Assembly (NCBI GenBank): GCA_046331705.1
Contig: JAXLQJ010000024.1
Coordinates: 1 to 64,000 of the forward strand
DNA: 64,000 nucleotides
DNA from: a bacterium
Lineage (GTDB): Bacteria > JADJOY01
Reading direction: 5' to 3'
In this document: in pieces, positions 1 to 64,000 of the stretch
Layout: each line of letters begins with the position of its first letter
How positions within the stretch are numbered: the stretch's first letter is position 1
Position numbers and translations under genes: made by a program
Notes under the pieces: model-generated
Database searches by the model: none
What the model saw: only the letters and a program-made list of their open reading frames with translations
Told to the model about the DNA's origin: nothing

Positions 1-249
1 CTTCCGTGGAGACGCGGAGATAGCCGATCGCTGGTACCGGGTGAGAGGGAATGTCGGGACCTCGGGGAGTGGTCTATTTGTACTACATCTAGACTACATC
101 GGCAAGACTGAAGGCCGGTGGACCTGTACCCCATGGGGTCCCGCGGGGTACACGAGTGGCCCGTGTTCGTACCGGGTATCCGCTACAGACCTACCGAGCG
201 TTGTGTGCGTGGCGCGGTGACCATCTCGCAGCCCCGATAAACGCGGGGC

Positions 250-289
250 TTGACGCCTCCGTCGCAGTAGTTATAGTTGCTGCAGCAAC
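250..289 (+). promoter_or_regulatory. Putative sigma70 promoter with overlapping perfect palindromic operator
   Basis: TTGACG (250-255), 16 bp spacer, TATAGT (272-277). The perfect 14-bp palindrome GTTGCTGCAGCAAC (276-289) overlaps the -10/start region, ~30 bp upstream of the AbrB-domain ATG. Confidence 0.55.
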
Positions 290-319
290 AGCAGCTTCAA
301 CCACTCGAGGGGCTTGAGA

Positions 320-832
320 ATGCGAACAAGAGCCGCGGTAATCGGAAACAGCGTTGGTATGGTCTTCCCCAAGGCCGTGGCCGAGGCAATCGGCATCTCA
401 CGGGACAGTGAACTCGAACTGACGATCCAAGGATCGGCGTTGACCATCCAGTTGATTGGAGCAGGACGGCCCTCCATCCGAACCATCAACTTCCATGATG
501 GCGGCGAGTTGGAGAAGCGCTTCACCGAGCTGGACGGTCTCCTGCGCACGATCTTCCCGGCGGAGCGTGTCCGGACGCTCGAGGGCAGTCTGAGCGTCAC
601 TGATAGCGGGGGGCGCGAGGTCCTGCTCAAGGTCTGTCTCGTGGGCCCCCGCGACACGCCCCGGATAGTGTTCGGCGTGCGTGCAGATCAGGACACCAGC
701 TGGAGCCCCGTCCCACTGCCCTGGTCCGTTCTCGTACGGGGTAAGCCGTTCGACTTGGCTGAGCGCGGCTTCTCGGACCCCTCGATCATGCGCGAGCTTG
801 AGGCAGTGGCTAAGGCTCTCCTCAACCGGTAG
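320..832 (+). CDS. AbrB/MazE/SpoVT-family DNA-binding domain protein with unknown C-terminal domain
   Basis: N-terminus 'AAVIGNSVGMVFPKAVAEAIGISRDSELELTIQGSALTI' fits the swapped-hairpin GNS..PK motif. ATG at 320 (ORF track starts at TTG 314). Confidence 0.7.
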   Translation: MRTRAAVIGNSVGMVFPKAVAEAIGISRDSELELTIQGSALTIQLIGAGRPSIRTINFHDGGELEKRFTELDGLLRTIFPAERVRTLEGSLSVTDSGGREVLLKVCLVGPRDTPRIVFGVRADQDTSWSPVPLPWSVLVRGKPFDLAERGFSDPSIMRELEAVAKALLNR

Positions 833-940
833 CGCGGCCTACCGCGAGGACGGTCGCGACGGGAGGACGGCCACCCGATTGGTGGTGTTAATTCGGATTC
901 ACCATACCGATCGACCAGGTCAGAACCTGACCCCACGCTG

Positions 941-1447
941 ATGGCGCATCGCTTGACACAGGGCGACATCGTGACGAAGAACGATCAGCCTTCCTTCGCC
1001 CAGACCGTCGACATGCTGATGAAGGAGTCAGATCGGGGCGCCCTCTTGGTTGGCATCGCTCTCCTTGATGACGCGCTGGTGGACCTTCTCAAGAAGCTGC
1101 TTCGCCTGGACAAGGAGGTACTCAGACTCTTCGACCCGAACATGCCCCTGGGCTCGTTCAGTTCCAGGATCGAGCTTGCTTGGTCGCTCAACCTTATTAA
1201 CGACCTTGTGCGGCGAGACCTGCACCTCCTCCGCAGGACCCGGAACGATTTCGCTCACCGTCTAGACGTGCTCGACTTCGACACGCCAGCTGTCGGGGAG
1301 CGGCTCCGAACGCTGAACATCCCTGCAGAAGTGCGAGGGACGCCCAACGCAGAGAGTCCCAAGGTCTGCTTCCGACTCTGCCTGATGAGCCTCTATCGAT
1401 ACATCATGAACCGAGTCGAGGGGCACATACCGCTCGGCCAAGAGTGA
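941..1447 (+). CDS. MtlR-like / HEPN-superfamily protein
   Basis: 'ESDRGALLV..ALLDDAL..LL', 'PLGSFSSRIELAWSL' and the Rx4H motif 'RNDFAH'. Confidence 0.75.
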   Translation: MAHRLTQGDIVTKNDQPSFAQTVDMLMKESDRGALLVGIALLDDALVDLLKKLLRLDKEVLRLFDPNMPLGSFSSRIELAWSLNLINDLVRRDLHLLRRTRNDFAHRLDVLDFDTPAVGERLRTLNIPAEVRGTPNAESPKVCFRLCLMSLYRYIMNRVEGHIPLGQE

Positions 1448-1624
1448 CTTCACTCGTCGCTAAGCCTTCGGTGGCCCGGCTCGCCGAGATTCCGCAGCCC
1501 GCTCACTGGCCTCGACGAGAAGGACATCGATGAGCGACCAGCCTTCACTGAGCTTCGGGAACACCACCGGCGCAGAGGGCCGCCCTCAGCGATACATCGC
1601 GCCTTTACTTCTACGGTTCTAGAT

Positions 1625-2530
1625 TTAGTCTACCTCGCGGCGCTTGATCCGAGCAGCGCGGCGGCGGATCTCCTCGATTCCACCTTCGATGCTCGTCGGC
1701 TTCGCGTAGAGCATGGAGCGCATTACTCGGCTCTTGGGGTTGTCTAGGCGGTTCAGGAAGCTCGCCCTTTTCCGGATTATCTCCTTCTCGACCTCTGCAA
1801 GTGGGGGCGGGACGCGGGGGTCTACGAAGACCTGGTCAATGTAGCTCGCCGCCTTGAAGCCGAGGTCGAGGAACCGATTCCCTCCGATCTCCTTGACCAG
1901 GGTCTTTTCGGTTAGTGGCGCTCCAGGGATCGCCACGATGAGACGCACTTCGTTCTCGTGCTTGAAGACCAACCGCTTAATCAGAAGCATCTGAGCGATC
2001 CGTTCGAGATCCGACCGCTCTTCAGGTCCCTCGGCAAGAATTGGCTCGACGGCCGGATTCATGAGCCGAGAGAAACGAGTCGCCAACTCCATGTCCGTCA
2101 CGTACTTCACCGGCCTCACGAACACCTCGGCTCGCATCCGCCCTTTGAGTAGCTCTTGCGTCTTGTCTCGCAACACTCCAACCGTCGTACGGATCCGTAG
2201 GGAGTCTGTGTTCGGCGAATAGATTCGCCACATCGCATCGCTCCGTTTGGCAAGTGTCCAGCACTGACAGAACACATTCGCCGGGCTGAAGCGAAGGGCC
2301 TTCCAGCGATCTGATGAATCGCTGAGTTTGGTGTTGAACACGAACCCGTCAAGCGGATCCTCCCAACTCATCGGATGGGGAAGGAGATTGGATGAACCGT
2401 CGAGGTGAGCGTAGAAGCGCGCACGAGGAACCACCCGATACACAAAGGTGTCATCGTTGATCGTGGCGCCTGGTTCCGCGGGTGCGTCGACCATCGAACT
2501 CCCCTTCAGCAAAGGGTGTGCGCGAGTCAT
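1625..2530 (-). CDS. DUF2971-family protein
   Basis: 'WEDPLDG', 'FCQCWT', 'SDAMWRIYS', 'LRIRTTV' and 'KR..FKHENEVRL' motifs. Confidence 0.75.
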   Translation of the reverse strand: MTRAHPLLKGSSMVDAPAEPGATINDDTFVYRVVPRARFYAHLDGSSNLLPHPMSWEDPLDGFVFNTKLSDSSDRWKALRFSPANVFCQCWTLAKRSDAMWRIYSPNTDSLRIRTTVGVLRDKTQELLKGRMRAEVFVRPVKYVTDMELATRFSRLMNPAVEPILAEGPEERSDLERIAQMLLIKRLVFKHENEVRLIVAIPGAPLTEKTLVKEIGGNRFLDLGFKAASYIDQVFVDPRVPPPLAEVEKEIIRKRASFLNRLDNPKSRVMRSMLYAKPTSIEGGIEEIRRRAARIKRREVD

Positions 2531-2715
2531 TGGACGGGCTTGGGTCCCGATGCTAGCAATGCCGTAGCCCTCACACCAGAGAACAGGTAGCGAATCTGGG
2601 CGGGGGCCAGCGGTCAGGCATCGGCCCGATCGTCTCTGAGCAGACTGCGATTGCGGTTCCGACTCAGCATCTCAGCTCCGAGATACACCGCACTTCCCAT
2701 CGGGACCGCGGCTCC

Positions 2716-3690
2716 TCACCTTTGAGACGAGTGCCGAACCGGGATCCGGGTCGCGGCCCTGATGAGAGCCTCATCACCCCGTTGATCGTACCTTTCGGTC
2801 GTCTGGACGCTGGCGTGGCCGAGGTGCGGCTGCACCGTCGCGAGATCCTCGCCCGCATCGAGCAGGTCCGAGGCACAGCTCCGCCGAAGATCGTGCGGCG
2901 AGAACGCGGGAACACGAGCCTGCCCGGCGCGACGGCGGCATAGCTCGAAGACGGCCTGCATGCTCAAGCGCGTCTCGACACGATCTTTCCCCGTGCCGCG
3001 TCACGGGCAGGAAGCGCGGTCTGATCTGAGCCGCGGATCGAGATCCAATCGCGGAGAGCGAGCTCGGCACCGTTGCCGATGAACACGACCTGCTGCTTGC
3101 CCTTCTTGCCGAGGACGACGAGCTCGCAGGTCTCGATTCCCATGAATCGAGATCGAGACCGACGGCCTCGGCGCGGCGAAGCCCACCGGCGTAGAGCACG
3201 CCCACGAGCGCAGCGTCGCGCTGGCCGATGACGCTGCCATCGAGGCAGACCCCAACTAGTGCGTGGAACTCAAGCCGGTGACAGCGCACGGCTACGAGGA
3301 AGCCGCTCGCCCCGCACTGACTTCATGGTCGACGACCCGCCGGTAGTCGTCGCCCTCGACGAGCCCGAGATTCCACGCGGCCTTCACGACCTCGCGGATC
3401 GCGACGAGGCTCTGGTTCGCGGCACCTCGGCTGTAGCGCTCACCGAGCCGAGCGCGAAGCGCCTGGACGTGCTGGAATCGGAGCTCGTGCCACAAACGCG
3501 ATCCGGGGACGAGAGTGCCGCCCCTCACCCACCGAGTCGACGAGCCCCGCGGCGACTCGGTTGAGGGCGGCATGCATCGCCCGCGTCGAGTTCGGGCGAA
3601 GGCCGCTCAAGTGGACGAAGACGCCATTCTGGGCGGGGGTGCTGGTGATCGGTACGAGCTCGAGATCGGCCGCGACACCGTGGTCGACGA
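2716..3690 (-). pseudogene. Frameshifted tyrosine recombinase/integrase
   Basis: Pieces lie in several frames: N-terminal 'VHLSGLRPNSTRAMHAALNRVA' and 'WHELRFQHVQALRARL...AAWNLGL'; box I 'RDAALVGVLYAGGLRRAEAVGL'; box II 'SPHDLRRSCASDLLDAGEDLATVQPHLGHASVQTTERYD'. The 5' limit is approximate. Confidence 0.85.
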
Positions 3691-3725
3691 CACGATCACG
3701 GGCTTCGACAGCCACCGAGACCTCG

Positions 3726-5651
3726 TCAAAGTTGCCTGCTGCCACTTGAGGGCCGATCATCAGCCAGCAGGTCTCTCAGCCAGTCAGCCCTCGCGCGGAG
3801 GTCGCCCAGAATACACCAGGGCAATGCGCGGGCGTCGAGCGTAGGCGCCGAATTCACAGCACAAGGGACGTCCGTGCACGTGCTGCCAGCTACCGGGCCG
3901 AACTCGACGCGGAACGGCCAGCTTTGTCCCGCGACCACCTCTCGAAGGTCGTTGAGTTCTTCGCCCACGACCGCCCGGAAGAACCCTTGCGCATGCAACT
4001 GATGCACAACGGTGCCGCGAGTCGCCAAGACTGGGTTTATCTGGACCACATCCTCCACTTGAAGATGCATACGCAGCGCTTGCAAGCTGTCGAGCACGTC
4101 ACGGAGATCATCCTCGGGACTCATCAAGGGCTTGCCCGCGAGCAAGAACACCCGGAGTCCGATGTTCATCGAGGTACGTCGATCGAGTAGAGCCTGGAGT
4201 TCGATCGGGCTGAAGGGCGAGCGGGTGACGTAACGCCGTACCGACGGGTCCATCGACTGGATTCCCACAGACACGCGAATCCTGCAGCCAGGCGGGAGGG
4301 CGGCCGCGAGCACCGAGATGGCACGCGCCGTCACGAACTGGGGGAGCGACTCGATCTCGAGCTGGTGAAGCGGCCATCGGGACACTTCTTTGACCAGCGC
4401 GATTCGCTCTACCGGTGTGAGCTCCCGGTCGTCGAGAAAGGACCCATCGGTGTAGATCGCGACGCGGCGGACCTCCTCCGCAGCATGCTGCCTGATGCCT
4501 TCAAGGACCTCATTGATTGTCGCCTTCGCGTGAGCGAGCACCGGCAACATGCAGAAGCTGCAGCTCGGCACGCGACACCCGCCGGTTCCAACGATGAGCT
4601 TCAGGCGGCCGCGTGACGCATCGAATGACTCGTACCGTACAGCTTGGGTCGAACGGTCGAGGCTCACGTCGCGTGAGGGCGGGCGAGCCGCGATCTCGGC
4701 GCCGTCTTCGGTCGCGATCAAGCGGCCGATCGTGGTGGATATCAGTCCACGGGGGTCAATCTCAGCCTGCTCGACGACAACACCGCCCGACTGCAGGTGC
4801 GCTTCGAGCTCGTCCAGTTCGGAGCCGCTTCGCCACAGGATACTCGTTACGTCCGCACCCATGACCTCCGGCCAGAGCTTCGCCGTCCTGAGATGGAGCC
4901 TATGCAGCACCGCTCGGATCGAGAGGTCGGGCCACGTTACTTCGTCGTTCGCTCTGAGGCCCAACGTCGCGGACACGGCGTTTCGGAAGCGAATGAGCTC
5001 TTGCACGATCTCCGGAGCCTCCGAGCCCGCCGCACGCAACGCGCAGATGCCGGGACTACCTTCGGCGAAGGGAACGCGCCGCATCTGGTTCAGCAGCGCA
5101 ATGGGCAGCACGACCGACAGGTGGACGAGCGCGTAGGTGGCGACAGCGGGCCGTGACTCCCGGCACGCCTCGCGCAAATCAAGTAACCCGAGGATCTCCG
5201 CAGTGTGGAAGCGAGCCCTGCCGGCGCACGCTTGATCGCTCGTGATGAGACACTTTACGCGGTCGAGCCAGCACCGTTGCTCGCGCAGGGTGATCGTCGC
5301 CTCGTCCCGCACGGCGATCGCCGTCGCCAAGCGGTAGGCCCAGGGCGCACGCGCCCCCAGATGATGCAGGGACCTCAGAGTGACGTGGTTGGCATCAAGA
5401 TCGACGTCGCCATGCCGGAGGCGTCGGTAGTGTTCTGTGACCGGAGCCTTCCGGGCCTGGGTGACGAGGATCAGATCGATGTCGCTGTCGGCCCGCGCCA
5501 TTCCAAGCGCGCGGCTTCCGAACACCAAGGTCGTCAGGAGCGCCTGCTCGTCAATGCTGAACGCCTCTAGCGCGGTGCAAATGCAGTCGCGGAGTGCGCC
5601 GGGCTCTAGCCCTCGGGAATCGAACGCCGGATGCACCATCGTCACTTCCAC
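3726..5651 (-). CDS. Pol-beta-type nucleotidyltransferase fused to a RaSEA/Elp3-like radical SAM domain
   Basis: N-terminal 'LVFGSRALG...DSDIDLILV' (GS..DxD). C-terminal 'GGCRVPSCSFC' (CX4CX2C), 'IYTDGSFLDDRE', 'IESLPQFV', 'VSVGIQS', 'FLLAGKP'. Alternative ATG start at 5639. Confidence 0.8.
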   Translation of the reverse strand: MEVTMVHPAFDSRGLEPGALRDCICTALEAFSIDEQALLTTLVFGSRALGMARADSDIDLILVTQARKAPVTEHYRRLRHGDVDLDANHVTLRSLHHLGARAPWAYRLATAIAVRDEATITLREQRCWLDRVKCLITSDQACAGRARFHTAEILGLLDLREACRESRPAVATYALVHLSVVLPIALLNQMRRVPFAEGSPGICALRAAGSEAPEIVQELIRFRNAVSATLGLRANDEVTWPDLSIRAVLHRLHLRTAKLWPEVMGADVTSILWRSGSELDELEAHLQSGGVVVEQAEIDPRGLISTTIGRLIATEDGAEIAARPPSRDVSLDRSTQAVRYESFDASRGRLKLIVGTGGCRVPSCSFCMLPVLAHAKATINEVLEGIRQHAAEEVRRVAIYTDGSFLDDRELTPVERIALVKEVSRWPLHQLEIESLPQFVTARAISVLAAALPPGCRIRVSVGIQSMDPSVRRYVTRSPFSPIELQALLDRRTSMNIGLRVFLLAGKPLMSPEDDLRDVLDSLQALRMHLQVEDVVQINPVLATRGTVVHQLHAQGFFRAVVGEELNDLREVVAGQSWPFRVEFGPVAGSTCTDVPCAVNSAPTLDARALPWCILGDLRARADWLRDLLADDRPSSGSRQL

Positions 5652-7261
5652 GTTGGTGGATATGCGTACTTCGTGACGGTGGTGCTCTGGAATTCGAGGA
5701 GCGCTGCACTGTCCACTCTCCTAGAGTCGGAGATGGGTGCCCACGCCGTGGCAAGCCTTTCGTCCGTCGGGCGCTTAATGGTCCCGAGGCTCCGGGCGAA
5801 CTCGAACACTTCAGCAATAGTGGCCCCGTCGCACACGCGTGCGGCGCGCGCGACGTTAGACAGGTTGGGTCTGGCTATCCTAAGGAGGTGCTCTCGTTCC
5901 TGGACGTTCGGGAGTCCCACAGGCAGGACGTAGTCGAAGCGCCCGGGACGGCGGCCGGCAGGATCAAGCTTTTCGACGTGATTCGTCGCGAGGATCGGCA
6001 GCACGGACATTGCGTCGTGGAACTCCTGCAGTTCGGGCAGCATCACGTTCGTCAACCACCCAGCTTGAATATCCCCTGCCTGACGGTCCACGATCAGCAG
6101 CTCCAATTCGTCGAACAGCACGACGCACTTCGAGAGGTCGTGCAGTTGTCGGAAGAGGGTCTTGATTGTTCGGACCAGATTTGGGCTGCCGTCCACGAGG
6201 AAGTCCGCCGTCGAAAGCCGCACGAAATCCCAGCCCAGGCGTTTGGCGATCGTCTGAGCAATCGTCGTCTTTCCGGTGCCTGGCGGACCGAACAAGACAA
6301 TGCCGTTCCCAGTGGACTTGCCCAGACACCCCCCGTCCGCGACTGGCTTTAATAGGCGCTCCTCAAGCCGTTCCGGCCACCTGTAACCGCCGCACACAAG
6401 CCCGTCGTAGCTGACGTCTGGTGTCGGGACGCGGGCGTCAAACCTGTGCTTCGCCGCGCGGTCGACCTGGTCTTGGCAGAAGCGCTCGAGCTCGAACAAG
6501 AAGACCGCGACCAGGGCATTGAACCAAGCCTCGTACCTTCCGTGGTCCGGATAGAGATCCGACTGGAAGACCCGGACGACCTTTCCCGTCCCCGTCTCCA
6601 ACCTCCGTGACCTTGCCTCCAGCCAGTCAAGCGTCGCGTGGAAGTGGTGCCCGTGGTCGACCAACAAGGGACGCACGCCATCGCACTGCAACAGGCGCAC
6701 GAGCGCCTCGATTCCGGAGCAGCCCACGGCGTCGGTCCCCACGCGTACGATGGTCGACTGGGCTACAGTGGTAAGCGAGGAACCATCCAGGCACAGCCCC
6801 AAGACGCTCTTGCGTTCCTGGGGAAGGAGTGGGCCATGACTGAACTCCGCGTCTGAGACCAAGGCCAGCGCGAGCAGACAGCGGTCGATCGCTAGCGCGT
6901 CGCCGAGCGCGTTTCGCGAGATCATTCGATCGATGTCCCGCTGAGCCTGCTCGCCAACCCGGACCTCGATGTCGATGGGTAACGGATCCAGCTTGCGCAG
7001 TCCCAGTGCGGCGCGAAGGACGAGCGGTAGGTACCGCGACAAGGCAGCGGAGGTGTCGTCTCTGAGCCAGGCCTGCAGCTCCCGCCTTGCACGGTCGCGC
7101 AGACTCTCATCGATCTGGTTCCACACCGACGACGGCAGGTCGAGGACAGCACGCCCGGTGGAAAACACCGCAGCCTCGAGGTTGTCACTCCCGAACGAGT
7201 TCCAGGGTGGCCCGGAATCGATCACCTTCTCCGCCAGGGTAGCGAGGCAGATGGCCTCCAA
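5642..7261 (-). CDS. AAA+ ATPase (classical clade) with helical N-terminal region
   Basis: Walker A GPPGTGKTT, Walker B VVLFDE, sensor-1 ATN, second region of homology 'LDPAGRRPGRFD'. The TTG start is uncertain. Confidence 0.85.
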   Translation of the reverse strand: MEAICLATLAEKVIDSGPPWNSFGSDNLEAAVFSTGRAVLDLPSSVWNQIDESLRDRARRELQAWLRDDTSAALSRYLPLVLRAALGLRKLDPLPIDIEVRVGEQAQRDIDRMISRNALGDALAIDRCLLALALVSDAEFSHGPLLPQERKSVLGLCLDGSSLTTVAQSTIVRVGTDAVGCSGIEALVRLLQCDGVRPLLVDHGHHFHATLDWLEARSRRLETGTGKVVRVFQSDLYPDHGRYEAWFNALVAVFLFELERFCQDQVDRAAKHRFDARVPTPDVSYDGLVCGGYRWPERLEERLLKPVADGGCLGKSTGNGIVLFGPPGTGKTTIAQTIAKRLGWDFVRLSTADFLVDGSPNLVRTIKTLFRQLHDLSKCVVLFDELELLIVDRQAGDIQAGWLTNVMLPELQEFHDAMSVLPILATNHVEKLDPAGRRPGRFDYVLPVGLPNVQEREHLLRIARPNLSNVARAARVCDGATIAEVFEFARSLGTIKRPTDERLATAWAPISDSRRVDSAALLEFQSTTVTKYAYPPTWK

Positions 7262-8669
7262 CCGACCGAACTCAAGGCGGCTTCGCTCTTGTGCAACTCA
7301 GCAGCCTCAAGCAGCACAGTGCGTGACAGCATCCCCTACACGTAGGTCCGCGCAGCTTCCGCGTCGAGCAGACGCACGACATGCTCGTCGCGCAACCAGA
7401 GCTCGAACATGTCCGATGGATTGGAGTTAAAGCCCTCGCACGCGCCTCACCAGATCTTTCATCAGCCCTCAGTGCCAGCCTATCTCCACTCGTTTAGCTG
7501 CTAGTCCTGCTGTAGGATTGAAACAGGAGTCTTGCTCGTGCGGGAGGGGAGGGGTGAGGTGAGCAGTGACCCAGATGGGGCCAGTAGTATTCGGCGGGAC
7601 ACGTGGCCGGCGTGCCGTCAAGGACGGCTATACGTCTATGAGCAAGAGGCCATCGACTCGTGCCTGTCGAATCTGCCGAGCTGGCGGGTGCCGACGTCTG
7701 CGTGTCGGGATCCGGGGATCAGGCCTTCAACGCCTTTGCATACGGTGCGAACGCGTGACCCTTTCGACATCAATTCCCACGCGAAGGCCTGGTCGCTCTC
7801 AAGCGCGCCGCCATTGAAACCTGGACCTCGAGTCGTTTCTGGCGTTCTTCGGGGATTCGATCCGAGGGCGCCGCCGTCCCTGGAGTTCACAGCTCTACGC
7901 GCGACTCCGGTCTGCAACCTCACGGCTGAGACACGGCGCTTCTGGGATCAGGCCTATGCGTGCTGTGCCGGCTCCGGAGCGCGACTAGCGGCGTCCGGCC
8001 TGTTCCACCTGCGGCCGTTCCACAGGCTACCACTGGGCCTGTTCGTCGATACCTCCGATCGAACACGGAGTATGCGCGCACACCGACACCTCCTAGGCGA
8101 GGGCGTGCTCGAGACGATCGACGCGACCTGCTCGAGCTATCCGGGCGGGTCGCTCGCGAATTCGATCTCGTCTCCCTATCCAACGTGCCGAATCTTCTTC
8201 TGCGGGCCGGCTTCTCCACGAGCCCACGTCGCCGCATTTGGCTTGTTCTGTGCCGCCAGTCTGCGGCCGCTCCTTGAAGGAGGGGCAGGAGCATCGCCAT
8301 GTACGCCTACTCTGCGTCCGTGTATCCGAACGACGACGTGCGGTTTCTTCCTCCTCTCTCTCACATGCGAAGCAGCAGCGCGCTCTCGGGGGCACGCCGG
8401 GCTTGCGCCTGTCGGAGGTTCGCTTCAGGGGCTGCCAGGGTGGGCGGGACCTCATGATCCGACTGCAGCGAGTTGCGGGACGCCCGGGTCCAACGTGCGC
8501 CCTCGCGGTGCCGTGCAGCCTGCGGCGGACAGGTGCGCCAAACGCCGCTTGAATCGCGTAGATGGTGAGGCAGCCCTCGCTCGCCAGCAGGTGAAATGGC
8601 GCCACCCGGCGGTCGTCGACGCTCGTCACGTCCCAGCAGTACCGACGGTACGGCTCCAAGTATCCGAGC

Positions 8670-9073
8670 CGATCGCGGTGCTGGTGACGCCCAGCTCGAA
8701 GCCCGCGGCCGAGGCCTACGTCGACAAGCTCTTTGCGGCTGCGGCGGACGCCGACCCCGAGATTCCGCCCTTCGCGGGTCTCGCCCGCTACCACACGTCC
8801 GACGCACTCGCCTCGCTCCGCTGGACGCTCGGAGAAGCCAAGGGCAAGCCCGAAGCGGCCCTTCTGCTCGCGCCCCTCGGCGCGGCGCTCCACGACGAGC
8901 GTCCCATGGTGCGTCGCGAGCTCACCTCGGATCTCGGCGTGCTCGGCCCCCTCGCCCTCCCGTTGCTGCCGCAGCTGCTCGACGGGTTCATCAAGAAGAC
9001 GCAGGAGACCCCCGACTCGGATCTCAAGCTGGCACGAGATCGGCGTCGCAGGCTCGTGGGAGGTGGACGATGA
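8670..9073 (+). pseudogene. Chimeric remnant: HEAT-like fragment joined to the C-terminal tail of a RelE/Gp49-type toxin
   Basis: 'LGAALHDERPMVRRELTSDLGVLGPLALPLLPQL' (HEAT-like) runs into 'LLDGFIKKTQETPDSDLKLARDRRR'. Its stop overlaps the antitoxin ATG (ATGA). Confidence 0.6.
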
Positions 9074-9366
9074 AGCGGAAGCACGTGGGCTCGAAGCTCG
9101 ACGAGCTGCTCGAAGAGGACGGCACCCTCGGTCCCGCCACCGAGATCGCGCTCAAGCGCGTGATCGCCTGGCAGATCGAGCGGGCCATGGCGAAGAGCCG
9201 GATGACCAAGACCGAGATGGCCCGACGCATGAGAACGAGCCGTGCAGCACTCCATCGACTGCTCGATCCGGCGAACCCATCGGTGACGCTCAGGACCATG
9301 GATCGAGCGGCAGCGGTGCTGGGGAAACGGCTGCGCGTCGAGCTGGTGGACGGGAAGGCAGCGTGA
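9070..9366 (+). CDS. XRE/HTH antitoxin (HigA-like)
   Basis: 'KHVGSKLDELLEEDG...KRVIAWQI..AM....TKTEMARRMRTSRAALHRLLDP.NPSVTL.T..RAA..LGKRL' matches the antitoxin family usually paired with Gp49-type toxins. Confidence 0.85.
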   Translation: MKRKHVGSKLDELLEEDGTLGPATEIALKRVIAWQIERAMAKSRMTKTEMARRMRTSRAALHRLLDPANPSVTLRTMDRAAAVLGKRLRVELVDGKAA

Positions 9367-9681
9367 CGGTCGGCTTGGCGACGGGATCGCCGAGCGCGGC
9401 TCTGCACGGCGGTCAGCCACGCGGGACTCGTCGCAGTCGAGGACGCCGGCCGGGCTTCTCCCTCAGCACCGCGAGCGCCAGGTCGATGTGCAGTAGAGCC
9501 GCGGAGCTCTCGTTGCGAGCGAGAGCCTTCTTCGCGCCTTCGAGCGCGGTGCGCAGCTGTGACAAATTTGTAACAAGCGGGCCCTGTTCGGGCCTGTTCA
9601 GCCCTACCTGGCCGTCTCCACCAGGTCCGAAATTGCTGGCTTTTGTTGGCTCGCGTAGGCTGGCGTACGGCGCCGAATCGC

Positions 9682-9704
9682 TTCGATTCCCGCCGCCTCC
9701 ACCA
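9682..9704 (+). mobile_element. Displaced tmRNA (ssrA) 3' end; probable attR of an integrated island
   Basis: TTCGATTCCCGCCGCCTCCACCA is a T-loop, 3' T-stem, acceptor strand CGCCTCC (pairs with the tmRNA 5' GGGGGCG including G3.U70) and ACCA. The 5' T-stem strand is absent. Confidence 0.75.
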
Positions 9705-9749
9705 CTTGACCGGCTGGAATCATTCGATTCCGGAGCCGCCGCACCAGCC

Positions 9750-9940
9750 GCTCTCGCCTCGACCTTGAGCCCGGGAGCCTTGTGGAGGTCGACGACCTCC
9801 AGGCGCGGGTCCGCGACCGGCTCTCCAGCGCTGGACACGGTGTCGCCGACGCGGAACCGTTGCTTCGTCTGCGCCGCCGTTCCGATACCGACGGTGAAGT
9901 TCCGCGGCTCGGGTATCCCCCGAATTACCGGCGAGTGATA
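9750..9940 (-). pseudogene. Fragment of a hypothetical protein
   Basis: Protein-like stretch 'FTVGIGTAAQTKQRFRVGDTVSSAGEPVADPRLEVVDLHK' with no credible start or end, abutting the att site. Confidence 0.35.
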
Positions 9941-10071
9941 CGGCGTGGGCGCGTTGGAGGATCTTGTCGTCCCAACGGATGCCGATGTATTCGAGGCCCA
10001 TGCCCAACGACCGAGCCCCGAGCACTCGCCGCGCACGGAGACCCAGCTCCACTCCGTCCGGCCGGCACACC

Positions 10072-11001
10072 GTGGCGAGCGTCGAGGACCCAGTCGGCGC
10101 CGAGATTGCGGAGCGATTCAGCAAGATTCGCTGCTACGAGCGAGGCGACGTTCGTGCGCCTCACAAGCCGCTCCTGCTGCTGCTTGCACTTGCTCGTGTT
10201 CAGCGACGCGAATCAAGGCTCATGCCCTACCGCGCCCTCGAGCCTGAGCTGCGGTCCCTTCTCGAGCAGTTCGGTCCACCGACGAAGCAGCAAGCACAGC
10301 CGGAGCTTCCGTTCTGGAAGCTGCAGAACGACGACCGTCTCTGGGAGGTCGACAAACATGCCGAGCTGCTCGAACTGACCCGAGATCGGAAGAAGCCGGA
10401 CTTCATCCCTGCGCCGCTGCTACGAACACAGAACCCGGACGCCGGCTTCCCGCCGGACTTGGATGCAGCGCTTCGGCAACGGCCTGCGTTGGTGAACGCG
10501 ATCGCTCAGAGCATTCTCGAAGCGAATTTTCCGCCGTCGCTGCATGAGGGGATTCTCGATGCGGTCGGCTTTCCTTGGGCGCCGGTGTCTGGACCGAGGC
10601 AACAACGAGACCCCGACTTCCGCCGCGTCGTCCTCCGAAACTACGAGTACCGATGCGCCGTCTGTGGCTACGACGGTCGCCTTGGCTCATCCCATCTCGG
10701 CATCGAAGCAGCCCACGTCCAGTGGCATGCGTTCCACGGTCCCGACGCTCCCGACAACGGGATCGCTCTCTGCACGTTTCACCACAAGGCGCTCGATCTT
10801 GGCGCGATCGGTTTGGACGAGTCGCGACGAATCCTTGTCTCCAGCGAGGTGAACGGAAGCAACGAGGTGAACTACCTCCTCCTTCGCCACGCGAACCGGT
10901 CGCTCCACCCGCCCCAGGCTGGGACTGCCCCACCTGCGATTCCTCACATCCAATGGCACGGTCGCGAAGTCTTCCGAAAGCCAGCTCGATCGAGCACCTG
11001 A
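10072..11001 (+). CDS. SBD-HNH type IV restriction endonuclease (phosphorothioated-DNA-binding family)
   Basis: 'RAPHKPLLLLLAL' and 'PELPFWKLQND..WE' (SBD-like), then 'RDPDFRRVVL.NY.YRCAVCG', 'EAAH', 'NGIALCTFHHKALDLG' (HNH). GTG start at 10072 is inferred. Confidence 0.8.
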   Translation: MASVEDPVGAEIAERFSKIRCYERGDVRAPHKPLLLLLALARVQRRESRLMPYRALEPELRSLLEQFGPPTKQQAQPELPFWKLQNDDRLWEVDKHAELLELTRDRKKPDFIPAPLLRTQNPDAGFPPDLDAALRQRPALVNAIAQSILEANFPPSLHEGILDAVGFPWAPVSGPRQQRDPDFRRVVLRNYEYRCAVCGYDGRLGSSHLGIEAAHVQWHAFHGPDAPDNGIALCTFHHKALDLGAIGLDESRRILVSSEVNGSNEVNYLLLRHANRSLHPPQAGTAPPAIPHIQWHGREVFRKPARSST

Positions 11002-11103
11002 CCCAGCCCTACAGCGTCCCTTCAGGTGCGAGTTGACGCGCGTGGTGCGGTGATTCAGAGTGCGGCGCCCCGATCGCGGGACGGTTCTCGCGCGAGATCT
11101 CTC

Positions 11104-12957
11104 GTGACTGTCGACGCCTTGCGCAGCCGCCGCCCCGCTCACCTCGCCCGAGTGGTGGTGTTGCTGGCGGGCCTTTGCGCGCCAGCGTCGGCGTCGGTCG
11201 CCGGCGAATCTCCCGCCACCGACGCGCCCGCGGATTCGCTGCCTGCGAACACCGGCGCTCCCGCCGACGCCGCCACCGCGGCGGGTGGCGCGAGCCCCGC
11301 GCGCGCGCCGCTACGTTACGACTTGAATGACGACATCCGTCTCGAGCTTGGCGGCTACTACCGCTTCCGTGTCACCGATCGCACGGAGATGCTGCTCTCG
11401 GAGATTCCGTTCGGCGCCCGCGCCGGCGAACGGGTGGTGTCCGAGAGCCAGGTTTCCACCGAGCACCGCTTGCGGCTGGAGCCGGTGGCGACCTTCTACG
11501 ACCAAGCGAGCGTGCACCTTCAGCTCGATGTCTTCACGGGGATGCTCTCGGGCGACACGTCGGGCCGCGAGTACATGTACTTCGCGCAGCCGCCGCAGCG
11601 CCTGAGCGAGATCGACGGCGGCGACTTCGACGACTTCGTGCCGACGCATCTTCGTCAGATCTACGGCCAGTGGAACTCGCCGGCGGGGCGCTTGGTGCTC
11701 GGCCGCACCGGCAGCGATTGGGGGCTCGGGCTCTTGGCGTCGAACGGTGGCGACGCACCGCGTACCCACGGGCGCAACGACTTCGGCGACGCGTACTACG
11801 GCGACATCGTCGACCGCGCGCTCTTCGCCACCAAGCCGCTCAGCGTGGTGCAGGCACTCGCGGGCGGGCAGCCGAACGCAGACGCAGACCCGCTCGTCCT
11901 CGCCTTCGCCTACGACTGGAACGTGGTGCGCGACAGCCTGGTGCGCACGGAGCAAGACAAGCGCGATCTGCTCCGCGCTTCCACGCCTGGTAGCACCATC
12001 GAGCTCGTCGCCGATCCCGAGGACGACGATGCCCACCAGTGGATCGGCGCGGTGCGCGTCGACACCCAACCGTTCGAGGGCGGCTTCTACGCGGCGCGCC
12101 GCGAGCTCGAGCGGCAAGACGTGCTGGTCCCGCCCGGCAGTCGCCCGCGCGACGAGTTCCTGCGGGTCTGGGCGTTCGACGCGTACGCGAAGCTCGACGC
12201 GCGCCCGGCTTTCCTCGGCGGCGGCTCGCTCTACGCGGAAAGCGAGCTGGCGTTCGTCACCGGCGAGACCAACCTCACGGTGTCACGCGTGCTCCAGTCG
12301 CCCAACACGCCCTTCCCCGCGAGCGACGTCGAGCAACTCGGCGTGATCGCCCGCGGCGGCGTGCTCCTCGACTCCTTCGACCTGATCCTCGAAGGCGGCT
12401 ACGCCTCGGGCGACGCCGATCCCTTCGACGACGAGGTCCGAAACTTCCGCTTCCATCCCGACCTCAACGTCGGGCTGATCCTCTTCGAGAGCCTGCTCGC
12501 CGAGACCTCGGCGACCTCCGCGCGAAACGCCGTGCTGGTCTTCGGCGAAGGCGGCCCGGTGCGAACGCTTGGCGCGGATCTGCTCGCCACCAACGGCGGC
12601 GTCACCAACGCAGTCTTCTTGAGCCCGCGGGTGCGGATACGCCCGTGGTCCACACTCGAAGGCGTGCTCGGCGTGCTGTGGGCGCGTACCGCCACCGATT
12701 ACGTCGATCCCGCCAACGACTTCATCCAGAGCGGGGCGTTCGGGCTCTTCAATCCGTTCGGCGCGCCGTCCTCGAATCGCGAGCTCGGAGTCGAGATCGA
12801 TCTCGCGCTGCGCTACACGTTCGAGCCCACGTGGTCGAGCGTCGAGGTGGGCCTCGAATACGGCCATCTCTTCCCGGGCAACGTCTTCGAGAACGTCGAC
12901 GGCGATCGCATGGACGACGTCGACCTCGTCCGCGGGCGCCTCACCTTTCGGCTCTGA
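11104..12957 (+). CDS. Outer-membrane beta-barrel protein (alginate-export/porin-like)
   Basis: Signal-like hydrophobic segment, amphipathic strands, 'GRTGSDWGLGLLASNGG', C-terminal strand 'RGRLTFRL'. Start uncertain. Confidence 0.65.
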   Translation: MTVDALRSRRPAHLARVVVLLAGLCAPASASVAGESPATDAPADSLPANTGAPADAATAAGGASPARAPLRYDLNDDIRLELGGYYRFRVTDRTEMLLSEIPFGARAGERVVSESQVSTEHRLRLEPVATFYDQASVHLQLDVFTGMLSGDTSGREYMYFAQPPQRLSEIDGGDFDDFVPTHLRQIYGQWNSPAGRLVLGRTGSDWGLGLLASNGGDAPRTHGRNDFGDAYYGDIVDRALFATKPLSVVQALAGGQPNADADPLVLAFAYDWNVVRDSLVRTEQDKRDLLRASTPGSTIELVADPEDDDAHQWIGAVRVDTQPFEGGFYAARRELERQDVLVPPGSRPRDEFLRVWAFDAYAKLDARPAFLGGGSLYAESELAFVTGETNLTVSRVLQSPNTPFPASDVEQLGVIARGGVLLDSFDLILEGGYASGDADPFDDEVRNFRFHPDLNVGLILFESLLAETSATSARNAVLVFGEGGPVRTLGADLLATNGGVTNAVFLSPRVRIRPWSTLEGVLGVLWARTATDYVDPANDFIQSGAFGLFNPFGAPSSNRELGVEIDLALRYTFEPTWSSVEVGLEYGHLFPGNVFENVDGDRMDDVDLVRGRLTFRL

Positions 12958-13024
12958 CCGGCATCATTCACCAACGGCGCGCTGCGGCCGCGACGGAGCG
13001 CGGCCCTCCAGGGCGATTGCGCGT

Positions 13025-16000
13025 TCAGTCTTTCCAGGGGCAGCCGTCCGCGAACGAGCTGACCAGGATCTCGCGCGACGGGTCCTTCGGATCGGGCTGC
13101 CAGCTGCGCTGGATCCGGCAATCCCACTCGGGACGCCACTCGCTCCCGGCGGCACCAAGGAAGGCCCCCATCTGCCCTTGGGACGACTGGGTGTAGACGC
13201 CGTAGTAGCCAGGCGCGTAGTCCGGCGACGGTCGGGGCAACGCGTGGTACTCGTGACGCTTGCCGAAGGGCAGCCTGAGCGCGGCGCGCCCGTTGCCGGT
13301 GTCCACCGGCGGGAACGGCGCCAGCGGATTCACCGCGTCCTCGCGGCAGAGCCGGCAATACGGCGAGTCGTCGCCGTCGGCGCACGTGAAGTCGCGGCTC
13401 TCGACGCGCGGCATCGTGCAGTTGTTGCCGTCGGCGTCCTCGGGGTCGTAAAGCGGGAACCCAAACGGCGACTCCGGGCGATCCAGACCCAAGAGCACCT
13501 CACGCTCGGTGAGCCAATCGTTCTTCGCGAGCAGCGCGGCGAGATCGTCGCCCGGTTTCCCGAGCAAGCCCGCGGCGCGCGCCAGCGCGAGCTGGTTGTT
13601 GATCGGCACCGTCAGGTCGCCGGGATCGGTGAGCTGCAAGACGTTCTTCGCCGGCCACCCCTCGGGCCGATCGACGAACCAGCGCACGCCGTAGTTGATG
13701 GGATCGGCGGGCTCGAGCGTCATCTGCGCCAGGCTCACGAAGCGGCGGAAGCGTGGCGTGTTGCGATCGAGACCGAAGCCGCGGAGCGGCGATGTCACCT
13801 GAAGCTCGCCGACGAGGGTCCCGCCAGCGTCGAATGATTGGAGCGAGACGGGGTCGCCCTCGTCCGCCGCGACGCCGATGACGAAGCCGCCATCGGCCAT
13901 CACGTCGGCCCACTTCTCTTCGCCGTTCACGAGGTTCCGCCCGTGGATGCGCCCTCCGGCGCGCGTCGCGATCGTCCCCAGATCGAAGCGCCGCAAGTTG
14001 TTCTCGGCGCGCACGCTCATTTGGCCGGCGCCGCCTGCGCCGCCCGCCGGCTCACCGATGAAGACCGGTCCCAGCACCTCGTAGTAGATCCGGTACATCA
14101 CGTCCTTGAGATCGCTGCGCAGCATGACGTCGGTGAGCCCGCCGCCGGGAACCACCGGCGCGCCGGCGACGATGCGGCGCTCGGCGCCGATCATCACGCT
14201 GCTCACGATCCCACCCAGCGAGATGCCGGTCTGGAAGTAGCGCTGCGGCGCCGCGGCCACCGCGGGTTTCGCGCCCTCGGCATACGGCGCGTAGAGCGTG
14301 GTGCCACCCACGTCGAGGACGCCGTCCATGTTGAAGTCGCCGGCACCCAAATGGCGGAACGCCTCCTCGGGGGAGAGCTTGGCAGGCGGTGTCGACGGCG
14401 CCGGTGGCACTTGCGCCTGATCGAAGTGCTCGAGAATGCGCAGCAAGCGCATCAGGTCGATGACCGTCTGGCGCACCACGTCGCGGGTCTTGAAGGTGTC
14501 CGCGCTCCAGAAGTTGGCGCCGTTGTCGGGATAGCCGTCGCCGCTCAAGTCGACGGCGCGGCCTTGAACGCCGAGCGCGTCGAAGAATCCGACCTTGAGC
14601 AGGTTGTCGACGATCTCTTCAGGCGTGTCGCCCACCGGCTTCGTGCCGAAGATCCGCGACAGGAGCCGCAACACGGCCTCCTGCAGAGACGGCGGCAGGC
14701 CTTCGAAGAGATCCAGGATGTCCTTGCGGCTCAGGATCGGACCGTGCCCCACTGCGTCGATCGCCATCACGGCGACGCCGTTCTTCGCCAGCGCGTTCGC
14801 CGACGCGATCGCCTCGAAGCGGATGCTCTGGTTGCCGTGGCAGTAGAGCGCCACCGGGAAGGGCGGCTGGTGCGCGGCGGTGGCCTTGGGAACGCACAGG
14901 ATGAACGGCACCTCCTCGACGCCCACCGTGGCGCGGCCGGTTGCGAGATCGATGTCGAAGAGCTCGTCGGGCGTGGCGCGGAAATTGGTGGTCTGGTACT
15001 GGCCGAGCACGCAGTAGTCGACGTTCTCGAAGGAGAGCATCGCATCGCCGATCTCGGGGAAGAGCGGCGTCACGATCTCGAGCAGCTCGCCGAACACATT
15101 GACGTCGAGCAGGTACGGATTCTTGATGCCCGGCGCCACTTCCTTTTCCAGGAACGGCACGCCGAGGGACGTGACTTCGCTCAAGACCGGCGGGAACTCC
15201 GCCTGCAGATGGCCGAGCGAGCCCTGGCCGTCGAGGCCCGCGGCCACTCCGTCGAAGACGTCCGAGATCGACTGAGTGGTGAAGGACCAGGCGAACGCGA
15301 TGTCGTCGGCGCCGACGCCCGCCTGCGCCAGGAACGGCAGCGCACCGCGCACGGCGTCGACCTGTGTCGCGTGAGCGGTGTACGGAAAATTCTCGGGAGC
15401 GCACGCCGCACCGCCGTTGCGGTCCTGCACGCTCTTGGTCACGACCATCACGTATTGCGTCTTGGGGCGAAGCGGCAGGATGGGCCGCAGGATCAGCGTG
15501 TTGGTTTCCTTCTCGTAGAAGGAGAGCAGCTCGGGAACGCCGTCGCCGTCGAGGTCCTCGCGGTTGTCGGGGCGGAACGCGAGCTGCTCGTCGATCTCCT
15601 CGCCTTGGAAGAACGCTTGCGTCTCGCCGCGCGCGTTGGTGCCGTACGTGTACGGCGGAAACGAGCGTCCGCCTGGTGGGAACGGGAAGCCCTGGATGCG
15701 GATCGGGAAGTTGGCGCTGTTGCGGGTGTCGAGCGGCGCGAATCGGCTCCCCCAATACGGCTCGGTGGCGCCGAGATCGACGAGCAGCACGCTGTTGGCC
15801 CCCGGCTCGCCGAGCCGTGTGGGATCGCTGGTGATGGTGTGTAGGTCGATCGGATGGTCGACATCGAATGCGACGCTGATCGGCGCGAAGGTCCCCCAGC
15901 CGTCGAGCGACGAGAGCCCGCGCCGCACCGCCTGCTCGAAGACCGTGGGTGCAAAGATCCGCACGTTCACGCGCCGGCCGGTGGGCGAGCTGGTGTCGAT

Positions 16001-16222
16001 CACCGTCGCGACGTCGTTGGGCAGCGGCACCTCGGGCGTGTGCTCGGTGAGCGGATCGAAGATCACCCGCGGACCGCCTTCGCAGCTCGCGGTCAGCTCG
16101 GCCGGCTCGAGCGAGCCACCGTCACCGCAACCCGCGAACGCGAGCAGCACGGCCGCGAGCGCCGCACCAACGAGACCACGACGGATGTGAATCGAGATGG
16201 CGGGTTGGTGTTCGCGAGACAT
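13025..16222 (-). CDS. Large lipoprotein, alpha/beta-hydrolase (lipase-like) with Ig-like N-terminal region
   Basis: Lipobox 'LAFAGC', 'PLPNDV', 'LDGWGTFAPI', 'LYCHG', 'AIDAVGHG', nucleophile elbow 'GISLGG'. ATG at 16222. Confidence 0.75.
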   Translation of the reverse strand: MSREHQPAISIHIRRGLVGAALAAVLLAFAGCGDGGSLEPAELTASCEGGPRVIFDPLTEHTPEVPLPNDVATVIDTSSPTGRRVNVRIFAPTVFEQAVRRGLSSLDGWGTFAPISVAFDVDHPIDLHTITSDPTRLGEPGANSVLLVDLGATEPYWGSRFAPLDTRNSANFPIRIQGFPFPPGGRSFPPYTYGTNARGETQAFFQGEEIDEQLAFRPDNREDLDGDGVPELLSFYEKETNTLILRPILPLRPKTQYVMVVTKSVQDRNGGAACAPENFPYTAHATQVDAVRGALPFLAQAGVGADDIAFAWSFTTQSISDVFDGVAAGLDGQGSLGHLQAEFPPVLSEVTSLGVPFLEKEVAPGIKNPYLLDVNVFGELLEIVTPLFPEIGDAMLSFENVDYCVLGQYQTTNFRATPDELFDIDLATGRATVGVEEVPFILCVPKATAAHQPPFPVALYCHGNQSIRFEAIASANALAKNGVAVMAIDAVGHGPILSRKDILDLFEGLPPSLQEAVLRLLSRIFGTKPVGDTPEEIVDNLLKVGFFDALGVQGRAVDLSGDGYPDNGANFWSADTFKTRDVVRQTVIDLMRLLRILEHFDQAQVPPAPSTPPAKLSPEEAFRHLGAGDFNMDGVLDVGGTTLYAPYAEGAKPAVAAAPQRYFQTGISLGGIVSSVMIGAERRIVAGAPVVPGGGLTDVMLRSDLKDVMYRIYYEVLGPVFIGEPAGGAGGAGQMSVRAENNLRRFDLGTIATRAGGRIHGRNLVNGEEKWADVMADGGFVIGVAADEGDPVSLQSFDAGGTLVGELQVTSPLRGFGLDRNTPRFRRFVSLAQMTLEPADPINYGVRWFVDRPEGWPAKNVLQLTDPGDLTVPINNQLALARAAGLLGKPGDDLAALLAKNDWLTEREVLLGLDRPESPFGFPLYDPEDADGNNCTMPRVESRDFTCADGDDSPYCRLCREDAVNPLAPFPPVDTGNGRAALRLPFGKRHEYHALPRPSPDYAPGYYGVYTQSSQGQMGAFLGAAGSEWRPEWDCRIQRSWQPDPKDPSREILVSSFADGCPWKD

Positions 16223-16390
16223 GGTCGTCGTCGAAAGGAATGGCGTTGAGCGGCGGCAAGATGACGGAGGCGCCACGACTCCGTCCAGCACGGTGACGAG
16301 ACTCGAAGGGTCCCATGAATGCCCGGCGGGCGATCCGCGGCCGTGATCGTTCGGTGGCAAGTCCGCCGCGAAGCGAGGATGATGTGCGCG

Positions 16391-18550
16391 ATGCACGGGC
16401 CCCGGCCGGAATCCTCGTCTCCGGGGCCGCGATGGATCGTCGCTGCCGCCGCGGTGCTTTGCGTCTCGAGCGCGTGCGGCTCGTCGTCGCACGAATCCGA
16501 CCCGCCGCTCGTCGTGGCGCAGCATTGCGTGTCGGTGCGCGTGGGGAATGGCAAGGGTCGGCTCGCTGCGGGCCTGGACGGGCGCTATTCGCTCGTGTCC
16601 TCCCTCGATGACGCCGATCGCTTCTTCGCCAAGCCGTCACGTCTCGGCAGATTCTTGCTTTACGACCAGGCGTCGGGATTCCTGGGCGCCGATGCCAACG
16701 GCCTCGAGCGTCTCGCCGAGCCCGACGACTCGGCGGAATGGACGCTCGCCGACCGCACCCTCGTGGGAGCGGAATTCGACGGCGAACCCCTCACGCTGGA
16801 GTCGCGTCCCGATACCGACTGCCGCCCCTTCCCCGAGGCCGCCCTCGACGCCGAGGTCTCACCCGACCGTTCGTTGCCGCGCGATCCGTCGAAGCCCGTC
16901 TTCGGCTTCGCCGACCTCCACGCGCACTTCGGCTTTCCGGCGACGATGGGCGGCGTGGTGATGGCAGGCAGCGGTTTCCATCGCTTCGGGATCGAGCACG
17001 CCCTCGCGGACTGCTCGTACCTGCACGGCAACAACGGCGCGCTCGACCTGCTCGAATCGCAGGTGGCCGGCGGCCAGCATGCGACGGCGGGCTATCCGTC
17101 GTTTCCCTACTGGCCCAACCGCCTCACGGCGACTCACATGCTCACCTATTGGCGCTGGATCGAGCGCGCGCACCTCGCCGGTCTGCAGCTCGTGGTCACC
17201 GACGCCACCGGCAACCGCAGCTACTGCCAGATCATGAGCGCCACCCATCGCGGGCAGAGCAACGGGGACTGCAGCGCCCACGACGAGACCACGCGCCAGG
17301 TCGACTACATCTGGGCGCTCCAGGACTACGTGGACGCGCAGGCGGGCGGCCCCGGCTTGGGCTGGTTCCGCGTGGTGCGCTCACCCGCCGAGGCGCGCCA
17401 GGTGATCGCGGAAGGCAAGCTCGCGGTGGTGCTCGGCATCGAGTACAGCGAGCTCTTCGATTGCCGCGAGGGCGACCCACGCTGCACGCCCGAGTACGTG
17501 GACGCCGAGCTGCAAGCGGTCCACGACCGCGGTGTGCGCTCGCTCTTCCCCATTCACCGGTTCGACAACGCATTCGGCGGCACCCGGCCGGATGGAGGGT
17601 CGTTCGGGGCCTGGATGAACCTGACCAGCAAGATCTCGACCAGTGGTCTCGACCAGGCGCTCGCGCTCTTCGATCCGTTCCAGCACGGCGCCATCGGCGG
17701 ACATTTCTGGGAGCTCGAGGCTTGTCCAGCAGGCGTGCGAGGGACGCCCCGAATGCGGAGCATGGAGGCGTTCGTCGACGACGATCTCGCTTTCGTGCGC
17801 CAGGCGCTGCTCGGCATTCCGGTGATCGGTCCCACGATCGCCGCGACGCTCGACACGGTCATCCGTGAGCGTCTCGCTCCGCTCGACGACTACGCGGACT
17901 TCCAGGGCGACGTGGGCGGCTGCAACCCGCGCGCCCTCACGGACATCGGACGGCATCTCCTCGACCGCATGATGGATCTCGGCATGATCATCGAGATCGA
18001 TCACACGAGCCAGACCACCCTCGCCGGGATGCTCGAAGCGGCCGAGGCGCGCGGCTACTCGGGGATCGTCTCCTCCCACGCGTGGCTCGAAGACCAGGAG
18101 GACATTCGCCAGAGGATCTTCGCGCTGGGCGGCGTGATGGCGCCATTCAACAGCACACCCGCGGGAATTGCCGATCGGGTCGCGCAGTACCGCGCGAGCA
18201 TGGCGCCGTTTCCGTTCGCGCTCGGCGTCGGCATCGGCACCGACGTGCAGGGGATTGCCGGCCAGTCCGAAGCGGGGCCGGGAGTCGAGATTCACTACCC
18301 GTTCACGTCGGTGGACGGCGAAGTGACGTTCACGCGCCCGCGCACCGGCGATCGCACCTTCGACTTCATGACCGAGGGCATGGCCCACTACGGGCTCTTC
18401 CCCGAGTGGATCGAGGGATTGCGCCAGGTGAGCGCCGCGCGCGGCGATGGCACCCTCGATACCTTCTTCCACTCCGCCGAGGCCTATCTCCAGATGTGGG
18501 AGCGCGCCGAAGCCACGGCAGCAGAGTCTGCGCGCCGCGCTTCTCGGTGA
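16391..18550 (+). CDS. Secreted amidohydrolase / membrane dipeptidase (M19-like) lipoprotein
   Basis: Lipobox-like 'SSAC'; metal motifs 'FADLHAH', 'LGIE', 'PIHRFDN', 'IEIDH', 'SSH', 'GTD'; 'GMAHYGLFPEW'. Start uncertain (16379-16391). Confidence 0.75.
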   Translation: MHGPRPESSSPGPRWIVAAAAVLCVSSACGSSSHESDPPLVVAQHCVSVRVGNGKGRLAAGLDGRYSLVSSLDDADRFFAKPSRLGRFLLYDQASGFLGADANGLERLAEPDDSAEWTLADRTLVGAEFDGEPLTLESRPDTDCRPFPEAALDAEVSPDRSLPRDPSKPVFGFADLHAHFGFPATMGGVVMAGSGFHRFGIEHALADCSYLHGNNGALDLLESQVAGGQHATAGYPSFPYWPNRLTATHMLTYWRWIERAHLAGLQLVVTDATGNRSYCQIMSATHRGQSNGDCSAHDETTRQVDYIWALQDYVDAQAGGPGLGWFRVVRSPAEARQVIAEGKLAVVLGIEYSELFDCREGDPRCTPEYVDAELQAVHDRGVRSLFPIHRFDNAFGGTRPDGGSFGAWMNLTSKISTSGLDQALALFDPFQHGAIGGHFWELEACPAGVRGTPRMRSMEAFVDDDLAFVRQALLGIPVIGPTIAATLDTVIRERLAPLDDYADFQGDVGGCNPRALTDIGRHLLDRMMDLGMIIEIDHTSQTTLAGMLEAAEARGYSGIVSSHAWLEDQEDIRQRIFALGGVMAPFNSTPAGIADRVAQYRASMAPFPFALGVGIGTDVQGIAGQSEAGPGVEIHYPFTSVDGEVTFTRPRTGDRTFDFMTEGMAHYGLFPEWIEGLRQVSAARGDGTLDTFFHSAEAYLQMWERAEATAAESARRASR

Positions 18551-18593
18551 CGCATCCCGAGGATCACCTGCGCGAGTCCAGTAGTATCGCGCC

Positions 18594-19970
18594 GTGACCG
18601 CGACCGCCCTGGCCCACACCTATCGCTACGCGGAACCCTCGGCCGTGGTGGCGGGGCGGGAGCGATCCCCGCACGTGCGCCTGGCGACCAGCGGTGGGGT
18701 CGCGCCCCATCCTCACTTCCTGACGGGAAACCTCGTGCAGCCGCAGCTGGTGGCGAGCCTGCTGCTCGGGCTCGCGGACGTGGTGCGTTCACGCTGGTTC
18801 GTCCCGATGACCGCGCAGCGGCTCGCCGCGATCTTGGATCCGGTGGTGACCAGCGGTGACCAACTGCGCTTCGAGGTCTTCTCCGCTTGCTGCAGCACCT
18901 ATGCACGGGTCGACTTGGCCGACGAGGCCATCGAGGCCGATCGGCGCGGACACGGCACGACCAACGTCGACTTCAACGACACCCTGCGGGCCGCGCTCTC
19001 TGGGCTACGCGGCGACGATCCCGCGCGCCTGTCGGTCGGGTGGGAAGGAATCGAGCTCGAGACGGGCGCAGCACGTGTGATCGAGAAGAAGGTGAAGCTT
19101 CCGGTTCGCTGGCTCAAGGGTTTCGTCGAGGTGCAAGCGCACCAGACCCGCATGCGGCCGGCGCTCGACTGCAGCGGCGAGCAAGCGCGGCGCTTCCTGC
19201 GTGAGCTGCCGCGAGGCGGCTCGCGCGGACGTCCGATGGGCGTGACCTCGGATCGGCTCGGACTGAAGGTGACGCAACGACCCGATCGCGATGCGGTGGT
19301 CGTGGCGGGGATCGAGCGCTTGCGTGTCCTCGAGCCGCTCGCGGCACGGGCGTCGCGGCTCGAGATCGCTCGCGATGAGCTCACCGGATCCAGTATCTGG
19401 ACGCTCTTCTGCGACATCGCGCGCTTTCATCTGGTGCTGAGCCCCGAGGTGGATCGCGGCTTCTCGGGAGAGGGACAGGTGCTGCATTCACTCGCGTCCA
19501 ACGCAGGCGCGGACCTGGTGGCGCGAGTACGCGCCACGCTCGCTTGGCAGAGCGCGCTCTCGCGCGAGTCGCTCGCTCAACGCCTCGGAGCCGAGGTGGC
19601 AGCGATCGACGGTGCGCTGAACCGGCTTGCTACCGCGGGGCTGGTGGGCTTCGACACGTCGAGTGGCCACTTCTTCCGCCGCGAGCTCCCTTTCGATCTG
19701 GGTCGAGTCGAGACGCTTCACCCGCGCTTGAGAGACGCGCGTGAGCTGGTCGCAGCGGGGGCGGTGCAGTTGCGGCCCGGTGCCAACTCGGCGCAGCTCG
19801 AGGCCGAGGTCCAGGGCGAGAGCGCCGTCTATCTCGTACGGATCACGCCCGAGCGCGCCCGATGCACGTGTCGCTGGTACGCGAAGCACGACGTCACGCG
19901 GGGCCCGTGCAAGCATGTGCTCGCCGCCCAGATCGCAGCGGGCCGCGATACCGACGGCTTGGACGCATGA
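18594..19970 (+). CDS. SWIM zinc-finger family protein
   Basis: 'LDPVVT..D.LRFEVFS.CCS.YAR.D', 'GTTNVDFN', 'EKKVKLP.RWLKGF.EVQ', C-terminal 'CTC...GPCKHVLA'. Confidence 0.85.
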   Translation: MTATALAHTYRYAEPSAVVAGRERSPHVRLATSGGVAPHPHFLTGNLVQPQLVASLLLGLADVVRSRWFVPMTAQRLAAILDPVVTSGDQLRFEVFSACCSTYARVDLADEAIEADRRGHGTTNVDFNDTLRAALSGLRGDDPARLSVGWEGIELETGAARVIEKKVKLPVRWLKGFVEVQAHQTRMRPALDCSGEQARRFLRELPRGGSRGRPMGVTSDRLGLKVTQRPDRDAVVVAGIERLRVLEPLAARASRLEIARDELTGSSIWTLFCDIARFHLVLSPEVDRGFSGEGQVLHSLASNAGADLVARVRATLAWQSALSRESLAQRLGAEVAAIDGALNRLATAGLVGFDTSSGHFFRRELPFDLGRVETLHPRLRDARELVAAGAVQLRPGANSAQLEAEVQGESAVYLVRITPERARCTCRWYAKHDVTRGPCKHVLAAQIAAGRDTDGLDA

Positions 19971-22900
19971 CGCCCGCACCGCCGGCTTTGCCATCGGCTC
20001 TCGAGGCGCTCGTCGAGGCGGGCGACGCTCGCGGGTGCCTCGACGCATTGCGCTCGCTCGGCGATTCCGAGCGTTCGCGCGCTGGTCGCACCGCGCGGAA
20101 GCGACTGGATGCACTCTGGAAGGAGCTGCATCCGCGCGATTCCTACATGCCGAGTCAGGACCGGGCTGCGTGGGCAAAGCTCGAGGCGCTCCAGGTCATC
20201 GTGCTTCGCTCCGCTACTCCCGCGCAGGTGATCGCGGCGAAAGAAAAGCTGATCGTCGAGCCGTCGCTCGCCGTGGAGGTGCTGCGCGAGCGCCCGGGGC
20301 CCTGGATCGCCGAGTGGCTCGAAGCGCTTTGCGCCAACCTGGAAGCGCGCGGTCGCTTCGGGGCTTTGCCGCGCAGGGCATTGGTGTGGCCCTTGCTGCG
20401 GGCGGTGGTGCGGGCCGGTCTTGCTCCGATGCCGTCCCACCCGTTGGCGGTGTTCGGTGTGTTCGGAGCCTGTGCCGAGTTCGACCCCACCGACGCGCGT
20501 ACCGGTTGGTGGGCCGCGGCACAGAACCCGTTCCCGCTGCTGGAACGGGATCCGGACTTCGTCGCGAATCATCTGCTGCGCACCGTCGAGGAGGAGGGGC
20601 CACGCGATTGGGCTCCGAATCAGCACGATTGGGCGTGGACCCGCCAACCTTGGTATCTCGGCGGATGGGGCACTGCGTTCGTGGTGCTCTCGCGGTCGGG
20701 CGCGATCCCACGCCCGCAATTGATCAGCTCGTGCTTGGTGGGTCTCGGCCGCGACTTCGCGCAGCCGCGAGCCGTGTGGGTGGCGCGCTTGCTGAAGGAG
20801 CTCGATCCGACGACCGCCGAGCTCGTTCCGCACCTGGACGCGATCCTCCGCCAGCTCGAAAGCCGCGTGTCGGCCACCGTCACCAACGCGCTCAAGATGC
20901 TGCTCGCGATCGACAAGGAGCATCCGATCGCGGCCGATCGCGCGGTGCGTGCGCTGGCGACGGTTCTGGAGGCACGCGAGGTCGGCAAGATCCGCGACGC
21001 GTACCGTCTGCTCGAGCGACTGGCGGCCCGTGCCTCTGGTGACCGAGCGCGCTTGGTCGAAGCAGCGTGCGTCGGGCTCAAGCACGAGAAGGCGGAAGTC
21101 CAATCGCTCGCGCTCGATTTCGTGGAGAAGCACGCCATCGATCACCACGACGCCGTCGCGGCGGTGCTCGCGGCCCAGTTGCCGCAGCTCGCGCCGCCGC
21201 AGGCGCAGCGTGCGCGAGCGTGGCTCGGCACGATCTCATCAGGAGAGGCGCGCGCGCACGTCGAGTCGGCCGGCGAGTCGGATGCCGCCATCGCCGCGCT
21301 GCGTGCGCGCGCGCGCGCGCTCCCCGAGCGACTGCGTGCCCTCGCTGGCATCGATGGCGCGCTCGCGGCGCTCGACGACGATCACGCACCATTCCCTCCG
21401 CCGATGCCGTCGGACGGGACGCTCGTCCCTCGCCTCGATTCGTCGCAGCGCATCGAACCGGTGCGGGATCTCGACGAGCTGATCGAGCTCTGCTCGCGGA
21501 TCCTGGAAGGTGTGATCTCCCTCGAATCCTTCGAGCGCGCGCTCGACGGCGTGAGCCGGCTCGCCGACCAGCGTCCTCACGATTTCGCAGTGCGCACCGC
21601 CGCGCTCGGTGCCCGCGTCGAGGCGAGCGGCGACATGGCCCTGGGCGGACGCCTGCTTGCACAATGCATCGGCCAATGGCTCGCGCGACGCGAGGTCGCC
21701 GACGAGCCCGGAGGCCTGGGTAGCACGGTCGCGCAACTGCTACAGGGGATCCGCGGGCTCGCTCCCTCCGTTGCGGCCGCAATCGACCCGATCGCGGAGC
21801 GGTTGCGACTTCTCGCCGAGGCTCCACCGCGACTCGGGTTCCTCCATCACCGAGCCCTCGAGATCGGGATGCGAGCCGCCACGCGCCGCGCGGCTCCGCT
21901 CTTGGCGCTGCCAACCGACGCCGGCGGCTGGATCGATCCACGCGTGCTCGTCGAGCGAATTCGCAAAGCCCGCGATCCACGGGACTTCGCGCTCATCGAT
22001 TGCGCGCAGGCGTTGCTGCGTCTGGCGCCGGACGGCCGCGATGACGCCCTCCGCGAGGCGAAGGCGCTTCCCAGTGAGCTCGGATCTGCGCTGAGGTACG
22101 CGCTGGGATCGGACACGGAGCCCATCGGGCCGACCGCGGCGCTCTGGGTCGCCGCCGCTCGTGCGCGCGCTCCGTTCGCGGCCGACGAGCGTGTCGAGAC
22201 GGCACACCCGGGGCTCGGGCCGGACGCAGGCATGCCCGCGTGTTTCGAGATCCGCAGGCGAGTCCTCGACAGCTTCCGAGGCGCCACCTCCACCTGGTGC
22301 CTCGACGTCGCTGCAGCGCCCATGGCGAGCAAAGCGGCCTCCGCGCTTCTGACCGTGGAGCTTGCCACCGGGCGTCGTACCGATGAGGCCTTCTGGATGT
22401 ACGCCTATGGAGTGGATGCCTCGGTGCCCATCCTCTTGAAGGGCGTGTGGCCGCTCGCGCGCGAGTCGTTCTTCGCCAACGCGGTTTGCGACATGCGCTG
22501 GCACGCCGACGTCTCCGGTGCGCGTGCGAACGTGCCCTATCTGCAGCCGCTCTTCGACGCAGACGTTCCGCTACGTCCCATGGCTGCGCACGCGCTGGTG
22601 CTCGCAGCACAAGCGAAGGATGCGTCCACACGAGTGCTGGCGCGCGAGCTGCTCACGGTTGCGATCGGCGACGGCCGCGCGCGCGGGCCCGAGCTGACCG
22701 GCGCCATGATCGCACTGCTGCCGATGATGGCTCCGCAGCGCTGGACGGAGACGTTACGTGCGACGTCTGCATCGTCGGCGTTGCACCGTGCGGTGGTCGC
22801 CGATGTGTTGGAGTCGGTGCTCGGCGAAGCGGATCCTGCGAAGCCTCAGCCATGGCTCGACGCCATGGAGCTGCTCCACGACTCGCGATGGACGCGCGGC

Positions 22901-23107
22901 GAAGCGATCAGCTCGGATCGCGCTCGTGCCTTTCTGTCGGCGATCGGTGGCGCAGGGAAGGCCGCGACACGTGCGAAGAAGCTGCTGGCGCTCGCCCCCG
23001 GCGCCGACTCTGGCGAGCGCCGGCAGGCACGCATCGATGCCCTTCGCGGACGCGTCGAACGCGTCGAGGCGTGGCTCACGCGCTCGTACGGCGCGCCTTC
23101 GGTATGA
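19967..23107 (+). CDS. Large alpha-helical protein (DUF6493-like), usual partner of this SWIM family
   Basis: ATGA overlap with the SWIM gene; 'FERALDG', 'LLALPT..GGWIDP..LVER', 'D.AQALLRL' motifs. Confidence 0.65.
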   Translation: MTPAPPALPSALEALVEAGDARGCLDALRSLGDSERSRAGRTARKRLDALWKELHPRDSYMPSQDRAAWAKLEALQVIVLRSATPAQVIAAKEKLIVEPSLAVEVLRERPGPWIAEWLEALCANLEARGRFGALPRRALVWPLLRAVVRAGLAPMPSHPLAVFGVFGACAEFDPTDARTGWWAAAQNPFPLLERDPDFVANHLLRTVEEEGPRDWAPNQHDWAWTRQPWYLGGWGTAFVVLSRSGAIPRPQLISSCLVGLGRDFAQPRAVWVARLLKELDPTTAELVPHLDAILRQLESRVSATVTNALKMLLAIDKEHPIAADRAVRALATVLEAREVGKIRDAYRLLERLAARASGDRARLVEAACVGLKHEKAEVQSLALDFVEKHAIDHHDAVAAVLAAQLPQLAPPQAQRARAWLGTISSGEARAHVESAGESDAAIAALRARARALPERLRALAGIDGALAALDDDHAPFPPPMPSDGTLVPRLDSSQRIEPVRDLDELIELCSRILEGVISLESFERALDGVSRLADQRPHDFAVRTAALGARVEASGDMALGGRLLAQCIGQWLARREVADEPGGLGSTVAQLLQGIRGLAPSVAAAIDPIAERLRLLAEAPPRLGFLHHRALEIGMRAATRRAAPLLALPTDAGGWIDPRVLVERIRKARDPRDFALIDCAQALLRLAPDGRDDALREAKALPSELGSALRYALGSDTEPIGPTAALWVAAARARAPFAADERVETAHPGLGPDAGMPACFEIRRRVLDSFRGATSTWCLDVAAAPMASKAASALLTVELATGRRTDEAFWMYAYGVDASVPILLKGVWPLARESFFANAVCDMRWHADVSGARANVPYLQPLFDADVPLRPMAAHALVLAAQAKDASTRVLARELLTVAIGDGRARGPELTGAMIALLPMMAPQRWTETLRATSASSALHRAVVADVLESVLGEADPAKPQPWLDAMELLHDSRWTRGEAISSDRARAFLSAIGGAGKAATRAKKLLALAPGADSGERRQARIDALRGRVERVEAWLTRSYGAPSV

Positions 23108-25542
23108 CCGTGCTGCCGCGACGCGTATCCCGACGCCTTCTGGATCGATCCATTCGACCTCCACATCCCTCCGAGCGGCGCGGCGCGCGGGTTGTGGTCG
23201 TGGCGCTGCTGGTCCTCGCCGCGGCGGCGCGATGCGATCGCGGGGAGCCGGTGTCGATCGTCGATCTGACCGCTGCCGAGATTCCGGCGCGCGTGGTGCT
23301 CGAGAGTGATGGGTGGGATCTGGTGCGCCACGCACGCGTTCCGCCGCCGCGTTCGCCGATCGCGCTGGTGAGCGGCTGGGCCGAGCCGAACGACGAGCGC
23401 CGCGCCGGCGGCCACGGCGTCTGGGCGGTGACCAAGGAAGCGCGACTGGGCTTCACGATTCTCAAGCCGCGCGAGCGGCGGCTCGAGTTGGTGCTCGTCT
23501 CCGGTCCGACTCCGCCTGGCGAGCAGCAGACCCTCGAGGTGATCGCCGGCGACCGGCTGCTGAGCCCGGCACCGATCCCGCTCGCGCGCGAGCCGAGCAC
23601 GGTCGCGCTCACGATCCCGGCCGATGCGTTGCCCTCGGGAACGCCCGAGCTGGCGCTGCGATTTCGTTTCGCGCTGCGGCCCCGGGACATCGATCCCGCA
23701 GCGAGGGACGAGCGTGCCCTCGCGGCACGGGTGCTGCGGATGACGATCACTCCCATCGCCCCGCCGAGTGGCGCGAGCGAGGCCATGGATGCCGCCTCCG
23801 CGGCGCTGGTCGACGGCTCGTGGGTGCTGCGGGCGCCGGTGGCGGTGCGTTTCCCGGTCGAGCTTCCGGCGGGCGCGCGACTCGTCGCGCATCTCGCCGC
23901 CGAGGATCGCGCGGCTGACGGGACCGCAAGCGACGGAACCGCAAGCGACGGCCGCGACCGCGCCGCCACGTCACTCATCCCCGAGTTCTCGGTGGAGCGA
24001 GACGGTGATCCGCCTCGGAAGCTCGGGCTCTCGGCGGCGCGCGCCACAGCGGGGCGCGGCGACGAGCTCGCTGCGCGTGTGCCCGCGGGCCGCGAGGCGC
24101 TCGCCATCCTCGATGTGCGTGTTGCCGGTCCTTCGGGCGCCACGGTGCGCATCTCCGAGCTACGCGTGGAAGGGCCGGCCGCTCGTTCGCACGCCAGCAC
24201 CGCCGTACCGTCGCTGGCGCGCGCCCCGGCGCCACCCAAGCACGTGGTGCTGGTGATCATCGACGCCGCGTCGGCGTTGCACGCGAGCGCCTACGGCTAC
24301 GCGCAACCCACCACGCCCTTCCTGGAGCAGCTCGCTCGCGAAGGTGTGCGGTTCGAGCGCGCGTACGCACCCGCCGCGTACACCGTGGCCTCCGCCGCGG
24401 CGATCGTGAGCGGGCAGTTCCCGGAGCGAACGGGCGTGGTCACGCGCACCACCCGCCTGAGCGAGCAGGTGCCCACGATCGCGGGCGCTTTCCGCCGCTT
24501 GGGTGCCCGCACCTGCGCGATCCTCGGCAACGCCAATGCCGGCGGAGCCTTCGGCGCGATGCGGGAATTCGACGAGCTGATCGAGGTGTTCCGCGACGGC
24601 ACGACCGTCCTCGATCCCGAGTTGCCGCGCGCGCGAATGCTGATCCCGGAGCAGCTCAACGAGCTGGGCATGCAGTTCCTCTCGCGCGCGCCGGCGACAC
24701 CGAGCCTCGTGTACCTGCACCAAGTGCCGCCGCACCACCCCTATCTCGCGCCGCCGCCCTTTCGCGGGATGTTCCAGCGCGACGAGCCGCGCGATCTCAT
24801 CGCCACGTGGAACGCCCTATCCCCCCGCCTCCCCGGGGCGCTCGAGCGCTGGGAACGCGAGTTCGCTCTCGATCGCTACGACGAGAACCTGCGTTACGCG
24901 GACGACGGCATCGCGAAGCTCGTCGAGCGCTTGCGCGCTGCGAGGCTCTGGGACGACACGCTACTCGTCGTCACGTCCGACCACGGCGAAGCATTCGGCG
25001 AACACGGTCGCATGCTGCACAGCGAGACCATTTACGAGGAAACCATCCGCGTTCCCCTGGTGGTGCATCCGCCTGCGTCGTGGCACGTGCCGCCACACGT
25101 GGTTCAAACGCCCGTCACGACCGTGGATCTCATGCCCACGCTCGTGAGCCTGGCCACGCCCACGGGTACCGCAGCAGACCCCGAGAACGCCGCCCTGGAC
25201 GGAATCGATCTGAGCGGCTCGATTCTCACCACCGCCGAGCCACCGGCTCGAGCGCTCACTGCTCGCAGCATCCCGAGCTGGCGACGTCAGGCACTCGTGG
25301 ACGGGTCGTGGAAGCTCATCGACGACGGACGAGAAGGCGACATCGAGCTCTACGACCTGGCACGCGATCCAGGCGAACAGATCGACCTCTCCAACGCCTT
25401 GCCCGTGCGAACCGAAGCGCTCGACATACGCCTCGCAAAGATCCTCGAGCTTCGCGAGGCCGCGCGCATCCCCCCCGTCCGCGCCGAGATCGATCCCACC
25501 GCCGCCGAGAGCCTGAAAGCCCTCGGTTACGCCGGCGACTAG
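23104..25542 (+). CDS. Sulfatase-like hydrolase/transferase with N-terminal beta-rich domains
   Basis: 'VVLVIIDA', 'YTVASAAAIVSG' (Thr at the nucleophile position), 'PHHPY', 'YD..L.Y.D', 'TSDHGEAFGEHG', 'LYDL..DPGE', 'LKALGY'. Confidence 0.85.
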   Translation: MTVLPRRVSRRLLDRSIRPPHPSERRGARVVVVALLVLAAAARCDRGEPVSIVDLTAAEIPARVVLESDGWDLVRHARVPPPRSPIALVSGWAEPNDERRAGGHGVWAVTKEARLGFTILKPRERRLELVLVSGPTPPGEQQTLEVIAGDRLLSPAPIPLAREPSTVALTIPADALPSGTPELALRFRFALRPRDIDPAARDERALAARVLRMTITPIAPPSGASEAMDAASAALVDGSWVLRAPVAVRFPVELPAGARLVAHLAAEDRAADGTASDGTASDGRDRAATSLIPEFSVERDGDPPRKLGLSAARATAGRGDELAARVPAGREALAILDVRVAGPSGATVRISELRVEGPAARSHASTAVPSLARAPAPPKHVVLVIIDAASALHASAYGYAQPTTPFLEQLAREGVRFERAYAPAAYTVASAAAIVSGQFPERTGVVTRTTRLSEQVPTIAGAFRRLGARTCAILGNANAGGAFGAMREFDELIEVFRDGTTVLDPELPRARMLIPEQLNELGMQFLSRAPATPSLVYLHQVPPHHPYLAPPPFRGMFQRDEPRDLIATWNALSPRLPGALERWEREFALDRYDENLRYADDGIAKLVERLRAARLWDDTLLVVTSDHGEAFGEHGRMLHSETIYEETIRVPLVVHPPASWHVPPHVVQTPVTTVDLMPTLVSLATPTGTAADPENAALDGIDLSGSILTTAEPPARALTARSIPSWRRQALVDGSWKLIDDGREGDIELYDLARDPGEQIDLSNALPVRTEALDIRLAKILELREAARIPPVRAEIDPTAAESLKALGYAGD

Positions 25543-25583
25543 TCAGCCCCGAAGCGGGCGTAAAACGCTCGCTTCGGGGCTGA
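25543..25583. terminator. Long GC-rich hairpin between convergent genes (bidirectional terminator or REP-like)
   Basis: TCAGCCCCGAAGCGGGCGT-AAA-ACGCTCGCTTCGGGGCTGA: 19-bp stem with one G.T pair, directly after the sulfatase stop. Confidence 0.65.
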
Positions 25584-25671
25584 ATCCGCGGGCAGGGATT
25601 GGAGCGGTCGCTTCTGCCCGTCATGGCAGTTCGGGCGTACCGGGTGCCGGCCACGCGCGGCTCGTGCGTCG

Positions 25672-27027
25672 TCAGCCGATGCAGTCGTTGGCGATCAGGT
25701 CGCCCCAAATGTCGTAGTCGGCCTGGAGGAACGGCGGGAACCCGGGCAGGATGGTGATGGGCGTGTACGCCAGCCACACCGCCAGCGATTTGGAAGCGCC
25801 TGGGGGCGCGAGGAGTGCCATGGCGTCCTGGTAGGGATAGGCCAGCGGCTGATTCGTCGCGTTGCGATCGCTCACCCTGAACGGCGAGGCACACACGTTC
25901 GCACCCGTGCCAGCGGCGATGCGCTGCGCGAAGAGCTCGGCGTGTGTTCGATCCATCATGGGCGCGTTCGTGCCGTCATTCACCTGGAACGTGGTGATGA
26001 ACTCGTTCTTCAGCGAATCGAAGGCGAGCGCCGCGGCGCGGATGCCTTCCTCGTTCTCCGGATTCGTGAAGCTGGTGATCTGGAAATCGTTCGTGCCCAC
26101 CTCGGCTCCCGTCGCCGCATCGAGAAACTGGCCGTAAAGCTCCGGGGACGGCTCGAGATTGGTGATGCCCGACGCCCACATGACGAGGTAGCGATTCTCG
26201 GTCGAGCTGAAGGAGACCCGAACCAGCGAGGCTCCGGTCCCAGGTTCGCTCACCGGAAACGCACCGCTCCCGAGCTGTGTACCCGTGGCACCGTCGAGAC
26301 GCAGTGCCCAGACCTGTTGCGGCGGTGCGGAGTCTTGCCTCGATTGCCCCCACGCCACCAGGTACTCATCACCCCCGGGGGTGTACGTGGCGTCGATGGC
26401 CGTCGCACCGCTGCTCGCGAGCAGGATCTCCCCTCCGATGCCCGCCCCGCTCGCGCCGTCGAGGCGTTGCGCCCGTAGGCCCGACTGGCTCCGCCACACG
26501 ACCAGGTATTCGTCGTGGGCCGGGTTGTAGAGCAGACGCAGTGTATTCGGCAGGCTCGTCGCCGCGGTGCTGCCAATCGGAAAGTCGTCGTCGCCGATCG
26601 GAACGCCACTGGGATCGAGACGCTGCCCGTGAATGTGATTGTCGGTTGAAGTCAGCCCAACCCACGTCACGAGGTACTCGTCGTGAAGCGTGTTGTACGC
26701 GGCGGCGGTGTGGCCGTTGTCGGCGGCGAACTGCCCGATCTCGAAACGGGTCTCACCGACGAGCGCGCCCGTGCTCATCGAGACGCGCTGCCCCCGCAGC
26801 TCGGCCTCGTCGGGGAATACGACCGTCGAATCGAACACCACGAGCGCCTCGTCGGCGTTCGGGTTGTACGCCGCTGCGGGCTCCCAGGCGACGGTGCGAT
26901 AGTCGCGATCGTGAAGATCTGGGGAGATCACGATGTCGTCGCTGGTCGTGCAGCCCGCGATCATCGCCGCGCTCGCGAGCGCCGTGCCGAAGCCGACCGC
27001 CTTGTGCATTCGAGTCCACATCCTCAT
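25672..27027 (-). CDS. Lipoprotein with seven ~60-aa repeats (probable beta-propeller)
   Basis: ATG at 27027 with an upstream purine-rich RBS; lipobox 'MIAGC'; repeated 'AYN...EYLV.W ... .QR.D..G'. Confidence 0.75.
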   Translation of the reverse strand: MRMWTRMHKAVGFGTALASAAMIAGCTTSDDIVISPDLHDRDYRTVAWEPAAAYNPNADEALVVFDSTVVFPDEAELRGQRVSMSTGALVGETRFEIGQFAADNGHTAAAYNTLHDEYLVTWVGLTSTDNHIHGQRLDPSGVPIGDDDFPIGSTAATSLPNTLRLLYNPAHDEYLVVWRSQSGLRAQRLDGASGAGIGGEILLASSGATAIDATYTPGGDEYLVAWGQSRQDSAPPQQVWALRLDGATGTQLGSGAFPVSEPGTGASLVRVSFSSTENRYLVMWASGITNLEPSPELYGQFLDAATGAEVGTNDFQITSFTNPENEEGIRAAALAFDSLKNEFITTFQVNDGTNAPMMDRTHAELFAQRIAAGTGANVCASPFRVSDRNATNQPLAYPYQDAMALLAPPGASKSLAVWLAYTPITILPGFPPFLQADYDIWGDLIANDCIG

Positions 27028-27470
27028 CGCGTCGTCCCTTTCCTCGTGGCTTTCGCCGTTGGCAATGGCCTGATCGAAATCAGGGTTTTCCTCGTGTGGC
27101 GGGAAACCATCTGCTGGTGCAACTTCGGTATGCCAAGCACCCCCTCGATCGTGCCAAGCAAGAGCGGTACCACACGCGATTCGCGCGGCAGGCAAGCGCC
27201 GGAACGTGCAGCATGCGGCCGCGCGTCCCGCAAAATGCTTGGTTCATGGGCGGATTCGAGGGAGTCGCGGACTCCGTCGCCGGTGGCGGGCTCATCCACC
27301 ACCATGGCGATCGATACGCGAAGCCGACCGCCGCGCGGGATGTGGTGGCGACGAATGGATGCACTCGCAACGATCGTTGCGCGGTCGCGCATCACGTCCG
27401 CTGGAACGAGGTTGCGAACCCGCGCGGCGCGCCGTGGGTCACTCCTCGTACCCCCGGGGTTGGTCTCGGC

Positions 27471-27990
27471 TCAGCGACCGGCACCGCAGCGCCGGCTACG
27501 CCGCATCACGGCTGGCGCGATCGGCGGTCCGAGCAGCCACGCGACCGACGCCTCGGGAGAGCCGAGCGCGCCGCGCACGCGAATGAAGCTCGCGGTGACG
27601 CCCTTCGCGGCGTCCATCGTGACCTGACAGGTTCCCGTACCGGTGCAGCCCGCGCCGCTCCAACCATTGAAAGAGGGAGGCTCTTCGCGATCACCCACAA
27701 CCGCACTCCCGCGAAGGTGCCGCCCGCTCCGAACCCGAACATGTTGTGGATGATGTAGATCGCTTGGCCGTCGACTGCGACGCCCGGGTAGTCGATCCAG
27801 CGATTGGCGCCCGCCACGTTCGTGACGGCGTCGAATCGCGTCACGAGGCCCTACGTGCTCGCACGTTCGGTGAGCCGCTCTTGCGCTCCAAGGGCCACTT
27901 CGTCGTGGGCGCGAGGCGCCGGCGCGGGTCCCCGCGCGACTCGGCCGCCGGCGTCATCGAGCTCTGCTGGCTCGGGTACGTCGCTCAGCT
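27471..27990 (-). pseudogene. Internally deleted paralog of the secreted protein at 31820-33979
   Basis: Three collinear blocks match ~31820-32015, ~33015-33165 and ~33520-33680 (e.g. 'RWIDYPGVAVD.QAIY...NMFGFGAGGTF.GVRLWVIAK', 'CQVTMDAAK.VTA.F'). Confidence 0.85.
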
Positions 27991-28024
27991 CGAGCGTCGC
28001 GTCACGCGCCCATCGACGGATCGT

Positions 28025-28180
28025 GGATGTACATCGACGACGGCCTCGAGCAGGACGTGGAGCGCTACGATCTCGCCAGCGATCCGGGCGAGCGGCTGGA
28101 CTTGACGAGCACACTGCGGGTTCGCGCGGAGGCGTTCGACATCCGGCTCGCCAAGATCCTGGCGCTGCGCGCCTTGCCGC
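28025..28180 (+). pseudogene. Fragment paralogous to the sulfatase C-terminus
   Basis: 'IDDGLEQDVERYDLASDPGERLDL....VRAEAFDIRLAKILALR' versus 'IDDGREGDIELYDLARDPGEQIDL....VRTEALDIRLAKILELR' at ~25318-25456. Confidence 0.8.
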
Positions 28181-28282
28181 GCCGGCTCGAATCGGGCTGT
28201 GCTTCGGGCCACGCTCCGGCGCAGCGCTGGTCACGCGCGTCACCCGTCGGTCATCACCGTTTCGCGAGAGGTGGGCACACCC

Positions 28283-30805
28283 ATGAGCTCGAAAAGGAAT
28301 TCATCCAAGCCCGGCGCTCCGGGCACCACGCACCAAGTCGAGTGGGTGGGCGGGCGCTTCTCGATGCCGATCTTCGTGACCGAGCGCGAGCAGCCGTTCC
28401 GGCCCGAGCTCGTGCTCTGGCTCGAGCTTCCCGAGGGCGGGATCGTCGGTTCGACCGTCGAGGATCCGCAGCGTCCCACGCCGTTCGCTCGCACGCTCCG
28501 CGACACGATGGCGAAGCCGCTGGTCGGCCCGCCGCGCCGGCCAACGCTGGTCCGCGTGGCAGATCCCGTGCTCGCGGCGGAGCTCACCGCGGACCTCGAT
28601 CCGACGATCGAGGTCCGTGTCGCGCCGACGCCCGAGCTCGACTTGGTGCAGGAGGACATGTTCAGCCACCTGGGCGAGCGCGGCGAGGAGGTGACGTACC
28701 TCGAGGGCGGGAAGATCGAGCCCGCGCTGGTCGCGGAGCTCTTTCGCGCCGCGGCGCTGCTCTTTCGATCGGCGCCCTGGAAGACCGCATCCGACGAGCC
28801 GCTGCGCATGGACATCGCGGATCTGGGTGTCGAGGGTGCGTGCGTGTCGATCCTCGGCGCCCTCGGCGAGACCTTCGGCCTGGCGGTCTTTCCCTCGCTC
28901 GTGGCGTACGAGGCCTTCATCGACGCTGGCGGCCGTCACGCCGACGATCCCGACGGCGCCGACGATCCCGAGAGCCCGGTGGACTTGGGGACCTCGGTGC
29001 TCTGGCTCACCTTCGAGCGCGGGGCCGAGCTCTCCCCCGCCCAGCGCCGCGAGATCGTGAAGCACGGCTGGGAGGTGGCGTCGCCCGAGAGCTATCCGCG
29101 ACTTCAGCATCCCGAGCGCGACGGCGTCTGCCGGCCCCTCACGGCCCACGACATTCGCGTCGTGAGCGCGTGCGCGCGCACCGTCGGCACCTTCGTGATG
29201 CGGAACGCGCGTCATTTCTCGGGCGAATCCGAGGAACCCGTCTCCGAGTCGATCTCCGGCGAGAGCTCCCCGACGGTGCGCTTCACCGCTCCCTACGAAG
29301 CGTTCGGTGCTTTCGAGGCAGTCGAGGCCGATCCGCTGCCTCCGATCCAAGCCGCGCCAAAGCCATCGCTGCCGGCCGCCGTGGTCGGCGGGCCGGCGGT
29401 CGCGCGCAACGCGCCGTGCCCCTGCGGCAGCGGGAAGAAGTACAAGAAATGCCACCTGCCGATCGACGAGGCGGGTCGGCGCAGTCGCGGCCCCTCCACC
29501 GATCCGAGCGCGTCCACGAGATGGGTGCTGCCACGTTCCGCCGACGTGCCTGCCGGTGTCGGCGCATCCAGGGCAATCCACGAGCTCGATGCTCGGCTCG
29601 CCGAATCGCTGCTGCGCTTCGCGCGGGATCGATTCCCGGCCGAGTGGCACGAGATCACGGCGAGTTGGCGCCGCGATCCCCTCGCAGCGCAGCATCGTGG
29701 GCCGTTGAGCCTCTACCACTCGAAGATCCATGGTGCGTCGGTCGCCGAGCACTTCGCGGCCGAGCGCGGCGCGCGTCTCACTGCACGCGAGCGCGGTTGG
29801 CTCGACGCCCAGCGGGCCGCGTGGCTCTCGGTGTGGGAAGTCGTGGCGTTGGACCGCGGTCGAGGGATGACCGTGAAGGATCTGCTCACCAACGAGACGC
29901 GCGAGGTCCTGGAATCGAGCGCCTCGAGGACGCTGTTCGAGCGGCACGCGATCTTGGGACGCGTCGCCGAGTACGAGGGAATCGCCGTGTTCGCCGGCAT
30001 GCACTCGCGACCGCTCGAGCCGCGCGATGCCGCCGCGGTCGTGCTCGCCGCGCGGACGAAGCTGCGACGGAAGACCGCGATACCGATCGATCGCCTGCGC
30101 GACGAGGCGATCGTCGAGTATCTCACCAAGCGGTGGGAGCAAGCGGTCGCCGACGCAGACCTGCGAAGCTCGACTCCTCCACAGCTCTTCAACACGGACG
30201 GAGACGAGCTGCTGCTCACCGTGGATCATTTCGACGTCGATCCCGCGGCGCGCTCGCAGGTGCTGGCTCGGATCGCGAAGATCGAGGAAGCGGACGAGAC
30301 CCAGACGGACGGCGACGAGGACGTGATCCCATTCGTGCAAGCGGCGAGCGCGCAGGCGGGCGGGCTCGAAACCGTGCTCACGGGGCGTGTGTGCGTGCGC
30401 GATGACAAGCTCAGGATCGAGACCAACTCGATTCGTCGCGCCGACCGCTTGCGCGCGCGAGTCGAGAAAGCCTGTGGTGATCGGATTCGTTTCCGGACAC
30501 GCGAGCACACCGATCCCACCTCGCCTCAGGTTCGAGAGCGCGTGAGGCGCACGAGTGCGTCACCCATGCCGCCGGAAGCGGAGGCCCTGGTGCGCGCCGC
30601 GAAAGAGCGGCACTACGCCGACTGGGTCGACTTCCCGATCCCGGCGCTGGGCGGGCTGACGCCGCGCGAGGCGATTCGCTCGCGCCGCGGTCGCGAGGCG
30701 GTCGACGTGATGCTGAAGCAGATGGAAAGCCTCGAAGCCCGCCTGCCGGAATCGCAGCGCTTCGATGTGGGCAAGCTGCGGGCAGCGCTCGCGCTGCCCG
30801 GATAG
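28283..30805 (+). CDS. SEC-C zinc-motif protein with C-terminal Xre/MbcA/ParS-like domain
   Basis: 'RNAPCPCGSGKKYKKCH' and C-terminal 'WVDFPIPALGGLTPREA'. ATG at 28283 after a GAGGTGG RBS. Confidence 0.8.
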   Translation: MSSKRNSSKPGAPGTTHQVEWVGGRFSMPIFVTEREQPFRPELVLWLELPEGGIVGSTVEDPQRPTPFARTLRDTMAKPLVGPPRRPTLVRVADPVLAAELTADLDPTIEVRVAPTPELDLVQEDMFSHLGERGEEVTYLEGGKIEPALVAELFRAAALLFRSAPWKTASDEPLRMDIADLGVEGACVSILGALGETFGLAVFPSLVAYEAFIDAGGRHADDPDGADDPESPVDLGTSVLWLTFERGAELSPAQRREIVKHGWEVASPESYPRLQHPERDGVCRPLTAHDIRVVSACARTVGTFVMRNARHFSGESEEPVSESISGESSPTVRFTAPYEAFGAFEAVEADPLPPIQAAPKPSLPAAVVGGPAVARNAPCPCGSGKKYKKCHLPIDEAGRRSRGPSTDPSASTRWVLPRSADVPAGVGASRAIHELDARLAESLLRFARDRFPAEWHEITASWRRDPLAAQHRGPLSLYHSKIHGASVAEHFAAERGARLTARERGWLDAQRAAWLSVWEVVALDRGRGMTVKDLLTNETREVLESSASRTLFERHAILGRVAEYEGIAVFAGMHSRPLEPRDAAAVVLAARTKLRRKTAIPIDRLRDEAIVEYLTKRWEQAVADADLRSSTPPQLFNTDGDELLLTVDHFDVDPAARSQVLARIAKIEEADETQTDGDEDVIPFVQAASAQAGGLETVLTGRVCVRDDKLRIETNSIRRADRLRARVEKACGDRIRFRTREHTDPTSPQVRERVRRTSASPMPPEAEALVRAAKERHYADWVDFPIPALGGLTPREAIRSRRGREAVDVMLKQMESLEARLPESQRFDVGKLRAALALPG

Positions 30806-30837
30806 CTGCACGTGCCAACCGCGGCCGACGGCCGCCG

Positions 30838-31815
30838 TCACTCGGGATAGAACTGGCGCACGTAGCTGCGGAAGAGGCCGATGGGGCCGTCGCCCCGGGC
30901 CAGCAGCGGGCGCTCGACGTGGGTCTTGTGCGCCCAGATCTCGCGGTCCTGGAGCACGTCCCCCACGATCTTGCGCAGCAGAAAGCGTTCGAGGAGCGCG
31001 CGCGCCCACGGCAGCGCGAGCACGCGGCCGAGCGCGGTGCTCGGCGCCGGGCGCGCGCGCTCCGAGCAGAGTCCGATCGTGAAGTCGAAGCGGCCGTCCT
31101 CGATGGGTGCGCACAGGAGCAGGATCAGGCAGCGCAGGTCCAGCTCGCGCACGGTGAGGTCGGTGAGCGAGTAGCCCAGGCCGTGGATCTGCGTGTCGAA
31201 GACACTCGAGATCGTGCCGAAGCGGCGTCCGAACGGGCTCGCGCGATCGAAGCCGAAGCGTGTGTAGAGCACTCGCTCGGCCACCCGGATCTCCGGATCG
31301 CGCAGGTTCGTGTAGCGGTGCACGGCCGCGAAATGACCGAGGTCCACGCCGTTCTCGGCGGCGTCCTGAACGTGGCCGGAGAGCGCGAGCGTGACCCAGC
31401 GCGGCTCGGTGAAGCCGCTGCGATCGGGCTCGGGTGGCGACCAGTCCGGCGACGCGCGACGGGCACTGACGAACACCATCACCTGCCCGGCGAGCTCGCG
31501 CAGCGGCCAGGTTTCCAGGCACGCCTGCGGCGCCGTCGGGTCGGCGTACTCGGTGGATACGCAGCGACCGTCGACGCCGTAGCGAAAGCCATGGAACGGG
31601 CAGCGCAACGTCTCGCCGACCACCCGCCCACCGTGACCGAGATGAGCGCCGAGGTGCGGGCAATGTGGCCCCACCACCGCCAGCCGCCCGGACTCGGAGC
31701 GAAACACCACCAGCTCGCGCCCCGCGAGCTTTCGGACGATCACCGCGCCGCGCGGGACGTCGCGCGACGCAGCGATCCGAAACCACCCGTCCGGAAAGGG
31801 TGAGCGCGTCGCCAC
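30838..31815 (-). CDS. Rieske 2Fe-2S oxygenase (KshA / cholesterol 7-desaturase-like)
   Basis: 'CPHLGAHL...CPFHG', mononuclear iron motif 'ENGVDLGHF..VH', 'QDREIWAHK'. Confidence 0.85.
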   Translation of the reverse strand: MATRSPFPDGWFRIAASRDVPRGAVIVRKLAGRELVVFRSESGRLAVVGPHCPHLGAHLGHGGRVVGETLRCPFHGFRYGVDGRCVSTEYADPTAPQACLETWPLRELAGQVMVFVSARRASPDWSPPEPDRSGFTEPRWVTLALSGHVQDAAENGVDLGHFAAVHRYTNLRDPEIRVAERVLYTRFGFDRASPFGRRFGTISSVFDTQIHGLGYSLTDLTVRELDLRCLILLLCAPIEDGRFDFTIGLCSERARPAPSTALGRVLALPWARALLERFLLRKIVGDVLQDREIWAHKTHVERPLLARGDGPIGLFRSYVRQFYPE

Positions 31816-31819
31816 GCGA

Positions 31820-33979
31820 TCACCGCTGCGAGCGGGCGCGCTGCCGCGGTCGCGCCAGCATCGGCGCGAGCAGCAACCCGAGCAGCACCGCCGCCGTTGC
31901 CGAGGGTGAGCCGATGGCGCCGCACACGCCGTTGAAGTTGGCGGTCACGCTCTTCGCTGCGTCCATCGTCACCTGACACGGCGCCGTTCCCGCGCAACCC
32001 GCGCCGGTGAAGCCCGTGAAGGTCGAGCCGGAGGAGGGCAACGCGCTCAGCGTCACCACGGTCCCGGCGTGGAAGCTCGCCGCGCAGGTGGCGCCGCAAG
32101 CGATCCCCGCCGGCGCGCTCGTCACCGTACCCGCCCCGGGGCCGGACTTGGTCACCGTGAGCGCGAACGTCGGCGGACACGTCTTGCCCCAGGTCGTCGC
32201 CCAGCGGCCGTCCTCGCCCGAGATGACCGTGCCGCGCGTCATCGCGTGCTCGTTGAAGACCCACGCGCAATCGTCGACCGGGTCGAGGGCGGTGCTCGTG
32301 TAATCCCCCCAACGGTTCCGCGTGGCGCCGAACTTGCGCACGTAGAAGTCGGTGCCCGCGTGAAGCTCCGCGGGAGCGCGGGTGGTCCCCGCGGCATCGC
32401 CAGCGACGCGCATCGTCCAGTAGCTGCCCGGGAAGATCGTGGGCGCCGACGCGGAGAAGCCGAAGAAGGCGTCCCCCACCGAGCTCACCGCGAGGGACGG
32501 ATAGAACGTGGAGGCGCCCGCGGCGATGGACTCGCCGCCGATGTTCCCTTGATCCACCACCACGGGACTCGTGAGGTTGCTGGTGTCGATCCTCACCCAA
32601 TGCGCCGTCGTCTGGCCGGCGTCGGGATCGCCGGCGCGCGGACGGACGTGGAACGTCGACCACAGCGAGCCGGCCCTCCACACGGCCGTGAGGGTGCGGC
32701 GATCGCCGACGTTCACGGCGGTCGCCGAGCCCGACTGCGGCGCGTCGACGAGCGGCAGCGTGTTGTCGTCGATGGTACCCATCGAGATCACGTGTTGCGT
32801 GATCGTCGGCGAGCCGATCGGATCGTCGATCCGCGCGAGCTGCAGGACCTGAGCTCCGCTCAAGGTCGCGCCGCCGTACGCGACGAAGAACGTGCCGACG
32901 CCCGCCGGCAGCGCGCCGAACGTCGCCGCGGGCTGGGTGGTGGTGGCGCTGCCGCCGCCCGCGTACGGATCGAGCTTGGACACGGTGGCGACACCGCCCG
33001 AGTAGAACGGCGCCTTGGCGATCACCCACAGCCGCACTCCCGTGAAGGTCCCGCCCGCGCCGAACCCGAACATGTTGCCGGTCACGTAGATCGCCTGGGG
33101 ATCGACCGCGACGCCGGGGTAGTCGATCCAGCGATCCGCGCCCGCGATGTTGGTGAGCGCGTCGATCTGGGTGACGAACCAGGTGCCGTTGGGATCGCCG
33201 TCGTCCGACACGCCGACGAAGATCCGGGACGTGTTGGAGGCGTCGCCCAGCGCGGTATCCGTCCGTTCGATCACGACCAGCACGAAGCGATTCGCGTACG
33301 GGTCGTAGACGATCTTGGGATCGAAGGTCAGCGTGAGCGGGCCGAGGCTCGCGAAGAAGCTCTTGAGGCTCGCGATGAACGTTCGCGTGCCGGTCTTGGT
33401 GTAGAACTCGACGAGCGAGTTGACGGCGTCCACCACGTGGCTCGCGCCGACCGCGCCGCTCGGATCGGGCGGGATGACGTAGAAGCCCGTGTTGTACGTG
33501 GGGTTCGAGTCGAAGTTGGCGGCGTCGAATTGCGTGACGAGGGCGCTGCTCACCGCACGGGCGCCCGCGGCGCTTGCCTCGACCTCCGGCGTGTCACGGG
33601 GGCGGCGAAGCGAGACCGGACCGCGCACGCCGCGACCGCCGGCCTCGTCGAGCTCCTCGGGCTCGGGCACGTCGGTCGGCATCACCGCCGCGCTCGCCGC
33701 TCGATCCGCGATCACGTACGTCACCTTGGGCTCGTCGACCTGGCTGGGCACGGCCACGGTCGTCACACCTGCTCTCGGCGGCTCGGCCGGCTGGCTCGAC
33801 GGTGTCGGCGGATAGACGATCGGCCCCGCTGCGCCGCCGTCGTGACTCGCGGCTTGCGCCGCTGCCGCTGGCGGCGTCGTCGGCCTCCCCGATCGGCAAC
33901 CGGAGATGCCCACGCACGCGAGCACGGCGAGCATCGCCGTCACACCGGAAACGCGAGCCGACCTTCGACGAATCGTCAC
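31820..33979 (-). CDS. Secreted/surface protein with InlB B-repeat-like domain and C-terminal sorting-like tail
   Basis: Lipobox-like 'ISGC', 'PPDPSGAVG', 'FDPKIVYD', 'RWGDY', 'LTVTKSG.G.GTVTS.PAGI.CG..C', then Cys, a hydrophobic segment and an Arg-rich tail. Confidence 0.75.
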   Translation of the reverse strand: MTIRRRSARVSGVTAMLAVLACVGISGCRSGRPTTPPAAAAQAASHDGGAAGPIVYPPTPSSQPAEPPRAGVTTVAVPSQVDEPKVTYVIADRAASAAVMPTDVPEPEELDEAGGRGVRGPVSLRRPRDTPEVEASAAGARAVSSALVTQFDAANFDSNPTYNTGFYVIPPDPSGAVGASHVVDAVNSLVEFYTKTGTRTFIASLKSFFASLGPLTLTFDPKIVYDPYANRFVLVVIERTDTALGDASNTSRIFVGVSDDGDPNGTWFVTQIDALTNIAGADRWIDYPGVAVDPQAIYVTGNMFGFGAGGTFTGVRLWVIAKAPFYSGGVATVSKLDPYAGGGSATTTQPAATFGALPAGVGTFFVAYGGATLSGAQVLQLARIDDPIGSPTITQHVISMGTIDDNTLPLVDAPQSGSATAVNVGDRRTLTAVWRAGSLWSTFHVRPRAGDPDAGQTTAHWVRIDTSNLTSPVVVDQGNIGGESIAAGASTFYPSLAVSSVGDAFFGFSASAPTIFPGSYWTMRVAGDAAGTTRAPAELHAGTDFYVRKFGATRNRWGDYTSTALDPVDDCAWVFNEHAMTRGTVISGEDGRWATTWGKTCPPTFALTVTKSGPGAGTVTSAPAGIACGATCAASFHAGTVVTLSALPSSGSTFTGFTGAGCAGTAPCQVTMDAAKSVTANFNGVCGAIGSPSATAAVLLGLLLAPMLARPRQRARSQR

Positions 33980-34138
33980 GGTAGCCGCTCCTTCGACCCG
34001 CGCGTCCGCGCCGAGGGCGGCCGTGGATGCGGGTCGACACCGAATCTCGCGAAGAAGAGGGGCTTCTCCGTGCCCTTCGATCTTGCGAACGCGCGACGCG
34101 CCCAGTCAAGGCGATTCGACGCGCCGATCCGGGCAAGC

Positions 34139-34819
34139 TCACCCGCCGTCGCAGCAACCGTTCGTCGCGGGCGGCGTCAGCGTGTCGAGCGCGGGAGCCG
34201 CGGCCACCAGCGCGGGCACCGGATCGTCCACGCCCTCGAGGATCAACCGTTCGAAGGTGGGCCAATCGAAGTTCGCGCCGGGATCGCTCCGTCGCGACGG
34301 ATCGAGCTTTGCGTGGGAGACGACGTCCACGAGGTTCGGATACTTGGCCCAGCAGTAGCGAACGATGCGCGCCGTCGCCTCGAGCTGCCACGCGGAGAAC
34401 GGGTCGTTCTGCTGCGCGTTCACGACCTCGATCCCCAGCGACCAGTGGTTGACGCGCTTCGCGCCTCCGTTCACGTCGGGGTGCGAAGCGGCGTTGCGAA
34501 CGTGCCAAGCGGCCAACGCCTCCGGAACGCACGCCCACACCAGCTTGCCGTGCTGGGGCTCGTCCTCGTCGGGAACGAGCCAATGGAAGGAGGCCGGGTT
34601 CTCGGCTCTCGCCATCACCGAGACCGCGCCCGCCGACGAGCTGCCCGCCGTCGCGTGGATGACGACCGCGACGACCCCGTGAATGGGATCGACCGAGCGC
34701 TTGGTGGTGCAGCTCGCCCAATGGGGCCCGACGCCCGGGTACCACGGATCGCCGAGCGCGATCTCGGCGGGGCGTTTCGACTTCGGCAAGGCGAGGTGAT
34801 AGGTGCGTGGATCAGGCAT
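34139..34819 (-). CDS. N-acetylmuramoyl-L-alanine amidase (Amidase_2/AmpD-like)
   Basis: 'VVIHATAG', 'ASFHW', 'AWHV', 'SLGIE', 'VSH', 'RSDPG..FDW'. Confidence 0.88.
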   Translation of the reverse strand: MPDPRTYHLALPKSKRPAEIALGDPWYPGVGPHWASCTTKRSVDPIHGVVAVVIHATAGSSSAGAVSVMARAENPASFHWLVPDEDEPQHGKLVWACVPEALAAWHVRNAASHPDVNGGAKRVNHWSLGIEVVNAQQNDPFSAWQLEATARIVRYCWAKYPNLVDVVSHAKLDPSRRSDPGANFDWPTFERLILEGVDDPVPALVAAAPALDTLTPPATNGCCDGG

Positions 34820-34903
34820 CGCTGCATTCTCCTTGGAAGGGTTGCGCCGCTTCCGGGCGGCGCCGTGCCGCCGCCACGCGACGGCCGCCGACCGAGGGCC
34901 CGG

Positions 34904-36709
34904 TCATCCTTGAACGCCGTCGAAGGTGGCGACGCTGTCGTTGGTGAGCTGGGCGGCGTTGGCTTCGTCGGTGTCCAGGTGGAGGTCGAGGGCGAAGCGA
35001 TCGGAGACGCGCACCACCACGTCGCCGAACACGGTCTCGCGATCGCCGTCGACGCGCACCCGAACCAGGGCGCCGTCCACCACGCCGAAGCGGCGCGCGT
35101 CGTCGGGGTGCATGTGTACGTGGCGGTGAGCGAGGATCACGCCCGAGTCGATCTTCACCTCGCCGCACGGGCCGCGGAGCGTGAGCCCCGGCGTGCCGTC
35201 GAGCTTCCCCGACTCGCGCAGCGGAGCGTCGATCCCGAGCACCCGTGCGTCGGTCTGCGCCAGCTCGACCTGGGTGCGCTCGCGCAGCGGATTGATGATC
35301 GCGACGTGGCGGATCTCGTGCTTCGGACCCACGAGGTCCACGGTCTCGCGGGTCACGTACTGGCCGGGCTGGGTCACCGGGCGACGCATCGTCAGCTCGT
35401 AGCCGGCACCGAAGAGCGCGTCGCAATGGGCGCGCGAGAGGTGTACGTGGCGCACGCTCACGCCCACCGGGATCGGCAGGCCCGCCACCGCGTGCCGCGC
35501 CGCCGTCGGACCGGCGACCGCGCGCGCCGCGTCACGGGCGATCATCAGCTCCTCGTTGGTCGCCACCACCAGCACGCGCGTGGGTGCTCGCTCCGCAGCC
35601 ACGTCCACGACGCCACCGTGCGCGCGCGCGTCGGCGCTCTCGTTGCGCTCCGCATCGAGCACGACCCCCATGTAGACGAGCGTCTCGCAGAGCGCCGCGC
35701 GCACTCCCGCGGCGTGCTCGCCGATCCCCCCCGAGAGCACGATCGCATCCACGCCGCCCAGCACCGCCGCGTAGCCGCCGACGTACTTGCGGAGGCGATG
35801 GACGAAGGAGTCGATCGCGAGCTGGGCACGCGCGTTGCCTTCGCTGGCGGCCTTCGCGAGGTCGCGAAAATCCGACGTCAGCCCCGAGACCCCGAGCAGC
35901 CCGGAGCGCTTGTTGAGCAGATCGTCGAGGTCGGCAGCGCTCATGCCGTCGCGCGCCAGCATCAGCGGCACGGCGGGATCGAGATCGCCGGCGCGCGTGC
36001 CCATCACCAAGCCCTCGAGCGGGGTCAGGCCCATGGAGGTCTCGACCGAGCGTCCACCGTCGATCGCGCACACGCTGGCGCCGCCGCCCAGGTGGCAGGT
36101 GATGAGCTTGAGCCGCGCGAGATCGGTGCGCAGGAACTCGGCGGCGCGCTGCGCCATGTAGGCATGCGACGGTCCGTGGAAGCCGTAGCGCCGGATCCCT
36201 CGTTCCAGATAGAGCGCGTAGGGCAGCGCGTAGAGAAACGCCTGCGGCGGCAGCTCGGCGTGGAACGCGGTGTCGAAGACCGCCACGTGCGCGGCGTTGG
36301 GCAGCGCCTCCTGCGCGGCCTCGATGCCGGCGAGGTTCCACGGGTTGTGCAGCGGCGCGTAGTGCGCGTAACCGCGGATGATCTCCTTCACCTCGTCGGT
36401 CACCAGCGTGGGTCGCACGAGCTTCTCGCCGCCGTGGACCACGCGATGACCCACGGCGCGGATCTCGCCGCCCTCCGCGAGCACCCCGCCTGCAGCGGCG
36501 AGCGCGCCGAGCACCACGTCGAGGGCGGCGCGAGCGTCGGGAACCGAGACGCGCGCGTCGAAACGCTGCTCGCCCACCTGCCAAACGTGGGTCGCCTCCG
36601 GCTTGCCCACGCGATCGACGATCCCCGAAGCGAGGGTCGCCTCGGTGTCCATGTCGAAGAGGTGGTACTTGACCGAGGTGCTGCCGACGTTGAGGACGAA
36701 GATCTTCAT
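34904..36709 (-). CDS. ackA: Acetate/propionate kinase fused to PduL phosphate acyltransferase
   Basis: AckA motifs 'LNVGSTSVKY', 'VGHRVVHGG', 'APLHNP', 'VFDTAFH', 'YGFHG', 'SMGLTPLEGL', 'TNEE'; then PduL motifs 'GVSVRHVHL', 'HRHVHM', 'HLDTDEANA'. ATG at 36709. Confidence 0.92.
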   Translation of the reverse strand: MKIFVLNVGSTSVKYHLFDMDTEATLASGIVDRVGKPEATHVWQVGEQRFDARVSVPDARAALDVVLGALAAAGGVLAEGGEIRAVGHRVVHGGEKLVRPTLVTDEVKEIIRGYAHYAPLHNPWNLAGIEAAQEALPNAAHVAVFDTAFHAELPPQAFLYALPYALYLERGIRRYGFHGPSHAYMAQRAAEFLRTDLARLKLITCHLGGGASVCAIDGGRSVETSMGLTPLEGLVMGTRAGDLDPAVPLMLARDGMSAADLDDLLNKRSGLLGVSGLTSDFRDLAKAASEGNARAQLAIDSFVHRLRKYVGGYAAVLGGVDAIVLSGGIGEHAAGVRAALCETLVYMGVVLDAERNESADARAHGGVVDVAAERAPTRVLVVATNEELMIARDAARAVAGPTAARHAVAGLPIPVGVSVRHVHLSRAHCDALFGAGYELTMRRPVTQPGQYVTRETVDLVGPKHEIRHVAIINPLRERTQVELAQTDARVLGIDAPLRESGKLDGTPGLTLRGPCGEVKIDSGVILAHRHVHMHPDDARRFGVVDGALVRVRVDGDRETVFGDVVVRVSDRFALDLHLDTDEANAAQLTNDSVATFDGVQG

Positions 36710-38196
36710 GGAGCGCTCGTTTTCGCCGGCGCGGGTGTGGCCGCATCGACCTCGCGAGCGACGATCGTCGCGGCGAGCGGTTGGCGCGTCATGGCGAGCC
36801 AGCGTGCTTCGTCGCCCGGCTGCCAGCGCGGCGGGAAGAGGTAGAAGACGCGCATCTGGTAATCGCCCGGGGCGAGCGGCATGAGATCGATCCGATACGT
36901 GAGCTCCCCGAGGGTACCGGGCGTGGACTCGGGAGGCTCCGGCGACGCGGCGTCGTCGTGAAGCTCGAGACGCGTCGCCGGCACCAGCGGCTTCGGTAGC
37001 TCCATCAGCCACAGGAACGTGCCGGGCGCGCCGGTGACGAGGTGCCAGGGCGGCTGGTGCGGATCGAGGTTGCGCTCGTCCTCGGTGGGCACGCCGTCGA
37101 TCCCGTGCCACGGGCTCGCGCCGTCGCCGCTCGGGCGGTAGTAGCGCATGCCCCTCGCGGCGTCGTTCAGATCCACCGCGGCCTTGAACCAAGCGGCGCT
37201 GGCGATGCTGGGGAAATCCACGGTCTGGTGGATCCGCGTGGGGGCCACGTGGAAGTCGCGGTAGTACGTGGCCTCGACGACGATGGTGGGCGCCACCGGG
37301 ATGCCGAGGAAGGAGAGCCGGTTCTTGACCTGGCGGATCGCGCGAACCGGGCCGTCGAGGTAAGCCGCGACCACGCTCGCCCACTCGTCCTCGTCGAAGC
37401 TCACCGAGAAGAAGAGCTTGGTCTCGATCGAGGTGCGCATCTTGAGGCGATCGACGAAGTCCTGACCGTTGCCGCCGGCGCTGGCGGGAATCGAGATGCT
37501 CGAGAAGAAGATCCGATCCTTCCCCGGCTCGTACTGCATCGTGTAGCTCGACGCGGTGATGGTCTCGGTCTCGGCGTCGTAGTGGACGTAGCGCTCGAGG
37601 CTGCGAGCGGGCGGGGGCGCCGCGTCGGCGAACGCGAGCAGATACGCGAAGCCCCGAGTGCCGTCGGCGGGGTCGCTCACCTCGATCTCGGCCACGCGCT
37701 CGGTGCCCGTCGGCCACGGCGAGGGCGCGGCTTCGGCGCCCACGGCGCCCCTCGAATCCTCGTTCCCTTCTCGCGCGTCCGCCGCGCCGACGACGCGCCC
37801 GCCACAATCGCTGGCCATGAGGACCAGCTCGTCGTGGCCGTCGAGGACGCCATTGCCCGCCTCCGGGTTTCGCTCGCGACCGCCCGGGTACACGAAGTTC
37901 GCGCCGTCGGCGGTCTTCTCGTCGATCTGGAACGGGATCGGCGCGAGCGCGCCGTCGTCCGTGAGCGCGAAGGCGCCCAGGCGGTCGAGCTTGCGCCCGT
38001 TCATCGCGCCGAGCTTCTCGGCGACGATCACCACCGGGTCCGGCACGCGATGAAGCGTGCTTCGCGACGCGGCCGCCGCAACCTGGGTCGAGAGCGCGAT
38101 CCCGACCGCCACCGAGACCAGCGCAGCAGCGCCCACCTGCAGCGACGCGCGCCCCCCTCGGGAGCCCTCCGTGTTGCCGGTGAACGCGAATCGCAT
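36706..38196 (-). CDS. Exported hypothetical protein
   Basis: Signal-like hydrophobic segment, 'IPFQIDE...LDGHDELVLMA.D.G', 'GPVRAIR'. The stop overlaps the ackA ATG. It is the 3' part of the 36706..40437 ORF. Confidence 0.7.
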   Translation of the reverse strand: MRFAFTGNTEGSRGGRASLQVGAAALVSVAVGIALSTQVAAAASRSTLHRVPDPVVIVAEKLGAMNGRKLDRLGAFALTDDGALAPIPFQIDEKTADGANFVYPGGRERNPEAGNGVLDGHDELVLMASDCGGRVVGAADAREGNEDSRGAVGAEAAPSPWPTGTERVAEIEVSDPADGTRGFAYLLAFADAAPPPARSLERYVHYDAETETITASSYTMQYEPGKDRIFFSSISIPASAGGNGQDFVDRLKMRTSIETKLFFSVSFDEDEWASVVAAYLDGPVRAIRQVKNRLSFLGIPVAPTIVVEATYYRDFHVAPTRIHQTVDFPSIASAAWFKAAVDLNDAARGMRYYRPSGDGASPWHGIDGVPTEDERNLDPHQPPWHLVTGAPGTFLWLMELPKPLVPATRLELHDDAASPEPPESTPGTLGELTYRIDLMPLAPGDYQMRVFYLFPPRWQPGDEARWLAMTRQPLAATIVAREVDAATPAPAKTSAP

Positions 38197-38336
38197 CCGT
38201 GACCGCCCTCCCTCCGCGCGAGCGCGTCCAGCGGCGTTCGCGGCGCGCGCTCCCTCGGTGGCGCCCCATTCTGCACAGGCCGCGCGCCGACGCGAAGGAT
38301 CGCGCTCCGCGAGGTCGCGGACGGTGATGCGCCCCG

Positions 38337-39446
38337 TCACGGGATGCGAAGCGCCCGACGCAAGCTCGGGACGACCCACGCCGCGCGAAAGCGACGCAAG
38401 TTCGCGGGAAATCCGCCCCACCAGAACCGCGCCAGGTACGCGGCGAACGTGCCGGGATAGACGTCGGCGAACCAGGCGAGGTTCGCGGGGTCCTTGCGCG
38501 GCGCAGCGAGCAGCGCCAGTGCCTGGCTGCGATCGCGGTGCCGAACCAAGCCGCCGTACGCGGCAAGTGCCGCCGTCACGCGCGGAGCTCGCGCGCAAGC
38601 CGCCATCCCGTCGAGCACCACGACGAGCACGTTGACCGAGATGGCGAGCAGATTCTCGTTCGTGCGTTGCGCGAAGAACGTGGGCCAATCCAAGGTCGCG
38701 TCGACGTCCTCGAGGAGACGAACGAGGTCCACCAGCTGCTTGAGACGCGCCATCCCCTGACCAAGATCCTCGTAGAGTCCCAGCAAGAGCAGCACCAGCG
38801 CGTGCTCGTCCGAGAGTGTCCGCACCGGCTCGCCGGCGATCGTCACGTCGCGCGCCGCGGCCCAGAGCGAGTCCTCGCGCAAGCGAAAGGCGGGCGCGTC
38901 CCGCAAGCAGCGGTGGATGTCCACCTTGGCCGAGCCGCGCACCAGCGTGTCGGAGTGGAGGTCGTAGTCGGTGCGCCGCAGGCCGCGCATGGCCAGCACT
39001 GCGCGCGCCCGCCGCGCGTCCCGCCGCCGCACCAGCACGTCGACGTCGAACTGGGGGCGGCGATCGATGCCTCCGTAGAATCGCTCGGCGAAGCACAGTC
39101 CCTTGAGCAGCAACACGTCGATGCCCACCTCTGCCAGGGCGCCGCGGACCTCGACGAAGAGCGCGAGCAGCTCCTCGGGAGTGGCGCGCTGCACGGGCTG
39201 CGCCGCCGCGAGCGCCGCGACGATCGCCGGATCGAGTGTGCTGGTGTCGCCCAGATCGGCGAGCGCGCGCCTCACGAACCCCACCAGATGATGGGCCCGG
39301 AGCGCGCGGGCAACCGCTTCCGGCGGCTCGCGGAGCGCGCCCACGGCCACCAGCACCGCGCGCGGATCGCCCGCGGCGATGCCGCGTGCGACCTCGACGT
39401 AGCCGGCGATCGACCCAGTCGCGAGACCGACGGATTCGGCGGTCAC
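38337..39446 (-). CDS. Nucleotidyltransferase family protein (NTP_transf_5-like)
   Basis: 'VLLLKG..FA...Y.....R.QFDVDVLV', 'VDIH', 'LVDL'. The GTG overlaps the upstream stop. Confidence 0.8.
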   Translation of the reverse strand: MTAESVGLATGSIAGYVEVARGIAAGDPRAVLVAVGALREPPEAVARALRAHHLVGFVRRALADLGDTSTLDPAIVAALAAAQPVQRATPEELLALFVEVRGALAEVGIDVLLLKGLCFAERFYGGIDRRPQFDVDVLVRRRDARRARAVLAMRGLRRTDYDLHSDTLVRGSAKVDIHRCLRDAPAFRLREDSLWAAARDVTIAGEPVRTLSDEHALVLLLLGLYEDLGQGMARLKQLVDLVRLLEDVDATLDWPTFFAQRTNENLLAISVNVLVVVLDGMAACARAPRVTAALAAYGGLVRHRDRSQALALLAAPRKDPANLAWFADVYPGTFAAYLARFWWGGFPANLRRFRAAWVVPSLRRALRIP

Positions 39447-40639
39447 GCGAACGCCTCGTCGGCGAGCGCGCGCCAGACCGACGGCTCGTCGTAGGCACCT
39501 GGCGCGAGCTGGCATTCCACGCTCGGAACCGACGCCGCCAGGCGGCGGATGCGCTCGTCGAGCGCAGGCGGCCCGCCGCCGTCGATCGGCGCCAGACCGC
39601 TCGGACCCGACCCGTTCGCGAGCAAGCCGGTCTCACGCAGGAGACGCGCCGCCTCCTCCGCCGCGAGCGCACGCAGCAGGAAACGTCGCGCGCCTGCCAG
39701 TCGTTCGTGAACCGACGGGAACACGATGCGCGCGATCGGACCGCCGGCGACGGGCTCGACCCCGAGCAGCGCGCAGAGTTGCGCGGGCGTGAGTCCCGGG
39801 GGCCAGATCTCGCCCGCCGCCTCCGCGCGTTGGCCCGCGCGAGCGTGGGCGCGAGCCTCGGCGACGGTGGTGGTGTAATGCCATGCACCCGAGGCCAGCG
39901 CGGACCCGAGACCACCGGCCCACGCGAGCGAGCCCTCGCGAACCCCGACGATGCTCGGCATGCCGCGCGCGTGCGCTGCGAGGCGCGCGTGCGCCGCGCC
40001 CGCGAGCTCGACCATGACCCGATCGTTGGCGACGTAGCGCGCGCCGTGTCCCACGAGCGCGTGGAGCAGGAGCGACGACTTCCCGGCGCGCTTGGGGCCG
40101 ACGAAGAGCGTGACGCCCGAGCGCCCCTGGACCGCCGCGGCATGCAGCGGCAACCAGCCGGCGGCGATGGCGCCCTCGGACGCGAGCTCGCGAACCACGC
40201 GAAACGCCGCGAGCCGAGCCCCCGGACGATCGCAGGCGGAGACGATTCGGAACACGGGGCCGCCGCCGGTCCGCTCCACCGCCAGCGAGACCCGCCCAGC
40301 CACGTCGAGCGCGCGCTCGCCGCCGTCGGCGCCACGAAAGACCGGCCACAGCACCGGCGCGCGATCGAGCTGGAAGCACACGCGCTCGCGGCCCGTGGGC
40401 GTGGCGCCGTCGATCCAGCGCTCGAGCCCGGGCGCATCGATCGCGACCTCGATGGAGGCCGCCGTCTTCGCCGCGATCGGCGGGCTCGCGACGTCGAACC
40501 AAGGGCTCAGGAACTCCACCAGCCAGTCGAGGAGGGCGGCACCGTCGGCGCGGACGCAGAGCGCGCTCGCGCCGAACGAAAGCACGCGCTCGTGCGACGC
40601 CGGCGACGCATCGACCATCGGATCGCGCGCTTCGTTCAC
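39443..40639 (-). CDS. HPr-kinase-related P-loop kinase
   Basis: 'LHAAAV......LFVGPKRAGKSS', 'YVANDRV'. The GTG overlaps the upstream stop. Confidence 0.75.
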   Translation of the reverse strand: MNEARDPMVDASPASHERVLSFGASALCVRADGAALLDWLVEFLSPWFDVASPPIAAKTAASIEVAIDAPGLERWIDGATPTGRERVCFQLDRAPVLWPVFRGADGGERALDVAGRVSLAVERTGGGPVFRIVSACDRPGARLAAFRVVRELASEGAIAAGWLPLHAAAVQGRSGVTLFVGPKRAGKSSLLLHALVGHGARYVANDRVMVELAGAAHARLAAHARGMPSIVGVREGSLAWAGGLGSALASGAWHYTTTVAEARAHARAGQRAEAAGEIWPPGLTPAQLCALLGVEPVAGGPIARIVFPSVHERLAGARRFLLRALAAEEAARLLRETGLLANGSGPSGLAPIDGGGPPALDERIRRLAASVPSVECQLAPGAYDEPSVWRALADEAFA

Positions 40640-41466
40640 GATCGGTCCGGGAACTTCTCGCACCACAGCCGCTCGAAGAGCTCCACGGCCACCTCGGTGA
40701 AGCCATCTCCGCCGCCCGGCGTCGACGAGAACTCGCCGAAGACCCAACCCCTCTCCGTGGAATAGAAATCCGCGCGCATGTACGTGCCGATCGCCGTGCC
40801 GAGGACGCTCGCGAGCCGCACCAGCTCCGCGAGGTGCGGGGGCCGGTCGAGCGCCTGTCCCGGAGGATGGATCGTTCGAAACGGCGGCGGCAGCATTCGC
40901 CATTCGGAGTCGTACACGGTCTGCTCCTGCGACTTCGGGCCGTGACGTCTCACCACCTCGATCGCCGCGACGGTATCGCCGAAGACGTGGCAGCGGTATT
41001 CGAGCGGCAACGCGCCGCCCGCGCCGGCGAACTCCTCGACCACGAGCGGCCAGCGCGCGATCCGGCCGTGCATCGCAAGGGCCTGGGCACGAAGGTCGGC
41101 GTGCGTGCGTCGCGCTCCGCACATGAGCTCGACGCCATCGCTCACGGCGAGCACGCCGCCGCACGCAGCGCCCACGACCGGCTTGATGACGTAATGCCTC
41201 GGCAGCGCATCGAGCGGGATGCGCTCGGGACGCCGCCCCATCCACAGCACCGCCGGCAGGCGACAACCGTGGTGCGCGGCGAACGCACGCGCGTTGAGCT
41301 TGTTGGTCAGCGCGCGTGGCCAGAGCTCGCAGCAACGCCACGCGGCGAGCGGCTCGGCGGCGTCGCGCACGCGCTCGAGCTCACGCAACCGGTGCAGCCT
41401 GGCGAGGAGCGGCTTGCGCTTCCCCCACCAGATCTCGTGGCGCGAGCGGATGCGCTGCCAGTCCAC
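40636..41466 (-). CDS. TupA-like ATP-grasp ligase
   Basis: 'NKLNAR.FA', 'LPRHYVIKP', 'VVEEF', 'EYRCHVF', 'MRADFY', 'FGEFS.TPG'. Confidence 0.8.
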   Translation of the reverse strand: MDWQRIRSRHEIWWGKRKPLLARLHRLRELERVRDAAEPLAAWRCCELWPRALTNKLNARAFAAHHGCRLPAVLWMGRRPERIPLDALPRHYVIKPVVGAACGGVLAVSDGVELMCGARRTHADLRAQALAMHGRIARWPLVVEEFAGAGGALPLEYRCHVFGDTVAAIEVVRRHGPKSQEQTVYDSEWRMLPPPFRTIHPPGQALDRPPHLAELVRLASVLGTAIGTYMRADFYSTERGWVFGEFSSTPGGGDGFTEVAVELFERLWCEKFPDRS

Positions 41467-41629
41467 GGCGGCTCTCGAGATCGCTGGCGCGGCGGTGGAG
41501 CGATGGCCCCGTGACCCGACCCCAGCGCGCGAGTCATACCCGAAGCGCGCACGCGGCGTCAGGGTGGCTGGGGCGCGGCTCGCGACCAGTTGACGCGACC
41601 CCCGCCGAGCCCCCAGGGTGGGCGGCGAG

Positions 41630-42556
41630 ATGGCGGACGCGAACCTCGCCTTCATTCTCGACGCCGTGCGTGCAGCGCTCGCGCGACGCGGCTGGGCGCC
41701 GAGCGAGATCTCGGTCCTCTCGCCGCCGAGCGCCCGCAAGCGCGGGCGCGCCACGTTTCGCGTGGCGCTGGCCGAGGGTGGCACCGTCGAGGCTGTGAAG
41801 GCGCGCTGGCTCGAATCGAGCGCGGAGGCAGCGCGACTCTTCGCGATTCGCGCCACGCTCGACGATGCGTTCGCGCCGCCGATCGTCGCCGACGATCGGT
41901 TGCTGCTCGAGGTGTGGATCGAGGGCGCGCGCGTCGCGGCGCTCGGCGGCGATCCGACCTCCGGCGCCATCGCCGAGGAGGCGGGTGCGATCCTGGGGCG
42001 CTTGCACGCGCACCCGATCGACGCCGCACCCGCGCACAGCTCCACCGCGCGCTGGCGGCACGATGCCGAGTCCGATCTCGCCGCGCTGAGCGCCGCGGGT
42101 CGGCTCACGCGCTCGGACGTCGCAGTGCTCGCCGCGACCCTCGCCGCCAACGATCCGCGCCACACCGCCCTCGCCCTCGTCCACCGGGACTTCTGCGGCG
42201 AGAACATCGTGCGCGACGCGCGGGATCGGTTGCGCGTGATCGACAACGAATGGCTCGAGGTCGGCCCCGCCGGCTTCGATCTGGGACGCAGCCAGTGCCG
42301 CTGGCCGATGGACGCGAGGACGTGGCGCCGATTCCTCGCGGGCTATGCGAGCGCAACCCCGCTCGACGAGCCATCGCTCGCCTTCTGGCAGGTCGTGGCT
42401 GCTCTCTGGAGCGCGCGCATCCGGCTCGGCTCGCCGCACGTGGCGGAGCCGCTCGCGGTGGTCCAGCAATTGGCGCGCGAGGCTTCCGCCGCAGGGCGCT
42501 CGCGCACGAGGCGAAGCGGCGGCAGCGCCCGCTCGACCGGCGAACATGGCGCGTGA
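41630..42556 (+). CDS. Aminoglycoside-phosphotransferase/choline-kinase-fold protein
   Basis: 'LGRLH', Brenner motif 'LVHRDFCGENI', 'VIDNE', 'FDLG'. Confidence 0.8.
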   Translation: MADANLAFILDAVRAALARRGWAPSEISVLSPPSARKRGRATFRVALAEGGTVEAVKARWLESSAEAARLFAIRATLDDAFAPPIVADDRLLLEVWIEGARVAALGGDPTSGAIAEEAGAILGRLHAHPIDAAPAHSSTARWRHDAESDLAALSAAGRLTRSDVAVLAATLAANDPRHTALALVHRDFCGENIVRDARDRLRVIDNEWLEVGPAGFDLGRSQCRWPMDARTWRRFLAGYASATPLDEPSLAFWQVVAALWSARIRLGSPHVAEPLAVVQQLAREASAAGRSRTRRSGGSARSTGEHGA

Positions 42557-43799
42557 CGCGATCGTGGTGCTCTGCATGCCCGAGCGCGGGCATCTGCACC
42601 GCCTGCTGCCGGTCGTCGAAGGCCTCGCGGCGCGTGGGCGCACCGTTCGGGCGCTCACCGACGCGCGCTTCCAGGCCGACGTGGAGCGCGCGGGCGCCAC
42701 CTTTCAGGATCTCTTCGCGAGCTTTCCCGTGGAGGCGGCGGACGCCGAGTCGCGACCGGTTCCGAGCCGCTACGTGAGCTTCGCGGGCCACTACGCGGAC
42801 GCGATCACGGACTGGATCGCCGCGCGCGATCCCGCGCTGATCGTCTACGACACGTTCGCGGTCGTGGCCCCCATCGTGGGACGGCGGCTGGGCGTGCCGT
42901 ACGTGAACTTCTGCGCGGGCCACGCGTTCGAGCCGGTGCGCACGGTCGCCGCGCTGCGCGCCGACGGACGCGCCGCCACCTCCGCGGCCTGCTGGCGCGC
43001 CATCGAGGTGCTTCGCACGCGGCACGGCATGCCCGGCGCCAATCCGTTCTCCTACGTCGAAGCGCTGAGCCCGCACCTCAACCTCTACGGCGAGCCCGAG
43101 CCCTTCCTGCGGGCGGCCGATCGTTCGGCGTTCGAGCCGCTGGCGTTCTTCGGCTCGCTCGACTCGCGGGCGCTGCGCGACGCGAGCGCCGCCGCGACGC
43201 ACGCCGAGCCGCGCGCCAGGCCGCGGATCTACGCCTCGTTCGGCACCGTGGTCTGGCGCTACTTCCGCGCCGAGGCACTCGCCGCTTTCGAGGTCCTCGC
43301 CGACGCGACCGGGTCGCTCGGGGTCGAGCTGCTCGTCTCGACCGGCGGGCAAGAGCTCATGGCCGCCGAGCACGAGCGTCTGGCGCGGCCACACGCGCGC
43401 GTGGAGCGCTACGTCGAGCAATGGCGCGTGCTCGCCGACACCGACGTCTTCGTGACCCACCAGGGCCTCAACTCGACCCACGAAGCGATCTTCCACGGCG
43501 TGCCGATGCTCTCGTATCCGTTCTTCGCCGATCAGCCCGCGCTGGCCGCGCGCTGCGCGGAGCTGGGGCTCGCGCTGCCGCTCGCGAGCGGGCCGCGGGC
43601 GCCGCTCACCCGCGACGGCGTGTGCGAGGCGCTCGAACGGGTTCGCGCCGAGCGCAGCCACTTCGCCGCCCGCCTCGCCGAAGCGCGCGGCTGGGAGCTC
43701 GCCACCATCGCCGGGCGCGCGGCGGTGCTGGACCGCATCGAGGCGCTGGCGGACGGCGCGCGGCGGATCCCCCGCCCGCGCACCCGGCCAATCGCATGA
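42546..43799 (+). CDS. GT1 UDP-glycosyltransferase (macrolide-glycosyltransferase-like)
   Basis: 'PERGHL', 'IYASFGT', 'QWRVL...DVFVTHQGLNSTHEA...GVP....P.FADQ'. Confidence 0.88.
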   Translation: MARDAIVVLCMPERGHLHRLLPVVEGLAARGRTVRALTDARFQADVERAGATFQDLFASFPVEAADAESRPVPSRYVSFAGHYADAITDWIAARDPALIVYDTFAVVAPIVGRRLGVPYVNFCAGHAFEPVRTVAALRADGRAATSAACWRAIEVLRTRHGMPGANPFSYVEALSPHLNLYGEPEPFLRAADRSAFEPLAFFGSLDSRALRDASAAATHAEPRARPRIYASFGTVVWRYFRAEALAAFEVLADATGSLGVELLVSTGGQELMAAEHERLARPHARVERYVEQWRVLADTDVFVTHQGLNSTHEAIFHGVPMLSYPFFADQPALAARCAELGLALPLASGPRAPLTRDGVCEALERVRAERSHFAARLAEARGWELATIAGRAAVLDRIEALADGARRIPRPRTRPIA

Positions 43800-44533
43800 T
43801 CTACGTGTGGCTGCGCGCGACGCTGGCGTGGTCCGACGAGGCGGCGTTTCGCGCCCAGCTCGAGCCCGCGTTCGCGCCCAAGGTGGAGGCGTGGAACGCG
43901 ACCTTCGACATGCCGTATCACCTCTTCCGTCACGAAGTGCGTACGATCGCCGCGAGCAATCTCGCGGAGATCCGCGATGCCCGCGTCCGCACGTGGGACG
44001 AGATCCCCGCCGGCGCGCTGGTGCTACCGGTGGACGACGACGATTGGTTCGCGCCGGACGTCGCCCGGATCGTGGAGCGCGCGCTGGACGAGAGCGCGGC
44101 GGGTTGCCGCTGGCCCAGCACGTTCCTCGAGGTGCCAATCGATCTCGCTCATCGCCTGGGCCTCTGGCGTCGTGCGCTCTTCCCGAACACGCCGCCGCGC
44201 TGGATCTGCACGACGAACAACTACGCTCTCGTGAAGTCCGCCGAAACGACGGATCCGCTCGCACGCCACACCCAGGCGAGCCGCTGGGCCGAAGGCCCGG
44301 GCGCCAGCCGAATGCGGCGCCTCGACGCGCGACTGAGCGTCATGAATCGCACCCTCGCCTCGCAGACGTCGCTCGCATTCACGCGGCCGAGCATCCGGCG
44401 CCGGGAGCTCATCGCGAAATACCGGGCCTATCGCGTGCTCTATCGTCGCGAGCCGCGTCCCGACGTGGCCTGGTGCCGCCCCTACGTGGAGGCGATGGCG
44501 CAGCTCATGCGCCGGCTCACGCTTCGCGGGTGA
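43796..44533 (+). CDS. Hypothetical protein, possible GT-A fold
   Basis: ATGA overlap with the GT1 gene; 'LVLPVDDDDWF' DxD-like motif. Confidence 0.6.
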   Translation: MIYVWLRATLAWSDEAAFRAQLEPAFAPKVEAWNATFDMPYHLFRHEVRTIAASNLAEIRDARVRTWDEIPAGALVLPVDDDDWFAPDVARIVERALDESAAGCRWPSTFLEVPIDLAHRLGLWRRALFPNTPPRWICTTNNYALVKSAETTDPLARHTQASRWAEGPGASRMRRLDARLSVMNRTLASQTSLAFTRPSIRRRELIAKYRAYRVLYRREPRPDVAWCRPYVEAMAQLMRRLTLRG

Positions 44534-44563
44534 GCAGGCGCCTCGGGCGAGCGCCCGCTGCCG

Positions 44564-45856
44564 CTACGAGGGCCAGCGCGGCTCGCCGGGACGGGACGGA
44601 GAGCGCTCTCGTGGACGCCCGAGCAGCTCGCGCACGGTGGGCTCGAGACCGGCGAGCGAGCGCGACTGGGGCAACACGTCGTCGATCTCGTAAGCGCGCG
44701 TTTCCGTCACATCCACGACTTGCGCACGACGGGATTCGGGGTCCACGATCCAGACCAGCTCGCAGCCCGCGGCGACCCACTGCGCCGCGAGCACGCGCAG
44801 TGCCTCACGGTCCTCGAAACGATCGGCGACCAGCACCGCGAGCACCGGCGGCACGCGTCCCAGTCCGCCGACGGCATCGTCGAGGTCCGCATCGCGCCAG
44901 AGGGCGACGTCCGGCGGGCGCATCCCGGCGACGCTCGGATCGTCGATCGAGGCCAGGCCGAGACGAAAGCCGACGCCCGCGCCGATCCATGCGCCGAGCG
45001 CCACGGTCGTCGCCAGCACCGCGCTCTCGCGCGCGGAGCCGAGGGGCGGATGGAACGGCAATTGGCGCGGCGAACGGCTGCGCGCACGCATCTCGGCAGC
45101 GCTCATGCCGTCGATCCACGGATAGGTTCGCACCGGCGCGACAGCGGTCTTGAGCGCGAGGAACGTGCGGCGATCGAGCCCCTCGGCGGGATGCTCCGGC
45201 ACGCGGCATTCCAGCACCGCGCCGAAACCGCGCGCCTCGAGCAGCTCGCAAAGCGAGGCCGCCGTCGGCCAGAAGCTCCACTCGTTGTCCAGCGAGGCAA
45301 GCCGCCGCTGCTGGCGGGTCTCGGAAGCGTCCTCCGCGCGGTGCTCGCGGTAGTGCCAACCGCGCAGCAGCTGACCCTGGAGCTCGACCGACTCCACGGC
45401 ACCCCGCGCCACGTGGGTCTCGACGACCGCCGCGCGCGCGGCGACGTGCGCGACTCGCCCCACCACCTCCACCAGCTCGCGCGCCGTGAGATGGTAGAGC
45501 ACGCCCAGCGCGAGCACCACGTCGAAGGGCCCGCGCTCCTCGAACGGGAACGCGCGCAGGTCCGCGTTCACCAGCTCGACCCCGTCGAGCCCGAGCTCCG
45601 CGGCAACCGCGCGCCCCGCGTCCATCCGCTCGGCGCGGCCGTCGATGCCGAGCACGGACGCCCCCGCGAGCGCCGCCTCGATCGCGAACACGCCCTCGCC
45701 GCAACCGAGATCGAGCACCCGCAAGCCGGTGAGGTCGCCGGCGCGGCCGTGCACCACGCCGAGCAGCCGCAGCACGCGCCGCACGCGTGCCGCGTTCTCG
45801 GGCCCTTTGGCGTCGAAGAGCGCGCGAGCCCGCTCGGAGAGAATCGGCGAACGCAT
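44564..45856 (-). CDS. Class I SAM methyltransferase fused to a degenerate Uma2 (DUF820) domain
   Basis: 'RVLDLGCGEG', 'FDVVLALGVLYH'; C-terminal 'PPDVALW...PPVLAVLV...WVAAGCELVWIVDP'. Confidence 0.75.
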   Translation of the reverse strand: MRSPILSERARALFDAKGPENAARVRRVLRLLGVVHGRAGDLTGLRVLDLGCGEGVFAIEAALAGASVLGIDGRAERMDAGRAVAAELGLDGVELVNADLRAFPFEERGPFDVVLALGVLYHLTARELVEVVGRVAHVAARAAVVETHVARGAVESVELQGQLLRGWHYREHRAEDASETRQQRRLASLDNEWSFWPTAASLCELLEARGFGAVLECRVPEHPAEGLDRRTFLALKTAVAPVRTYPWIDGMSAAEMRARSRSPRQLPFHPPLGSARESAVLATTVALGAWIGAGVGFRLGLASIDDPSVAGMRPPDVALWRDADLDDAVGGLGRVPPVLAVLVADRFEDREALRVLAAQWVAAGCELVWIVDPESRRAQVVDVTETRAYEIDDVLPQSRSLAGLEPTVRELLGRPRERSPSRPGEPRWPS

Positions 45857-46184
45857 GAAGGGTCCAGCTAGCCCGGTGACTTTCCGAGCCCTGAACGCAA
45901 AGAGCCAACGGCCCTTCGTCGAGCGCTACGTATGGAAGTGTCCAAGCTCGATCGACGAGGCGACGGAAGTGCCCGGCGGGAGGCCAGCGCGCCGTCCACT
46001 CGTGGATGAACGTGGCTCACGAACGATGCCACGGCCAGAAGCTGGCGGGATACCGAGACGGGAGCGGTGAAGACCTCGAGCTTCGAGGCCTTGGCTTGGC
46101 GTCGACGACGAAGCGTTCTCGTGTCCATCGACTTCGGGGCCGCGCACGCAGCGCGACGAGCAACCGCGCGAGTCCTCGTCCGCG

Positions 46185-49100
46185 TTGCGGCGACTTCCGA
46201 GGGTCGCTATCATTTTTTCTGGCTTCCCGCCGCCTCCGCCGCACGCGAGCTCCATTCCGCGACGCGTTCGCGCTCCGGACGACGCCGAGCGCCACGTGAC
46301 GATCCTCGTGTCCCGTCGAAGCAAGGCGCCCCGGCGCGCTGGATCGGCCGTGGTCTGCGCGTTCGCCGCGTTCGCGGCCTTGGTCACCACGTCTTCGCTT
46401 GCGGTCGCGGATTCGCTGGTCTTCCAGCGGCGTTTCGACGGCACGGCCGATGCCTCGGCCTATTCGCTGCAACAGACGTCCGACGGGGGCTACGTCCTGG
46501 CCGGCAGCACCAGCTCCCATGGCGTCGGTGCGTCGAACGCGTATCTGGTGAAGACCGATTCGTCTGGAAACCTCCTGTGGGAGCGGACCTTCGGGTGGTC
46601 GGACCAGGAAGAGGCGTACTCCGTCCAGCAGACCTCCGAGGGCGGCTACATCCTGGCCGGCGACACGAAATCGTATGGTGCAGGCGGACGCGATCTCTAC
46701 CTGGTGAAGACCAACTCGTCGGGCAACGAGTCGTGGCACAAGCTGATTGGTGGGACGCGAGACGAGATCGCGTACGCCGTTCAGCAGACGACGGACGGCG
46801 GCTACGTCCTCGCGGGCTGGACCAGCTCGCCCGGCGCCAACGGATTCGATGCCTACCTGGTGAAGACCGACTCTTCGGGGAATCTGGCCTGGCAGCGAAT
46901 GTTCGGGCTGGGCGGAAGCGACTCCGCCTACGCGGTCCAGCAGACGCCGGACGGCGGCTACGTTCTCGCCGGTTCGACGTTGCCGGTGGGCGCCGACGAT
47001 TTCGAGCTCTACCTGGTGAAGACCGACTCGTCGGGAAACCTTCAGTGGCAGCGCACGTTCGGCGGCGCGGGCAACGATCGAGCGACATCCGTGCGCCGCA
47101 CGTCGGACGGCGGTTACATCCTCGCGGGGACGGTGGACCCTCCCGATGCGAGCCCGGTCGCCTTCGAGCTGGTGAAGACGGATTCGTCGGGGAATCTCGA
47201 GTGGCAGCGCACGTTCGCCGACGCCGCCAACAACGCAGCGCCCGCGGCTCGGCCGACGTCCGATGGCGGCTACGTCCTGGTCGGAGGTGCGGTCGCTCCG
47301 GGCGCGGCAGACGTGGATGTGTCGCTCGTGAAGCTCGATGGGTCAGGGAACGTCGTCTGGCAGCGCTCGTTGGGAGGCACGGAATACGACGACGGGTACG
47401 CGGTCCAGCAAACCGCCGACGGCGGCTTCGCGATCGCAGGCGTGACCAACGCCTATGGCACGGGTGGGCTCTACTCCTACGCCTACCTGGTGAAGACCGA
47501 TTCCCATGGGAACACCGGCCAAGCGCCGTGCGCCGACCTGGACGGCGACGGGTACTGCGCCGCGAGCGACCCGAACGCTCCACCCTCGGCCGCGAAGGAT
47601 TGCGACGACGCGAACCCCAGCACTCACCCGGGCGCGACCGAGAGTTGCAGCAACCACCTCGACGACGACTGCAACGGTCTCGTCGACGGAGCGGATCCCG
47701 CGTGCCAGGTTCCGCCGTGCCTCGACGACGACGCGGACGGCTACGGAGATCCGGCGTCGCCTTCCTGCCCGCACCCGGAAGCCGACTGCAACGACGCGAA
47801 CGCGAACGTGCACGCCGGGGCGCTCGAGATTTGCGGTAACGCGGTCGACGACAACTGCAACGCAACCATCGACGAGTCGTGCACCCTTTCCCGATACGTC
47901 GCGCTGGGAGACTCGTATTCGTCCGGCGAGGGAGTGCCGGCGTATTTCGACGACAGCGACTCGCCGACCAATCAGTGTCACCGGTCGACGCGTGCATACT
48001 CGATCGAGATCGATCGATCAGGGCTTCCGCTCGGTTTCGACGCGGCAGCGGACTTCGTCGCGTGCAGCGGCGCCGAAACCTTCAACATTCCGAAGAACGG
48101 ACAGGGCCAGCCGAACGGCGATCGCTTCGCGCAGCTCGACCAAGCCTACGTCGGCGCCGAGACCGGGCTCATCACGGTGACGATCGGCGGCAACGACGCC
48201 GGATTCGCGCGGGTGCTGACGCTCTGCGCCGAGCACCCCTTCTGCCAGCTCGATTACTCGCCGTTCTTCCCGTTCGATGACCAGTCGGTTCCGGACCTCC
48301 TGGCCGAAACGTTCGCAGCGCTTCCCGGTCGACTGGCGACGACCTTCGCCGCCATACGCCAAGCAGCCCCCAACGCAACCGTCCTGGTCGTCGGCTATCC
48401 GCAGATCTTCCCGCCCAACGGGCTGTGCGTGGATGCGAACGTCGTCCTCGCGTGGGATCCGAGCGAGCAGGTCTACCTGACGCAACAGGGCGACGAGCTC
48501 GATCGGATCATCTCGAACGCGACGGACGCGGCGGGCCCTGGTTTTCACTTCGTGCCCGCCAACTTTCTGGGGCACGACATCTGTGCCGTCGGTCAGCGGT
48601 GGTTCAACCCGCCGCTGACGAACTTCCTCGAGCCCAAAGGCTGGTTCCATCCCAACGCCAACGGGCAGCTGGCGCTCGCCCAGGCCGTGAGCTCGCGACT
48701 CGATGCGTGGCGCGGTGGGCCCATGCCACCGATACCGCACGCTCACGGCACGAGCGCACCCTCCTCGCGCACCGCGGCGCGGACCTCGTCGCCCCCGCCA
48801 TCCTTCGGCGATCTCGATCTCGAACCGGCGCTCGCGACCCCGTGCGCGGCAGTCGGCCATGCATACGTCCCGGGCCAGCTGGTGCGCCTCGTGGGCGACG
48901 GCTTCGTTCCGAACGCGCAGGTGGTGCTGCGGTTCGGAGTCGCCGATGGCTCGGTGCCCGTGGATCTGTTGTCGCCGAAGGTCGACGGCCAAGGGCGGCT
49001 CGACGTCGTGACGGCGGTGCCCACATCCGCGCCGACCGCCGGGATCGGCTCGTTTCAGGTGGTGGGCCCGGGTGCGGACGGCGGCGCTCGCTTGCTGCTC

Positions 49101-49517
49101 GGTTCCTTTGGCTTGGGGTCGTCGTTCCAGCTCGACACCGACGGCGACGACGTGCCGGACCTCTGCGACAACTGCCCGTCGATCGCCAACGCCGGACAGG
49201 CCGATTCCGATGGCGATGGAGTCGGCGAGGCGTGTCAGGAGCCGACCGAGCAGCTGGTCTTCTGGGACGGCTTCGAGTCGGGAGCGCTGACCAAGTGGAC
49301 CGGGGGCGCCAGCACCGATCGGTGCGGTTTCCTGTTCACGATCGTCCAGCGCTCGTACGGGCTCGCCTGTGACGATCCCGGGTTCGACCGCCGAGCCGAC
49401 CTGCAAGTGGATGGCCAGATCGACCTCCGGGACATGAGTGTCCTCATGTATCACTACGAGGACGAAGCATGGTGCCAGGACCGGATCGCAAACCCGCCCT
49501 CACCTTGCAGCTCGTGA
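46185..49517 (+). CDS. Multidomain secreted SGNH/GDSL hydrolase: propeller repeats, MopE-like repeats, SGNH domain, TSP3-like and dockerin-like tail
   Basis: Seven 'DGGY.LAG..YLVKTDSSGN..W' repeats; 'DCDDANP..HPGA.E.C...DDDCNG'; 'ALGDSYSSG', 'GGND', 'HPN'; 'DGDDVPDLCDNCP'; 'ADLQVDGQIDLRD'. True start probably GTG 46296. Confidence 0.82.
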   Translation: MRRLPRVAIIFSGFPPPPPHASSIPRRVRAPDDAERHVTILVSRRSKAPRRAGSAVVCAFAAFAALVTTSSLAVADSLVFQRRFDGTADASAYSLQQTSDGGYVLAGSTSSHGVGASNAYLVKTDSSGNLLWERTFGWSDQEEAYSVQQTSEGGYILAGDTKSYGAGGRDLYLVKTNSSGNESWHKLIGGTRDEIAYAVQQTTDGGYVLAGWTSSPGANGFDAYLVKTDSSGNLAWQRMFGLGGSDSAYAVQQTPDGGYVLAGSTLPVGADDFELYLVKTDSSGNLQWQRTFGGAGNDRATSVRRTSDGGYILAGTVDPPDASPVAFELVKTDSSGNLEWQRTFADAANNAAPAARPTSDGGYVLVGGAVAPGAADVDVSLVKLDGSGNVVWQRSLGGTEYDDGYAVQQTADGGFAIAGVTNAYGTGGLYSYAYLVKTDSHGNTGQAPCADLDGDGYCAASDPNAPPSAAKDCDDANPSTHPGATESCSNHLDDDCNGLVDGADPACQVPPCLDDDADGYGDPASPSCPHPEADCNDANANVHAGALEICGNAVDDNCNATIDESCTLSRYVALGDSYSSGEGVPAYFDDSDSPTNQCHRSTRAYSIEIDRSGLPLGFDAAADFVACSGAETFNIPKNGQGQPNGDRFAQLDQAYVGAETGLITVTIGGNDAGFARVLTLCAEHPFCQLDYSPFFPFDDQSVPDLLAETFAALPGRLATTFAAIRQAAPNATVLVVGYPQIFPPNGLCVDANVVLAWDPSEQVYLTQQGDELDRIISNATDAAGPGFHFVPANFLGHDICAVGQRWFNPPLTNFLEPKGWFHPNANGQLALAQAVSSRLDAWRGGPMPPIPHAHGTSAPSSRTAARTSSPPPSFGDLDLEPALATPCAAVGHAYVPGQLVRLVGDGFVPNAQVVLRFGVADGSVPVDLLSPKVDGQGRLDVVTAVPTSAPTAGIGSFQVVGPGADGGARLLLGSFGLGSSFQLDTDGDDVPDLCDNCPSIANAGQADSDGDGVGEACQEPTEQLVFWDGFESGALTKWTGGASTDRCGFLFTIVQRSYGLACDDPGFDRRADLQVDGQIDLRDMSVLMYHYEDEAWCQDRIANPPSPCSS
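46450..47510 (+). repeat. Intragenic tandem repeat, seven units of ~156 bp
   Basis: GTGAAG anchors at 46548, 46704, 46860, 47016, 47172, 47328 and 47490. Confidence 0.9.
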
Positions 49518-49685
49518 TCGACGCGGCGTGACCGCGGGTCTTCGGCGAACGGCGGCAGCAGACGGCGCTGCGCGCGCGGCGCGAGCTCGAATCGGCATTC
49601 GCGCTGAGCGACGACCGCGTGATCGCCGCCGCTCGACGCGCCGCGCTATCCTGGCCGCCTTCGTCCCACGCCGAGAGGAAACGTG

Positions 49686-50846
49686 ATGCGCGCGGTGATG
49701 CTCGAGGCGCAGTGGGATCCCCGCCCCGGCTATCAGCCGTCGCCGCGCGAGCTCGCGCTGCGCAAAGCGGCGAAGGCGTCGGGCGTGTGGCGCCATCCGC
49801 GCTTCGTCGCCGCCGAGGTGCCGGAGCCGCGCCCGGCCCGCGACGAGGTCGTGCTGCGCGTGCGGGCCGCAGGAATCTGTGGCAGCGATACGCATTGCTA
49901 CGAGCACGACGCCGAAGGGTACGTGCTCTTCTCGGGTCCACTGCGGGCGCCGTGCATCGTCGGCCACGAGTTCGCGGCGGAGGTCGTGGAGGTCGGCCCG
50001 GAGGTGCGCAATCTGCGCAGGGGCGAGCTGGTCGCCGCCGAGGGAATGCTCTACTGCCGGGTATGCGAAGCGTGCCGCGGGGGCCGGCCCAATCAGTGCA
50101 GCGACCTGGACATGGTCGGTTTCTCGGCGCCCGGTGCCTTCGCCACCTGGATCACACTCGAGGAACGGCTCCTGTGGAGCCTCGACCCGCTCGCCGAGGC
50201 CCTCGGCGATGCGCGGCGCGCGCTCGCGCTCGGCGCCATGGTGGAGCCGCTGGCGGTGGCGTGGAACGGCGTCTTCGCGACGGCAGGCGGCTTCGCGCCG
50301 GGAGCGCACGTGGCGGTCTTCGGCTGCGGACCGATCGGGCTGGGAGCGGTGGCGCTGGCGCGCGCCGGCGGCGCGGCCACGGTGATGGCGATCGAGCCGA
50401 TCGCCGAGCGCCGCGCGCTGGCGGTGGCGCTCGGCGCCGATCACGCGTGGGACCCGGCGACGACTCCCGTCGGCGAAGCGATCCGCGAGACCACCCGTGG
50501 CTGGGGCGCCGACCTGGTCGTGGAGGCCGCGGGCGCCGCGCTCGACACGCTGCCCGAGATCGAGCCCGCCCTCGCGGCGGGCGGCACGCTCGTCTACCTG
50601 GGACGTACCGGGCTTTCGGCGCCGATGGCGCTCGACGTGCTCGTGACGCAGGCGGCGCGAATCGTGGGGGCGCGCGGCCACGCGGGCGCCGGCTCGTTCC
50701 CGCGGATCTTGCGAATGCTCGAGCGCGGCCGGCTCCCGGTCGAGCCCATGATCACCCGGAGGTTTCCGTTCGCGGACGCGCTCGCCGCGCTCGCCGCGAG
50801 CCGAAGCCGCGTGGACGGCAAGATCCTCCTCGAAAACTTCGGATGA
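49686..50846 (+). CDS. Zn-dependent medium-chain dehydrogenase, scyllo-inosose 3-dehydrogenase (IolM)-like
   Basis: N-terminal 'A.WDPRP.Y...VWR.P' extension as recalled for IolM, 'GICGSD', 'GHE', 'CRVCEAC...NQC', 'GCGPIG'. Confidence 0.8.
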   Translation: MRAVMLEAQWDPRPGYQPSPRELALRKAAKASGVWRHPRFVAAEVPEPRPARDEVVLRVRAAGICGSDTHCYEHDAEGYVLFSGPLRAPCIVGHEFAAEVVEVGPEVRNLRRGELVAAEGMLYCRVCEACRGGRPNQCSDLDMVGFSAPGAFATWITLEERLLWSLDPLAEALGDARRALALGAMVEPLAVAWNGVFATAGGFAPGAHVAVFGCGPIGLGAVALARAGGAATVMAIEPIAERRALAVALGADHAWDPATTPVGEAIRETTRGWGADLVVEAAGAALDTLPEIEPALAAGGTLVYLGRTGLSAPMALDVLVTQAARIVGARGHAGAGSFPRILRMLERGRLPVEPMITRRFPFADALAALAASRSRVDGKILLENFG

Positions 50847-50892
50847 CTCGACCGGCGCGCCATCCCTGCCACGACCCGCGCGCGGGCACGCG

Positions 50893-51957
50893 ATGAGCGC
50901 GCCCGAGGCCGCGCCGTTCTTCTCGGTGATCGTGCCGGTGCTCGATGGCGGTGCGCCGTTCGCGCATTGCCTCGCGGCGCTCGCCGCCTCCTCGTTCCAG
51001 GATCGCGAGCTGATCGTCGTCGACGACGGTTCGCGCGACGGCTCCGCGGAGCTGGCGCGTCGACACGGCGCACGGGTGCTCGCCACCGCCGGACGGTGCG
51101 GTCCCGCCGCCGCGCGGAACCTGGGTGCGCGCGTGGCGCGCGGCACGTATCTCTTCTTCGTGGACGCCGATTGCGAGATCGCGCCAGACGCGTTCGAGCG
51201 CGCCGCGCGGCGCCTCGCGGCCGATCCTTCCCTCGACGGGATCTTCGGCGCCTACGACGACGCGCCGGCGGCCCCCGGCTGGGTCGCGCAGGTCAAGAAC
51301 CTCCACCACCACTTCGTCCATCACGCGAACGCGGGCAGCATCTCCACCTTCTGGGCCGGCTGCGGCGCCGTGCGTCGCACCACCTTCGAGGCGGTGGGGG
51401 GCTTCGACTCCGCGCGCTACCCAGGACCTGCGATCGAGGACATCGAGCTCGGCTACCGGATCCACGACGCCGGCGGCCGCGTGATCCTGGCGCCCGAGAT
51501 CCAGGCGAAGCATTGGAAGGCCTGGACCCTCGCGAGCGTGACGCGGAGCGATCTCTGCGAACGCGGCATTCCCTGGATGCAGCTCGTCTGTAGCCGCCGC
51601 GCCACCCACACCGAGCTCAATCTGGCGTGGCGGGCGCGCGCGTGTGCGGCGGCGGTGGCGCTCGCCGCCGTGGGGCTCGCCGCCGCCCCCGCGCTGCCCT
51701 GGCTCGCCTCGGGCCTGCCGCTGGCGGCGATCGTCGTGGCCATCCTGGAGCGCGACTTTCTCGGCTACGTGGGGGCGCGCAAGGGCGCTCGGCTCGCCGG
51801 CGCCGCGCTGGTCTTCCTGTTGATCCACCATTTCGTGGCGAGCCTCGCCGCGCTGCTCGGCGGAGCGCTCTACCTCGCGCGCGAGCGGCGTGCCACGCGC
51901 GCCGTCGCCACCCGGTCCGTGCCGGCAACGTCCGAGATGCCGCGGGCGTCGTCATGA
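50893..51957 (+). CDS. GT2 glycosyltransferase with C-terminal transmembrane helices
   Basis: 'SVIVP', 'VVDDGSRD', 'ARNLG', 'FFVDAD', 'GGFD', 'IEDIELG'. Confidence 0.9.
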   Translation: MSAPEAAPFFSVIVPVLDGGAPFAHCLAALAASSFQDRELIVVDDGSRDGSAELARRHGARVLATAGRCGPAAARNLGARVARGTYLFFVDADCEIAPDAFERAARRLAADPSLDGIFGAYDDAPAAPGWVAQVKNLHHHFVHHANAGSISTFWAGCGAVRRTTFEAVGGFDSARYPGPAIEDIELGYRIHDAGGRVILAPEIQAKHWKAWTLASVTRSDLCERGIPWMQLVCSRRATHTELNLAWRARACAAAVALAAVGLAAAPALPWLASGLPLAAIVVAILERDFLGYVGARKGARLAGAALVFLLIHHFVASLAALLGGALYLARERRATRAVATRSVPATSEMPRASS

Positions 51958-53420
51958 GCACGACCGTCGTCATCGGCGCCGGCCCCGCCGGCCTCACCGC
52001 GGCCTACGAGCTGGGACGGCTCGGGCTCGATGCGATCGTGCTGGAGCGCGACCACACCGTCGGTGGCCTCTCGCGCACCGTCGAGCACCGCGGCTACCGC
52101 TTCGACATCGGCGGCCACCGCTTCTACACGAAGGTGCCGCTCGTCCAGGAGCTCTGGGAAGAGCTGCTCGGCCCCGACCTCGTGACGCGCGAGCGACTGT
52201 CGCGCATCTACTACCGCGGCCGCTATTTCGACTACCCGCTCAAGCCGATCAACGCGCTGAGCGGGCTCGGTCCGATGGAGGCGCTGCGAATCGTCCTGAG
52301 CTACACGAAGACGCAGCTCTTCCCGCTCCCCGACGAGCGCACCTTCGAGGACTGGGTGGTGAATCGCTTCGGGCGACGGCTCTTCGAGATCTTCTTCAAG
52401 TCGTACACGGAGAAGGTGTGGGGCGTGCCGTGCACGCAGATCGCCGCCGATTGGGCGGCGCAGCGCATCCAAGACCTGAGCCTCGCCACGGCGCTGCGCG
52501 GGGCGCTCCTCGGCGGCGCCAGCCGCAGCGGGGCATCGGCCACCACGCTGATCGAACGCTTCCATTACCCGCGGCTCGGCCCCGGCATGCTGTGGGAGCG
52601 CTGCCGCGAGCGGGTCGCCGCGCACGGGATCTCGACGATCCTCGGCGCGCGCGTCACGCGCATCCACCACGATGGACGACGGGTGCTCGCGGTTCACCAC
52701 CACGACTCCGACGGCTTCGCGCACGTCACCGCCGGCACGCATTTCGTCTCGAGCATGCCGCTGCGCACCCTGGTTCGCAGGCTCGAGCCCGCTCCCCCGG
52801 CGGAGGTGCGAGCGGCGGCCGAGCGCCTGGGCTATCGCGATTTCCTCACCGTGGTGCTGGTGGTCGCGCGCGAGCAGGTGTTCCCCGACCAATGGATCTA
52901 CATCCACGAGCCCGAGGTGCGTGTGGGCCGCGTGCAGAACTTCAAGAACTGGAGCCCATGGATGGTGCCGGACGCGAGCCGCTCCTCGCTCGGCCTCGAG
53001 TACTTCGTGCAGCAAGGGGATTCGCTGTGGTCCGCGTCCGACGACGAGCTGATCGCGCTCGCGGTGCGCGAGTCGGCGACGCTCGGGCTGGTCGATCCCC
53101 GCGAGGTCGTGGATGCGGTGGTGGTGCGCGTCGAGAAGGCTTATCCGATCTACGATCCGCAGTACCGCAGCGCGGTCGAGCTGGTTCGCGCCTATCTCGC
53201 CACGCTCGGGAACCTGCAGACGATCGGGCGCAACGGCCTGCACCGCTACAACAACCAGGACCACTCGATGCTCACCGGCGTGCTCGCCGCGCGCAACGTC
53301 GCCGGCGAGCGGCACGACGTGTGGTCCGTGAACGTCGAGCCCGTCCACCTCGAGGAAGCCTCCGGCAGCGCGATGCGCGATCTCGGCACCGGTCGCGCCG
53401 CGCCGCGGATCCTCGCGTAA
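51954..53420 (+). CDS. FAD-dependent oxidoreductase (protoporphyrinogen-oxidase / UDP-galactopyranose-mutase-like)
   Basis: 'IGAGPAG', 'VGGLSRT', 'DIGGHRF', 'YTEKVWG', 'GRNGLHRYNNQDHSM'. Confidence 0.85.
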   Translation: MSTTVVIGAGPAGLTAAYELGRLGLDAIVLERDHTVGGLSRTVEHRGYRFDIGGHRFYTKVPLVQELWEELLGPDLVTRERLSRIYYRGRYFDYPLKPINALSGLGPMEALRIVLSYTKTQLFPLPDERTFEDWVVNRFGRRLFEIFFKSYTEKVWGVPCTQIAADWAAQRIQDLSLATALRGALLGGASRSGASATTLIERFHYPRLGPGMLWERCRERVAAHGISTILGARVTRIHHDGRRVLAVHHHDSDGFAHVTAGTHFVSSMPLRTLVRRLEPAPPAEVRAAAERLGYRDFLTVVLVVAREQVFPDQWIYIHEPEVRVGRVQNFKNWSPWMVPDASRSSLGLEYFVQQGDSLWSASDDELIALAVRESATLGLVDPREVVDAVVVRVEKAYPIYDPQYRSAVELVRAYLATLGNLQTIGRNGLHRYNNQDHSMLTGVLAARNVAGERHDVWSVNVEPVHLEEASGSAMRDLGTGRAAPRILA

Positions 53421-53433
53421 CTCGCATCGAGCG

Positions 53434-54855
53434 ATGGGCTTGGCGCGCCGCTCGATCTGGCCACCGCGCCCCGATCGCACCTTCCTGGCGCTCGGGCTCG
53501 TCGCGGGACTCACCCTCGTCTTCCTGAACCCGCCGCTTCAGGGGCCCGACGAGGGCGCCCACTTGCGACGTGCGTACCAGCTCTCGCTCGGCAGAGTGCT
53601 GGCGCGAAACGAAGGCGGCTACGCGGGCGAGATCCTGCCGACGAGCCTGCACGGCACGGCCATGCGCGCGCTGGGCCGGCTCTGTCTTCACCCGGAACGT
53701 CGCCTCACCTGGGAGGCGTATCGCGAAGTGCTCGCGCTGCCGCTCGATCCGGGGCGGACCACGTTCGCCGAGTTCCGGAACACCGCCGTCTACTCGCCGC
53801 TTCCGTATCTGCCGCAGTCGGCGCTGCTGGCGCTGGCGCGCCTCGCCGAGACGCGGCCGCTCTTCTTGCTCTACCTCGGGCGCCTCGCCGGGCTCGCGAG
53901 CTGGCTGGGGCTGATCTTCGCGGCCATCCGGGTCGCGCCCTTCGGTCGCTGGCTGCTGGTGGCCGTGGCGCTCTCGCCGGTTGCCATGGTCGAGGGAGCG
54001 GTGCTCAACGCCGACTCGATCACGATCGGGCTCGGCTTCCTGACCCTCGCGCTCGGACTCGCGTTGGCGGCGCGCGCCGACACGCAGCCGTACGCGCGAC
54101 GGGATCTCGCCGCGTTCGCCGCCGCGGCGGCCGCGCTCGCGCTCTGCAAGTTCGTGTACGCGACGCTGGCGCTGCTCGTGCTCGCGATGCCGCGACCGCG
54201 CACGGTGCCGTTGCGCCGGCACCTCGCCGTGCTGGCCGCCGTGCTGGCGCTGGTGGCCATCGCCTGGAGCAGCTGGTCCACCGTGGCCACCCGACTCTGG
54301 CTCGAGACGCGTCTCGCGCAGGACGCGAGCCTCGGCAACGACAGCGATCCCGATCCACTGGCCAATGGCCCGCGCCAGACGCACCTCCGCGAGATGCTCC
54401 TCGATCCCGCGCCGCACCTGGCGCTCATCGGGCGAACCCTCGTCCACGAGGAGCCGTGGATGCGCGCGATCGCCTCGATCGACTGGGGCGTCGCGTTGCC
54501 CCGAGCGCCGTCGCTCGTGCTGTTGCTGCTGCTGGTGGGGATCGGCGTGCTGAGCGGCGCACGCGAGCCCGCGCTCACGCTCGCGACGCGCGGTCTACTG
54601 GTCGCCGCAGCCGCCGCCGCGATGCTCGGTCCCTACCTCATCCACTGCGCGCTCGGCGCCAATCTCGACGCCCCCTACATCCGCGGCGTCCACGGCCGCT
54701 ACTGGGTTCCCGTCGTTCCTGCCCTGCTGCTGGCGATCTCGTCCGGCCGCTTCTCCGGCGCCGCGCGATTCCTCCCGCAGCTCGCCATCGGCGCGTCGTT
54801 GCTCTCGTTCGGCCTCACGTGCTGGGCGCTGCTCCACCGCTACTACCTGCCGTGA
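53434..54855 (+). CDS. DUF2142 polytopic membrane protein (GT-C-like)
   Basis: 'PP.Q.PDE.AH..RAY', 'Y.PL.YLPQ', many transmembrane segments, 'GVHGRYW'. Confidence 0.8.
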   Translation: MGLARRSIWPPRPDRTFLALGLVAGLTLVFLNPPLQGPDEGAHLRRAYQLSLGRVLARNEGGYAGEILPTSLHGTAMRALGRLCLHPERRLTWEAYREVLALPLDPGRTTFAEFRNTAVYSPLPYLPQSALLALARLAETRPLFLLYLGRLAGLASWLGLIFAAIRVAPFGRWLLVAVALSPVAMVEGAVLNADSITIGLGFLTLALGLALAARADTQPYARRDLAAFAAAAAALALCKFVYATLALLVLAMPRPRTVPLRRHLAVLAAVLALVAIAWSSWSTVATRLWLETRLAQDASLGNDSDPDPLANGPRQTHLREMLLDPAPHLALIGRTLVHEEPWMRAIASIDWGVALPRAPSLVLLLLLVGIGVLSGAREPALTLATRGLLVAAAAAAMLGPYLIHCALGANLDAPYIRGVHGRYWVPVVPALLLAISSGRFSGAARFLPQLAIGASLLSFGLTCWALLHRYYLP

Positions 54856-55717
54856 AGCGGCGGCGGGCGTAGGTGCCGGAGGGGAGGCTGCGGCCGGTCG
54901 AGTCGGTGACCGTCATCTCGCCTTGCTCGCGCACCGCGCCCGGACGGTCGCAGAGCGCTTCGTCGAGCAGGTTCTGGAGCGCAATCGGTCCGAAGCCGGG
55001 CGTGTGGGCCGAGAGCAGGACGGCGATCGGCTCGGCCGAGAGCAGCCGCGCGACCTGCCCGAGAAGTTCGGGAAGCTGTTCCTCGATCTTCCAGGTCTCC
55101 TTCTTGCTGCCTCGCCCGTAGGTGGGCGGGTCCAGGATCACGACGTCGTAGACGCGAGCGCGCCGAACCTCGCGGGCGGCGAACGCCAGCGCGTCGTCGA
55201 CGATCCACTGCACCGAATCGGGCGCCAGCCGATTCGCCTCGGCGTTCTTGTGGGCCCAGTCGACCACTCCGCGTGCGGCGTCCACGTGGGTGACGACGGC
55301 ACCGGCGCGGGCGCAGGCGATCGTGGCGCCGCCGGTGTACGCGAAGAGATTGAGCACCCGTGGACGGCGCGCGGTCTCGTTCGACCTCGCGTCCCGAAGC
55401 GCACGGGCGAGCCAGTCCCATTGCCCCGCTTGCTCCGCGAAGAGCCCGAGATGCCCGAAGGGCGTCGCCTTGGCGATGAGCGTGAGGCCGCCGTGCTCGA
55501 TCAGCCATTGCTCGGGGGCCGAGCGCCGGCGCTCCCAGTGCCCGCCGCCGCGTTCGCTGCGGTGGTGCACCAGATGCGCCTCGGCCCAGCGCTCACGCGG
55601 GAGGCGCGGCTTCCACCACGCGGTCGCCGCCTGACGCTCGACGAGATAAGCGCCCACCTGCTCGAGCTTCCGGCCATGGCCGCTGTCGAGCAGCCGGTAG
55701 GGCGATTCGACCGTCAC
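54815..55717 (-). CDS. RlmI/RlmK-like class I SAM methyltransferase
   Basis: 'YRLLDSG.GRKLE', 'H.GLF.EQ', 'VLNLFAYTG', 'ILDPPTYGRG'. Confidence 0.85.
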   Translation of the reverse strand: MTVESPYRLLDSGHGRKLEQVGAYLVERQAATAWWKPRLPRERWAEAHLVHHRSERGGGHWERRRSAPEQWLIEHGGLTLIAKATPFGHLGLFAEQAGQWDWLARALRDARSNETARRPRVLNLFAYTGGATIACARAGAVVTHVDAARGVVDWAHKNAEANRLAPDSVQWIVDDALAFAAREVRRARVYDVVILDPPTYGRGSKKETWKIEEQLPELLGQVARLLSAEPIAVLLSAHTPGFGPIALQNLLDEALCDRPGAVREQGEMTVTDSTGRSLPSGTYARRRFTAGSSGGAAPST

Positions 55718-55721
55718 GCGC

Positions 55722-56897
55722 TCAGCTCCGTTTTCGGTGCTTTCCCGGCTTCCCGGGCTGCGGGGACGTACGCGGCTCGTCCTCGCGGCGGTACTTCGCG
55801 AGGAACTCGCGCTTCATCGTCCCGAACCGACCGGCCTCGATCGCAGCGCGGATGCGCTCCATCAGCCGCTGATAGAAATGCAGGTTGTGGATGCTCGCGA
55901 GTGTCGCGAAGACGGGCTCGCCGGCGTAGAGGAAGTGGCGCAACGCCAGACGCGAGAAGCTCTTGCAGGTGTAGCAATCGCACGACGTATCGATGGGATA
56001 GCGATCCTTTCGATACTTCTTGTCGCCGATCCGGAGCTTTCCCTCGGCCGTGAAGAGGGTTCCGTTCCGGGCGTAGCGCGTGGGAATGACGCAATCGAAC
56101 ATGTCGATGCCGCGCTCGACCGCCTCCAGGATGTCCTCCGGCAAGCCCACGCCCATGAGGTAGCGCGGCAGATTCTCCGGCAGCAGCGGCGCCGTGGCGG
56201 CGACCACCGAGCACATGAGACCGAGCCCTTCGCCCACGCTCACGCCGCCGATGGCGAAGCCGTCGAACGGCAGCGATGTGATCTGCTCGGCGGCGCGGGC
56301 ACGCAGCTTCTCAAAGGTTCCGCCTTGCACGATCCCGAACAGGAACTGGTGCGGCGCCAGCTCGACGGAGAGACAGCGCTGCGCCCACCGAAAGGTGCGT
56401 TCCACCGAGCGCTCCACGTAGCGATACTCCGCCGGGTAGCCGACGCATTCGTCGAACGCCATGACGATGTCTGCGCCGAGCTGGCGCTGGATCGCCATGG
56501 AGCTCTCGGGCGTCATGCGCGTGGGCGCCGCGTCGTCGCCGTAACGGAACGTGGCGCCGCTCTCGTCGATCTCCGTGCCCGGGAGGCTGAACACCTGAAA
56601 GCCGCCCGAGTCGGTGAGGATGGTGCGGTTCCAGCCGGTGAACGCGTGCAGCCCGCCCACCCGCGCCACGCGCTCGGCGCGCTCCTCGAGCGACATGTGG
56701 AAGGCGTTCGCGAGCATCACCTGAGCGCCGGTCTCCATCACCTGCGCCGGCGTGAGCGCCTTCACCGAGCCCAGCGTGCCGACGGGCATGAAGGCGGGCC
56801 CGTCGACCACGCCATGGGTGGTGCGAAAGCGCGTGCGACGCGCGCCCGACGAGGGGTCGGTGGCCAAGAGCTCGAAGCGGATGTCCTTGCGGGGCAT
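55722..56897 (-). CDS. tgt: tRNA-guanine(34) transglycosylase
   Basis: 'FMPVGT', 'TDSGGFQ', 'FDEC', 'GIVQGG', 'GGVSVG', 'YLMGVG', 'DMFDCV.PTR', zinc ligands 'CDCYTC...HN'. Confidence 0.96.
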   Translation of the reverse strand: MPRKDIRFELLATDPSSGARRTRFRTTHGVVDGPAFMPVGTLGSVKALTPAQVMETGAQVMLANAFHMSLEERAERVARVGGLHAFTGWNRTILTDSGGFQVFSLPGTEIDESGATFRYGDDAAPTRMTPESSMAIQRQLGADIVMAFDECVGYPAEYRYVERSVERTFRWAQRCLSVELAPHQFLFGIVQGGTFEKLRARAAEQITSLPFDGFAIGGVSVGEGLGLMCSVVAATAPLLPENLPRYLMGVGLPEDILEAVERGIDMFDCVIPTRYARNGTLFTAEGKLRIGDKKYRKDRYPIDTSCDCYTCKSFSRLALRHFLYAGEPVFATLASIHNLHFYQRLMERIRAAIEAGRFGTMKREFLAKYRREDEPRTSPQPGKPGKHRKRS

Positions 56898-56958
56898 GTC
56901 ACAGGCCTCATTCGTGCGCGACCGAGGGCGTCATCATCGGTCAGGGTCCGCGACGCCG

Positions 56959-57651
56959 TCACCTCTCGCTGCCGAGGTGCGAGCGCCACTCGTTCCACCA
57001 CGGCTGGTCCGGTGGCTCGCAGCGCAGCGACACCACACGCTGGCCAACGGGATGGGGGAAGACGAGCTCGCTCGCGTGCAGCGCGATGCTCGCATCCGCG
57101 AGCGCTCGACTGGCACCGTACTTGAGATCACCGAGCAGCGGCGTGCCCAACGACTGACAGAGCACCCGGAGCTGGTGCGGGCGGCCGGTGAGCGGCACCA
57201 GCCTGAGCAAGCTCACTCCGCGAGCCTCGGCGAGCACCTCGTAGCGCGACGAGGCGCGGCGCGCGTCCGGGTTGGCCGCGTCGACCAGACGAACGACGTT
57301 CCGGCGTTCGTCCTTGAGCAGCCATTGCTCGACCTCGCCGCTCGGCTCGGCGGGACGTCCGGCGACGAGCCCGAGGTAGCGCTTCTCGACCGCGCGCGTG
57401 CGCCACGCCTCGCTGAGGCGCGACGCCGCCTTGCTGGTGCGCGCGAAGAGCACCAGGCCCGAGACCGGGCGATCGAGGCGGTGCACGACGCCGACGAACA
57501 CGTTTCCTTGCTTGCCCGCGGAGGTGCGGATCCAATCGCGCACCTCGTCGAGCAGCGAACGATCGCCGGTCTCGTCGGGCACGGTCGCCATCCCCGCCGG
57601 CTTCGCCGCCGCCACGAGGTGGTTGTCGCTGAAGAGGATCTCCACGGCCAT
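56959..57651 (-). CDS. RluA-family pseudouridine synthase
   Basis: 'KPAG', 'VHRLDRPVSG', 'TGRPHQLR', 'GDLKYG', 'LHA'. Confidence 0.93.
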   Translation of the reverse strand: MAVEILFSDNHLVAAAKPAGMATVPDETGDRSLLDEVRDWIRTSAGKQGNVFVGVVHRLDRPVSGLVLFARTSKAASRLSEAWRTRAVEKRYLGLVAGRPAEPSGEVEQWLLKDERRNVVRLVDAANPDARRASSRYEVLAEARGVSLLRLVPLTGRPHQLRVLCQSLGTPLLGDLKYGASRALADASIALHASELVFPHPVGQRVVSLRCEPPDQPWWNEWRSHLGSER

Positions 57652-57709
57652 GGCGGGACGGGCGGAACGGGCGGGCACGCGCGGCGCCGGCGCGCGCGGG
57701 GCGCGGCGT

Positions 57710-58321
57710 TCAGGGATCGAGGGCGGCGAAGCGCTGGAATGCCGGGCGCTCCTTGCAGCGCTCGAGCCAGCGACGGATCGCGGGATGGTCGGCGAGGTCG
57801 TACTGGACGGCACCCGTGAGGTTCGCCACCGACGCGACGTGCAGATCGCCGAGCGTGAACCGATCGCCCACCATGAAGTCGCGCGAGGAAAGGTGCCGCT
57901 CGAGAATCGCGAGCAAGGGCGGCAGCGCGGCCCTCGACTTCTCGATGAGGTCGTGATCGCGCTTGGCTTCCGGCACGAACACCAGCTGGATGAACATCTC
58001 GATCAGCGGCCGTTGCAGGTCGAGGATCGCCCAGTAGCTCCACTGGGAGACGAGGCCTCGCGCCTCGGCGGTGTCGCCGCGCAGCGGACTGGCGTGCTTG
58101 TCGACCAGGTAACCGTTGATGGCCATCGATTCCCAGATCACGAACTCGCCGTCGACGAGGCACGGCACCTTCCCGCTGGGATTGAGCGCGAGATAGGCCT
58201 CGCTCTTGTGCTGCTTGGCGCGCATGTCGAGGGGCTGCCGCTGGTAGGGAAGCGCCAGCTCCTCGAGGAGCCAGTAGCAGCGCCCCGCGCTGGATCGTGG
58301 AGAACCGTAGATCCGAATCAT
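57710..58321 (-). CDS. Glutathione S-transferase
   Basis: 'LNPSGKVP.L.DG...IWES.AI', 'GDRFTLGD', 'RPAF'. ATG at 58321 after a GAGG RBS. Confidence 0.92.
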   Translation of the reverse strand: MIRIYGSPRSSAGRCYWLLEELALPYQRQPLDMRAKQHKSEAYLALNPSGKVPCLVDGEFVIWESMAINGYLVDKHASPLRGDTAEARGLVSQWSYWAILDLQRPLIEMFIQLVFVPEAKRDHDLIEKSRAALPPLLAILERHLSSRDFMVGDRFTLGDLHVASVANLTGAVQYDLADHPAIRRWLERCKERPAFQRFAALDP

Positions 58322-58367
58322 GACGACCTCGAGAACGAACGAAGGGGTGGGAAGACGGGGCGGCGTC

Positions 58368-58940
58368 TCAACCGAGCGGCGAGACGCCGAAGAGGCGAGC
58401 GTGCAGCCCGCCCAGAAGTGTCGCGTAGAGCACGAGCCCGACGACCAGCGCGATCGCGTCGTTCCAGCGGCCCGCGGGGGCGCTCGGCACGGCGCGCGGC
58501 GCGCGCTTCGCCACCGCGAGCCGATCCGCGACCGCCCATGCGAGGAAGCCGCCGAACAACAAGAGATCGGGGACGGTGCCGTTGGCGAGAACGTGCGCGA
58601 GGCCCCAGAGGATGGTCGCGGCGAGCAACGGGTGCTTGGCGAAGCTCTTGATGCGTCCGGGCAGATACGCCGCCAGGAGCAGCGGGAAGACCGGCAGCAT
58701 GAGCACCACCGCGAGGTGACGCGTCCACGTCGGCGGCGAATGGAGCAGCACGGGGGCACGGTTCGCGATCGGATAGCCGTGGAGGATCATCGCGAAGCCG
58801 AGGATCGACAGCAGCGCGTACGGCCCTTTCCAGCCCGGATCGCCGAGGCGCGCGTACATGCGGTCGCGCCACGCCGGCGCCACGATCGCAACCGAGTGGA
58901 CGCTCAGGAACACGATCAATCCCACGACGAGCCAGCTCAT
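58368..58940 (-). CDS. NnrU-family membrane protein
   Basis: 'GL..FL..HS', 'KHP.L....LW..AH.LANG...D..LFG.FL.W', 'LH..LFGVSP'. Confidence 0.88.
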   Translation of the reverse strand: MSWLVVGLIVFLSVHSVAIVAPAWRDRMYARLGDPGWKGPYALLSILGFAMILHGYPIANRAPVLLHSPPTWTRHLAVVLMLPVFPLLLAAYLPGRIKSFAKHPLLAATILWGLAHVLANGTVPDLLLFGGFLAWAVADRLAVAKRAPRAVPSAPAGRWNDAIALVVGLVLYATLLGGLHARLFGVSPLG

Positions 58941-59736
58941 GATCGCGCCACGATGGCGCCCGACGGCCGATCACGGCAAGCGCAATCGCACGCGGTGGCG
59001 TCGCCGACGTCGGTCATCGCGGCGCGGAGCTCGCCCGAACGGTCGTTGCTCGGCAAGATGAACGGCGCGACGATCGGCGCTTTCGTCGAGGCGGCCGACT
59101 TTCTGGTGCTGTCGGGAACGGCGCGCCTTTCCGCTGTCGACGTCTGGCTCCTCGACGAGGCGGAGAACGACAACGGCGTCCTCGACACGTTCGGCGGGAC
59201 CCTCGGTTGGGCGATCTACGCGAGCAGCTCAGGTCTCTCCCTCGAGCTGGTCCGCGGGACCGGACGCCGACCCCGCGTTCGTGGTCTTCGAAGAGCCCAT
59301 CTTCGTCTCGGGCTTCGATGCCTACGTCACCTGCGCGTGGTCCGACGCCACGCACCCCGTCTGCCCCTGAGCGCGGTGGCGCCTCCGCCGTGAAGCCACG
59401 TCGCGTCGCCGGCGCGACCAGCGCTGGCGCGAATCTCGCAGCTCGGACGACCATCGAGCGCAAGCCCGCGCGGCGATGGCCTCTCGTCGTTCACCAGTCA
59501 CCGCCGCGTAGCGCGAGGGCGGCAGACGGCTCATTTCCGCATCCACTGCGGTAGCGCAGCGCCGGTCGCGCGCAAGACCGCACGCTCGGGTCGCGCTGCT
59601 CGCTGTGATCTTTCGCACGATCCCATTCGGGTGCCGGGACATCGATCCGACCGCCGGCCGTTCGGCCGCCGCCGTCGCGTCGCGTTTCCGATTGGCCGCC
59701 GACCATTCTCGACTCGCAGGGGAGGGAGGGCACGTC

Positions 59737-61629
59737 ATGAAGAACGTCCGCTTGTTCACGCTCACCTCGATCGTCGCTCTCGGGCTCGTCGCCGCACCCT
59801 TGCTCGTGCGAGCGGCCGCCCCCCAAGCCGGCATTCCCGGCGCGACACCCGGGCAGCCGATGGTCTTCCAGCAGACGATCCCGGTTCACATCGTGTTGAT
59901 CGGCTATGGAAAGGGCGCGATCGACGCCAAGGCGCTGAAGAGCCAACTGCCCGAGGGCTACGCGCCGGTGGTGCGCTATCCGCGGTTCTACGGCGTGCCG
60001 GGTCGCGACCTGGGGCTCTCGTTCCAGTTCCAGTACGACGTGATCCGCGCCAACGACGCGTTCACGACCAAGTTCTTCAAGCAGCTCGCGAACATCGGCA
60101 AGCAGGGACCGCGCACGGTCTATCAGCAGTACTACAACGATCAGGCGAGCAACGTCCTCGACGTGCCGGATTCGGTGCTCTACATCGACGCGCCGAGCGT
60201 CGAGGCGTGGCTCATGAGCAAGGCGCAGAGCCTGCTCCACATCGACACCGAGCACGGCTACACGGTCTTCTTCATCGATTGGTACGGCCGCCCGGATTTC
60301 CGGTTCCACGTCTACACCAAATCCGACGAAGCCGACCCCGACACCGGCTACAACTTCGGTGTCGTCCGTGACTCGCGAAAGATGATGGCGTGGGGCGGCA
60401 GCCACGGCCGCGGTTGGTTCCACGACATCTCGGCGGGCCCCGAGGCGTGGACCAACAACTGGAACGTGGACGATCCCGATCTGAACGCGAACGGCTACGA
60501 GGACTACCGCATGCCGCCGTCCTGGGAATACGTGCCCGGCGGCTATCGCGATCCGGCGGCACGCACCGGCGACCTCGCCAAGCTGACGCGCTACGTCGCG
60601 ATCAACCTGCTCTTCACCAGCTCACCGCTCTACGATCCGCTGGTCACGGCGCCTGGCGCGAACGGCTCGAAAATCGTGCACGTGACGCTCTCCGAGGACG
60701 ACCCGGGCTCGTACGGCAAGAGCTGGATCCGCAAGGACCTCATCACCGATCGCCTGTCGAGCTTCGAGTTCTACTACCCGTGGAAAGTGAAGATCCAGGA
60801 CTGGAACCCGATCGACGCCGGTGCCGAGAACGCGTTTCGGATCTGGGCCGAGATCCGTAGCGCCAGCGATTGCTGGAACGCGTACGGAACGCCGTACGCC
60901 GAGCTTTATTGCTACTTCGACCTCAACCGCAAGAAGTTCATCCCCTGGTACGACGCTCCGTCGAACTACGCGGGCGGAGTCTTCGCATTCAACACCACCG
61001 ACGCGAACCTCGGGCCGTATAGCGGTCTGCTCGGCTTCGCCGACGACAACTGGTTGAACGGTGTCCAGACCTACGTCTTCCAGTTCGACACCGACTACTA
61101 CCGCTCCATCGGCTACGGCTTCAGCTCCACCACCGTCCACGAGTTCGGCCACCACCTCGGGCTCTCGCACCCGCACGACGGGTACGACGCGGAGCTCGAC
61201 TACGACTACGGCGCGAACGACGACACGTACTTCGCCTGGGCTGGCGACGAGAGCCACACGACGATGGCGTATCTCCAGCTCGCCACCGGCTTCGGGCAAT
61301 TCGATCGCGACAACATGTATCGCTACGAGTTCGCGGGATATTTGAACTGGGCGAACTCGCTCTACTACGACGTCCTGGCCAGCCCGAACGTCGGCGCGGT
61401 CGCGGGCTCACTCGCGTCCTTCGGCGCGTACGCCACCAAGGCCGTCCACGGATTCAACGCCTGGAATTACGAGGACGCGGTGCTCAACGCGCGCCTTGCG
61501 TATCAGTCGATCGCGACCGCCGCGACCCAGCTCGGCATCCCGGACACGAGCTTCCGCGTGCAGCCGCCGATCGACCGCAGCAAGCGCGTGCCGCACGAGG
61601 GCGACCCGATCCGCTTCCCCGACGACTGA
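59737..61629 (+). CDS. Secreted metzincin-type zinc metalloprotease-like protein
   Basis: Signal peptide, 'HEFGHHLGLSH' (HExxHxxGxxH) and Met-turn 'TTMAY'. GGAGG RBS before ATG 59737. Confidence 0.8.
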   Translation: MKNVRLFTLTSIVALGLVAAPLLVRAAAPQAGIPGATPGQPMVFQQTIPVHIVLIGYGKGAIDAKALKSQLPEGYAPVVRYPRFYGVPGRDLGLSFQFQYDVIRANDAFTTKFFKQLANIGKQGPRTVYQQYYNDQASNVLDVPDSVLYIDAPSVEAWLMSKAQSLLHIDTEHGYTVFFIDWYGRPDFRFHVYTKSDEADPDTGYNFGVVRDSRKMMAWGGSHGRGWFHDISAGPEAWTNNWNVDDPDLNANGYEDYRMPPSWEYVPGGYRDPAARTGDLAKLTRYVAINLLFTSSPLYDPLVTAPGANGSKIVHVTLSEDDPGSYGKSWIRKDLITDRLSSFEFYYPWKVKIQDWNPIDAGAENAFRIWAEIRSASDCWNAYGTPYAELYCYFDLNRKKFIPWYDAPSNYAGGVFAFNTTDANLGPYSGLLGFADDNWLNGVQTYVFQFDTDYYRSIGYGFSSTTVHEFGHHLGLSHPHDGYDAELDYDYGANDDTYFAWAGDESHTTMAYLQLATGFGQFDRDNMYRYEFAGYLNWANSLYYDVLASPNVGAVAGSLASFGAYATKAVHGFNAWNYEDAVLNARLAYQSIATAATQLGIPDTSFRVQPPIDRSKRVPHEGDPIRFPDD

Positions 61630-61684
61630 TCGGCGCGGGCGTGTCCGGCGGGCGGCGCGTAAGGCCGCCCGCCCACTCGCGCGA

Positions 61685-63367
61685 TCACGCGGCGGGACGC
61701 GACGCGGCGAACGCTGCCGCCGCCTCGCCCGTGGGCCACGGCAAGCGGTCGCGCAACACCGACACCCGCGTCTCGCCGGTGGCGAGCACGCCCCGGGCAG
61801 CGTCCGCGACGGTCCACGCCAGCGACGAGCCGAAGAGCGGTTGCGACTCGACGAAGATGCAGCGCAACTCGCCGTCCTCGAAACGGCATTGCTCCTGGAT
61901 CGCCCGCAGCAGACGCCCATCGTGCAGGTGCAGGTCGCCGAAGTTCCAGCCCAGCGCCAGCCCCGCGACGATCTCCCCGTCCAGCCATTGGTATCGGTCG
62001 ATGTCGTCGACGGCCTTGGGAATCAGATCGTGCAGCGCGCGCCCGTGGAGGTGCATCGAGCGAAATGCCGGCACCCGCGACATCACGGCGTCGATCACGT
62101 CCGGATCGGGGATCAGCTTGGCGAGCTGGTCGGTGAGCAGCGGCGAGGTCTTGACGAGCCGATCGAGCTTGCGGGCGCTCTCGCCGCGGAAGAGCCACAC
62201 GCTGTAGCCCCAATTGCCCGCGTAGTAGCGCATGGCACTCAGGAACGACACCCGCGACGGCACCAGATTCCCGATCAGCGGTACCGCGAAGAGCACCACG
62301 AACAGGAACGCCGTCAGCAGCGGCGCGGAACCGAGCGTGAGCACGCTCACCTCCGGATGGTGACCGAACAGGAAGAACCCGCCGTACACCATGATCACGT
62401 TCCACTCGAGCGGTACGCCCATGGGGATGTTGCTCGAGATGAACGCGTGAAAGCCGAGCATCACCACCAGCGCGATGGCGGTGGGCGCGCCGCCGTCGCT
62501 CACCAGCAGCACCAGCGGGAACAGGTATTCGACCGCCGTCCCGCCGTGCGCCATCCACTCGCAGACGCGCCCAGGCCGAAGATCGTCGGGGAAGTGGCGA
62601 TAGAGCTTCTTCCGCAGCGCCACGGGCACCATCGGGCTGTTGCTCAGCATCACGCCGATGACCGACGGGAAGTGGTGATTGAGCTTGGAGGTCGCCGCCC
62701 ACCACCAGATCGCGATCCAGACCACCTTGGCCCCCGCCAGCCAGTGGTCCGCGAAGGCGAAGCACACCAACGCCGTGAAATGGTGCTCGGCTCGCGAGAT
62801 GAGGTAGATCGACTTGTCGGCGAGCGAGACGATCGGCAAGAGCACGATCGTCGGCAGCACCAACGACGGCGTGATCGCCGGTGCCGTCAGCGCGCGCAAC
62901 AAGAACGCGTAATGCACGAGGTAGAGCGCGACGTCGAGGCGGGTGCGGCGATGACCGCCCAGGATCGGTAGGCCGGGAAGGAACGGCAGCTTGGTGGTGC
63001 CCGGCCGCAAGTAGTAGAGAACACCGCCGATGGGCGGGACGTAGCGGCCCGTGAGCGGCCCGCTGCCGCAGCCCAGCCCGAGACCCTCGTACGCCATGGT
63101 CCAGAGCACCGCCTTCTGGAACGCGGTCGCGGTGAATGCCCACGACGCGATCGCTCCCGGCGCCCCGAGCCCCGGCGTGAACGAGCAGAAGAAGCACCAT
63201 CCCCCGACGTAGAGCAGCGCGATCTTCAGCAGATAGACGGTGTAGATGAGCGGCGGCGTGCCGTATCCTTGCGTGGCCCAGGCCTCGCAGATCATGCGGA
63301 TGCGCACCGGAAACGGCTGTGCGCGCCACTCGCGGATGTCGTAAGGCGGTGATTTCGGCTGAAGCAT
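61685..63367 (-). CDS. DUF3556-family membrane protein
   Basis: 'W...GYGTP', 'FQKAVLW', 'GCGSGPLTGR', 'SKLNHHFP.V', 'P.GVPLEWN', 'MRYYAGNW', 'GWNFGD.HLH'. Confidence 0.82.
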   Translation of the reverse strand: MLQPKSPPYDIREWRAQPFPVRIRMICEAWATQGYGTPPLIYTVYLLKIALLYVGGWCFFCSFTPGLGAPGAIASWAFTATAFQKAVLWTMAYEGLGLGCGSGPLTGRYVPPIGGVLYYLRPGTTKLPFLPGLPILGGHRRTRLDVALYLVHYAFLLRALTAPAITPSLVLPTIVLLPIVSLADKSIYLISRAEHHFTALVCFAFADHWLAGAKVVWIAIWWWAATSKLNHHFPSVIGVMLSNSPMVPVALRKKLYRHFPDDLRPGRVCEWMAHGGTAVEYLFPLVLLVSDGGAPTAIALVVMLGFHAFISSNIPMGVPLEWNVIMVYGGFFLFGHHPEVSVLTLGSAPLLTAFLFVVLFAVPLIGNLVPSRVSFLSAMRYYAGNWGYSVWLFRGESARKLDRLVKTSPLLTDQLAKLIPDPDVIDAVMSRVPAFRSMHLHGRALHDLIPKAVDDIDRYQWLDGEIVAGLALGWNFGDLHLHDGRLLRAIQEQCRFEDGELRCIFVESQPLFGSSLAWTVADAARGVLATGETRVSVLRDRLPWPTGEAAAAFAASRPAA

Positions 63368-63576
63368 GATGAGCGATTCTACGTCACATACACGCGGAGC
63401 GGATGCGTGAGCGATCGTGCAGCGAGCGACGGCGCGGGACCGAGCGAGGCGCCGCGAACCGGTTCCTCGGAGGGCGCTCCCAGGGAGGGCGCCGCTCCCG
63501 CGGCCCGGGGCGCGGTGGGCGAGGCGGTGCCGATCCCGCCGCTCCCTCCGCGCCGAATCGACGCGGGTGGCCGCGC

Positions 63577-64000
63577 ATGAGCGCGATCGGGGTCGATTCC
63601 TGCGACGCGGTGGTGATCGGCGCGGGCCCGAACGGTCTCGCCGCCGCCATCGTGCTGGCGCAAGCGGGCGCCTCCGTGGTGGTGCTCGAAGCGGCGGAGA
63701 CGATCGGCGGCGGAACGCGCACCGCGGAGCTCACGCTGCCGGGATTTCGTCACGACGTGTGCTCGGCCGCCCACCCCATGGGCATCCTGTCGCCGTTCTT
63801 CCGCACGCTCCCTCTTACGCAGCACGGCCTGCGCTGGATTCGGCCGCGCGCCTCGGTGGCGCACCCGCTGGACGGCGCTCCCGCCGTGCTGCTGTGGCGT
63901 TCGCTCGAGCGCACCGCCGAGGAGCTGGGCGCCGACGTCGGCTCGTGGCGGCGGCTCGTCGGGCCGTTTCTCGACGATCCGCACGGCCTCCTCGCCGACG
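63577..64000 (+). CDS. Phytoene-desaturase-family FAD oxidoreductase (partial, runs off the window)
   Basis: Read manually, not in the ORF track: MSAIGVDSCDAVVIGAGPNGLAAAIVLAQAG..VVVLEA...IGGG.RTAELTLPGFRHDVCSAAHP. Confidence 0.88.
   Translation, partial: MSAIGVDSCDAVVIGAGPNGLAAAIVLAQAGASVVVLEAAETIGGGTRTAELTLPGFRHDVCSAAHPMGILSPFFRTLPLTQHGLRWIRPRASVAHPLDGAPAVLLWRSLERTAEELGADVGSWRRLVGPFLDDPHGLLAD

Follow-up and report, generated by a model that had tools for sequence, protein, structure and literature searches.

In type III CBASS, a CD-NTase is combined with a HORMA protein and the AAA+ ATPase Trip13/Cap6, and viperins, including the prokaryotic ones, belong to the radical SAM enzymes and produce chain-terminating ddh-nucleotides. 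To our knowledge, nucleotidyl transfer and the modification of nucleotides by radical SAM enzymes have so far been known in immunity only separately. The canonical cluster motif of radical SAM enzymes is CX3CX2C, and CX4CX2C is the spacing of Elp3. According to the accessible text of PMC11298593, the radical SAM enzyme RaSEA forms a complex with the adduct-installing enzyme and acts on that adduct. The accessible text of Kaur et al. 2020 (PMC7159879) describes NTP-dependent conflict systems with STAND, TPR and FGS domains, and places a stand-alone, peptide-modifying radical SAM effector in FtsH ternary systems.

Two adjacent genes encoding a AAA+ ATPase (P0001) and a nucleotidyltransferase (NTase)-radical SAM fusion (P0002) were analysed in a 64,000-nt stretch of DNA (the window). 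An earlier note, made from the letters of the window, had been aware of no system showing this combination, and the searches agreed: PADLOC returned domain-level matches only, with no system equivalent to the gene pair, and no system combining a AAA+ ATPase with an NTase-radical SAM fusion was found in the literature searched. Overall, the pair is a credible, undescribed NTPase-coupled nucleotide-modifying module. A role in conflict (anti-phage defence) is given slightly less than an even chance.

Layout of the gene pair

Both minus-strand genes are real. ORF calls and reading of the sequence bore out the coordinates and strand of the two co-oriented genes, with a stop/start overlap, proposed earlier (Table 1). 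The P0001 stop (TGA) lies at 5644-5642, and the candidate P0002 starts are GTG 5651 and ATG 5639, the latter giving a protein of 637 aa. Homologs reached E-values down to 1e-89 for the fusion and 1e-122 for the ATPase, a similarity far above chance. P0002 was also present, piecewise, in contigs of four public runs, and the eight pieces of more than 100 bases reaching the gene showed no difference.

Table 1. Coordinates of the gene pair, its domains and neighbouring features in the window.
Feature	Position	Strand	Remarks
MtlR/HEPN-like ORF	941-1447		weak match
DUF2971 gene	1625-2530		PDC-S31 match, E = 5.9e-48
Tyrosine-recombinase remnant, frameshifted	2774-3573	minus	directly downstream of P0002; island cargo marker, outside the module
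NTase-radical SAM fusion gene P0002	3726-5651	minus	641 aa from GTG 5651
Radical SAM domain (predicted), ~residues 338-600 of P0002	3852-4640	minus	Cys triad C359/C364/C367 at 4551-4577
Helical middle domain, KNTase C-domain-like, ~residues 101-335 of P0002	4647-5351	minus	AF2 model, Foldseek
Pol-beta-type NTase core, ~residues 17-100 of P0002	5352-5603	minus	G45-S46, D57xD59, D86
AAA+ ATPase gene P0001	5642-7261	minus	539 aa from TTG 7261, as assembled
GGAAG, ribosome-binding-site-like	5644-5648	minus	within the end of P0001, 5 nt ahead of ATG 5639; sequence reading
Toroid-like N-domain of P0001	~6392-7261	minus	structure comparison of relative P0020
5' remnant of P0001	7262-7462	minus	frame from ATG 7462 ends after 11 codons, then shifted frame
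HNH nuclease gene	9964-11001		type IV restriction model match, E = 5.7e-14

Domains and catalytic residues

The AAA core of P0001 matched PF00004 at residues 321-449 (E = 2.6e-24; nucleotides 5915-6301). Its Walker A (GPPGTGKT), Walker B (D384-E385), sensor-1 Asn (N427) and SRH Arg residues (R438, R441), which place it in the classic clade, did not vary among the 13 relatives aligned; the Pfam match and these motifs bear out the complete AAA+ module noticed earlier. For the AF2 model (pLDDT 88.4), the structure search with the AAA part gave Z-scores of 20.5 to p97, 20.4 to spastin and 16.2 to bacterial Trip13 (6p8v_A), and the N-domain of the relative P0020 compared with alpha/alpha-toroid models at TM 0.50-0.59. 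P0001 is an alpha/alpha-toroid domain joined to a classic-clade AAA+ ATPase. About ten relatives of 605-624 aa (31-44% identity) matched nearly the whole query, and we know of no description of this toroid-AAA+ family.

P0002 had been read as a Pol-beta-type NTase, a helical middle and a radical SAM domain, and this architecture was recovered from the motifs, the Pfam and NCBIfam matches and the structure comparison of an AF2 model (pLDDT 81.5, pTM 0.82). The N-terminal part carried hG[GS], [DE]x[DE] and a third carboxylate (D86), as in Pol-beta-fold NTases of the MNT/KNTase type; in Pfam it matched Polbeta at E = 2.8e-4 and, at E = 1e-3, NTP_transf_2, each just under its cut-off. Based on the Foldseek search, the N-terminal half resembled ANT(4')/KNTase (6nmk; E = 1.3e-7) and HalB (9dbj; E = 1.1e-5), and the NTase and helical parts together aligned to the whole 252-aa ANT(4') chain. 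Helices were modelled at residues 122-320, and W104, Y106, R107, W128 and R145 of this region were invariant in a 16-sequence alignment. The catalytic residues of both domains (D57, D59 and D86; C359, C364 and C367) were invariant in all 16 of these sequences, in a further set of nine drawn from both clades (9 of 9), and overall across about 20 distant relatives, G45-S46 being nearly invariant.

The C-terminal domain possessed the three-Cys motif and the predicted barrel fold of the radical SAM superfamily, with a non-canonical CX4CX2C spacing. Its best sequence match was NCBIfam TIGR01210 (RaSEA; E = 3.6e-21; residues 349-560 on model positions 15-229 of 313), which scored 75.7 bits where the equivalog cut-off is 212.15. 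It also matched PF04055 (E = 7.4e-5; 23.4 bits, cut-off 29.5) and the Elp3 profile TIGR01211 (E = 3.5e-4). In the structure search (VIA), Elp3 was the top match (8asw_C; Z 16.1, 243 residues aligned, rmsd 3.5) and viperin reached Z 15.6 (5vsl; 217 aligned), with Z-scores of 14-16 to many radical SAM enzymes and thus tied across many families. In the Foldseek search, AprD4 (E = 4e-6) was, with ANT(4'), a top fold match. P0002 thus combines a KNTase-like NTase of the Pol-beta type with a radical SAM domain resembling Elp3 and RaSEA.

As the radical SAM families nearest in sequence, and the top structural match, act on tRNA, the protein could be an enzyme that modifies or repairs RNA or tRNA and plays no part in conflict; its NTase would extend RNA 3' ends, and the Elp3/RaSEA-like domain would modify a base. 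The complex of RaSEA with its adduct-installing enzyme, as given in the accessible text of PMC11298593, and a PNKP ligase-domain fragment upstream of the pair (8570-8692) are consistent with such an enzyme. The RaSEA score far under its cut-off, the low-GC island, the very patchy distribution and the TIR-STAND and PNP-effector partners of the relatives (see below) argue against it, and this explanation is regarded as quite improbable.

Integrity and island context

Compared with its relatives, P0001 as assembled lacked the first ~67 codons, whose 5' remnant was split between two frames and interrupted by four stops (one TAA, one TAG, two TGA); the HMM match spanned 5645-7327 with two TGA inside. 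Together with the frameshifted adjoining integrase and the 1.5 kb upstream of P0001, which held only PNKP-like and Gp49-like fragments, this break would suit a decaying, non-functional island cargo in the source genome, whatever its ancestral role. Against decay, the remaining frames of 539 and 641 codons were intact, run contigs from three studies showed no difference where they covered 3751-7087, and indels at 7272-7470 in contigs of the wastewater runs X2 and X6, once applied, gave a single open frame of ~606 aa. The break is possibly an assembly error; the best-holding run (X1) had no contig across 7162-7572. Decay of the module is given a low probability, but the copy in the window may be inactive, given the 5'-broken ATPase gene, the adjoining dead integrase and the gene remnants.

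The module behaves as accessory DNA by its GC content (61-64% in the module region against ~70% elsewhere), its patchiness and the lack of any match to positions 3585-8973 in the five other genomes of the phylum, and the island holds defence-type cargo (the DUF2971 and HNH genes; Table 1). Among the neighbours listed in the earlier note, the DUF2971 gene, the HNH nuclease, the frameshifted integrase and a toxin-antitoxin remnant (Gp49/HigB-like, adjoining an HTH gene) were recovered, and the HEPN gene was reduced to a weak MtlR/HEPN-like match. The integrase remnant matched PF00589 (model positions 104-167 at 2782-2970, 46 bits) with its earlier parts in other frames, and had an 85% identical copy in the relative G005. 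No recognisable effector was found in the window. Concerning the insertion site, ARAGORN detected neither tRNA nor tmRNA genes in the whole window, and Rfam gave no match at gathering thresholds and no tmRNA at E<=1 in positions 1-12000; with neither a tmRNA gene nor a fragment of one, the label "ssrA-integrated" given to the island is unsupported. The window begins at the contig end and the left island border lies out of view.

Relatives and partner genes

The search with the fusion yielded 15 other proteins (31-42% identity), 14 of which spanned 92-96% of the query, and a second search added six; with 15 related loci examined, the fusion is neither unique to this assembly nor an assembly artefact. 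The family is rare and patchy: it was present in one of the 401 genomes of the order of G006 and in none of five other genomes of the phylum of the window. No fusion relative was found among 2.9 million viral contigs, which weighs neither way. The related loci were flanked by housekeeping genes, which also points to accessory DNA, and the other neighbours in the window (HEPN-like, DUF2971, MazE-like, HNH and HTH) had no homologs in the 15 loci.

The adjacency of ATPase and fusion recurred beyond the window without being general. In the deeply diverged locus L010, a AAA+ family gene (6091-7935) lay directly upstream of the fusion (from 7950). A third pair, from another lineage, is likely from P0021 and P0005, which come from the same source and both lie on a 10278-nt contig; the same reasoning, applied to L010, correctly pairs P0038 with P0171 (14629 for each). 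Across the three pairs, the ATPases were 30-43% and the fusions 33-39% identical. Among the eight related loci with at least 1.4 kb of upstream sequence, seven were without the AAA+ partner, L010 being the only one to possess it, and the AAA+ family was absent from genomes G006 and G007, so the ATPase is not essential to the fusion. Conversely, several AAA+ family members were on contigs matching in size no contig of a listed fusion, and the family may therefore serve other partners.

Other loci offered other partners. In nine alphaproteobacterial-type loci, the fusion was accompanied by a glycosyltransferase-like TPR protein, which in clade A matched the glycosyltransferase GmaR at E = 0.0057, and six of the nine also encoded a TIR-nSTAND1-FGE protein, in two gene orders. 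In clade B, an Fe-alcohol-dehydrogenase-like gene was directly upstream in all three loci with upstream sequence. A PNP protein encoded downstream of the fusion in L012 matched the PADLOC CBASS model "Effector PN-superfamily" (E = 2.3e-23), and L014 additionally encoded a sulfotransferase-like protein and another radical SAM protein. The TIR-STAND and PNP-effector genes beside the relatives fit a conflict role.

Some of these partners (Fe-alcohol dehydrogenase, sulfotransferase-like, second radical SAM and glycosyltransferase-like proteins) are metabolic-looking. In a small-molecule tailoring cassette of specialised metabolism, the NTase would adenylylate or otherwise nucleotidylate a sugar- or aminocyclitol-like metabolite (cf. 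ANT(4')), the radical SAM domain would dehydrate or rearrange it (cf. AprD4), and the dehydrogenase, glycosyltransferase and sulfotransferase neighbours would supply the rest of the pathway. These neighbours and the top fold matches, ANT(4') and AprD4, favour this explanation, as does a radical-SAM-only relative from Streptomyces (27% identity) located among P450, SHMT, GT9 and carbamoyltransferase genes. However, the AAA+ ATPase of the window and L010 and the TIR-STAND proteins of six loci are not usual pathway enzymes, the module of the window consists of two genes with no other enzyme nearby, and a search of all of G000 turned up neither the glycosyltransferase-TPR nor the PNP partner. Moreover, KNTase is the archetype of the NTase plus helical fold and the radical SAM Z-scores are tied. 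A tailoring cassette is considered unlikely.

Proposed function and significance

The best explanation as a whole is a horizontally acquired two-gene defence operon encoding an NTPase-coupled enzyme with two active sites, and it is given just short of even odds. The gene structure, the domain folds, the conservation of the catalytic residues, the recurring partnership with NTPases, the location in an island and the patchy distribution are shown by the data; the substrate, the product, a regulatory role of the ATPase and the function in defence are inferred from them. P0002 would be translationally coupled to P0001, whose alpha/alpha-toroid N-domain may be the sensor or the partner-binding part. 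Within the single polypeptide of P0002, the KNTase/MNT-type NTase, with its helical substrate domain, would use an NTP to nucleotidylate a hydroxyl, either on a nucleotide or at the 3' end of an RNA, and the 5'-deoxyadenosyl radical generated by the Elp3/RaSEA-like domain would rework this product, for example by dehydration or by C-N or C-C cleavage; RaSEA offers a precedent, as it treats in a similar way the adduct that its partner ArcS makes. The reaction might yield a nucleotide that blocks replication or a signal to which effectors respond, and a P-loop NTPase (AAA+ here, TIR-STAND elsewhere) would couple the activity to the detection of an invader.

If the pair is a defence module, nucleotidyl transfer, as in CBASS, Hailong and type VII toxin-antitoxin systems, and radical SAM modification of nucleotides, as in viperins, would be united in one enzyme, possibly with a new antiviral nucleotide or signal as product. 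A broader proposal, which is doubtful, is that the fusions represent a new class of enzyme in immunity, making a radical-modified nucleotidyl product (a chain-terminating nucleotide or a second messenger), with swappable P-loop sensors as gates and TIR or PNP effectors for readout. If true, it would add a third chemical logic beside CBASS-type cyclases and viperins. The three partner sets linked by the family (toroid-AAA+; TIR-STAND-FGE with glycosyltransferase-TPR; Fe-alcohol dehydrogenase with PNP effector) offer a natural experiment in sensor and effector swapping. Even with a metabolic role, the fusion would be an enzyme of unstudied architecture. The rarity of the family, with a few dozen sequences found, limits the breadth of these implications.

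Comparison with known systems

With CBASS type III, the locus shares an NTase gene beside a AAA+ gene, and P0001 matched the PADLOC TRIP13 model at 7.6e-10. However, the AAA part was nearer p97, spastin and Vps4 (Z ~20) and IetA (1e-17) than Trip13, and its toroid N-domain is unlike CBASS Trip13. The NTase of P0002 is MNT/KNTase-like rather than cGAS/DncV-like: at E<=1, PADLOC listed seven families for P0002, none of them a Cyclase model, although the L010 homolog matched one at 1.6e-4 over ~35 residues. No HORMA match was found in the Pfam scans of the submitted window ORFs. With no HORMA match among those ORFs and an NTase of another type than a CD-NTase, the CBASS analogy drawn earlier holds for the logic only.

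The NTase belongs to the same superfamily as HalB of Hailong and MntA of type VII toxin-antitoxin systems, which P0002 matched at E = 0.01 and 2.1e-4, respectively, far under the cut-offs (15 against 190 bits and 21 against 60). Unlike these systems, the locus has no HalA channel and no adjacent HepT, and its NTase shares a polypeptide with a radical SAM domain. ANT(4')/KNTase is matched in fold by the entire N-terminal half (TM by target 0.57), but with 12-14% identity, no resistance context and the radical SAM fusion; the match to NCBIfam ANT(9) was at E = 0.15. The best PADLOC match of P0001 was IetA of IetAS (NF042959; E = 1e-17), limited to the AAA core (residues 318-485) and reaching 60.5 of the 510 bits of the cut-off; its neighbour is the fusion instead of the IetS protease, and the N-domain differs.

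Concerning the C-terminal domain, RaSEA and Elp3 are the nearest families, but RaSEA is paired with ArcS, while P0002 is bacterial, island-borne and fused to an NTase, and no ArcS/TGT-type Pfam match was found among the window ORFs scanned. Elp3 has a KAT/GNAT domain that P0002 lacks. No PADLOC model matched the radical SAM part at E<=1. Viperins differ in Cys spacing and have neither a fused NTase nor an NTPase partner, but their radical SAM fold is of comparable size, at a Z-score tied with many families, and both share the concept of an antiviral nucleotide produced by radical chemistry. Finally, no NTase-radical SAM fusion appears in the accessible text of Kaur et al. 2020 (PMC7159879), but the logic of the systems described there, an NTPase switch with a variable enzymatic effector, is shared by the fusion relatives with their TIR-nSTAND1-FGE and TPR neighbours.

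Layout and context of the gene pair

Two co-oriented genes encode the AAA+ ATPase (P0001) and, downstream of it, the nucleotidyltransferase (NTase)-radical SAM fusion (P0002). The overlap of stop and start described in the earlier note was borne out by the open reading frames and by the sequence at 5639-5651. The ATPase gene stops at TGA 5644-5642, and the fusion may start either at GTG 5651, which overlaps gene 1, or at ATG 5639, 2 nt past that stop and with GGAAG 5 nt 5' of it. Both frames had the codon-position GC of coding sequence (GC3 0.76-0.78, GC2 0.46-0.48). A promoter and terminator scan of 2500-8200 returned no promoter-like and one terminator-like site, not above shuffles, and no RNA run was present among the 20 runs listed as holding the window stretch.

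Features of the gene pair, its neighbours and two related loci
Feature	Coordinates	Strand	Details
AAA+ ATPase (P0001)	5642-7261	-	ORF, 539 aa
NTase-radical SAM fusion (P0002)	3726-5651	-	ORF, 641 aa, 3' of P0001
MazE-like ORF	314-832		
MtlR/HEPN-like ORF	941-1447		E 0.007; RNDFAH motif by eye
DUF2971	1625-2530	-	PADLOC candidate single-gene PDC-S31, E 5.9e-48, almost whole protein
PNKP ligase fragment	8570-8692	-	41 residues, 32 bits, above cut-off
Gp49/HigB-like C-terminal remnant directly before HTH_26 gene	8975-9366	+	Remnant E 0.009
HNH protein	9964-11001	+	Type IV methyl-directed restriction model 5.7e-14; HNH models
TIR-nSTAND1-FGE-sulfatase, locus L001	11102-14065	-	
TIR-nSTAND1-FGE-sulfatase, locus L002	831-3638	-	

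The genome (8.2 Mb, 118 contigs, 95.7% complete) carries the window as the first 64 kb of its contig, so the island's left side is not visible. GC was 61-64% over 1-8000 versus 67-74% beyond. The phylum counts six genomes in a 199,900-species set, and none of the other five encoded the ATPase. Their DNA matched the window from about 9900 on, at the HTH gene (8974-9371) and at an integrase remnant (2815-3584), with no match to 3585-8973 and, over 1-2740, only 61 matching bases (869-929). The integrase remnant adjoins the fusion on its downstream side and is split over frames. The HNH protein was 91% conserved in one relative (G004), unlike the rest of the island.

The 1.5 kb 5' of gene 1 looked otherwise non-coding, with only the PNKP fragment and the Gp49/HigB-like tail before the HTH gene. 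Bacterial Pnkp RNA-repair enzymes matched the PNKP fragment in their ligase/adenylyltransferase domain, and it was the sole such match in the genome. The HTH_26 gene looked intact, was 87-95% conserved in two relatives, and, together with the remnant before it, suggests a toxin-antitoxin pair whose toxin has been lost. Family hits largely matched the neighbours first read from the sequence (HEPN-like, DUF2971, toxin-antitoxin remnant, broken integrase, HNH). The proposed integration at ssrA fell away: no tRNA, tmRNA or Rfam family was found in the window, and direct repeats over 1-12000, searched as attachment-site marks, were short, imperfect pairs only. None of the neighbours had a homolog in 15 related loci carrying fusion relatives; they are co-resident cargo rather than parts of the module.

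Further along the window, a repeat of about 50 nt (12958-13010) lay just past an outer-membrane-like gene and had dozens of REP- or MITE-like copies in four same-genus genomes (87-100% identity). It was followed by a 1166-aa ORF (13025-16525, reverse strand) with weak FG-GAP and Big_5 matches and paralogous DNA matches at several places in related genomes.

The NTase-radical SAM fusion

In P0002, Pfam matches were sub-threshold for both the Radical_SAM domain (residues 355-478, E 7.4e-5) and the Polbeta and NTP_transf_2 domains (residues 36-77). The nearest NCBIfam model to its C-terminal part was RaSEA (TIGR01210; E 3.6e-21, 75.7 bits, cut-off 212), followed by Elp3, and P0002 is not a RaSEA equivalog. 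A search of 5.8 billion clusters returned 15 other fusion proteins with 31-42% identity to P0002, all singletons or almost so, 14 of which covered 92-96% of the query. A further search, starting from fusions of both clades (A and B), added six more; the list is incomplete, with about 8000 candidates scored per word-based search.

The NTase triad (D57, D59, D86) was invariant and F44-G45-S46 almost so in the 16-sequence alignment, which also kept T356-G357-G358-C359-R360...C364-x-F366-C367-M-L-P, Y400-T-D-G-S-F and further radical SAM barrel motifs. The catalytic Asp and Cys residues were still invariant with clade B included, and both active sites are under selection.

In an AlphaFold model built from the same alignment (pLDDT 81.5, pTM 0.82), Foldseek matched the N-terminal half to ANT(4')/kanamycin nucleotidyltransferase (E 1.3e-7) and also to HalB, and the C-terminal half to AprD4, Elp3, viperin and MiaB. 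A second structure comparison of the C-terminal half ranked Elp3 (Z 16.1, 243 aligned), viperin (15.6), MqnE (15.0) and RlmN (14.9), effectively a tie. Conserved residues, families and folds together upheld the proposed joining of a Pol-beta-type NTase to a radical SAM domain, and the fusion is real. It was found in one of 401 genomes sampled from the order of G006, another genome with a fusion relative. Viral contigs held no fusion relative and generic AAA matches only; among plasmids, the only match was a radical-SAM-only relative at 27%, with no full-length member of the AAA+ family of P0001.

The toroid-AAA+ ATPase and its broken 5' end

The ATPase core of P0001 matched PF00004 (residues 321-449, E 2.6e-24), and Walker A, Walker B, N427, R438 and R441 were kept in a 13-row family alignment, confirming the complete AAA+ module. 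Its best PADLOC matches, IetA (1e-17) and TRIP13 (7.6e-10), covered the core only. The closest folds to the AAA part (model pLDDT 88.4) were p97 (Z 20.5), spastin (20.4), VAT and Vps4, with bacterial Trip13 at 16.2. Relatives of 605-624 aa with 31-44% identity were obtained by exhaustive phmmer over 1.84 billion representatives, and these were P0020, P0021, P0022, P0023, P0024, P0027, P0029, P0030, P0035 and P0038. The N-domain had no Pfam match in P0001 or in five relatives, and a word-based homolog search with that of P0001 alone returned P0001 only. In P0020, residues 1-375 of the Atlas model resembled alpha/alpha toroids (GH88, TM 0.59; alpha-2-macroglobulin TED, 0.52; squalene-hopene cyclase, 0.51). 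Candidate thioester (TED-like) and HbYX motifs were rejected because their residues were not conserved or not C-terminal, and a by-eye reading of pore loop 1 as lacking an aromatic residue was given no weight.

The family alignment spans P0001 from residue about 4-18 to the end, and P0001 begins at residue about 68-99 of its relatives. Upstream of its TTG 7261, the family N-terminus can still be recognised, in interrupted form. The frame from ATG 7462 reads MKDLVRRVRGL up to a TAA, a second conserved stretch with a TAG follows in a different frame, and two TGA codons are in frame ahead of 7261. The window stretch was present in public runs from activated sludge and wastewater (three or more studies), whose contigs were identical to it wherever they covered 3751-7087. 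Over 7272-7551, contigs of runs X2 and X6 carried small indels relative to the window (in both, a 1-base indel after 7272 and a 2-base indel after 7313; further indels in single runs); the best-holding run, X1, had no contig over 7162-7572. An X6 contig joint skipping 4318-7123 was disregarded, as it had 20 letters only on one side.

Applied to the window, the run variants gave one open frame from ATG 7462, whose size of about 606 aa is that of the family. A full-length ATPase allele therefore exists in nature, and the window's break reflects either a lesion in the strain or a mistake in local assembly. Decay of the window's own copy is an unlikely explanation, one compatible with other readings of the pair.

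Conservation of the ATPase-fusion pairing

Of the 15 related loci, two came from species-representative genomes (59 pattern matches there) and 13 from metagenomes (220 pattern matches). The sole tblastn match of P0001 among them was in L010, where a 614-aa ATPase family member (6091-7935) stands directly before a fusion beginning at 7950. The ATPase P0021 and the fusion P0005 are probably a third pair, as both are Logan singletons with a longest contig of 10278 nt each and the known L010 pair (P0038 and P0171) shows the same coincidence (14629 nt each). Equal contig size revealed no further pair among 20 ATPases and 10 fusions compared.

Across the three pairs, the ATPases were 30-43% and the fusions 33-39% identical. 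In a quick maximum-likelihood tree built from 29 fusions, L010 fell in clade B (support 99) and P0002 in the second major clade (support 96), on a long branch that makes its exact place unsure. The deep divergence of the pairs and this tree indicate that the pairing is old or was repeatedly re-formed. The adjacency proposed for checking held in L010, and probably in the third pair, and failed in seven of the eight related loci with 1.4 kb or more of upstream sequence, which had no ATPase. Nor was an ATPase family member found in G006 or G007, two genomes with fusion relatives, and several family members lay on contigs matching no fusion in the incomplete fusion list.

Other partners of the fusion

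A convergent TPR-repeat protein of 386-440 aa followed the fusion in L001-L009 (nine of 13 loci with downstream sequence), which amount to about five independent sequences. Its N-terminal part resembled a GT-A glycosyltransferase ('DSDE' by eye; Glyco_tranf_2_4, E 0.06; PDB GmaR, E 0.0057). Six of these loci also carried a TIR-nSTAND1-FGE-sulfatase protein of 935-987 aa (nSTAND1 E 1e-68 to 1e-72). Its gene diverges from the fusion in four loci (L002, L005-L007) and lies downstream of the TPR gene in the other two (L001, L004), with only 33% identity between copies of the two arrangements. The loci were flanked by housekeeping genes (NadA, NadB, PGM, SpoU, HemF). Fusion, TPR protein and TIR-STAND protein, linked in two gene orders, are possibly a three-gene system of their own.

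In clade B, a Fe-alcohol-dehydrogenase-like gene stood directly before the fusion, or before the ATPase in L010, in all three loci with upstream sequence. L014 (506-3404) also had, upstream of the fusion, genes for a sulfotransferase-like protein and a second radical SAM protein. In L012, the fusion was followed by a 620-aa PNP_UDP_1 protein (1139-3001) matching the PADLOC CBASS 'Effector PN-superfamily' (E 2.3e-23), with a C-terminal domain of 330 aa without known family, whose half of the protein gave nothing usable in an Atlas search. Neither the TPR nor the PNP protein was found in the genome of the window. About 1 kb 5' of the L010 Fe-ADH/AAA+/fusion genes, an RNase T/DEDD exonuclease gene (3316-3903, forward strand) occupied a low-GC3 segment between high-GC3 genes.

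AprD4 and AprD3, a dehydratase and a reductase, together carry out a deoxygenation; a radical SAM dehydratase with a reductase in clade B would likewise amount to deoxygenation, which may serve as a lead. A small-molecule tailoring cassette is an unlikely reading. The constant element of the loci is the two-site NTase-radical SAM enzyme, and its companions vary between P-loop NTPases (toroid-AAA+ or TIR-STAND), the TPR protein, the oxidoreductase and the PNP effector homolog.

Proposed function and comparison with known systems

A constant enzyme with variable companions is the pattern of modular conflict systems in the passages on them of Kaur et al. 2020 (PMC7159879), and it favours an NTPase-gated nucleotide- or RNA-modifying defence module, a reading we hold tentatively and at somewhat short of even chances. 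The NTase domain would install a nucleotidyl group, which the radical SAM domain would then rework. An analogue of this order is ArcS-RaSEA, whose radical enzyme acts on an adduct that the partner bound to it has made (PMC11298593). The fusion might also be an RNA modification enzyme without a conflict role, of which there is little likelihood.

The finding is sound once two points are corrected: ssrA is absent from the window, and in the assembly the ATPase gene is broken at its 5' end. The literature search, which for the ParA preprint (10.64898/2026.10.19.760177) covered the two radical SAM passages, gave no description of the domain combination; the supplements of Kaur et al. 2020, outside its scope, might list it. 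With no CD-NTase and no HORMA protein seen in the Pfam scans of window ORFs, the pair is not CBASS, and scores far under the cut-offs together with absent partners separate it from IetAS, Hailong and MntA-HepT. By sequence, P0002 does not belong to RaSEA, nor does it appear to be a viperin, its radical SAM part having no PADLOC match at E<=1. The known radical-SAM defence systems that the literature search turned up are built differently; Ophion, for one, has a PHP domain and a PRTase alongside its radical SAM enzyme (10.1101/2025.09.30.679545). The pair is placed within the NTPase-coupled, nucleotide-centric conflict systems, as a rare member with a putative function.

Follow-up and report, generated by a model that had tools for sequence, protein, structure and literature searches.

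What does an enzyme that resembles RaSEA, the archaeal archaeosine enzyme, do in a bacterium when it is joined to a nucleotidyltransferase (NTase)? The question is raised by a gene on the reverse strand of the window, the whole stretch of 64,000 nucleotides that was analysed. The original prediction covered 3726–4640, which is residue 338 to the stop codon of the encoded protein. It proposed a RaSEA-like radical SAM domain with an atypical CX4CX2C spacing in a bacterial island, with a nucleobase or nucleotide adduct, possibly made by the fused NTase, as the substrate. This interpretation is partly supported by our analysis.

A nucleotidyltransferase joined to a radical SAM domain

The open reading frame is divided as follows.
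3726..5651, reverse strand: NTase-helical-radical SAM fusion ORF, 641 amino acids from GTG 5651
5379..5570, reverse strand: Pol-beta-type nucleotidyltransferase core (residues ~28–91), with G45-S46, D57xD59 (codons 5475–5483) and D86
4692..5378, reverse strand: all-helical domain (residues ~92–320), with a match to the KNTase-like C-terminal helical domain
3852..4640, reverse strand: radical SAM partial-barrel domain (residues ~338–600), with the Cys triad C359/C364/C367 at codons 4551–4577
3729..3851, reverse strand: C-terminal tail, with the remnant of a Cys-rich motif (C592, C597) and a conserved LPW..LG..R..W

Translation more likely begins at ATG 5639, 2 nt past the TGA of the upstream gene and with GGAAG in front of it. 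There are 15 full-length homologues, with 31–42% identity, and databases call them either 'hypothetical protein' or 'radical SAM enzyme (TIGR01210 family)'. A search for shorter stand-alone close relatives gave only one 281-aa fragment. Invariant residues were called from an alignment of 16 sequences, A1, and the ORF in the window retains every one of them. The ORF is an intact gene for a predicted bifunctional enzyme, and its family is rare and unnamed.

The NTase core is matched by Pfam Polbeta (E 2.8e-4) and by NTP_transf_2 (E 1e-3), each under its gathering threshold. The columns of G45-S46, D57xD59 and D86 are invariant in A1, and the hG[GS] motif, the DxD/E pair, the third carboxylate and the NTase fold of the Pol-beta superfamily (MNT/KNTase type) are all present. 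Foldseek with the model of the N-terminal half found ANT(4')/kanamycin nucleotidyltransferase (E 1.3e-7) and HalB (E 1.1e-5), while the match to MntA is weak (E 2.1e-4). The fused NTase of the original prediction is therefore real. It is similar to ANT(4')/KNTase, MntA and Hailong HalB in having the NTase core followed by a helical C-domain, with the GS and DxD motifs, although identity is 12–16%, the Pfam and NCBIfam scores are all under their cut-offs, and none of these three is joined to a radical SAM domain. In the helical domain, W104, Y106, R107, W128, R145, Y173, P194 and P200 are invariant.

The C-terminal half contains the Cys motif CRVPSCSFC, that is, C359-x4-C364-x2-C367. Pfam Radical_SAM scores below its gathering threshold (E 7.4e-5, 23.4 bits vs 29.5), but residues 344–601 of the AF2 model of the fusion (pLDDT 81.5) align to solved radical SAM barrels at Z 14–16. 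The features of the radical SAM superfamily are present: a three-Cys motif in which the last Cys follows an aromatic residue and which is the predicted cluster site, the SAM motifs and the partial TIM barrel. The SAM-site motifs and the Cys triad are invariant in all 16 sequences of A1. All six strings on which the original prediction had been based occur in the translation of 3726–5651: GTGGCRVPSCSFC at residues 355–367, IYTDGSFLDDRE at 399–410, IESLPQFV at 433–440, VSVGIQS at 460–466, FLLAGKP at 502–508 and QINP..ATRGT at 537–547. The predicted architecture is an NTase of the KNTase/MNT-like kind, whose helical domain would bind the acceptor, fused to a [4Fe-4S]/SAM radical domain.

Relation to RaSEA and other radical SAM enzymes

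The profile comparison proposed with the original prediction put TIGR01210, the NCBIfam model of RaSEA, at the top (E 3.6e-21, 75.7 bits, residues 349–560), a match too strong to be due to chance, and Elp3 second. However, the equivalog cut-off of TIGR01210 is 212.15 bits, and ten comparison proteins above it score 273–453 bits. All 10 of these have the spacing CX7-9CX2C, of the C.WA...GGC.MC type, in contrast to the CX4CX2C of the window. Of the C-terminal CxxC...CxC of RaSEA, only C592 and C597 align, and only C592 is invariant in A1. The motifs that the original prediction gave for RaSEA are real: proteins above the cut-off have YTSGSFLD..E or FTSGSFLDDQE and ESRPEF(I/V) at the aligned columns. 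Residues G69, S70, F71, E76, E100, S101, P103 and G129 (domain numbering) are invariant in the window protein, the RaSEA-type proteins and the CX4 proteins.

Searched with a profile, 1.84 billion representatives yielded 1216 matches at E<=1e-3; the 141 domain rows that were kept include 34 and 24 NTase-fused proteins in two clades and 68 short or stand-alone CX4CX2C proteins. The fused family amounts to ~58 representative clusters among the best 150 of the 1216 matches. In the tree, the two fused clades are supported at 98 and 100, join at 89 and are nested in the CX4 group, and the proteins above the RaSEA cut-off fall outside that group. Judged by sequence, then, CX4CX2C marks a sister clade of RaSEA that consists of stand-alone enzymes and two NTase-fused clades. 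Compared with the canonical CX3CX2C, the spacing is atypical, as predicted; within its own clade, however, it is standard, and it is not the CX7-9CX2C of RaSEA. GGCx4Cx[FY]C is retained in 34/34 and 22/24 representatives of the two fused clades, and FGS..DxD in 33/34 and 23/24. Since the motifs of both halves are kept in nearly all 58 fused representatives, both halves are under selection and look active.

The shared motifs, GSF..E, ES.P.F, G.G.(Q/E)(S/T), LL..KP and NP...GT, and the non-canonical Cys spacing connect the window protein to RaSEA. It differs in its CX4 rather than CX7-9 spacing, in the four-Cys C-terminal motif that is cut to two Cys, in its separate clade, in its bacterial host and in its fused partner, an NTase rather than ArcS. 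RaSEA is physically coupled to the enzyme that makes its adduct, and its substrate is preQ0-Lys in tRNA, according to the part of the source cited here (PMC11298593). RaSEA is the nearest named family, and by these sequence features the window protein is related to it yet distinct. The prediction of a RaSEA-like domain thus stands in the looser sense of nearest named family with shared core motifs; strict RaSEA identity was considered and rejected on score (75.7 bits vs 212), Cys spacing, the degenerate C-terminal Cys motif and the tree position outside.

Which solved radical SAM enzyme is closest? With phmmer, the whole fusion protein has 0 matches in the PDB at E<=1. The domain profile has queuine lyase 6P78 as its top sequence match there, though weakly (E 0.0026, 20 bits). 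A protein that passes the RaSEA cut-off has queuine lyase as its sole PDB sequence match, so there is no RaSEA structure to compare. Queuine lyase also has CX4CX2C in the printed alignment, and its substrate is a 7-deazaguanine compound, as stated in the cited part of its description (PMC7694415). It differs in being a stand-alone protein of 251 aa with no NTase, and it is absent from the top 50 rows of both structural lists. The structural ranks are Elp3 at Z 16.1 (rmsd 3.5, 243 residues), viperin at 15.6, MqnE at 15.0 and RlmN at 14.9. Because these rows are tied within about one Z unit, no radical SAM subgroup is singled out by structure. In Foldseek, the first radical SAM row is AprD4 with paromamine (E 4e-6).

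Elp3 is both the top structural match and the second NCBIfam match, and it belongs to the same SFLD subgroup, ELP3/YhcC, in which odd Cys spacings are known from the portion of the literature cited (PMC9477430). However, the fusion scores only 19.2 bits on TIGR01211, compared with >=350 for Elp3, there is no match to a GNAT acetyltransferase domain, and the structural lead of Elp3 over viperin, MqnE and RlmN is less than about one Z unit. The prokaryotic viperins are radical SAM enzymes that make chain-terminating nucleotides. The likeness to them is one of functional analogy only, as nucleotide-acting radical SAM enzymes in defence, with a barrel match at Z 15.6. By sequence they belong to another radical SAM subgroup, no viperin family match is found in the fusion, and viperins have neither an NTase nor an AAA partner.

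The ATPase partner and the island

The gene is preceded by an ATPase gene, which has two parts in the window.
5642..7261, reverse strand: upstream AAA ATPase partner, a 539-aa open frame, with an alpha/alpha-toroid-like N-domain (1–263) and a classical-clade AAA domain
7262..7470, reverse strand: displaced 5' remnant of the ATPase gene, the first ~65–75 codons in other frames, with an in-frame stop

The ATPase matches Pfam AAA (E 2.6e-24), and its model (pLDDT 87.9) aligns to p97 at Z 20.4 and, with residues 1–263, to a class II terpene synthase at Z 13.1. Its stop codon and the start of the fusion are separated by a 2 nt gap (ATG 5639) or overlap by 10 nt (GTG 5651). The fusion gene is the second in a two-gene operon, translationally coupled to the ATPase. 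For 8/14 full-length ATPase homologues, the longest contig is equal in size to that of a fusion homologue, which we used as a proxy for co-location, and at locus L013 the adjacency was seen directly. The ATPase-linked members are spread over the basal branches of the window's subclade. By this proxy, the ATPase family, itself rare, shares contigs with the fusion at least 8 more times. The fusion family seems usually to lie next to a dedicated ATPase of this kind, in islands of a defence type. A complex prediction of the whole fusion (A1) with ATPase residues 1–300 scored 0.00 in two runs and is uninformative.

The classical-clade AAA domain is also found in IetA/IteA and in CBASS TRIP13, to which there are weak matches in PADLOC and NCBIfam (IetA 1e-17, IteA 1.6e-16, TRIP13 7.6e-10). 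The window ATPase differs from these in having no protease or HORMA partner and in its family-specific, toroid-like N-domain; it scores 60.5 bits against an IteA cut-off of 510, and no protease gene lies alongside. The MoxR-vWA 'FtsH ternary' conflict systems, as laid out in the cited part of Kaur et al. 2020, combine MoxR and vWA with a protein that contains a pair of FtsH-type AAA domains (PMC7159879). Compared with that outline, the N-domain of the partner is a helical toroid-like domain and not a second AAA domain, and there is no MoxR or vWA among the scanned neighbours.

The locus sits in a horizontally acquired island with defence genes. GC3 is 0.71–0.78 in the island vs 0.87 in the flanking core gene, and the fusion gene was found in 0/4 same-genus and 0/1 same-family genomes searched, in agreement with the bacterial island that had been predicted. 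The island includes PDC-S31/DUF2971 (E 5.9e-48), a phosphorothioate-DNA-dependent restriction endonuclease (312 bits vs a cut-off of 180) and an adjacent broken integrase that is split between frames. The PADLOC models of known defence systems gave nothing beyond generic NTase or AAA matches. A scan of viral contigs gave 25 pattern matches and no relative of the fusion, tblastn of phages with the fusion gave no match, and tblastn of plasmids gave only 2 distant stand-alone relatives. A stand-alone CX4CX2C relative, P0186, is encoded on the Streptomyces plasmid pFRL5 in a sugar-type gene cluster with genes for a P450, SHMT, GT9, a carbamoyltransferase and a heptose-adenylyltransferase.

At other loci, the genes form two- or three-gene modules inserted between housekeeping genes, such as nadA/nadB (L001) and cytochrome b (L002). 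In a derived sister subclade, the ATPase is replaced by a TPR protein and a TIR-nSTAND1-FGE protein. The TPR partner is glycosyltransferase-like, with an Atlas lead of 0.97–0.98 and faint Pfam GT2 rows in 3/4 proteins, and it was not found in the window's own genome. A gene for an iron-dependent alcohol dehydrogenase (Fe-ADH) lies immediately upstream in 3/15 loci. Nucleosidase-like neighbours are seen at other loci as well. No counterpart was found in the window for the Fe-ADH, nucleosidase-like or DXD glycosyltransferase genes that neighbour the fusion elsewhere. At the one locus of the second fused clade (fusedB, L018), the only neighbours seen are a fragment of an IS4/5 transposase and an AAA_22 protein. 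The module at L006 adjoins a tRNA gene, the sole Rfam element across 9 related loci. There are no tRNA genes in the window, and a scan of positions 1–13000 at E<=0.1 found no riboswitch or other Rfam element. Between 3200 and 7700, no promoter-like site was found, and the 1 terminator-like site is on the forward strand, below the shuffle mean of 2.4. Among 20 sequencing runs, none of RNA was listed as containing the locus.

Proposed reaction and alternatives

We suggest the following mechanism. The NTase would use an NTP to nucleotidylate an acceptor held in the helical domain, or might grip the acceptor via its nucleotide; the acceptor would most likely be nucleoside-, nucleotide- or sugar-like. 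The radical domain would then reductively cleave SAM, and the 5'-deoxyadenosyl radical would take a hydrogen from the adduct, driving C–N or C–C cleavage or a rearrangement, with a logic like that of ArcS plus RaSEA. This would yield a modified nucleotide, which could serve as poison or signal during conflicts with invading elements, and the AAA ATPase may gate or remodel the fusion enzyme. A conserved NTase motif fused to a RaSEA-like domain fits such a two-step enzyme. That the fusion is a two-step enzyme of a conflict module, which nucleotidylates its acceptor and remodels it by radical chemistry to a modified nucleotide without making archaeosine, is the reading that we tentatively prefer, at a little under even confidence.

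A wider proposal is distinctly more doubtful, though possible: the toroid-AAA ATPase and the NTase-radical SAM protein might together form the central part of an immune or conflict system not yet described, with the TPR/TIR-STAND-FGE loci as a variant, and its output might be a nucleotide modified by radical chemistry, or a nucleotidylated metabolite, of a new kind, produced on a single polypeptide in two successive steps. A search of the main texts of open-access papers found no description of an NTase-radical SAM fusion or of this gene pair. Such architectures may appear in the supplementary data of Kaur et al. 2020.

What might the substrate be? A nucleobase or nucleotide adduct is favoured by the named relatives (RaSEA, Elp3, MnmL/YtqA and queuine lyase), whose substrates are tRNA bases or deazapurines. 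The sugar-type cluster of P0186 and the likeness to aminoglycoside NTases weigh against certainty on this point. Small-molecule chemistry would account just as well for the KNTase fold, the P0186 cluster and the Fe-ADH, glycosyltransferase-like and nucleosidase-like neighbours.

It is also conceivable, but unlikely, that the fusion is an effector directed at RNA or tRNA. The NTase would then act on an RNA 3' end or 2'-OH, and the radical domain would modify a base in the same RNA, in the manner of RaSEA, Elp3 and MnmL, so that translation is altered or disabled in a conflict. Toxins that are tRNA nucleotidyltransferases, as well as CCA-adding enzymes, are precedents for NTase action on RNA. 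The NTase is of the MNT/Pol-beta type, the named relatives of the radical domain, TIGR01210, TIGR01211 and TIGR01212, are all tRNA-base enzymes by their NCBIfam names, the top structural match is tRNA-bound Elp3, and the setting is a defence island. However, no RNA-binding domain was recognised in the fusion with Pfam or NCBIfam, the NTase fold is closest to the small-molecule nucleotidyltransferases, and the operon region has neither a tRNA gene nor an Rfam element.

Somewhat less probable again is that the enzyme tailors or inactivates a small molecule, by nucleotidylation of a sugar-, aminocyclitol- or nucleoside-type hydroxyl followed by radical dehydration or rearrangement, in secondary metabolism or antibiotic modification and not in immunity. 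The aminoglycoside nucleotidyltransferases ANT(4') at the top of the Foldseek list for the N-terminal half and the AprD4-paromamine row point in this direction, as do the operon of P0186, the upstream Fe-ADH and the glycosyltransferase-like TPR partner. On the other hand, the modules are two or three genes among housekeeping genes, not long biosynthetic clusters, the AAA ATPase or TIR-STAND partners are non-biosynthetic, and the radical SAM structural ranks are tied.

The third alternative, that the module is a relic which is inactive in the window genome, with an intact fusion ORF in a decaying island, we consider improbable. The 5' end of the ATPase gene looks frameshifted in the window: the first ~65–75 codons are out of frame with a stop, and for this reason the module may be decaying or not working in this genome. 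Three indels distinguish this place from a contig of another study that is identical elsewhere, and the adjacent integrase is broken, as described above. However, the fusion ORF keeps all its invariant residues, the 539 codons that make up the body of the ATPase gene remain open and are conserved, and the indels could be a local assembly error, as the depth of the comparison contig is only 3.2.

Slightly less probable than decay is a reaction on a protein, in which the NTase would AMPylate a protein or peptide, the AAA unfoldase would feed or release it, and the radical domain would modify it. MntA AMPylates its toxin, and the NTase half has the weak match to MntA; the classical-clade AAA partner, with its fit to p97, is of the protein-unfolding kind. 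A further precedent is the radical SAM effector of AAA-containing conflict systems, which is thought to be peptide-modifying in the cited part of Kaur et al. 2020 (PMC7159879). Against this, the conserved neighbours of the ATPase-fusion pair include no candidate gene for a peptide or toxin, the enzymes related to the radical domain do not modify peptides, and the MoxR, vWA and double FtsH-type AAA components given there were not seen. Finally, a genuine RaSEA orthologue, acting in archaeosine fashion on a 7-deazaguanine-lysine adduct, is largely refuted and very improbable. TIGR01210 is the top family match, with core motifs in common, but the score, the Cys spacing and the position outside the cut-off-passing clade speak against it. 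So does the TGT-family gene in the window: a PF01702 search found two such genes in the window's genome, and the one in the window is a canonical bacterial Tgt (456 bits), which reaches only 28 of the 440 bits required by the cut-off of the ArcS model.

If the wider proposal is right, bacteria would use a counterpart of the ArcS-RaSEA logic for defence. To our knowledge, RaSEA-type chemistry has so far been found only on archaeal tRNA. Nucleotide-acting radical SAM enzymes, such as the viperins, are one of the few cellular routes to antiviral small molecules. If the preferred two-step reading is right, the fusion would bring an enzyme chemistry that is new, and perhaps a new defence system as well. 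The family has few members, conservation of the catalytic residues extends across it, and the two-gene form is compact. For annotation, the label 'TIGR01210 family' on bacterial CX4CX2C proteins should not be taken to imply archaeosine synthesis.

The fusion protein and its island

The contig end carries these features:

314-832 and 941-1447 (+): MazE-like antitoxin-fold gene, then a 168-aa ORF whose only family match (MltR) is weak
1625-2530 (-): DUF2971 protein, PADLOC candidate PDC-S31 (E 5.9e-48)
2716-3289 (-): tyrosine recombinase split across two frames, shortly downstream of the fusion
3726-5651 (-): fusion of a nucleotidyltransferase (NTase) and helical domain with a radical SAM domain, single open frame of 641 codons
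5642-7261 (-): ATPase gene, upstream of the fusion
7262-7470 (-): displaced first ~65-75 codons of the ATPase, in other frames with an in-frame stop
9964-11001 (+): phosphorothioated-DNA-binding restriction endonuclease (NF045808, 312 bits, cut-off 180; Pfam HNH_2)

The fusion ORF is intact in the window, and the six strings quoted in the original prediction were all found in the C-terminal half of its translation. NCBIfam TIGR01210, the family of the archaeal archaeosine enzyme RaSEA, is the top match of this half (E 3.6e-21, residues 349-560), ahead of NCBIfam Elp3 (E 3.5e-4); the Pfam Radical_SAM match (E 7.4e-5, 23.4 bits) falls below the gathering threshold of 29.5. The N-terminal half gives weak matches to Pfam Polbeta and NTP_transf_2, below gathering, and to NCBIfam MntA and HalB. 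An AlphaFold2 model was made from 16 homologues (mean pLDDT 81.5, pTM 0.82). In this model, residues ~1-320 resemble kanamycin nucleotidyltransferase ANT(4') (Foldseek E 1.3e-7, TM 0.57 on the target), with a further match to Hailong HalB, and residues 344-601 superpose on solved radical SAM barrels. Elp3 ranks first among these (Z 16.1, rmsd 3.5, 243 aligned), effectively tied with viperin (Z 15.6), MqnE (15.0), and RlmN (14.9). The family matches and the structural alignments of both halves thus confirm the predicted fusion of an NTase to a radical SAM domain.

The proposed island is also borne out. Between the contig end and roughly 11 kb, the clearly coding genes have a GC3 of 0.71-0.78, compared with 0.87 in the next gene (11026-12957), and defence genes and the split recombinase lie within this region. 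The recombinase is a degraded integrase: positions 104-167 of Pfam Phage_integrase match at 2782-2970 (46.3 bits), and positions 18-48 match in the 2774-3289 frame, which then enters low-complexity text. The MazE-like gene and the 168-aa ORF may be a toxin-antitoxin or regulator pair. At 7532-9938 (+), there are two long overlapping candidate ORFs of 513 and 401 aa, with no family match and indecisive GC3, and on the opposite strand, at 8093-8893 (-), a candidate 266-aa ORF with a short PNKP_ligase match (E 6.1e-8).

Relation to RaSEA and the CX4CX2C lineage

Is the fusion a RaSEA? The alignment shows that GSF..E, ES.P.F, G.G.(Q/E)(S/T), LL..KP, and NP...GT motifs are common to both, and this part of the predicted RaSEA likeness holds, as does the best match to TIGR01210. 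However, the score is 75.7 bits against a cut-off of 212.15, the fusion cluster motif is C359-x4-C364-x2-C367 where RaSEA has 7-9 residues between the first two cysteines, and the tree position is separate, so identity with RaSEA was rejected. Furthermore, of the C-terminal CxxC...CxC motif of RaSEA, only C592 and C597 are left in the fusion.

A radical-domain profile (A2), built from nine sequences of the window and related loci, was searched against 1.84 billion representative proteins and gave 1216 matches at E<=1e-3, of which 512 reached 1e-10 and 66 reached 1e-30. Among the best 150 of the 1216 matches, the cysteine spacing sorts the groups cleanly.

Cysteine motif and TIGR01210 score by group (cut-off 212.15 bits)
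RaSEA-passing proteins (n=10): C.WA...GGC.MC, 7-9 residues between Cys 1 and 2; 273-453 bits, all above cut-off
Stand-alone proteins (330-400 aa): GCSVPTCTMC (CX4CX2C); 143-167 bits, below cut-off
Fused proteins: CX4CX2C; 36-76 bits

A maximum-likelihood tree (LG+G4, quick build, SH-aLRT support only) was made from the 141 domain rows of these 150 matches that include the Cys motif and span 150 or more positions of the profile. The clade of the window, fusedA, comprises 34 fused rows and 4 short records (support 98), and a second clade, fusedB, 24 fused rows and 3 short records (support 100). The two unite with support 89 and are nested in the CX4CX2C group, adjoining a 49-row stand-alone clade (support 98), while the proteins that pass the RaSEA cut-off are placed outside this group. 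Therefore, CX4CX2C is a clade trait: it departs from the canonical motif, as had been predicted, but it is ordinary in its own lineage. Non-canonical spacings in the ELP3/YhcC subgroup are already on record (PMC9477430). There is no RaSEA structure for comparison; in the PDB, a RaSEA-passing protein matches only queuine lyase 6P78 (E 0.0022), which is also the best PDB sequence match of the A2 profile (E 0.0026).

The family is small. A word-indexed search of 5.8 billion clusters gave 15 full-length homologues (31-42% identity, 599-670 aa). Pattern matches proved to be fusion homologues in 2 of 59 cases in 185,579 species genomes, both Hyphomicrobiales MAGs, and in 13 of 220 in metagenome contigs. 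None was found in viral contigs and phage records, nor in 60 other genomes around the source genome (same genus 0/4, same family 0/1). FusedB also has the NTase and helical N-half, since an HMM of the N-half of the fusion in the window matches all 24 rows (E 4e-19 to 6.8e-6). The catalytic motifs are kept almost throughout: FGS..DxD in 33/34 fusedA and 23/24 fusedB members, and GGCx4Cx[FY]C in 34/34 and 22/24; the sole fusedA record lacking FGS..DxD is N-terminally cut. This conservation argues that both halves are working enzymes and that neither is a relic domain.

FusedB members (P0078-P0160) have 570-675 aa and the motif CKTPTC.FC, and many carry a C-terminal C-x(8-13)-C-x2-C that is lost in the window's subgroup. 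At the single fusedB locus examined (L018), the neighbourhood holds a fragment of an IS4/5 transposase as well as an AAA_22 protein. In P0055 (582 aa), a further sister-clade fusion, a CX4CX2C radical SAM domain of the stand-alone type is followed at the C-terminus by a methyltransferase of the DVU_1556 family.

The ATPase partner and its exchange

The TGA of the ATPase gene sits 2 nt ahead of the fusion ATG at 5639, which is preceded by GGAAG, and the ATPase end overlaps an alternative fusion frame from GTG 5651 by 10 nt; the two genes thus form a coupled operon. The AAA domain of the product belongs to the classical clade (Pfam AAA E 2.6e-24), and in the model of the product (pLDDT 87.9), it aligns with p97 D2 (Z 20.4) and spastin (Z 19.9). 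Residues 1-263 are helical, with a class II terpene synthase as best match (Z 13.1, 215 aligned), which for a helical domain means little more than an alpha/alpha-toroid-like arrangement.

The ATPase family matches the fusion family in rarity, with 14 full-length homologues (35-43% identity). For 8 of the 14, the longest contig is exactly as long as that of a fusion homologue (10278, 4911, 34280, 5376, 15163, 15717, 7202, and 6785), and we take this proxy as co-location in these cases. Adjacency was observed directly in the related locus L013, with an ATPase of 39% identity over 305 aa. ATPase-linked fusion members are spread along basal branches of the window's subclade.

Note that the ATPase homologues are longer at the N-terminus than the window open frame by 65-75 residues. 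When a profile of the absent part was run on the six frames of 7150-7600, positions 12-54 matched upstream of the ORF on the minus strand, in another frame and running through an in-frame stop (14.3 bits, E 1.4e-5), and positions 66-88 matched within the ORF frame; a stretch resembling a start occupies a frame different from both. The window allele is either broken by pseudogenisation or a local assembly error. Activated-sludge and wastewater metagenome contigs from public runs are identical to the window in the pieces compared between 3751 and 7087. A contig of 400 nt and depth 3.2 from a different metagenome study departs from the window at three small indels (7272, 7313, and 7354) and four substitutions, and otherwise matches it exactly. 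By manual frame arithmetic, the indels join the upstream frame to the ORF frame with no stop and with the homologue length kept, and therefore an intact allele probably exists elsewhere.

In 9 of 15 related loci, representing five lineages after near-duplicates are merged (L001/L007, L002/L010/L012, L008/L009, L011, and L006), a gene for a TPR protein (386-440 aa) comes after the fusion gene in convergent orientation. Only weak signs point to a glycosyltransferase-like N-half in this protein: an Atlas feature relates it to GT2+TPR clusters with a score of 0.97-0.98, and faint GT2 rows from Pfam (E 0.03-0.13) appear for 3 of 4 proteins. A TIR-nSTAND1-FGE-sulfatase protein (935-987 aa) lies beside the pair in L001, L002, L007, L008, and L009, and L010 has an edge fragment of it. 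The genes around the inserted trio are unrelated housekeeping ones (nadA/nadB at one locus, cytochrome b at another), and in L006 the module adjoins a tRNA gene. The TPR-linked fusion members form one nested clade (support 85), and this is a derived branch with changed partners. In L013, L014, and L017, a group III Fe-alcohol dehydrogenase gene is directly upstream of the fusion homologue. Directly after the homologue in L015 (1139-3001, +) is a 620-aa protein whose MTA/SAH-nucleosidase-like domain (PNP_UDP_1) matches at E 6.7e-12, below cut-off; this protein could clear 5'-deoxyadenosine or be a nucleoside-directed effector.

Possible function and precedents

What might the fusion do? We suggest that the NTase half would nucleotidylate or grip an acceptor, and that the radical half would then cleave or rearrange that adduct via a 5'-deoxyadenosyl radical. 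RaSEA is a precedent: ArcS makes the lysine adduct on which RaSEA acts, and RaSEA shows activity only as a complex with ArcS (PMC11298593). A nucleoside-type substrate is favoured because tRNA bases or deazapurines are the targets of all named relatives, and a role in immunity is favoured because of the conflict-type neighbours.

Against over-reading this, a stand-alone CX4CX2C relative (GGCSVPTCTMC; L022, 8887-10002) lies on the Streptomyces sp. F8 plasmid pFRL5 in a sugar-type operon with P450, SHMT, GT9, carbamoyltransferase, GDSL esterase, and heptose-1-phosphate adenylyltransferase genes, an arrangement that resembles a natural-product cluster for a sugar or nucleoside. In addition, the modelled NTase fold is nearest to aminoglycoside nucleotidyltransferases, and PADLOC models of known defence systems gave nothing beyond generic NTase/AAA matches. 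Kaur et al. described systems with a 'distinctive radical SAM' effector beside AAA proteins (PMC7159879); the MoxR, vWA, and double FtsH-AAA parts that define them were not found at this locus.

The source names of these proteins are only 'hypothetical' or 'TIGR01210 family', and no description of the architecture or gene pair was found in the literature searched, which left supplementary files and subscription journals outside. Each domain is of a known kind; what is undescribed is how they are combined, the clade they form, and the partnership.

Two full-length genes of the TGT family occur in the genome. The window copy (55722-56897, -), 50 kb from the fusion and with no link to it seen, is a canonical Tgt (456 bits), flanked by genes for a protein resembling rRNA methyltransferases and for a pseudouridine synthase of the RluA family; the other (G000:C1:266592-267650) lies within a 604-aa open frame.
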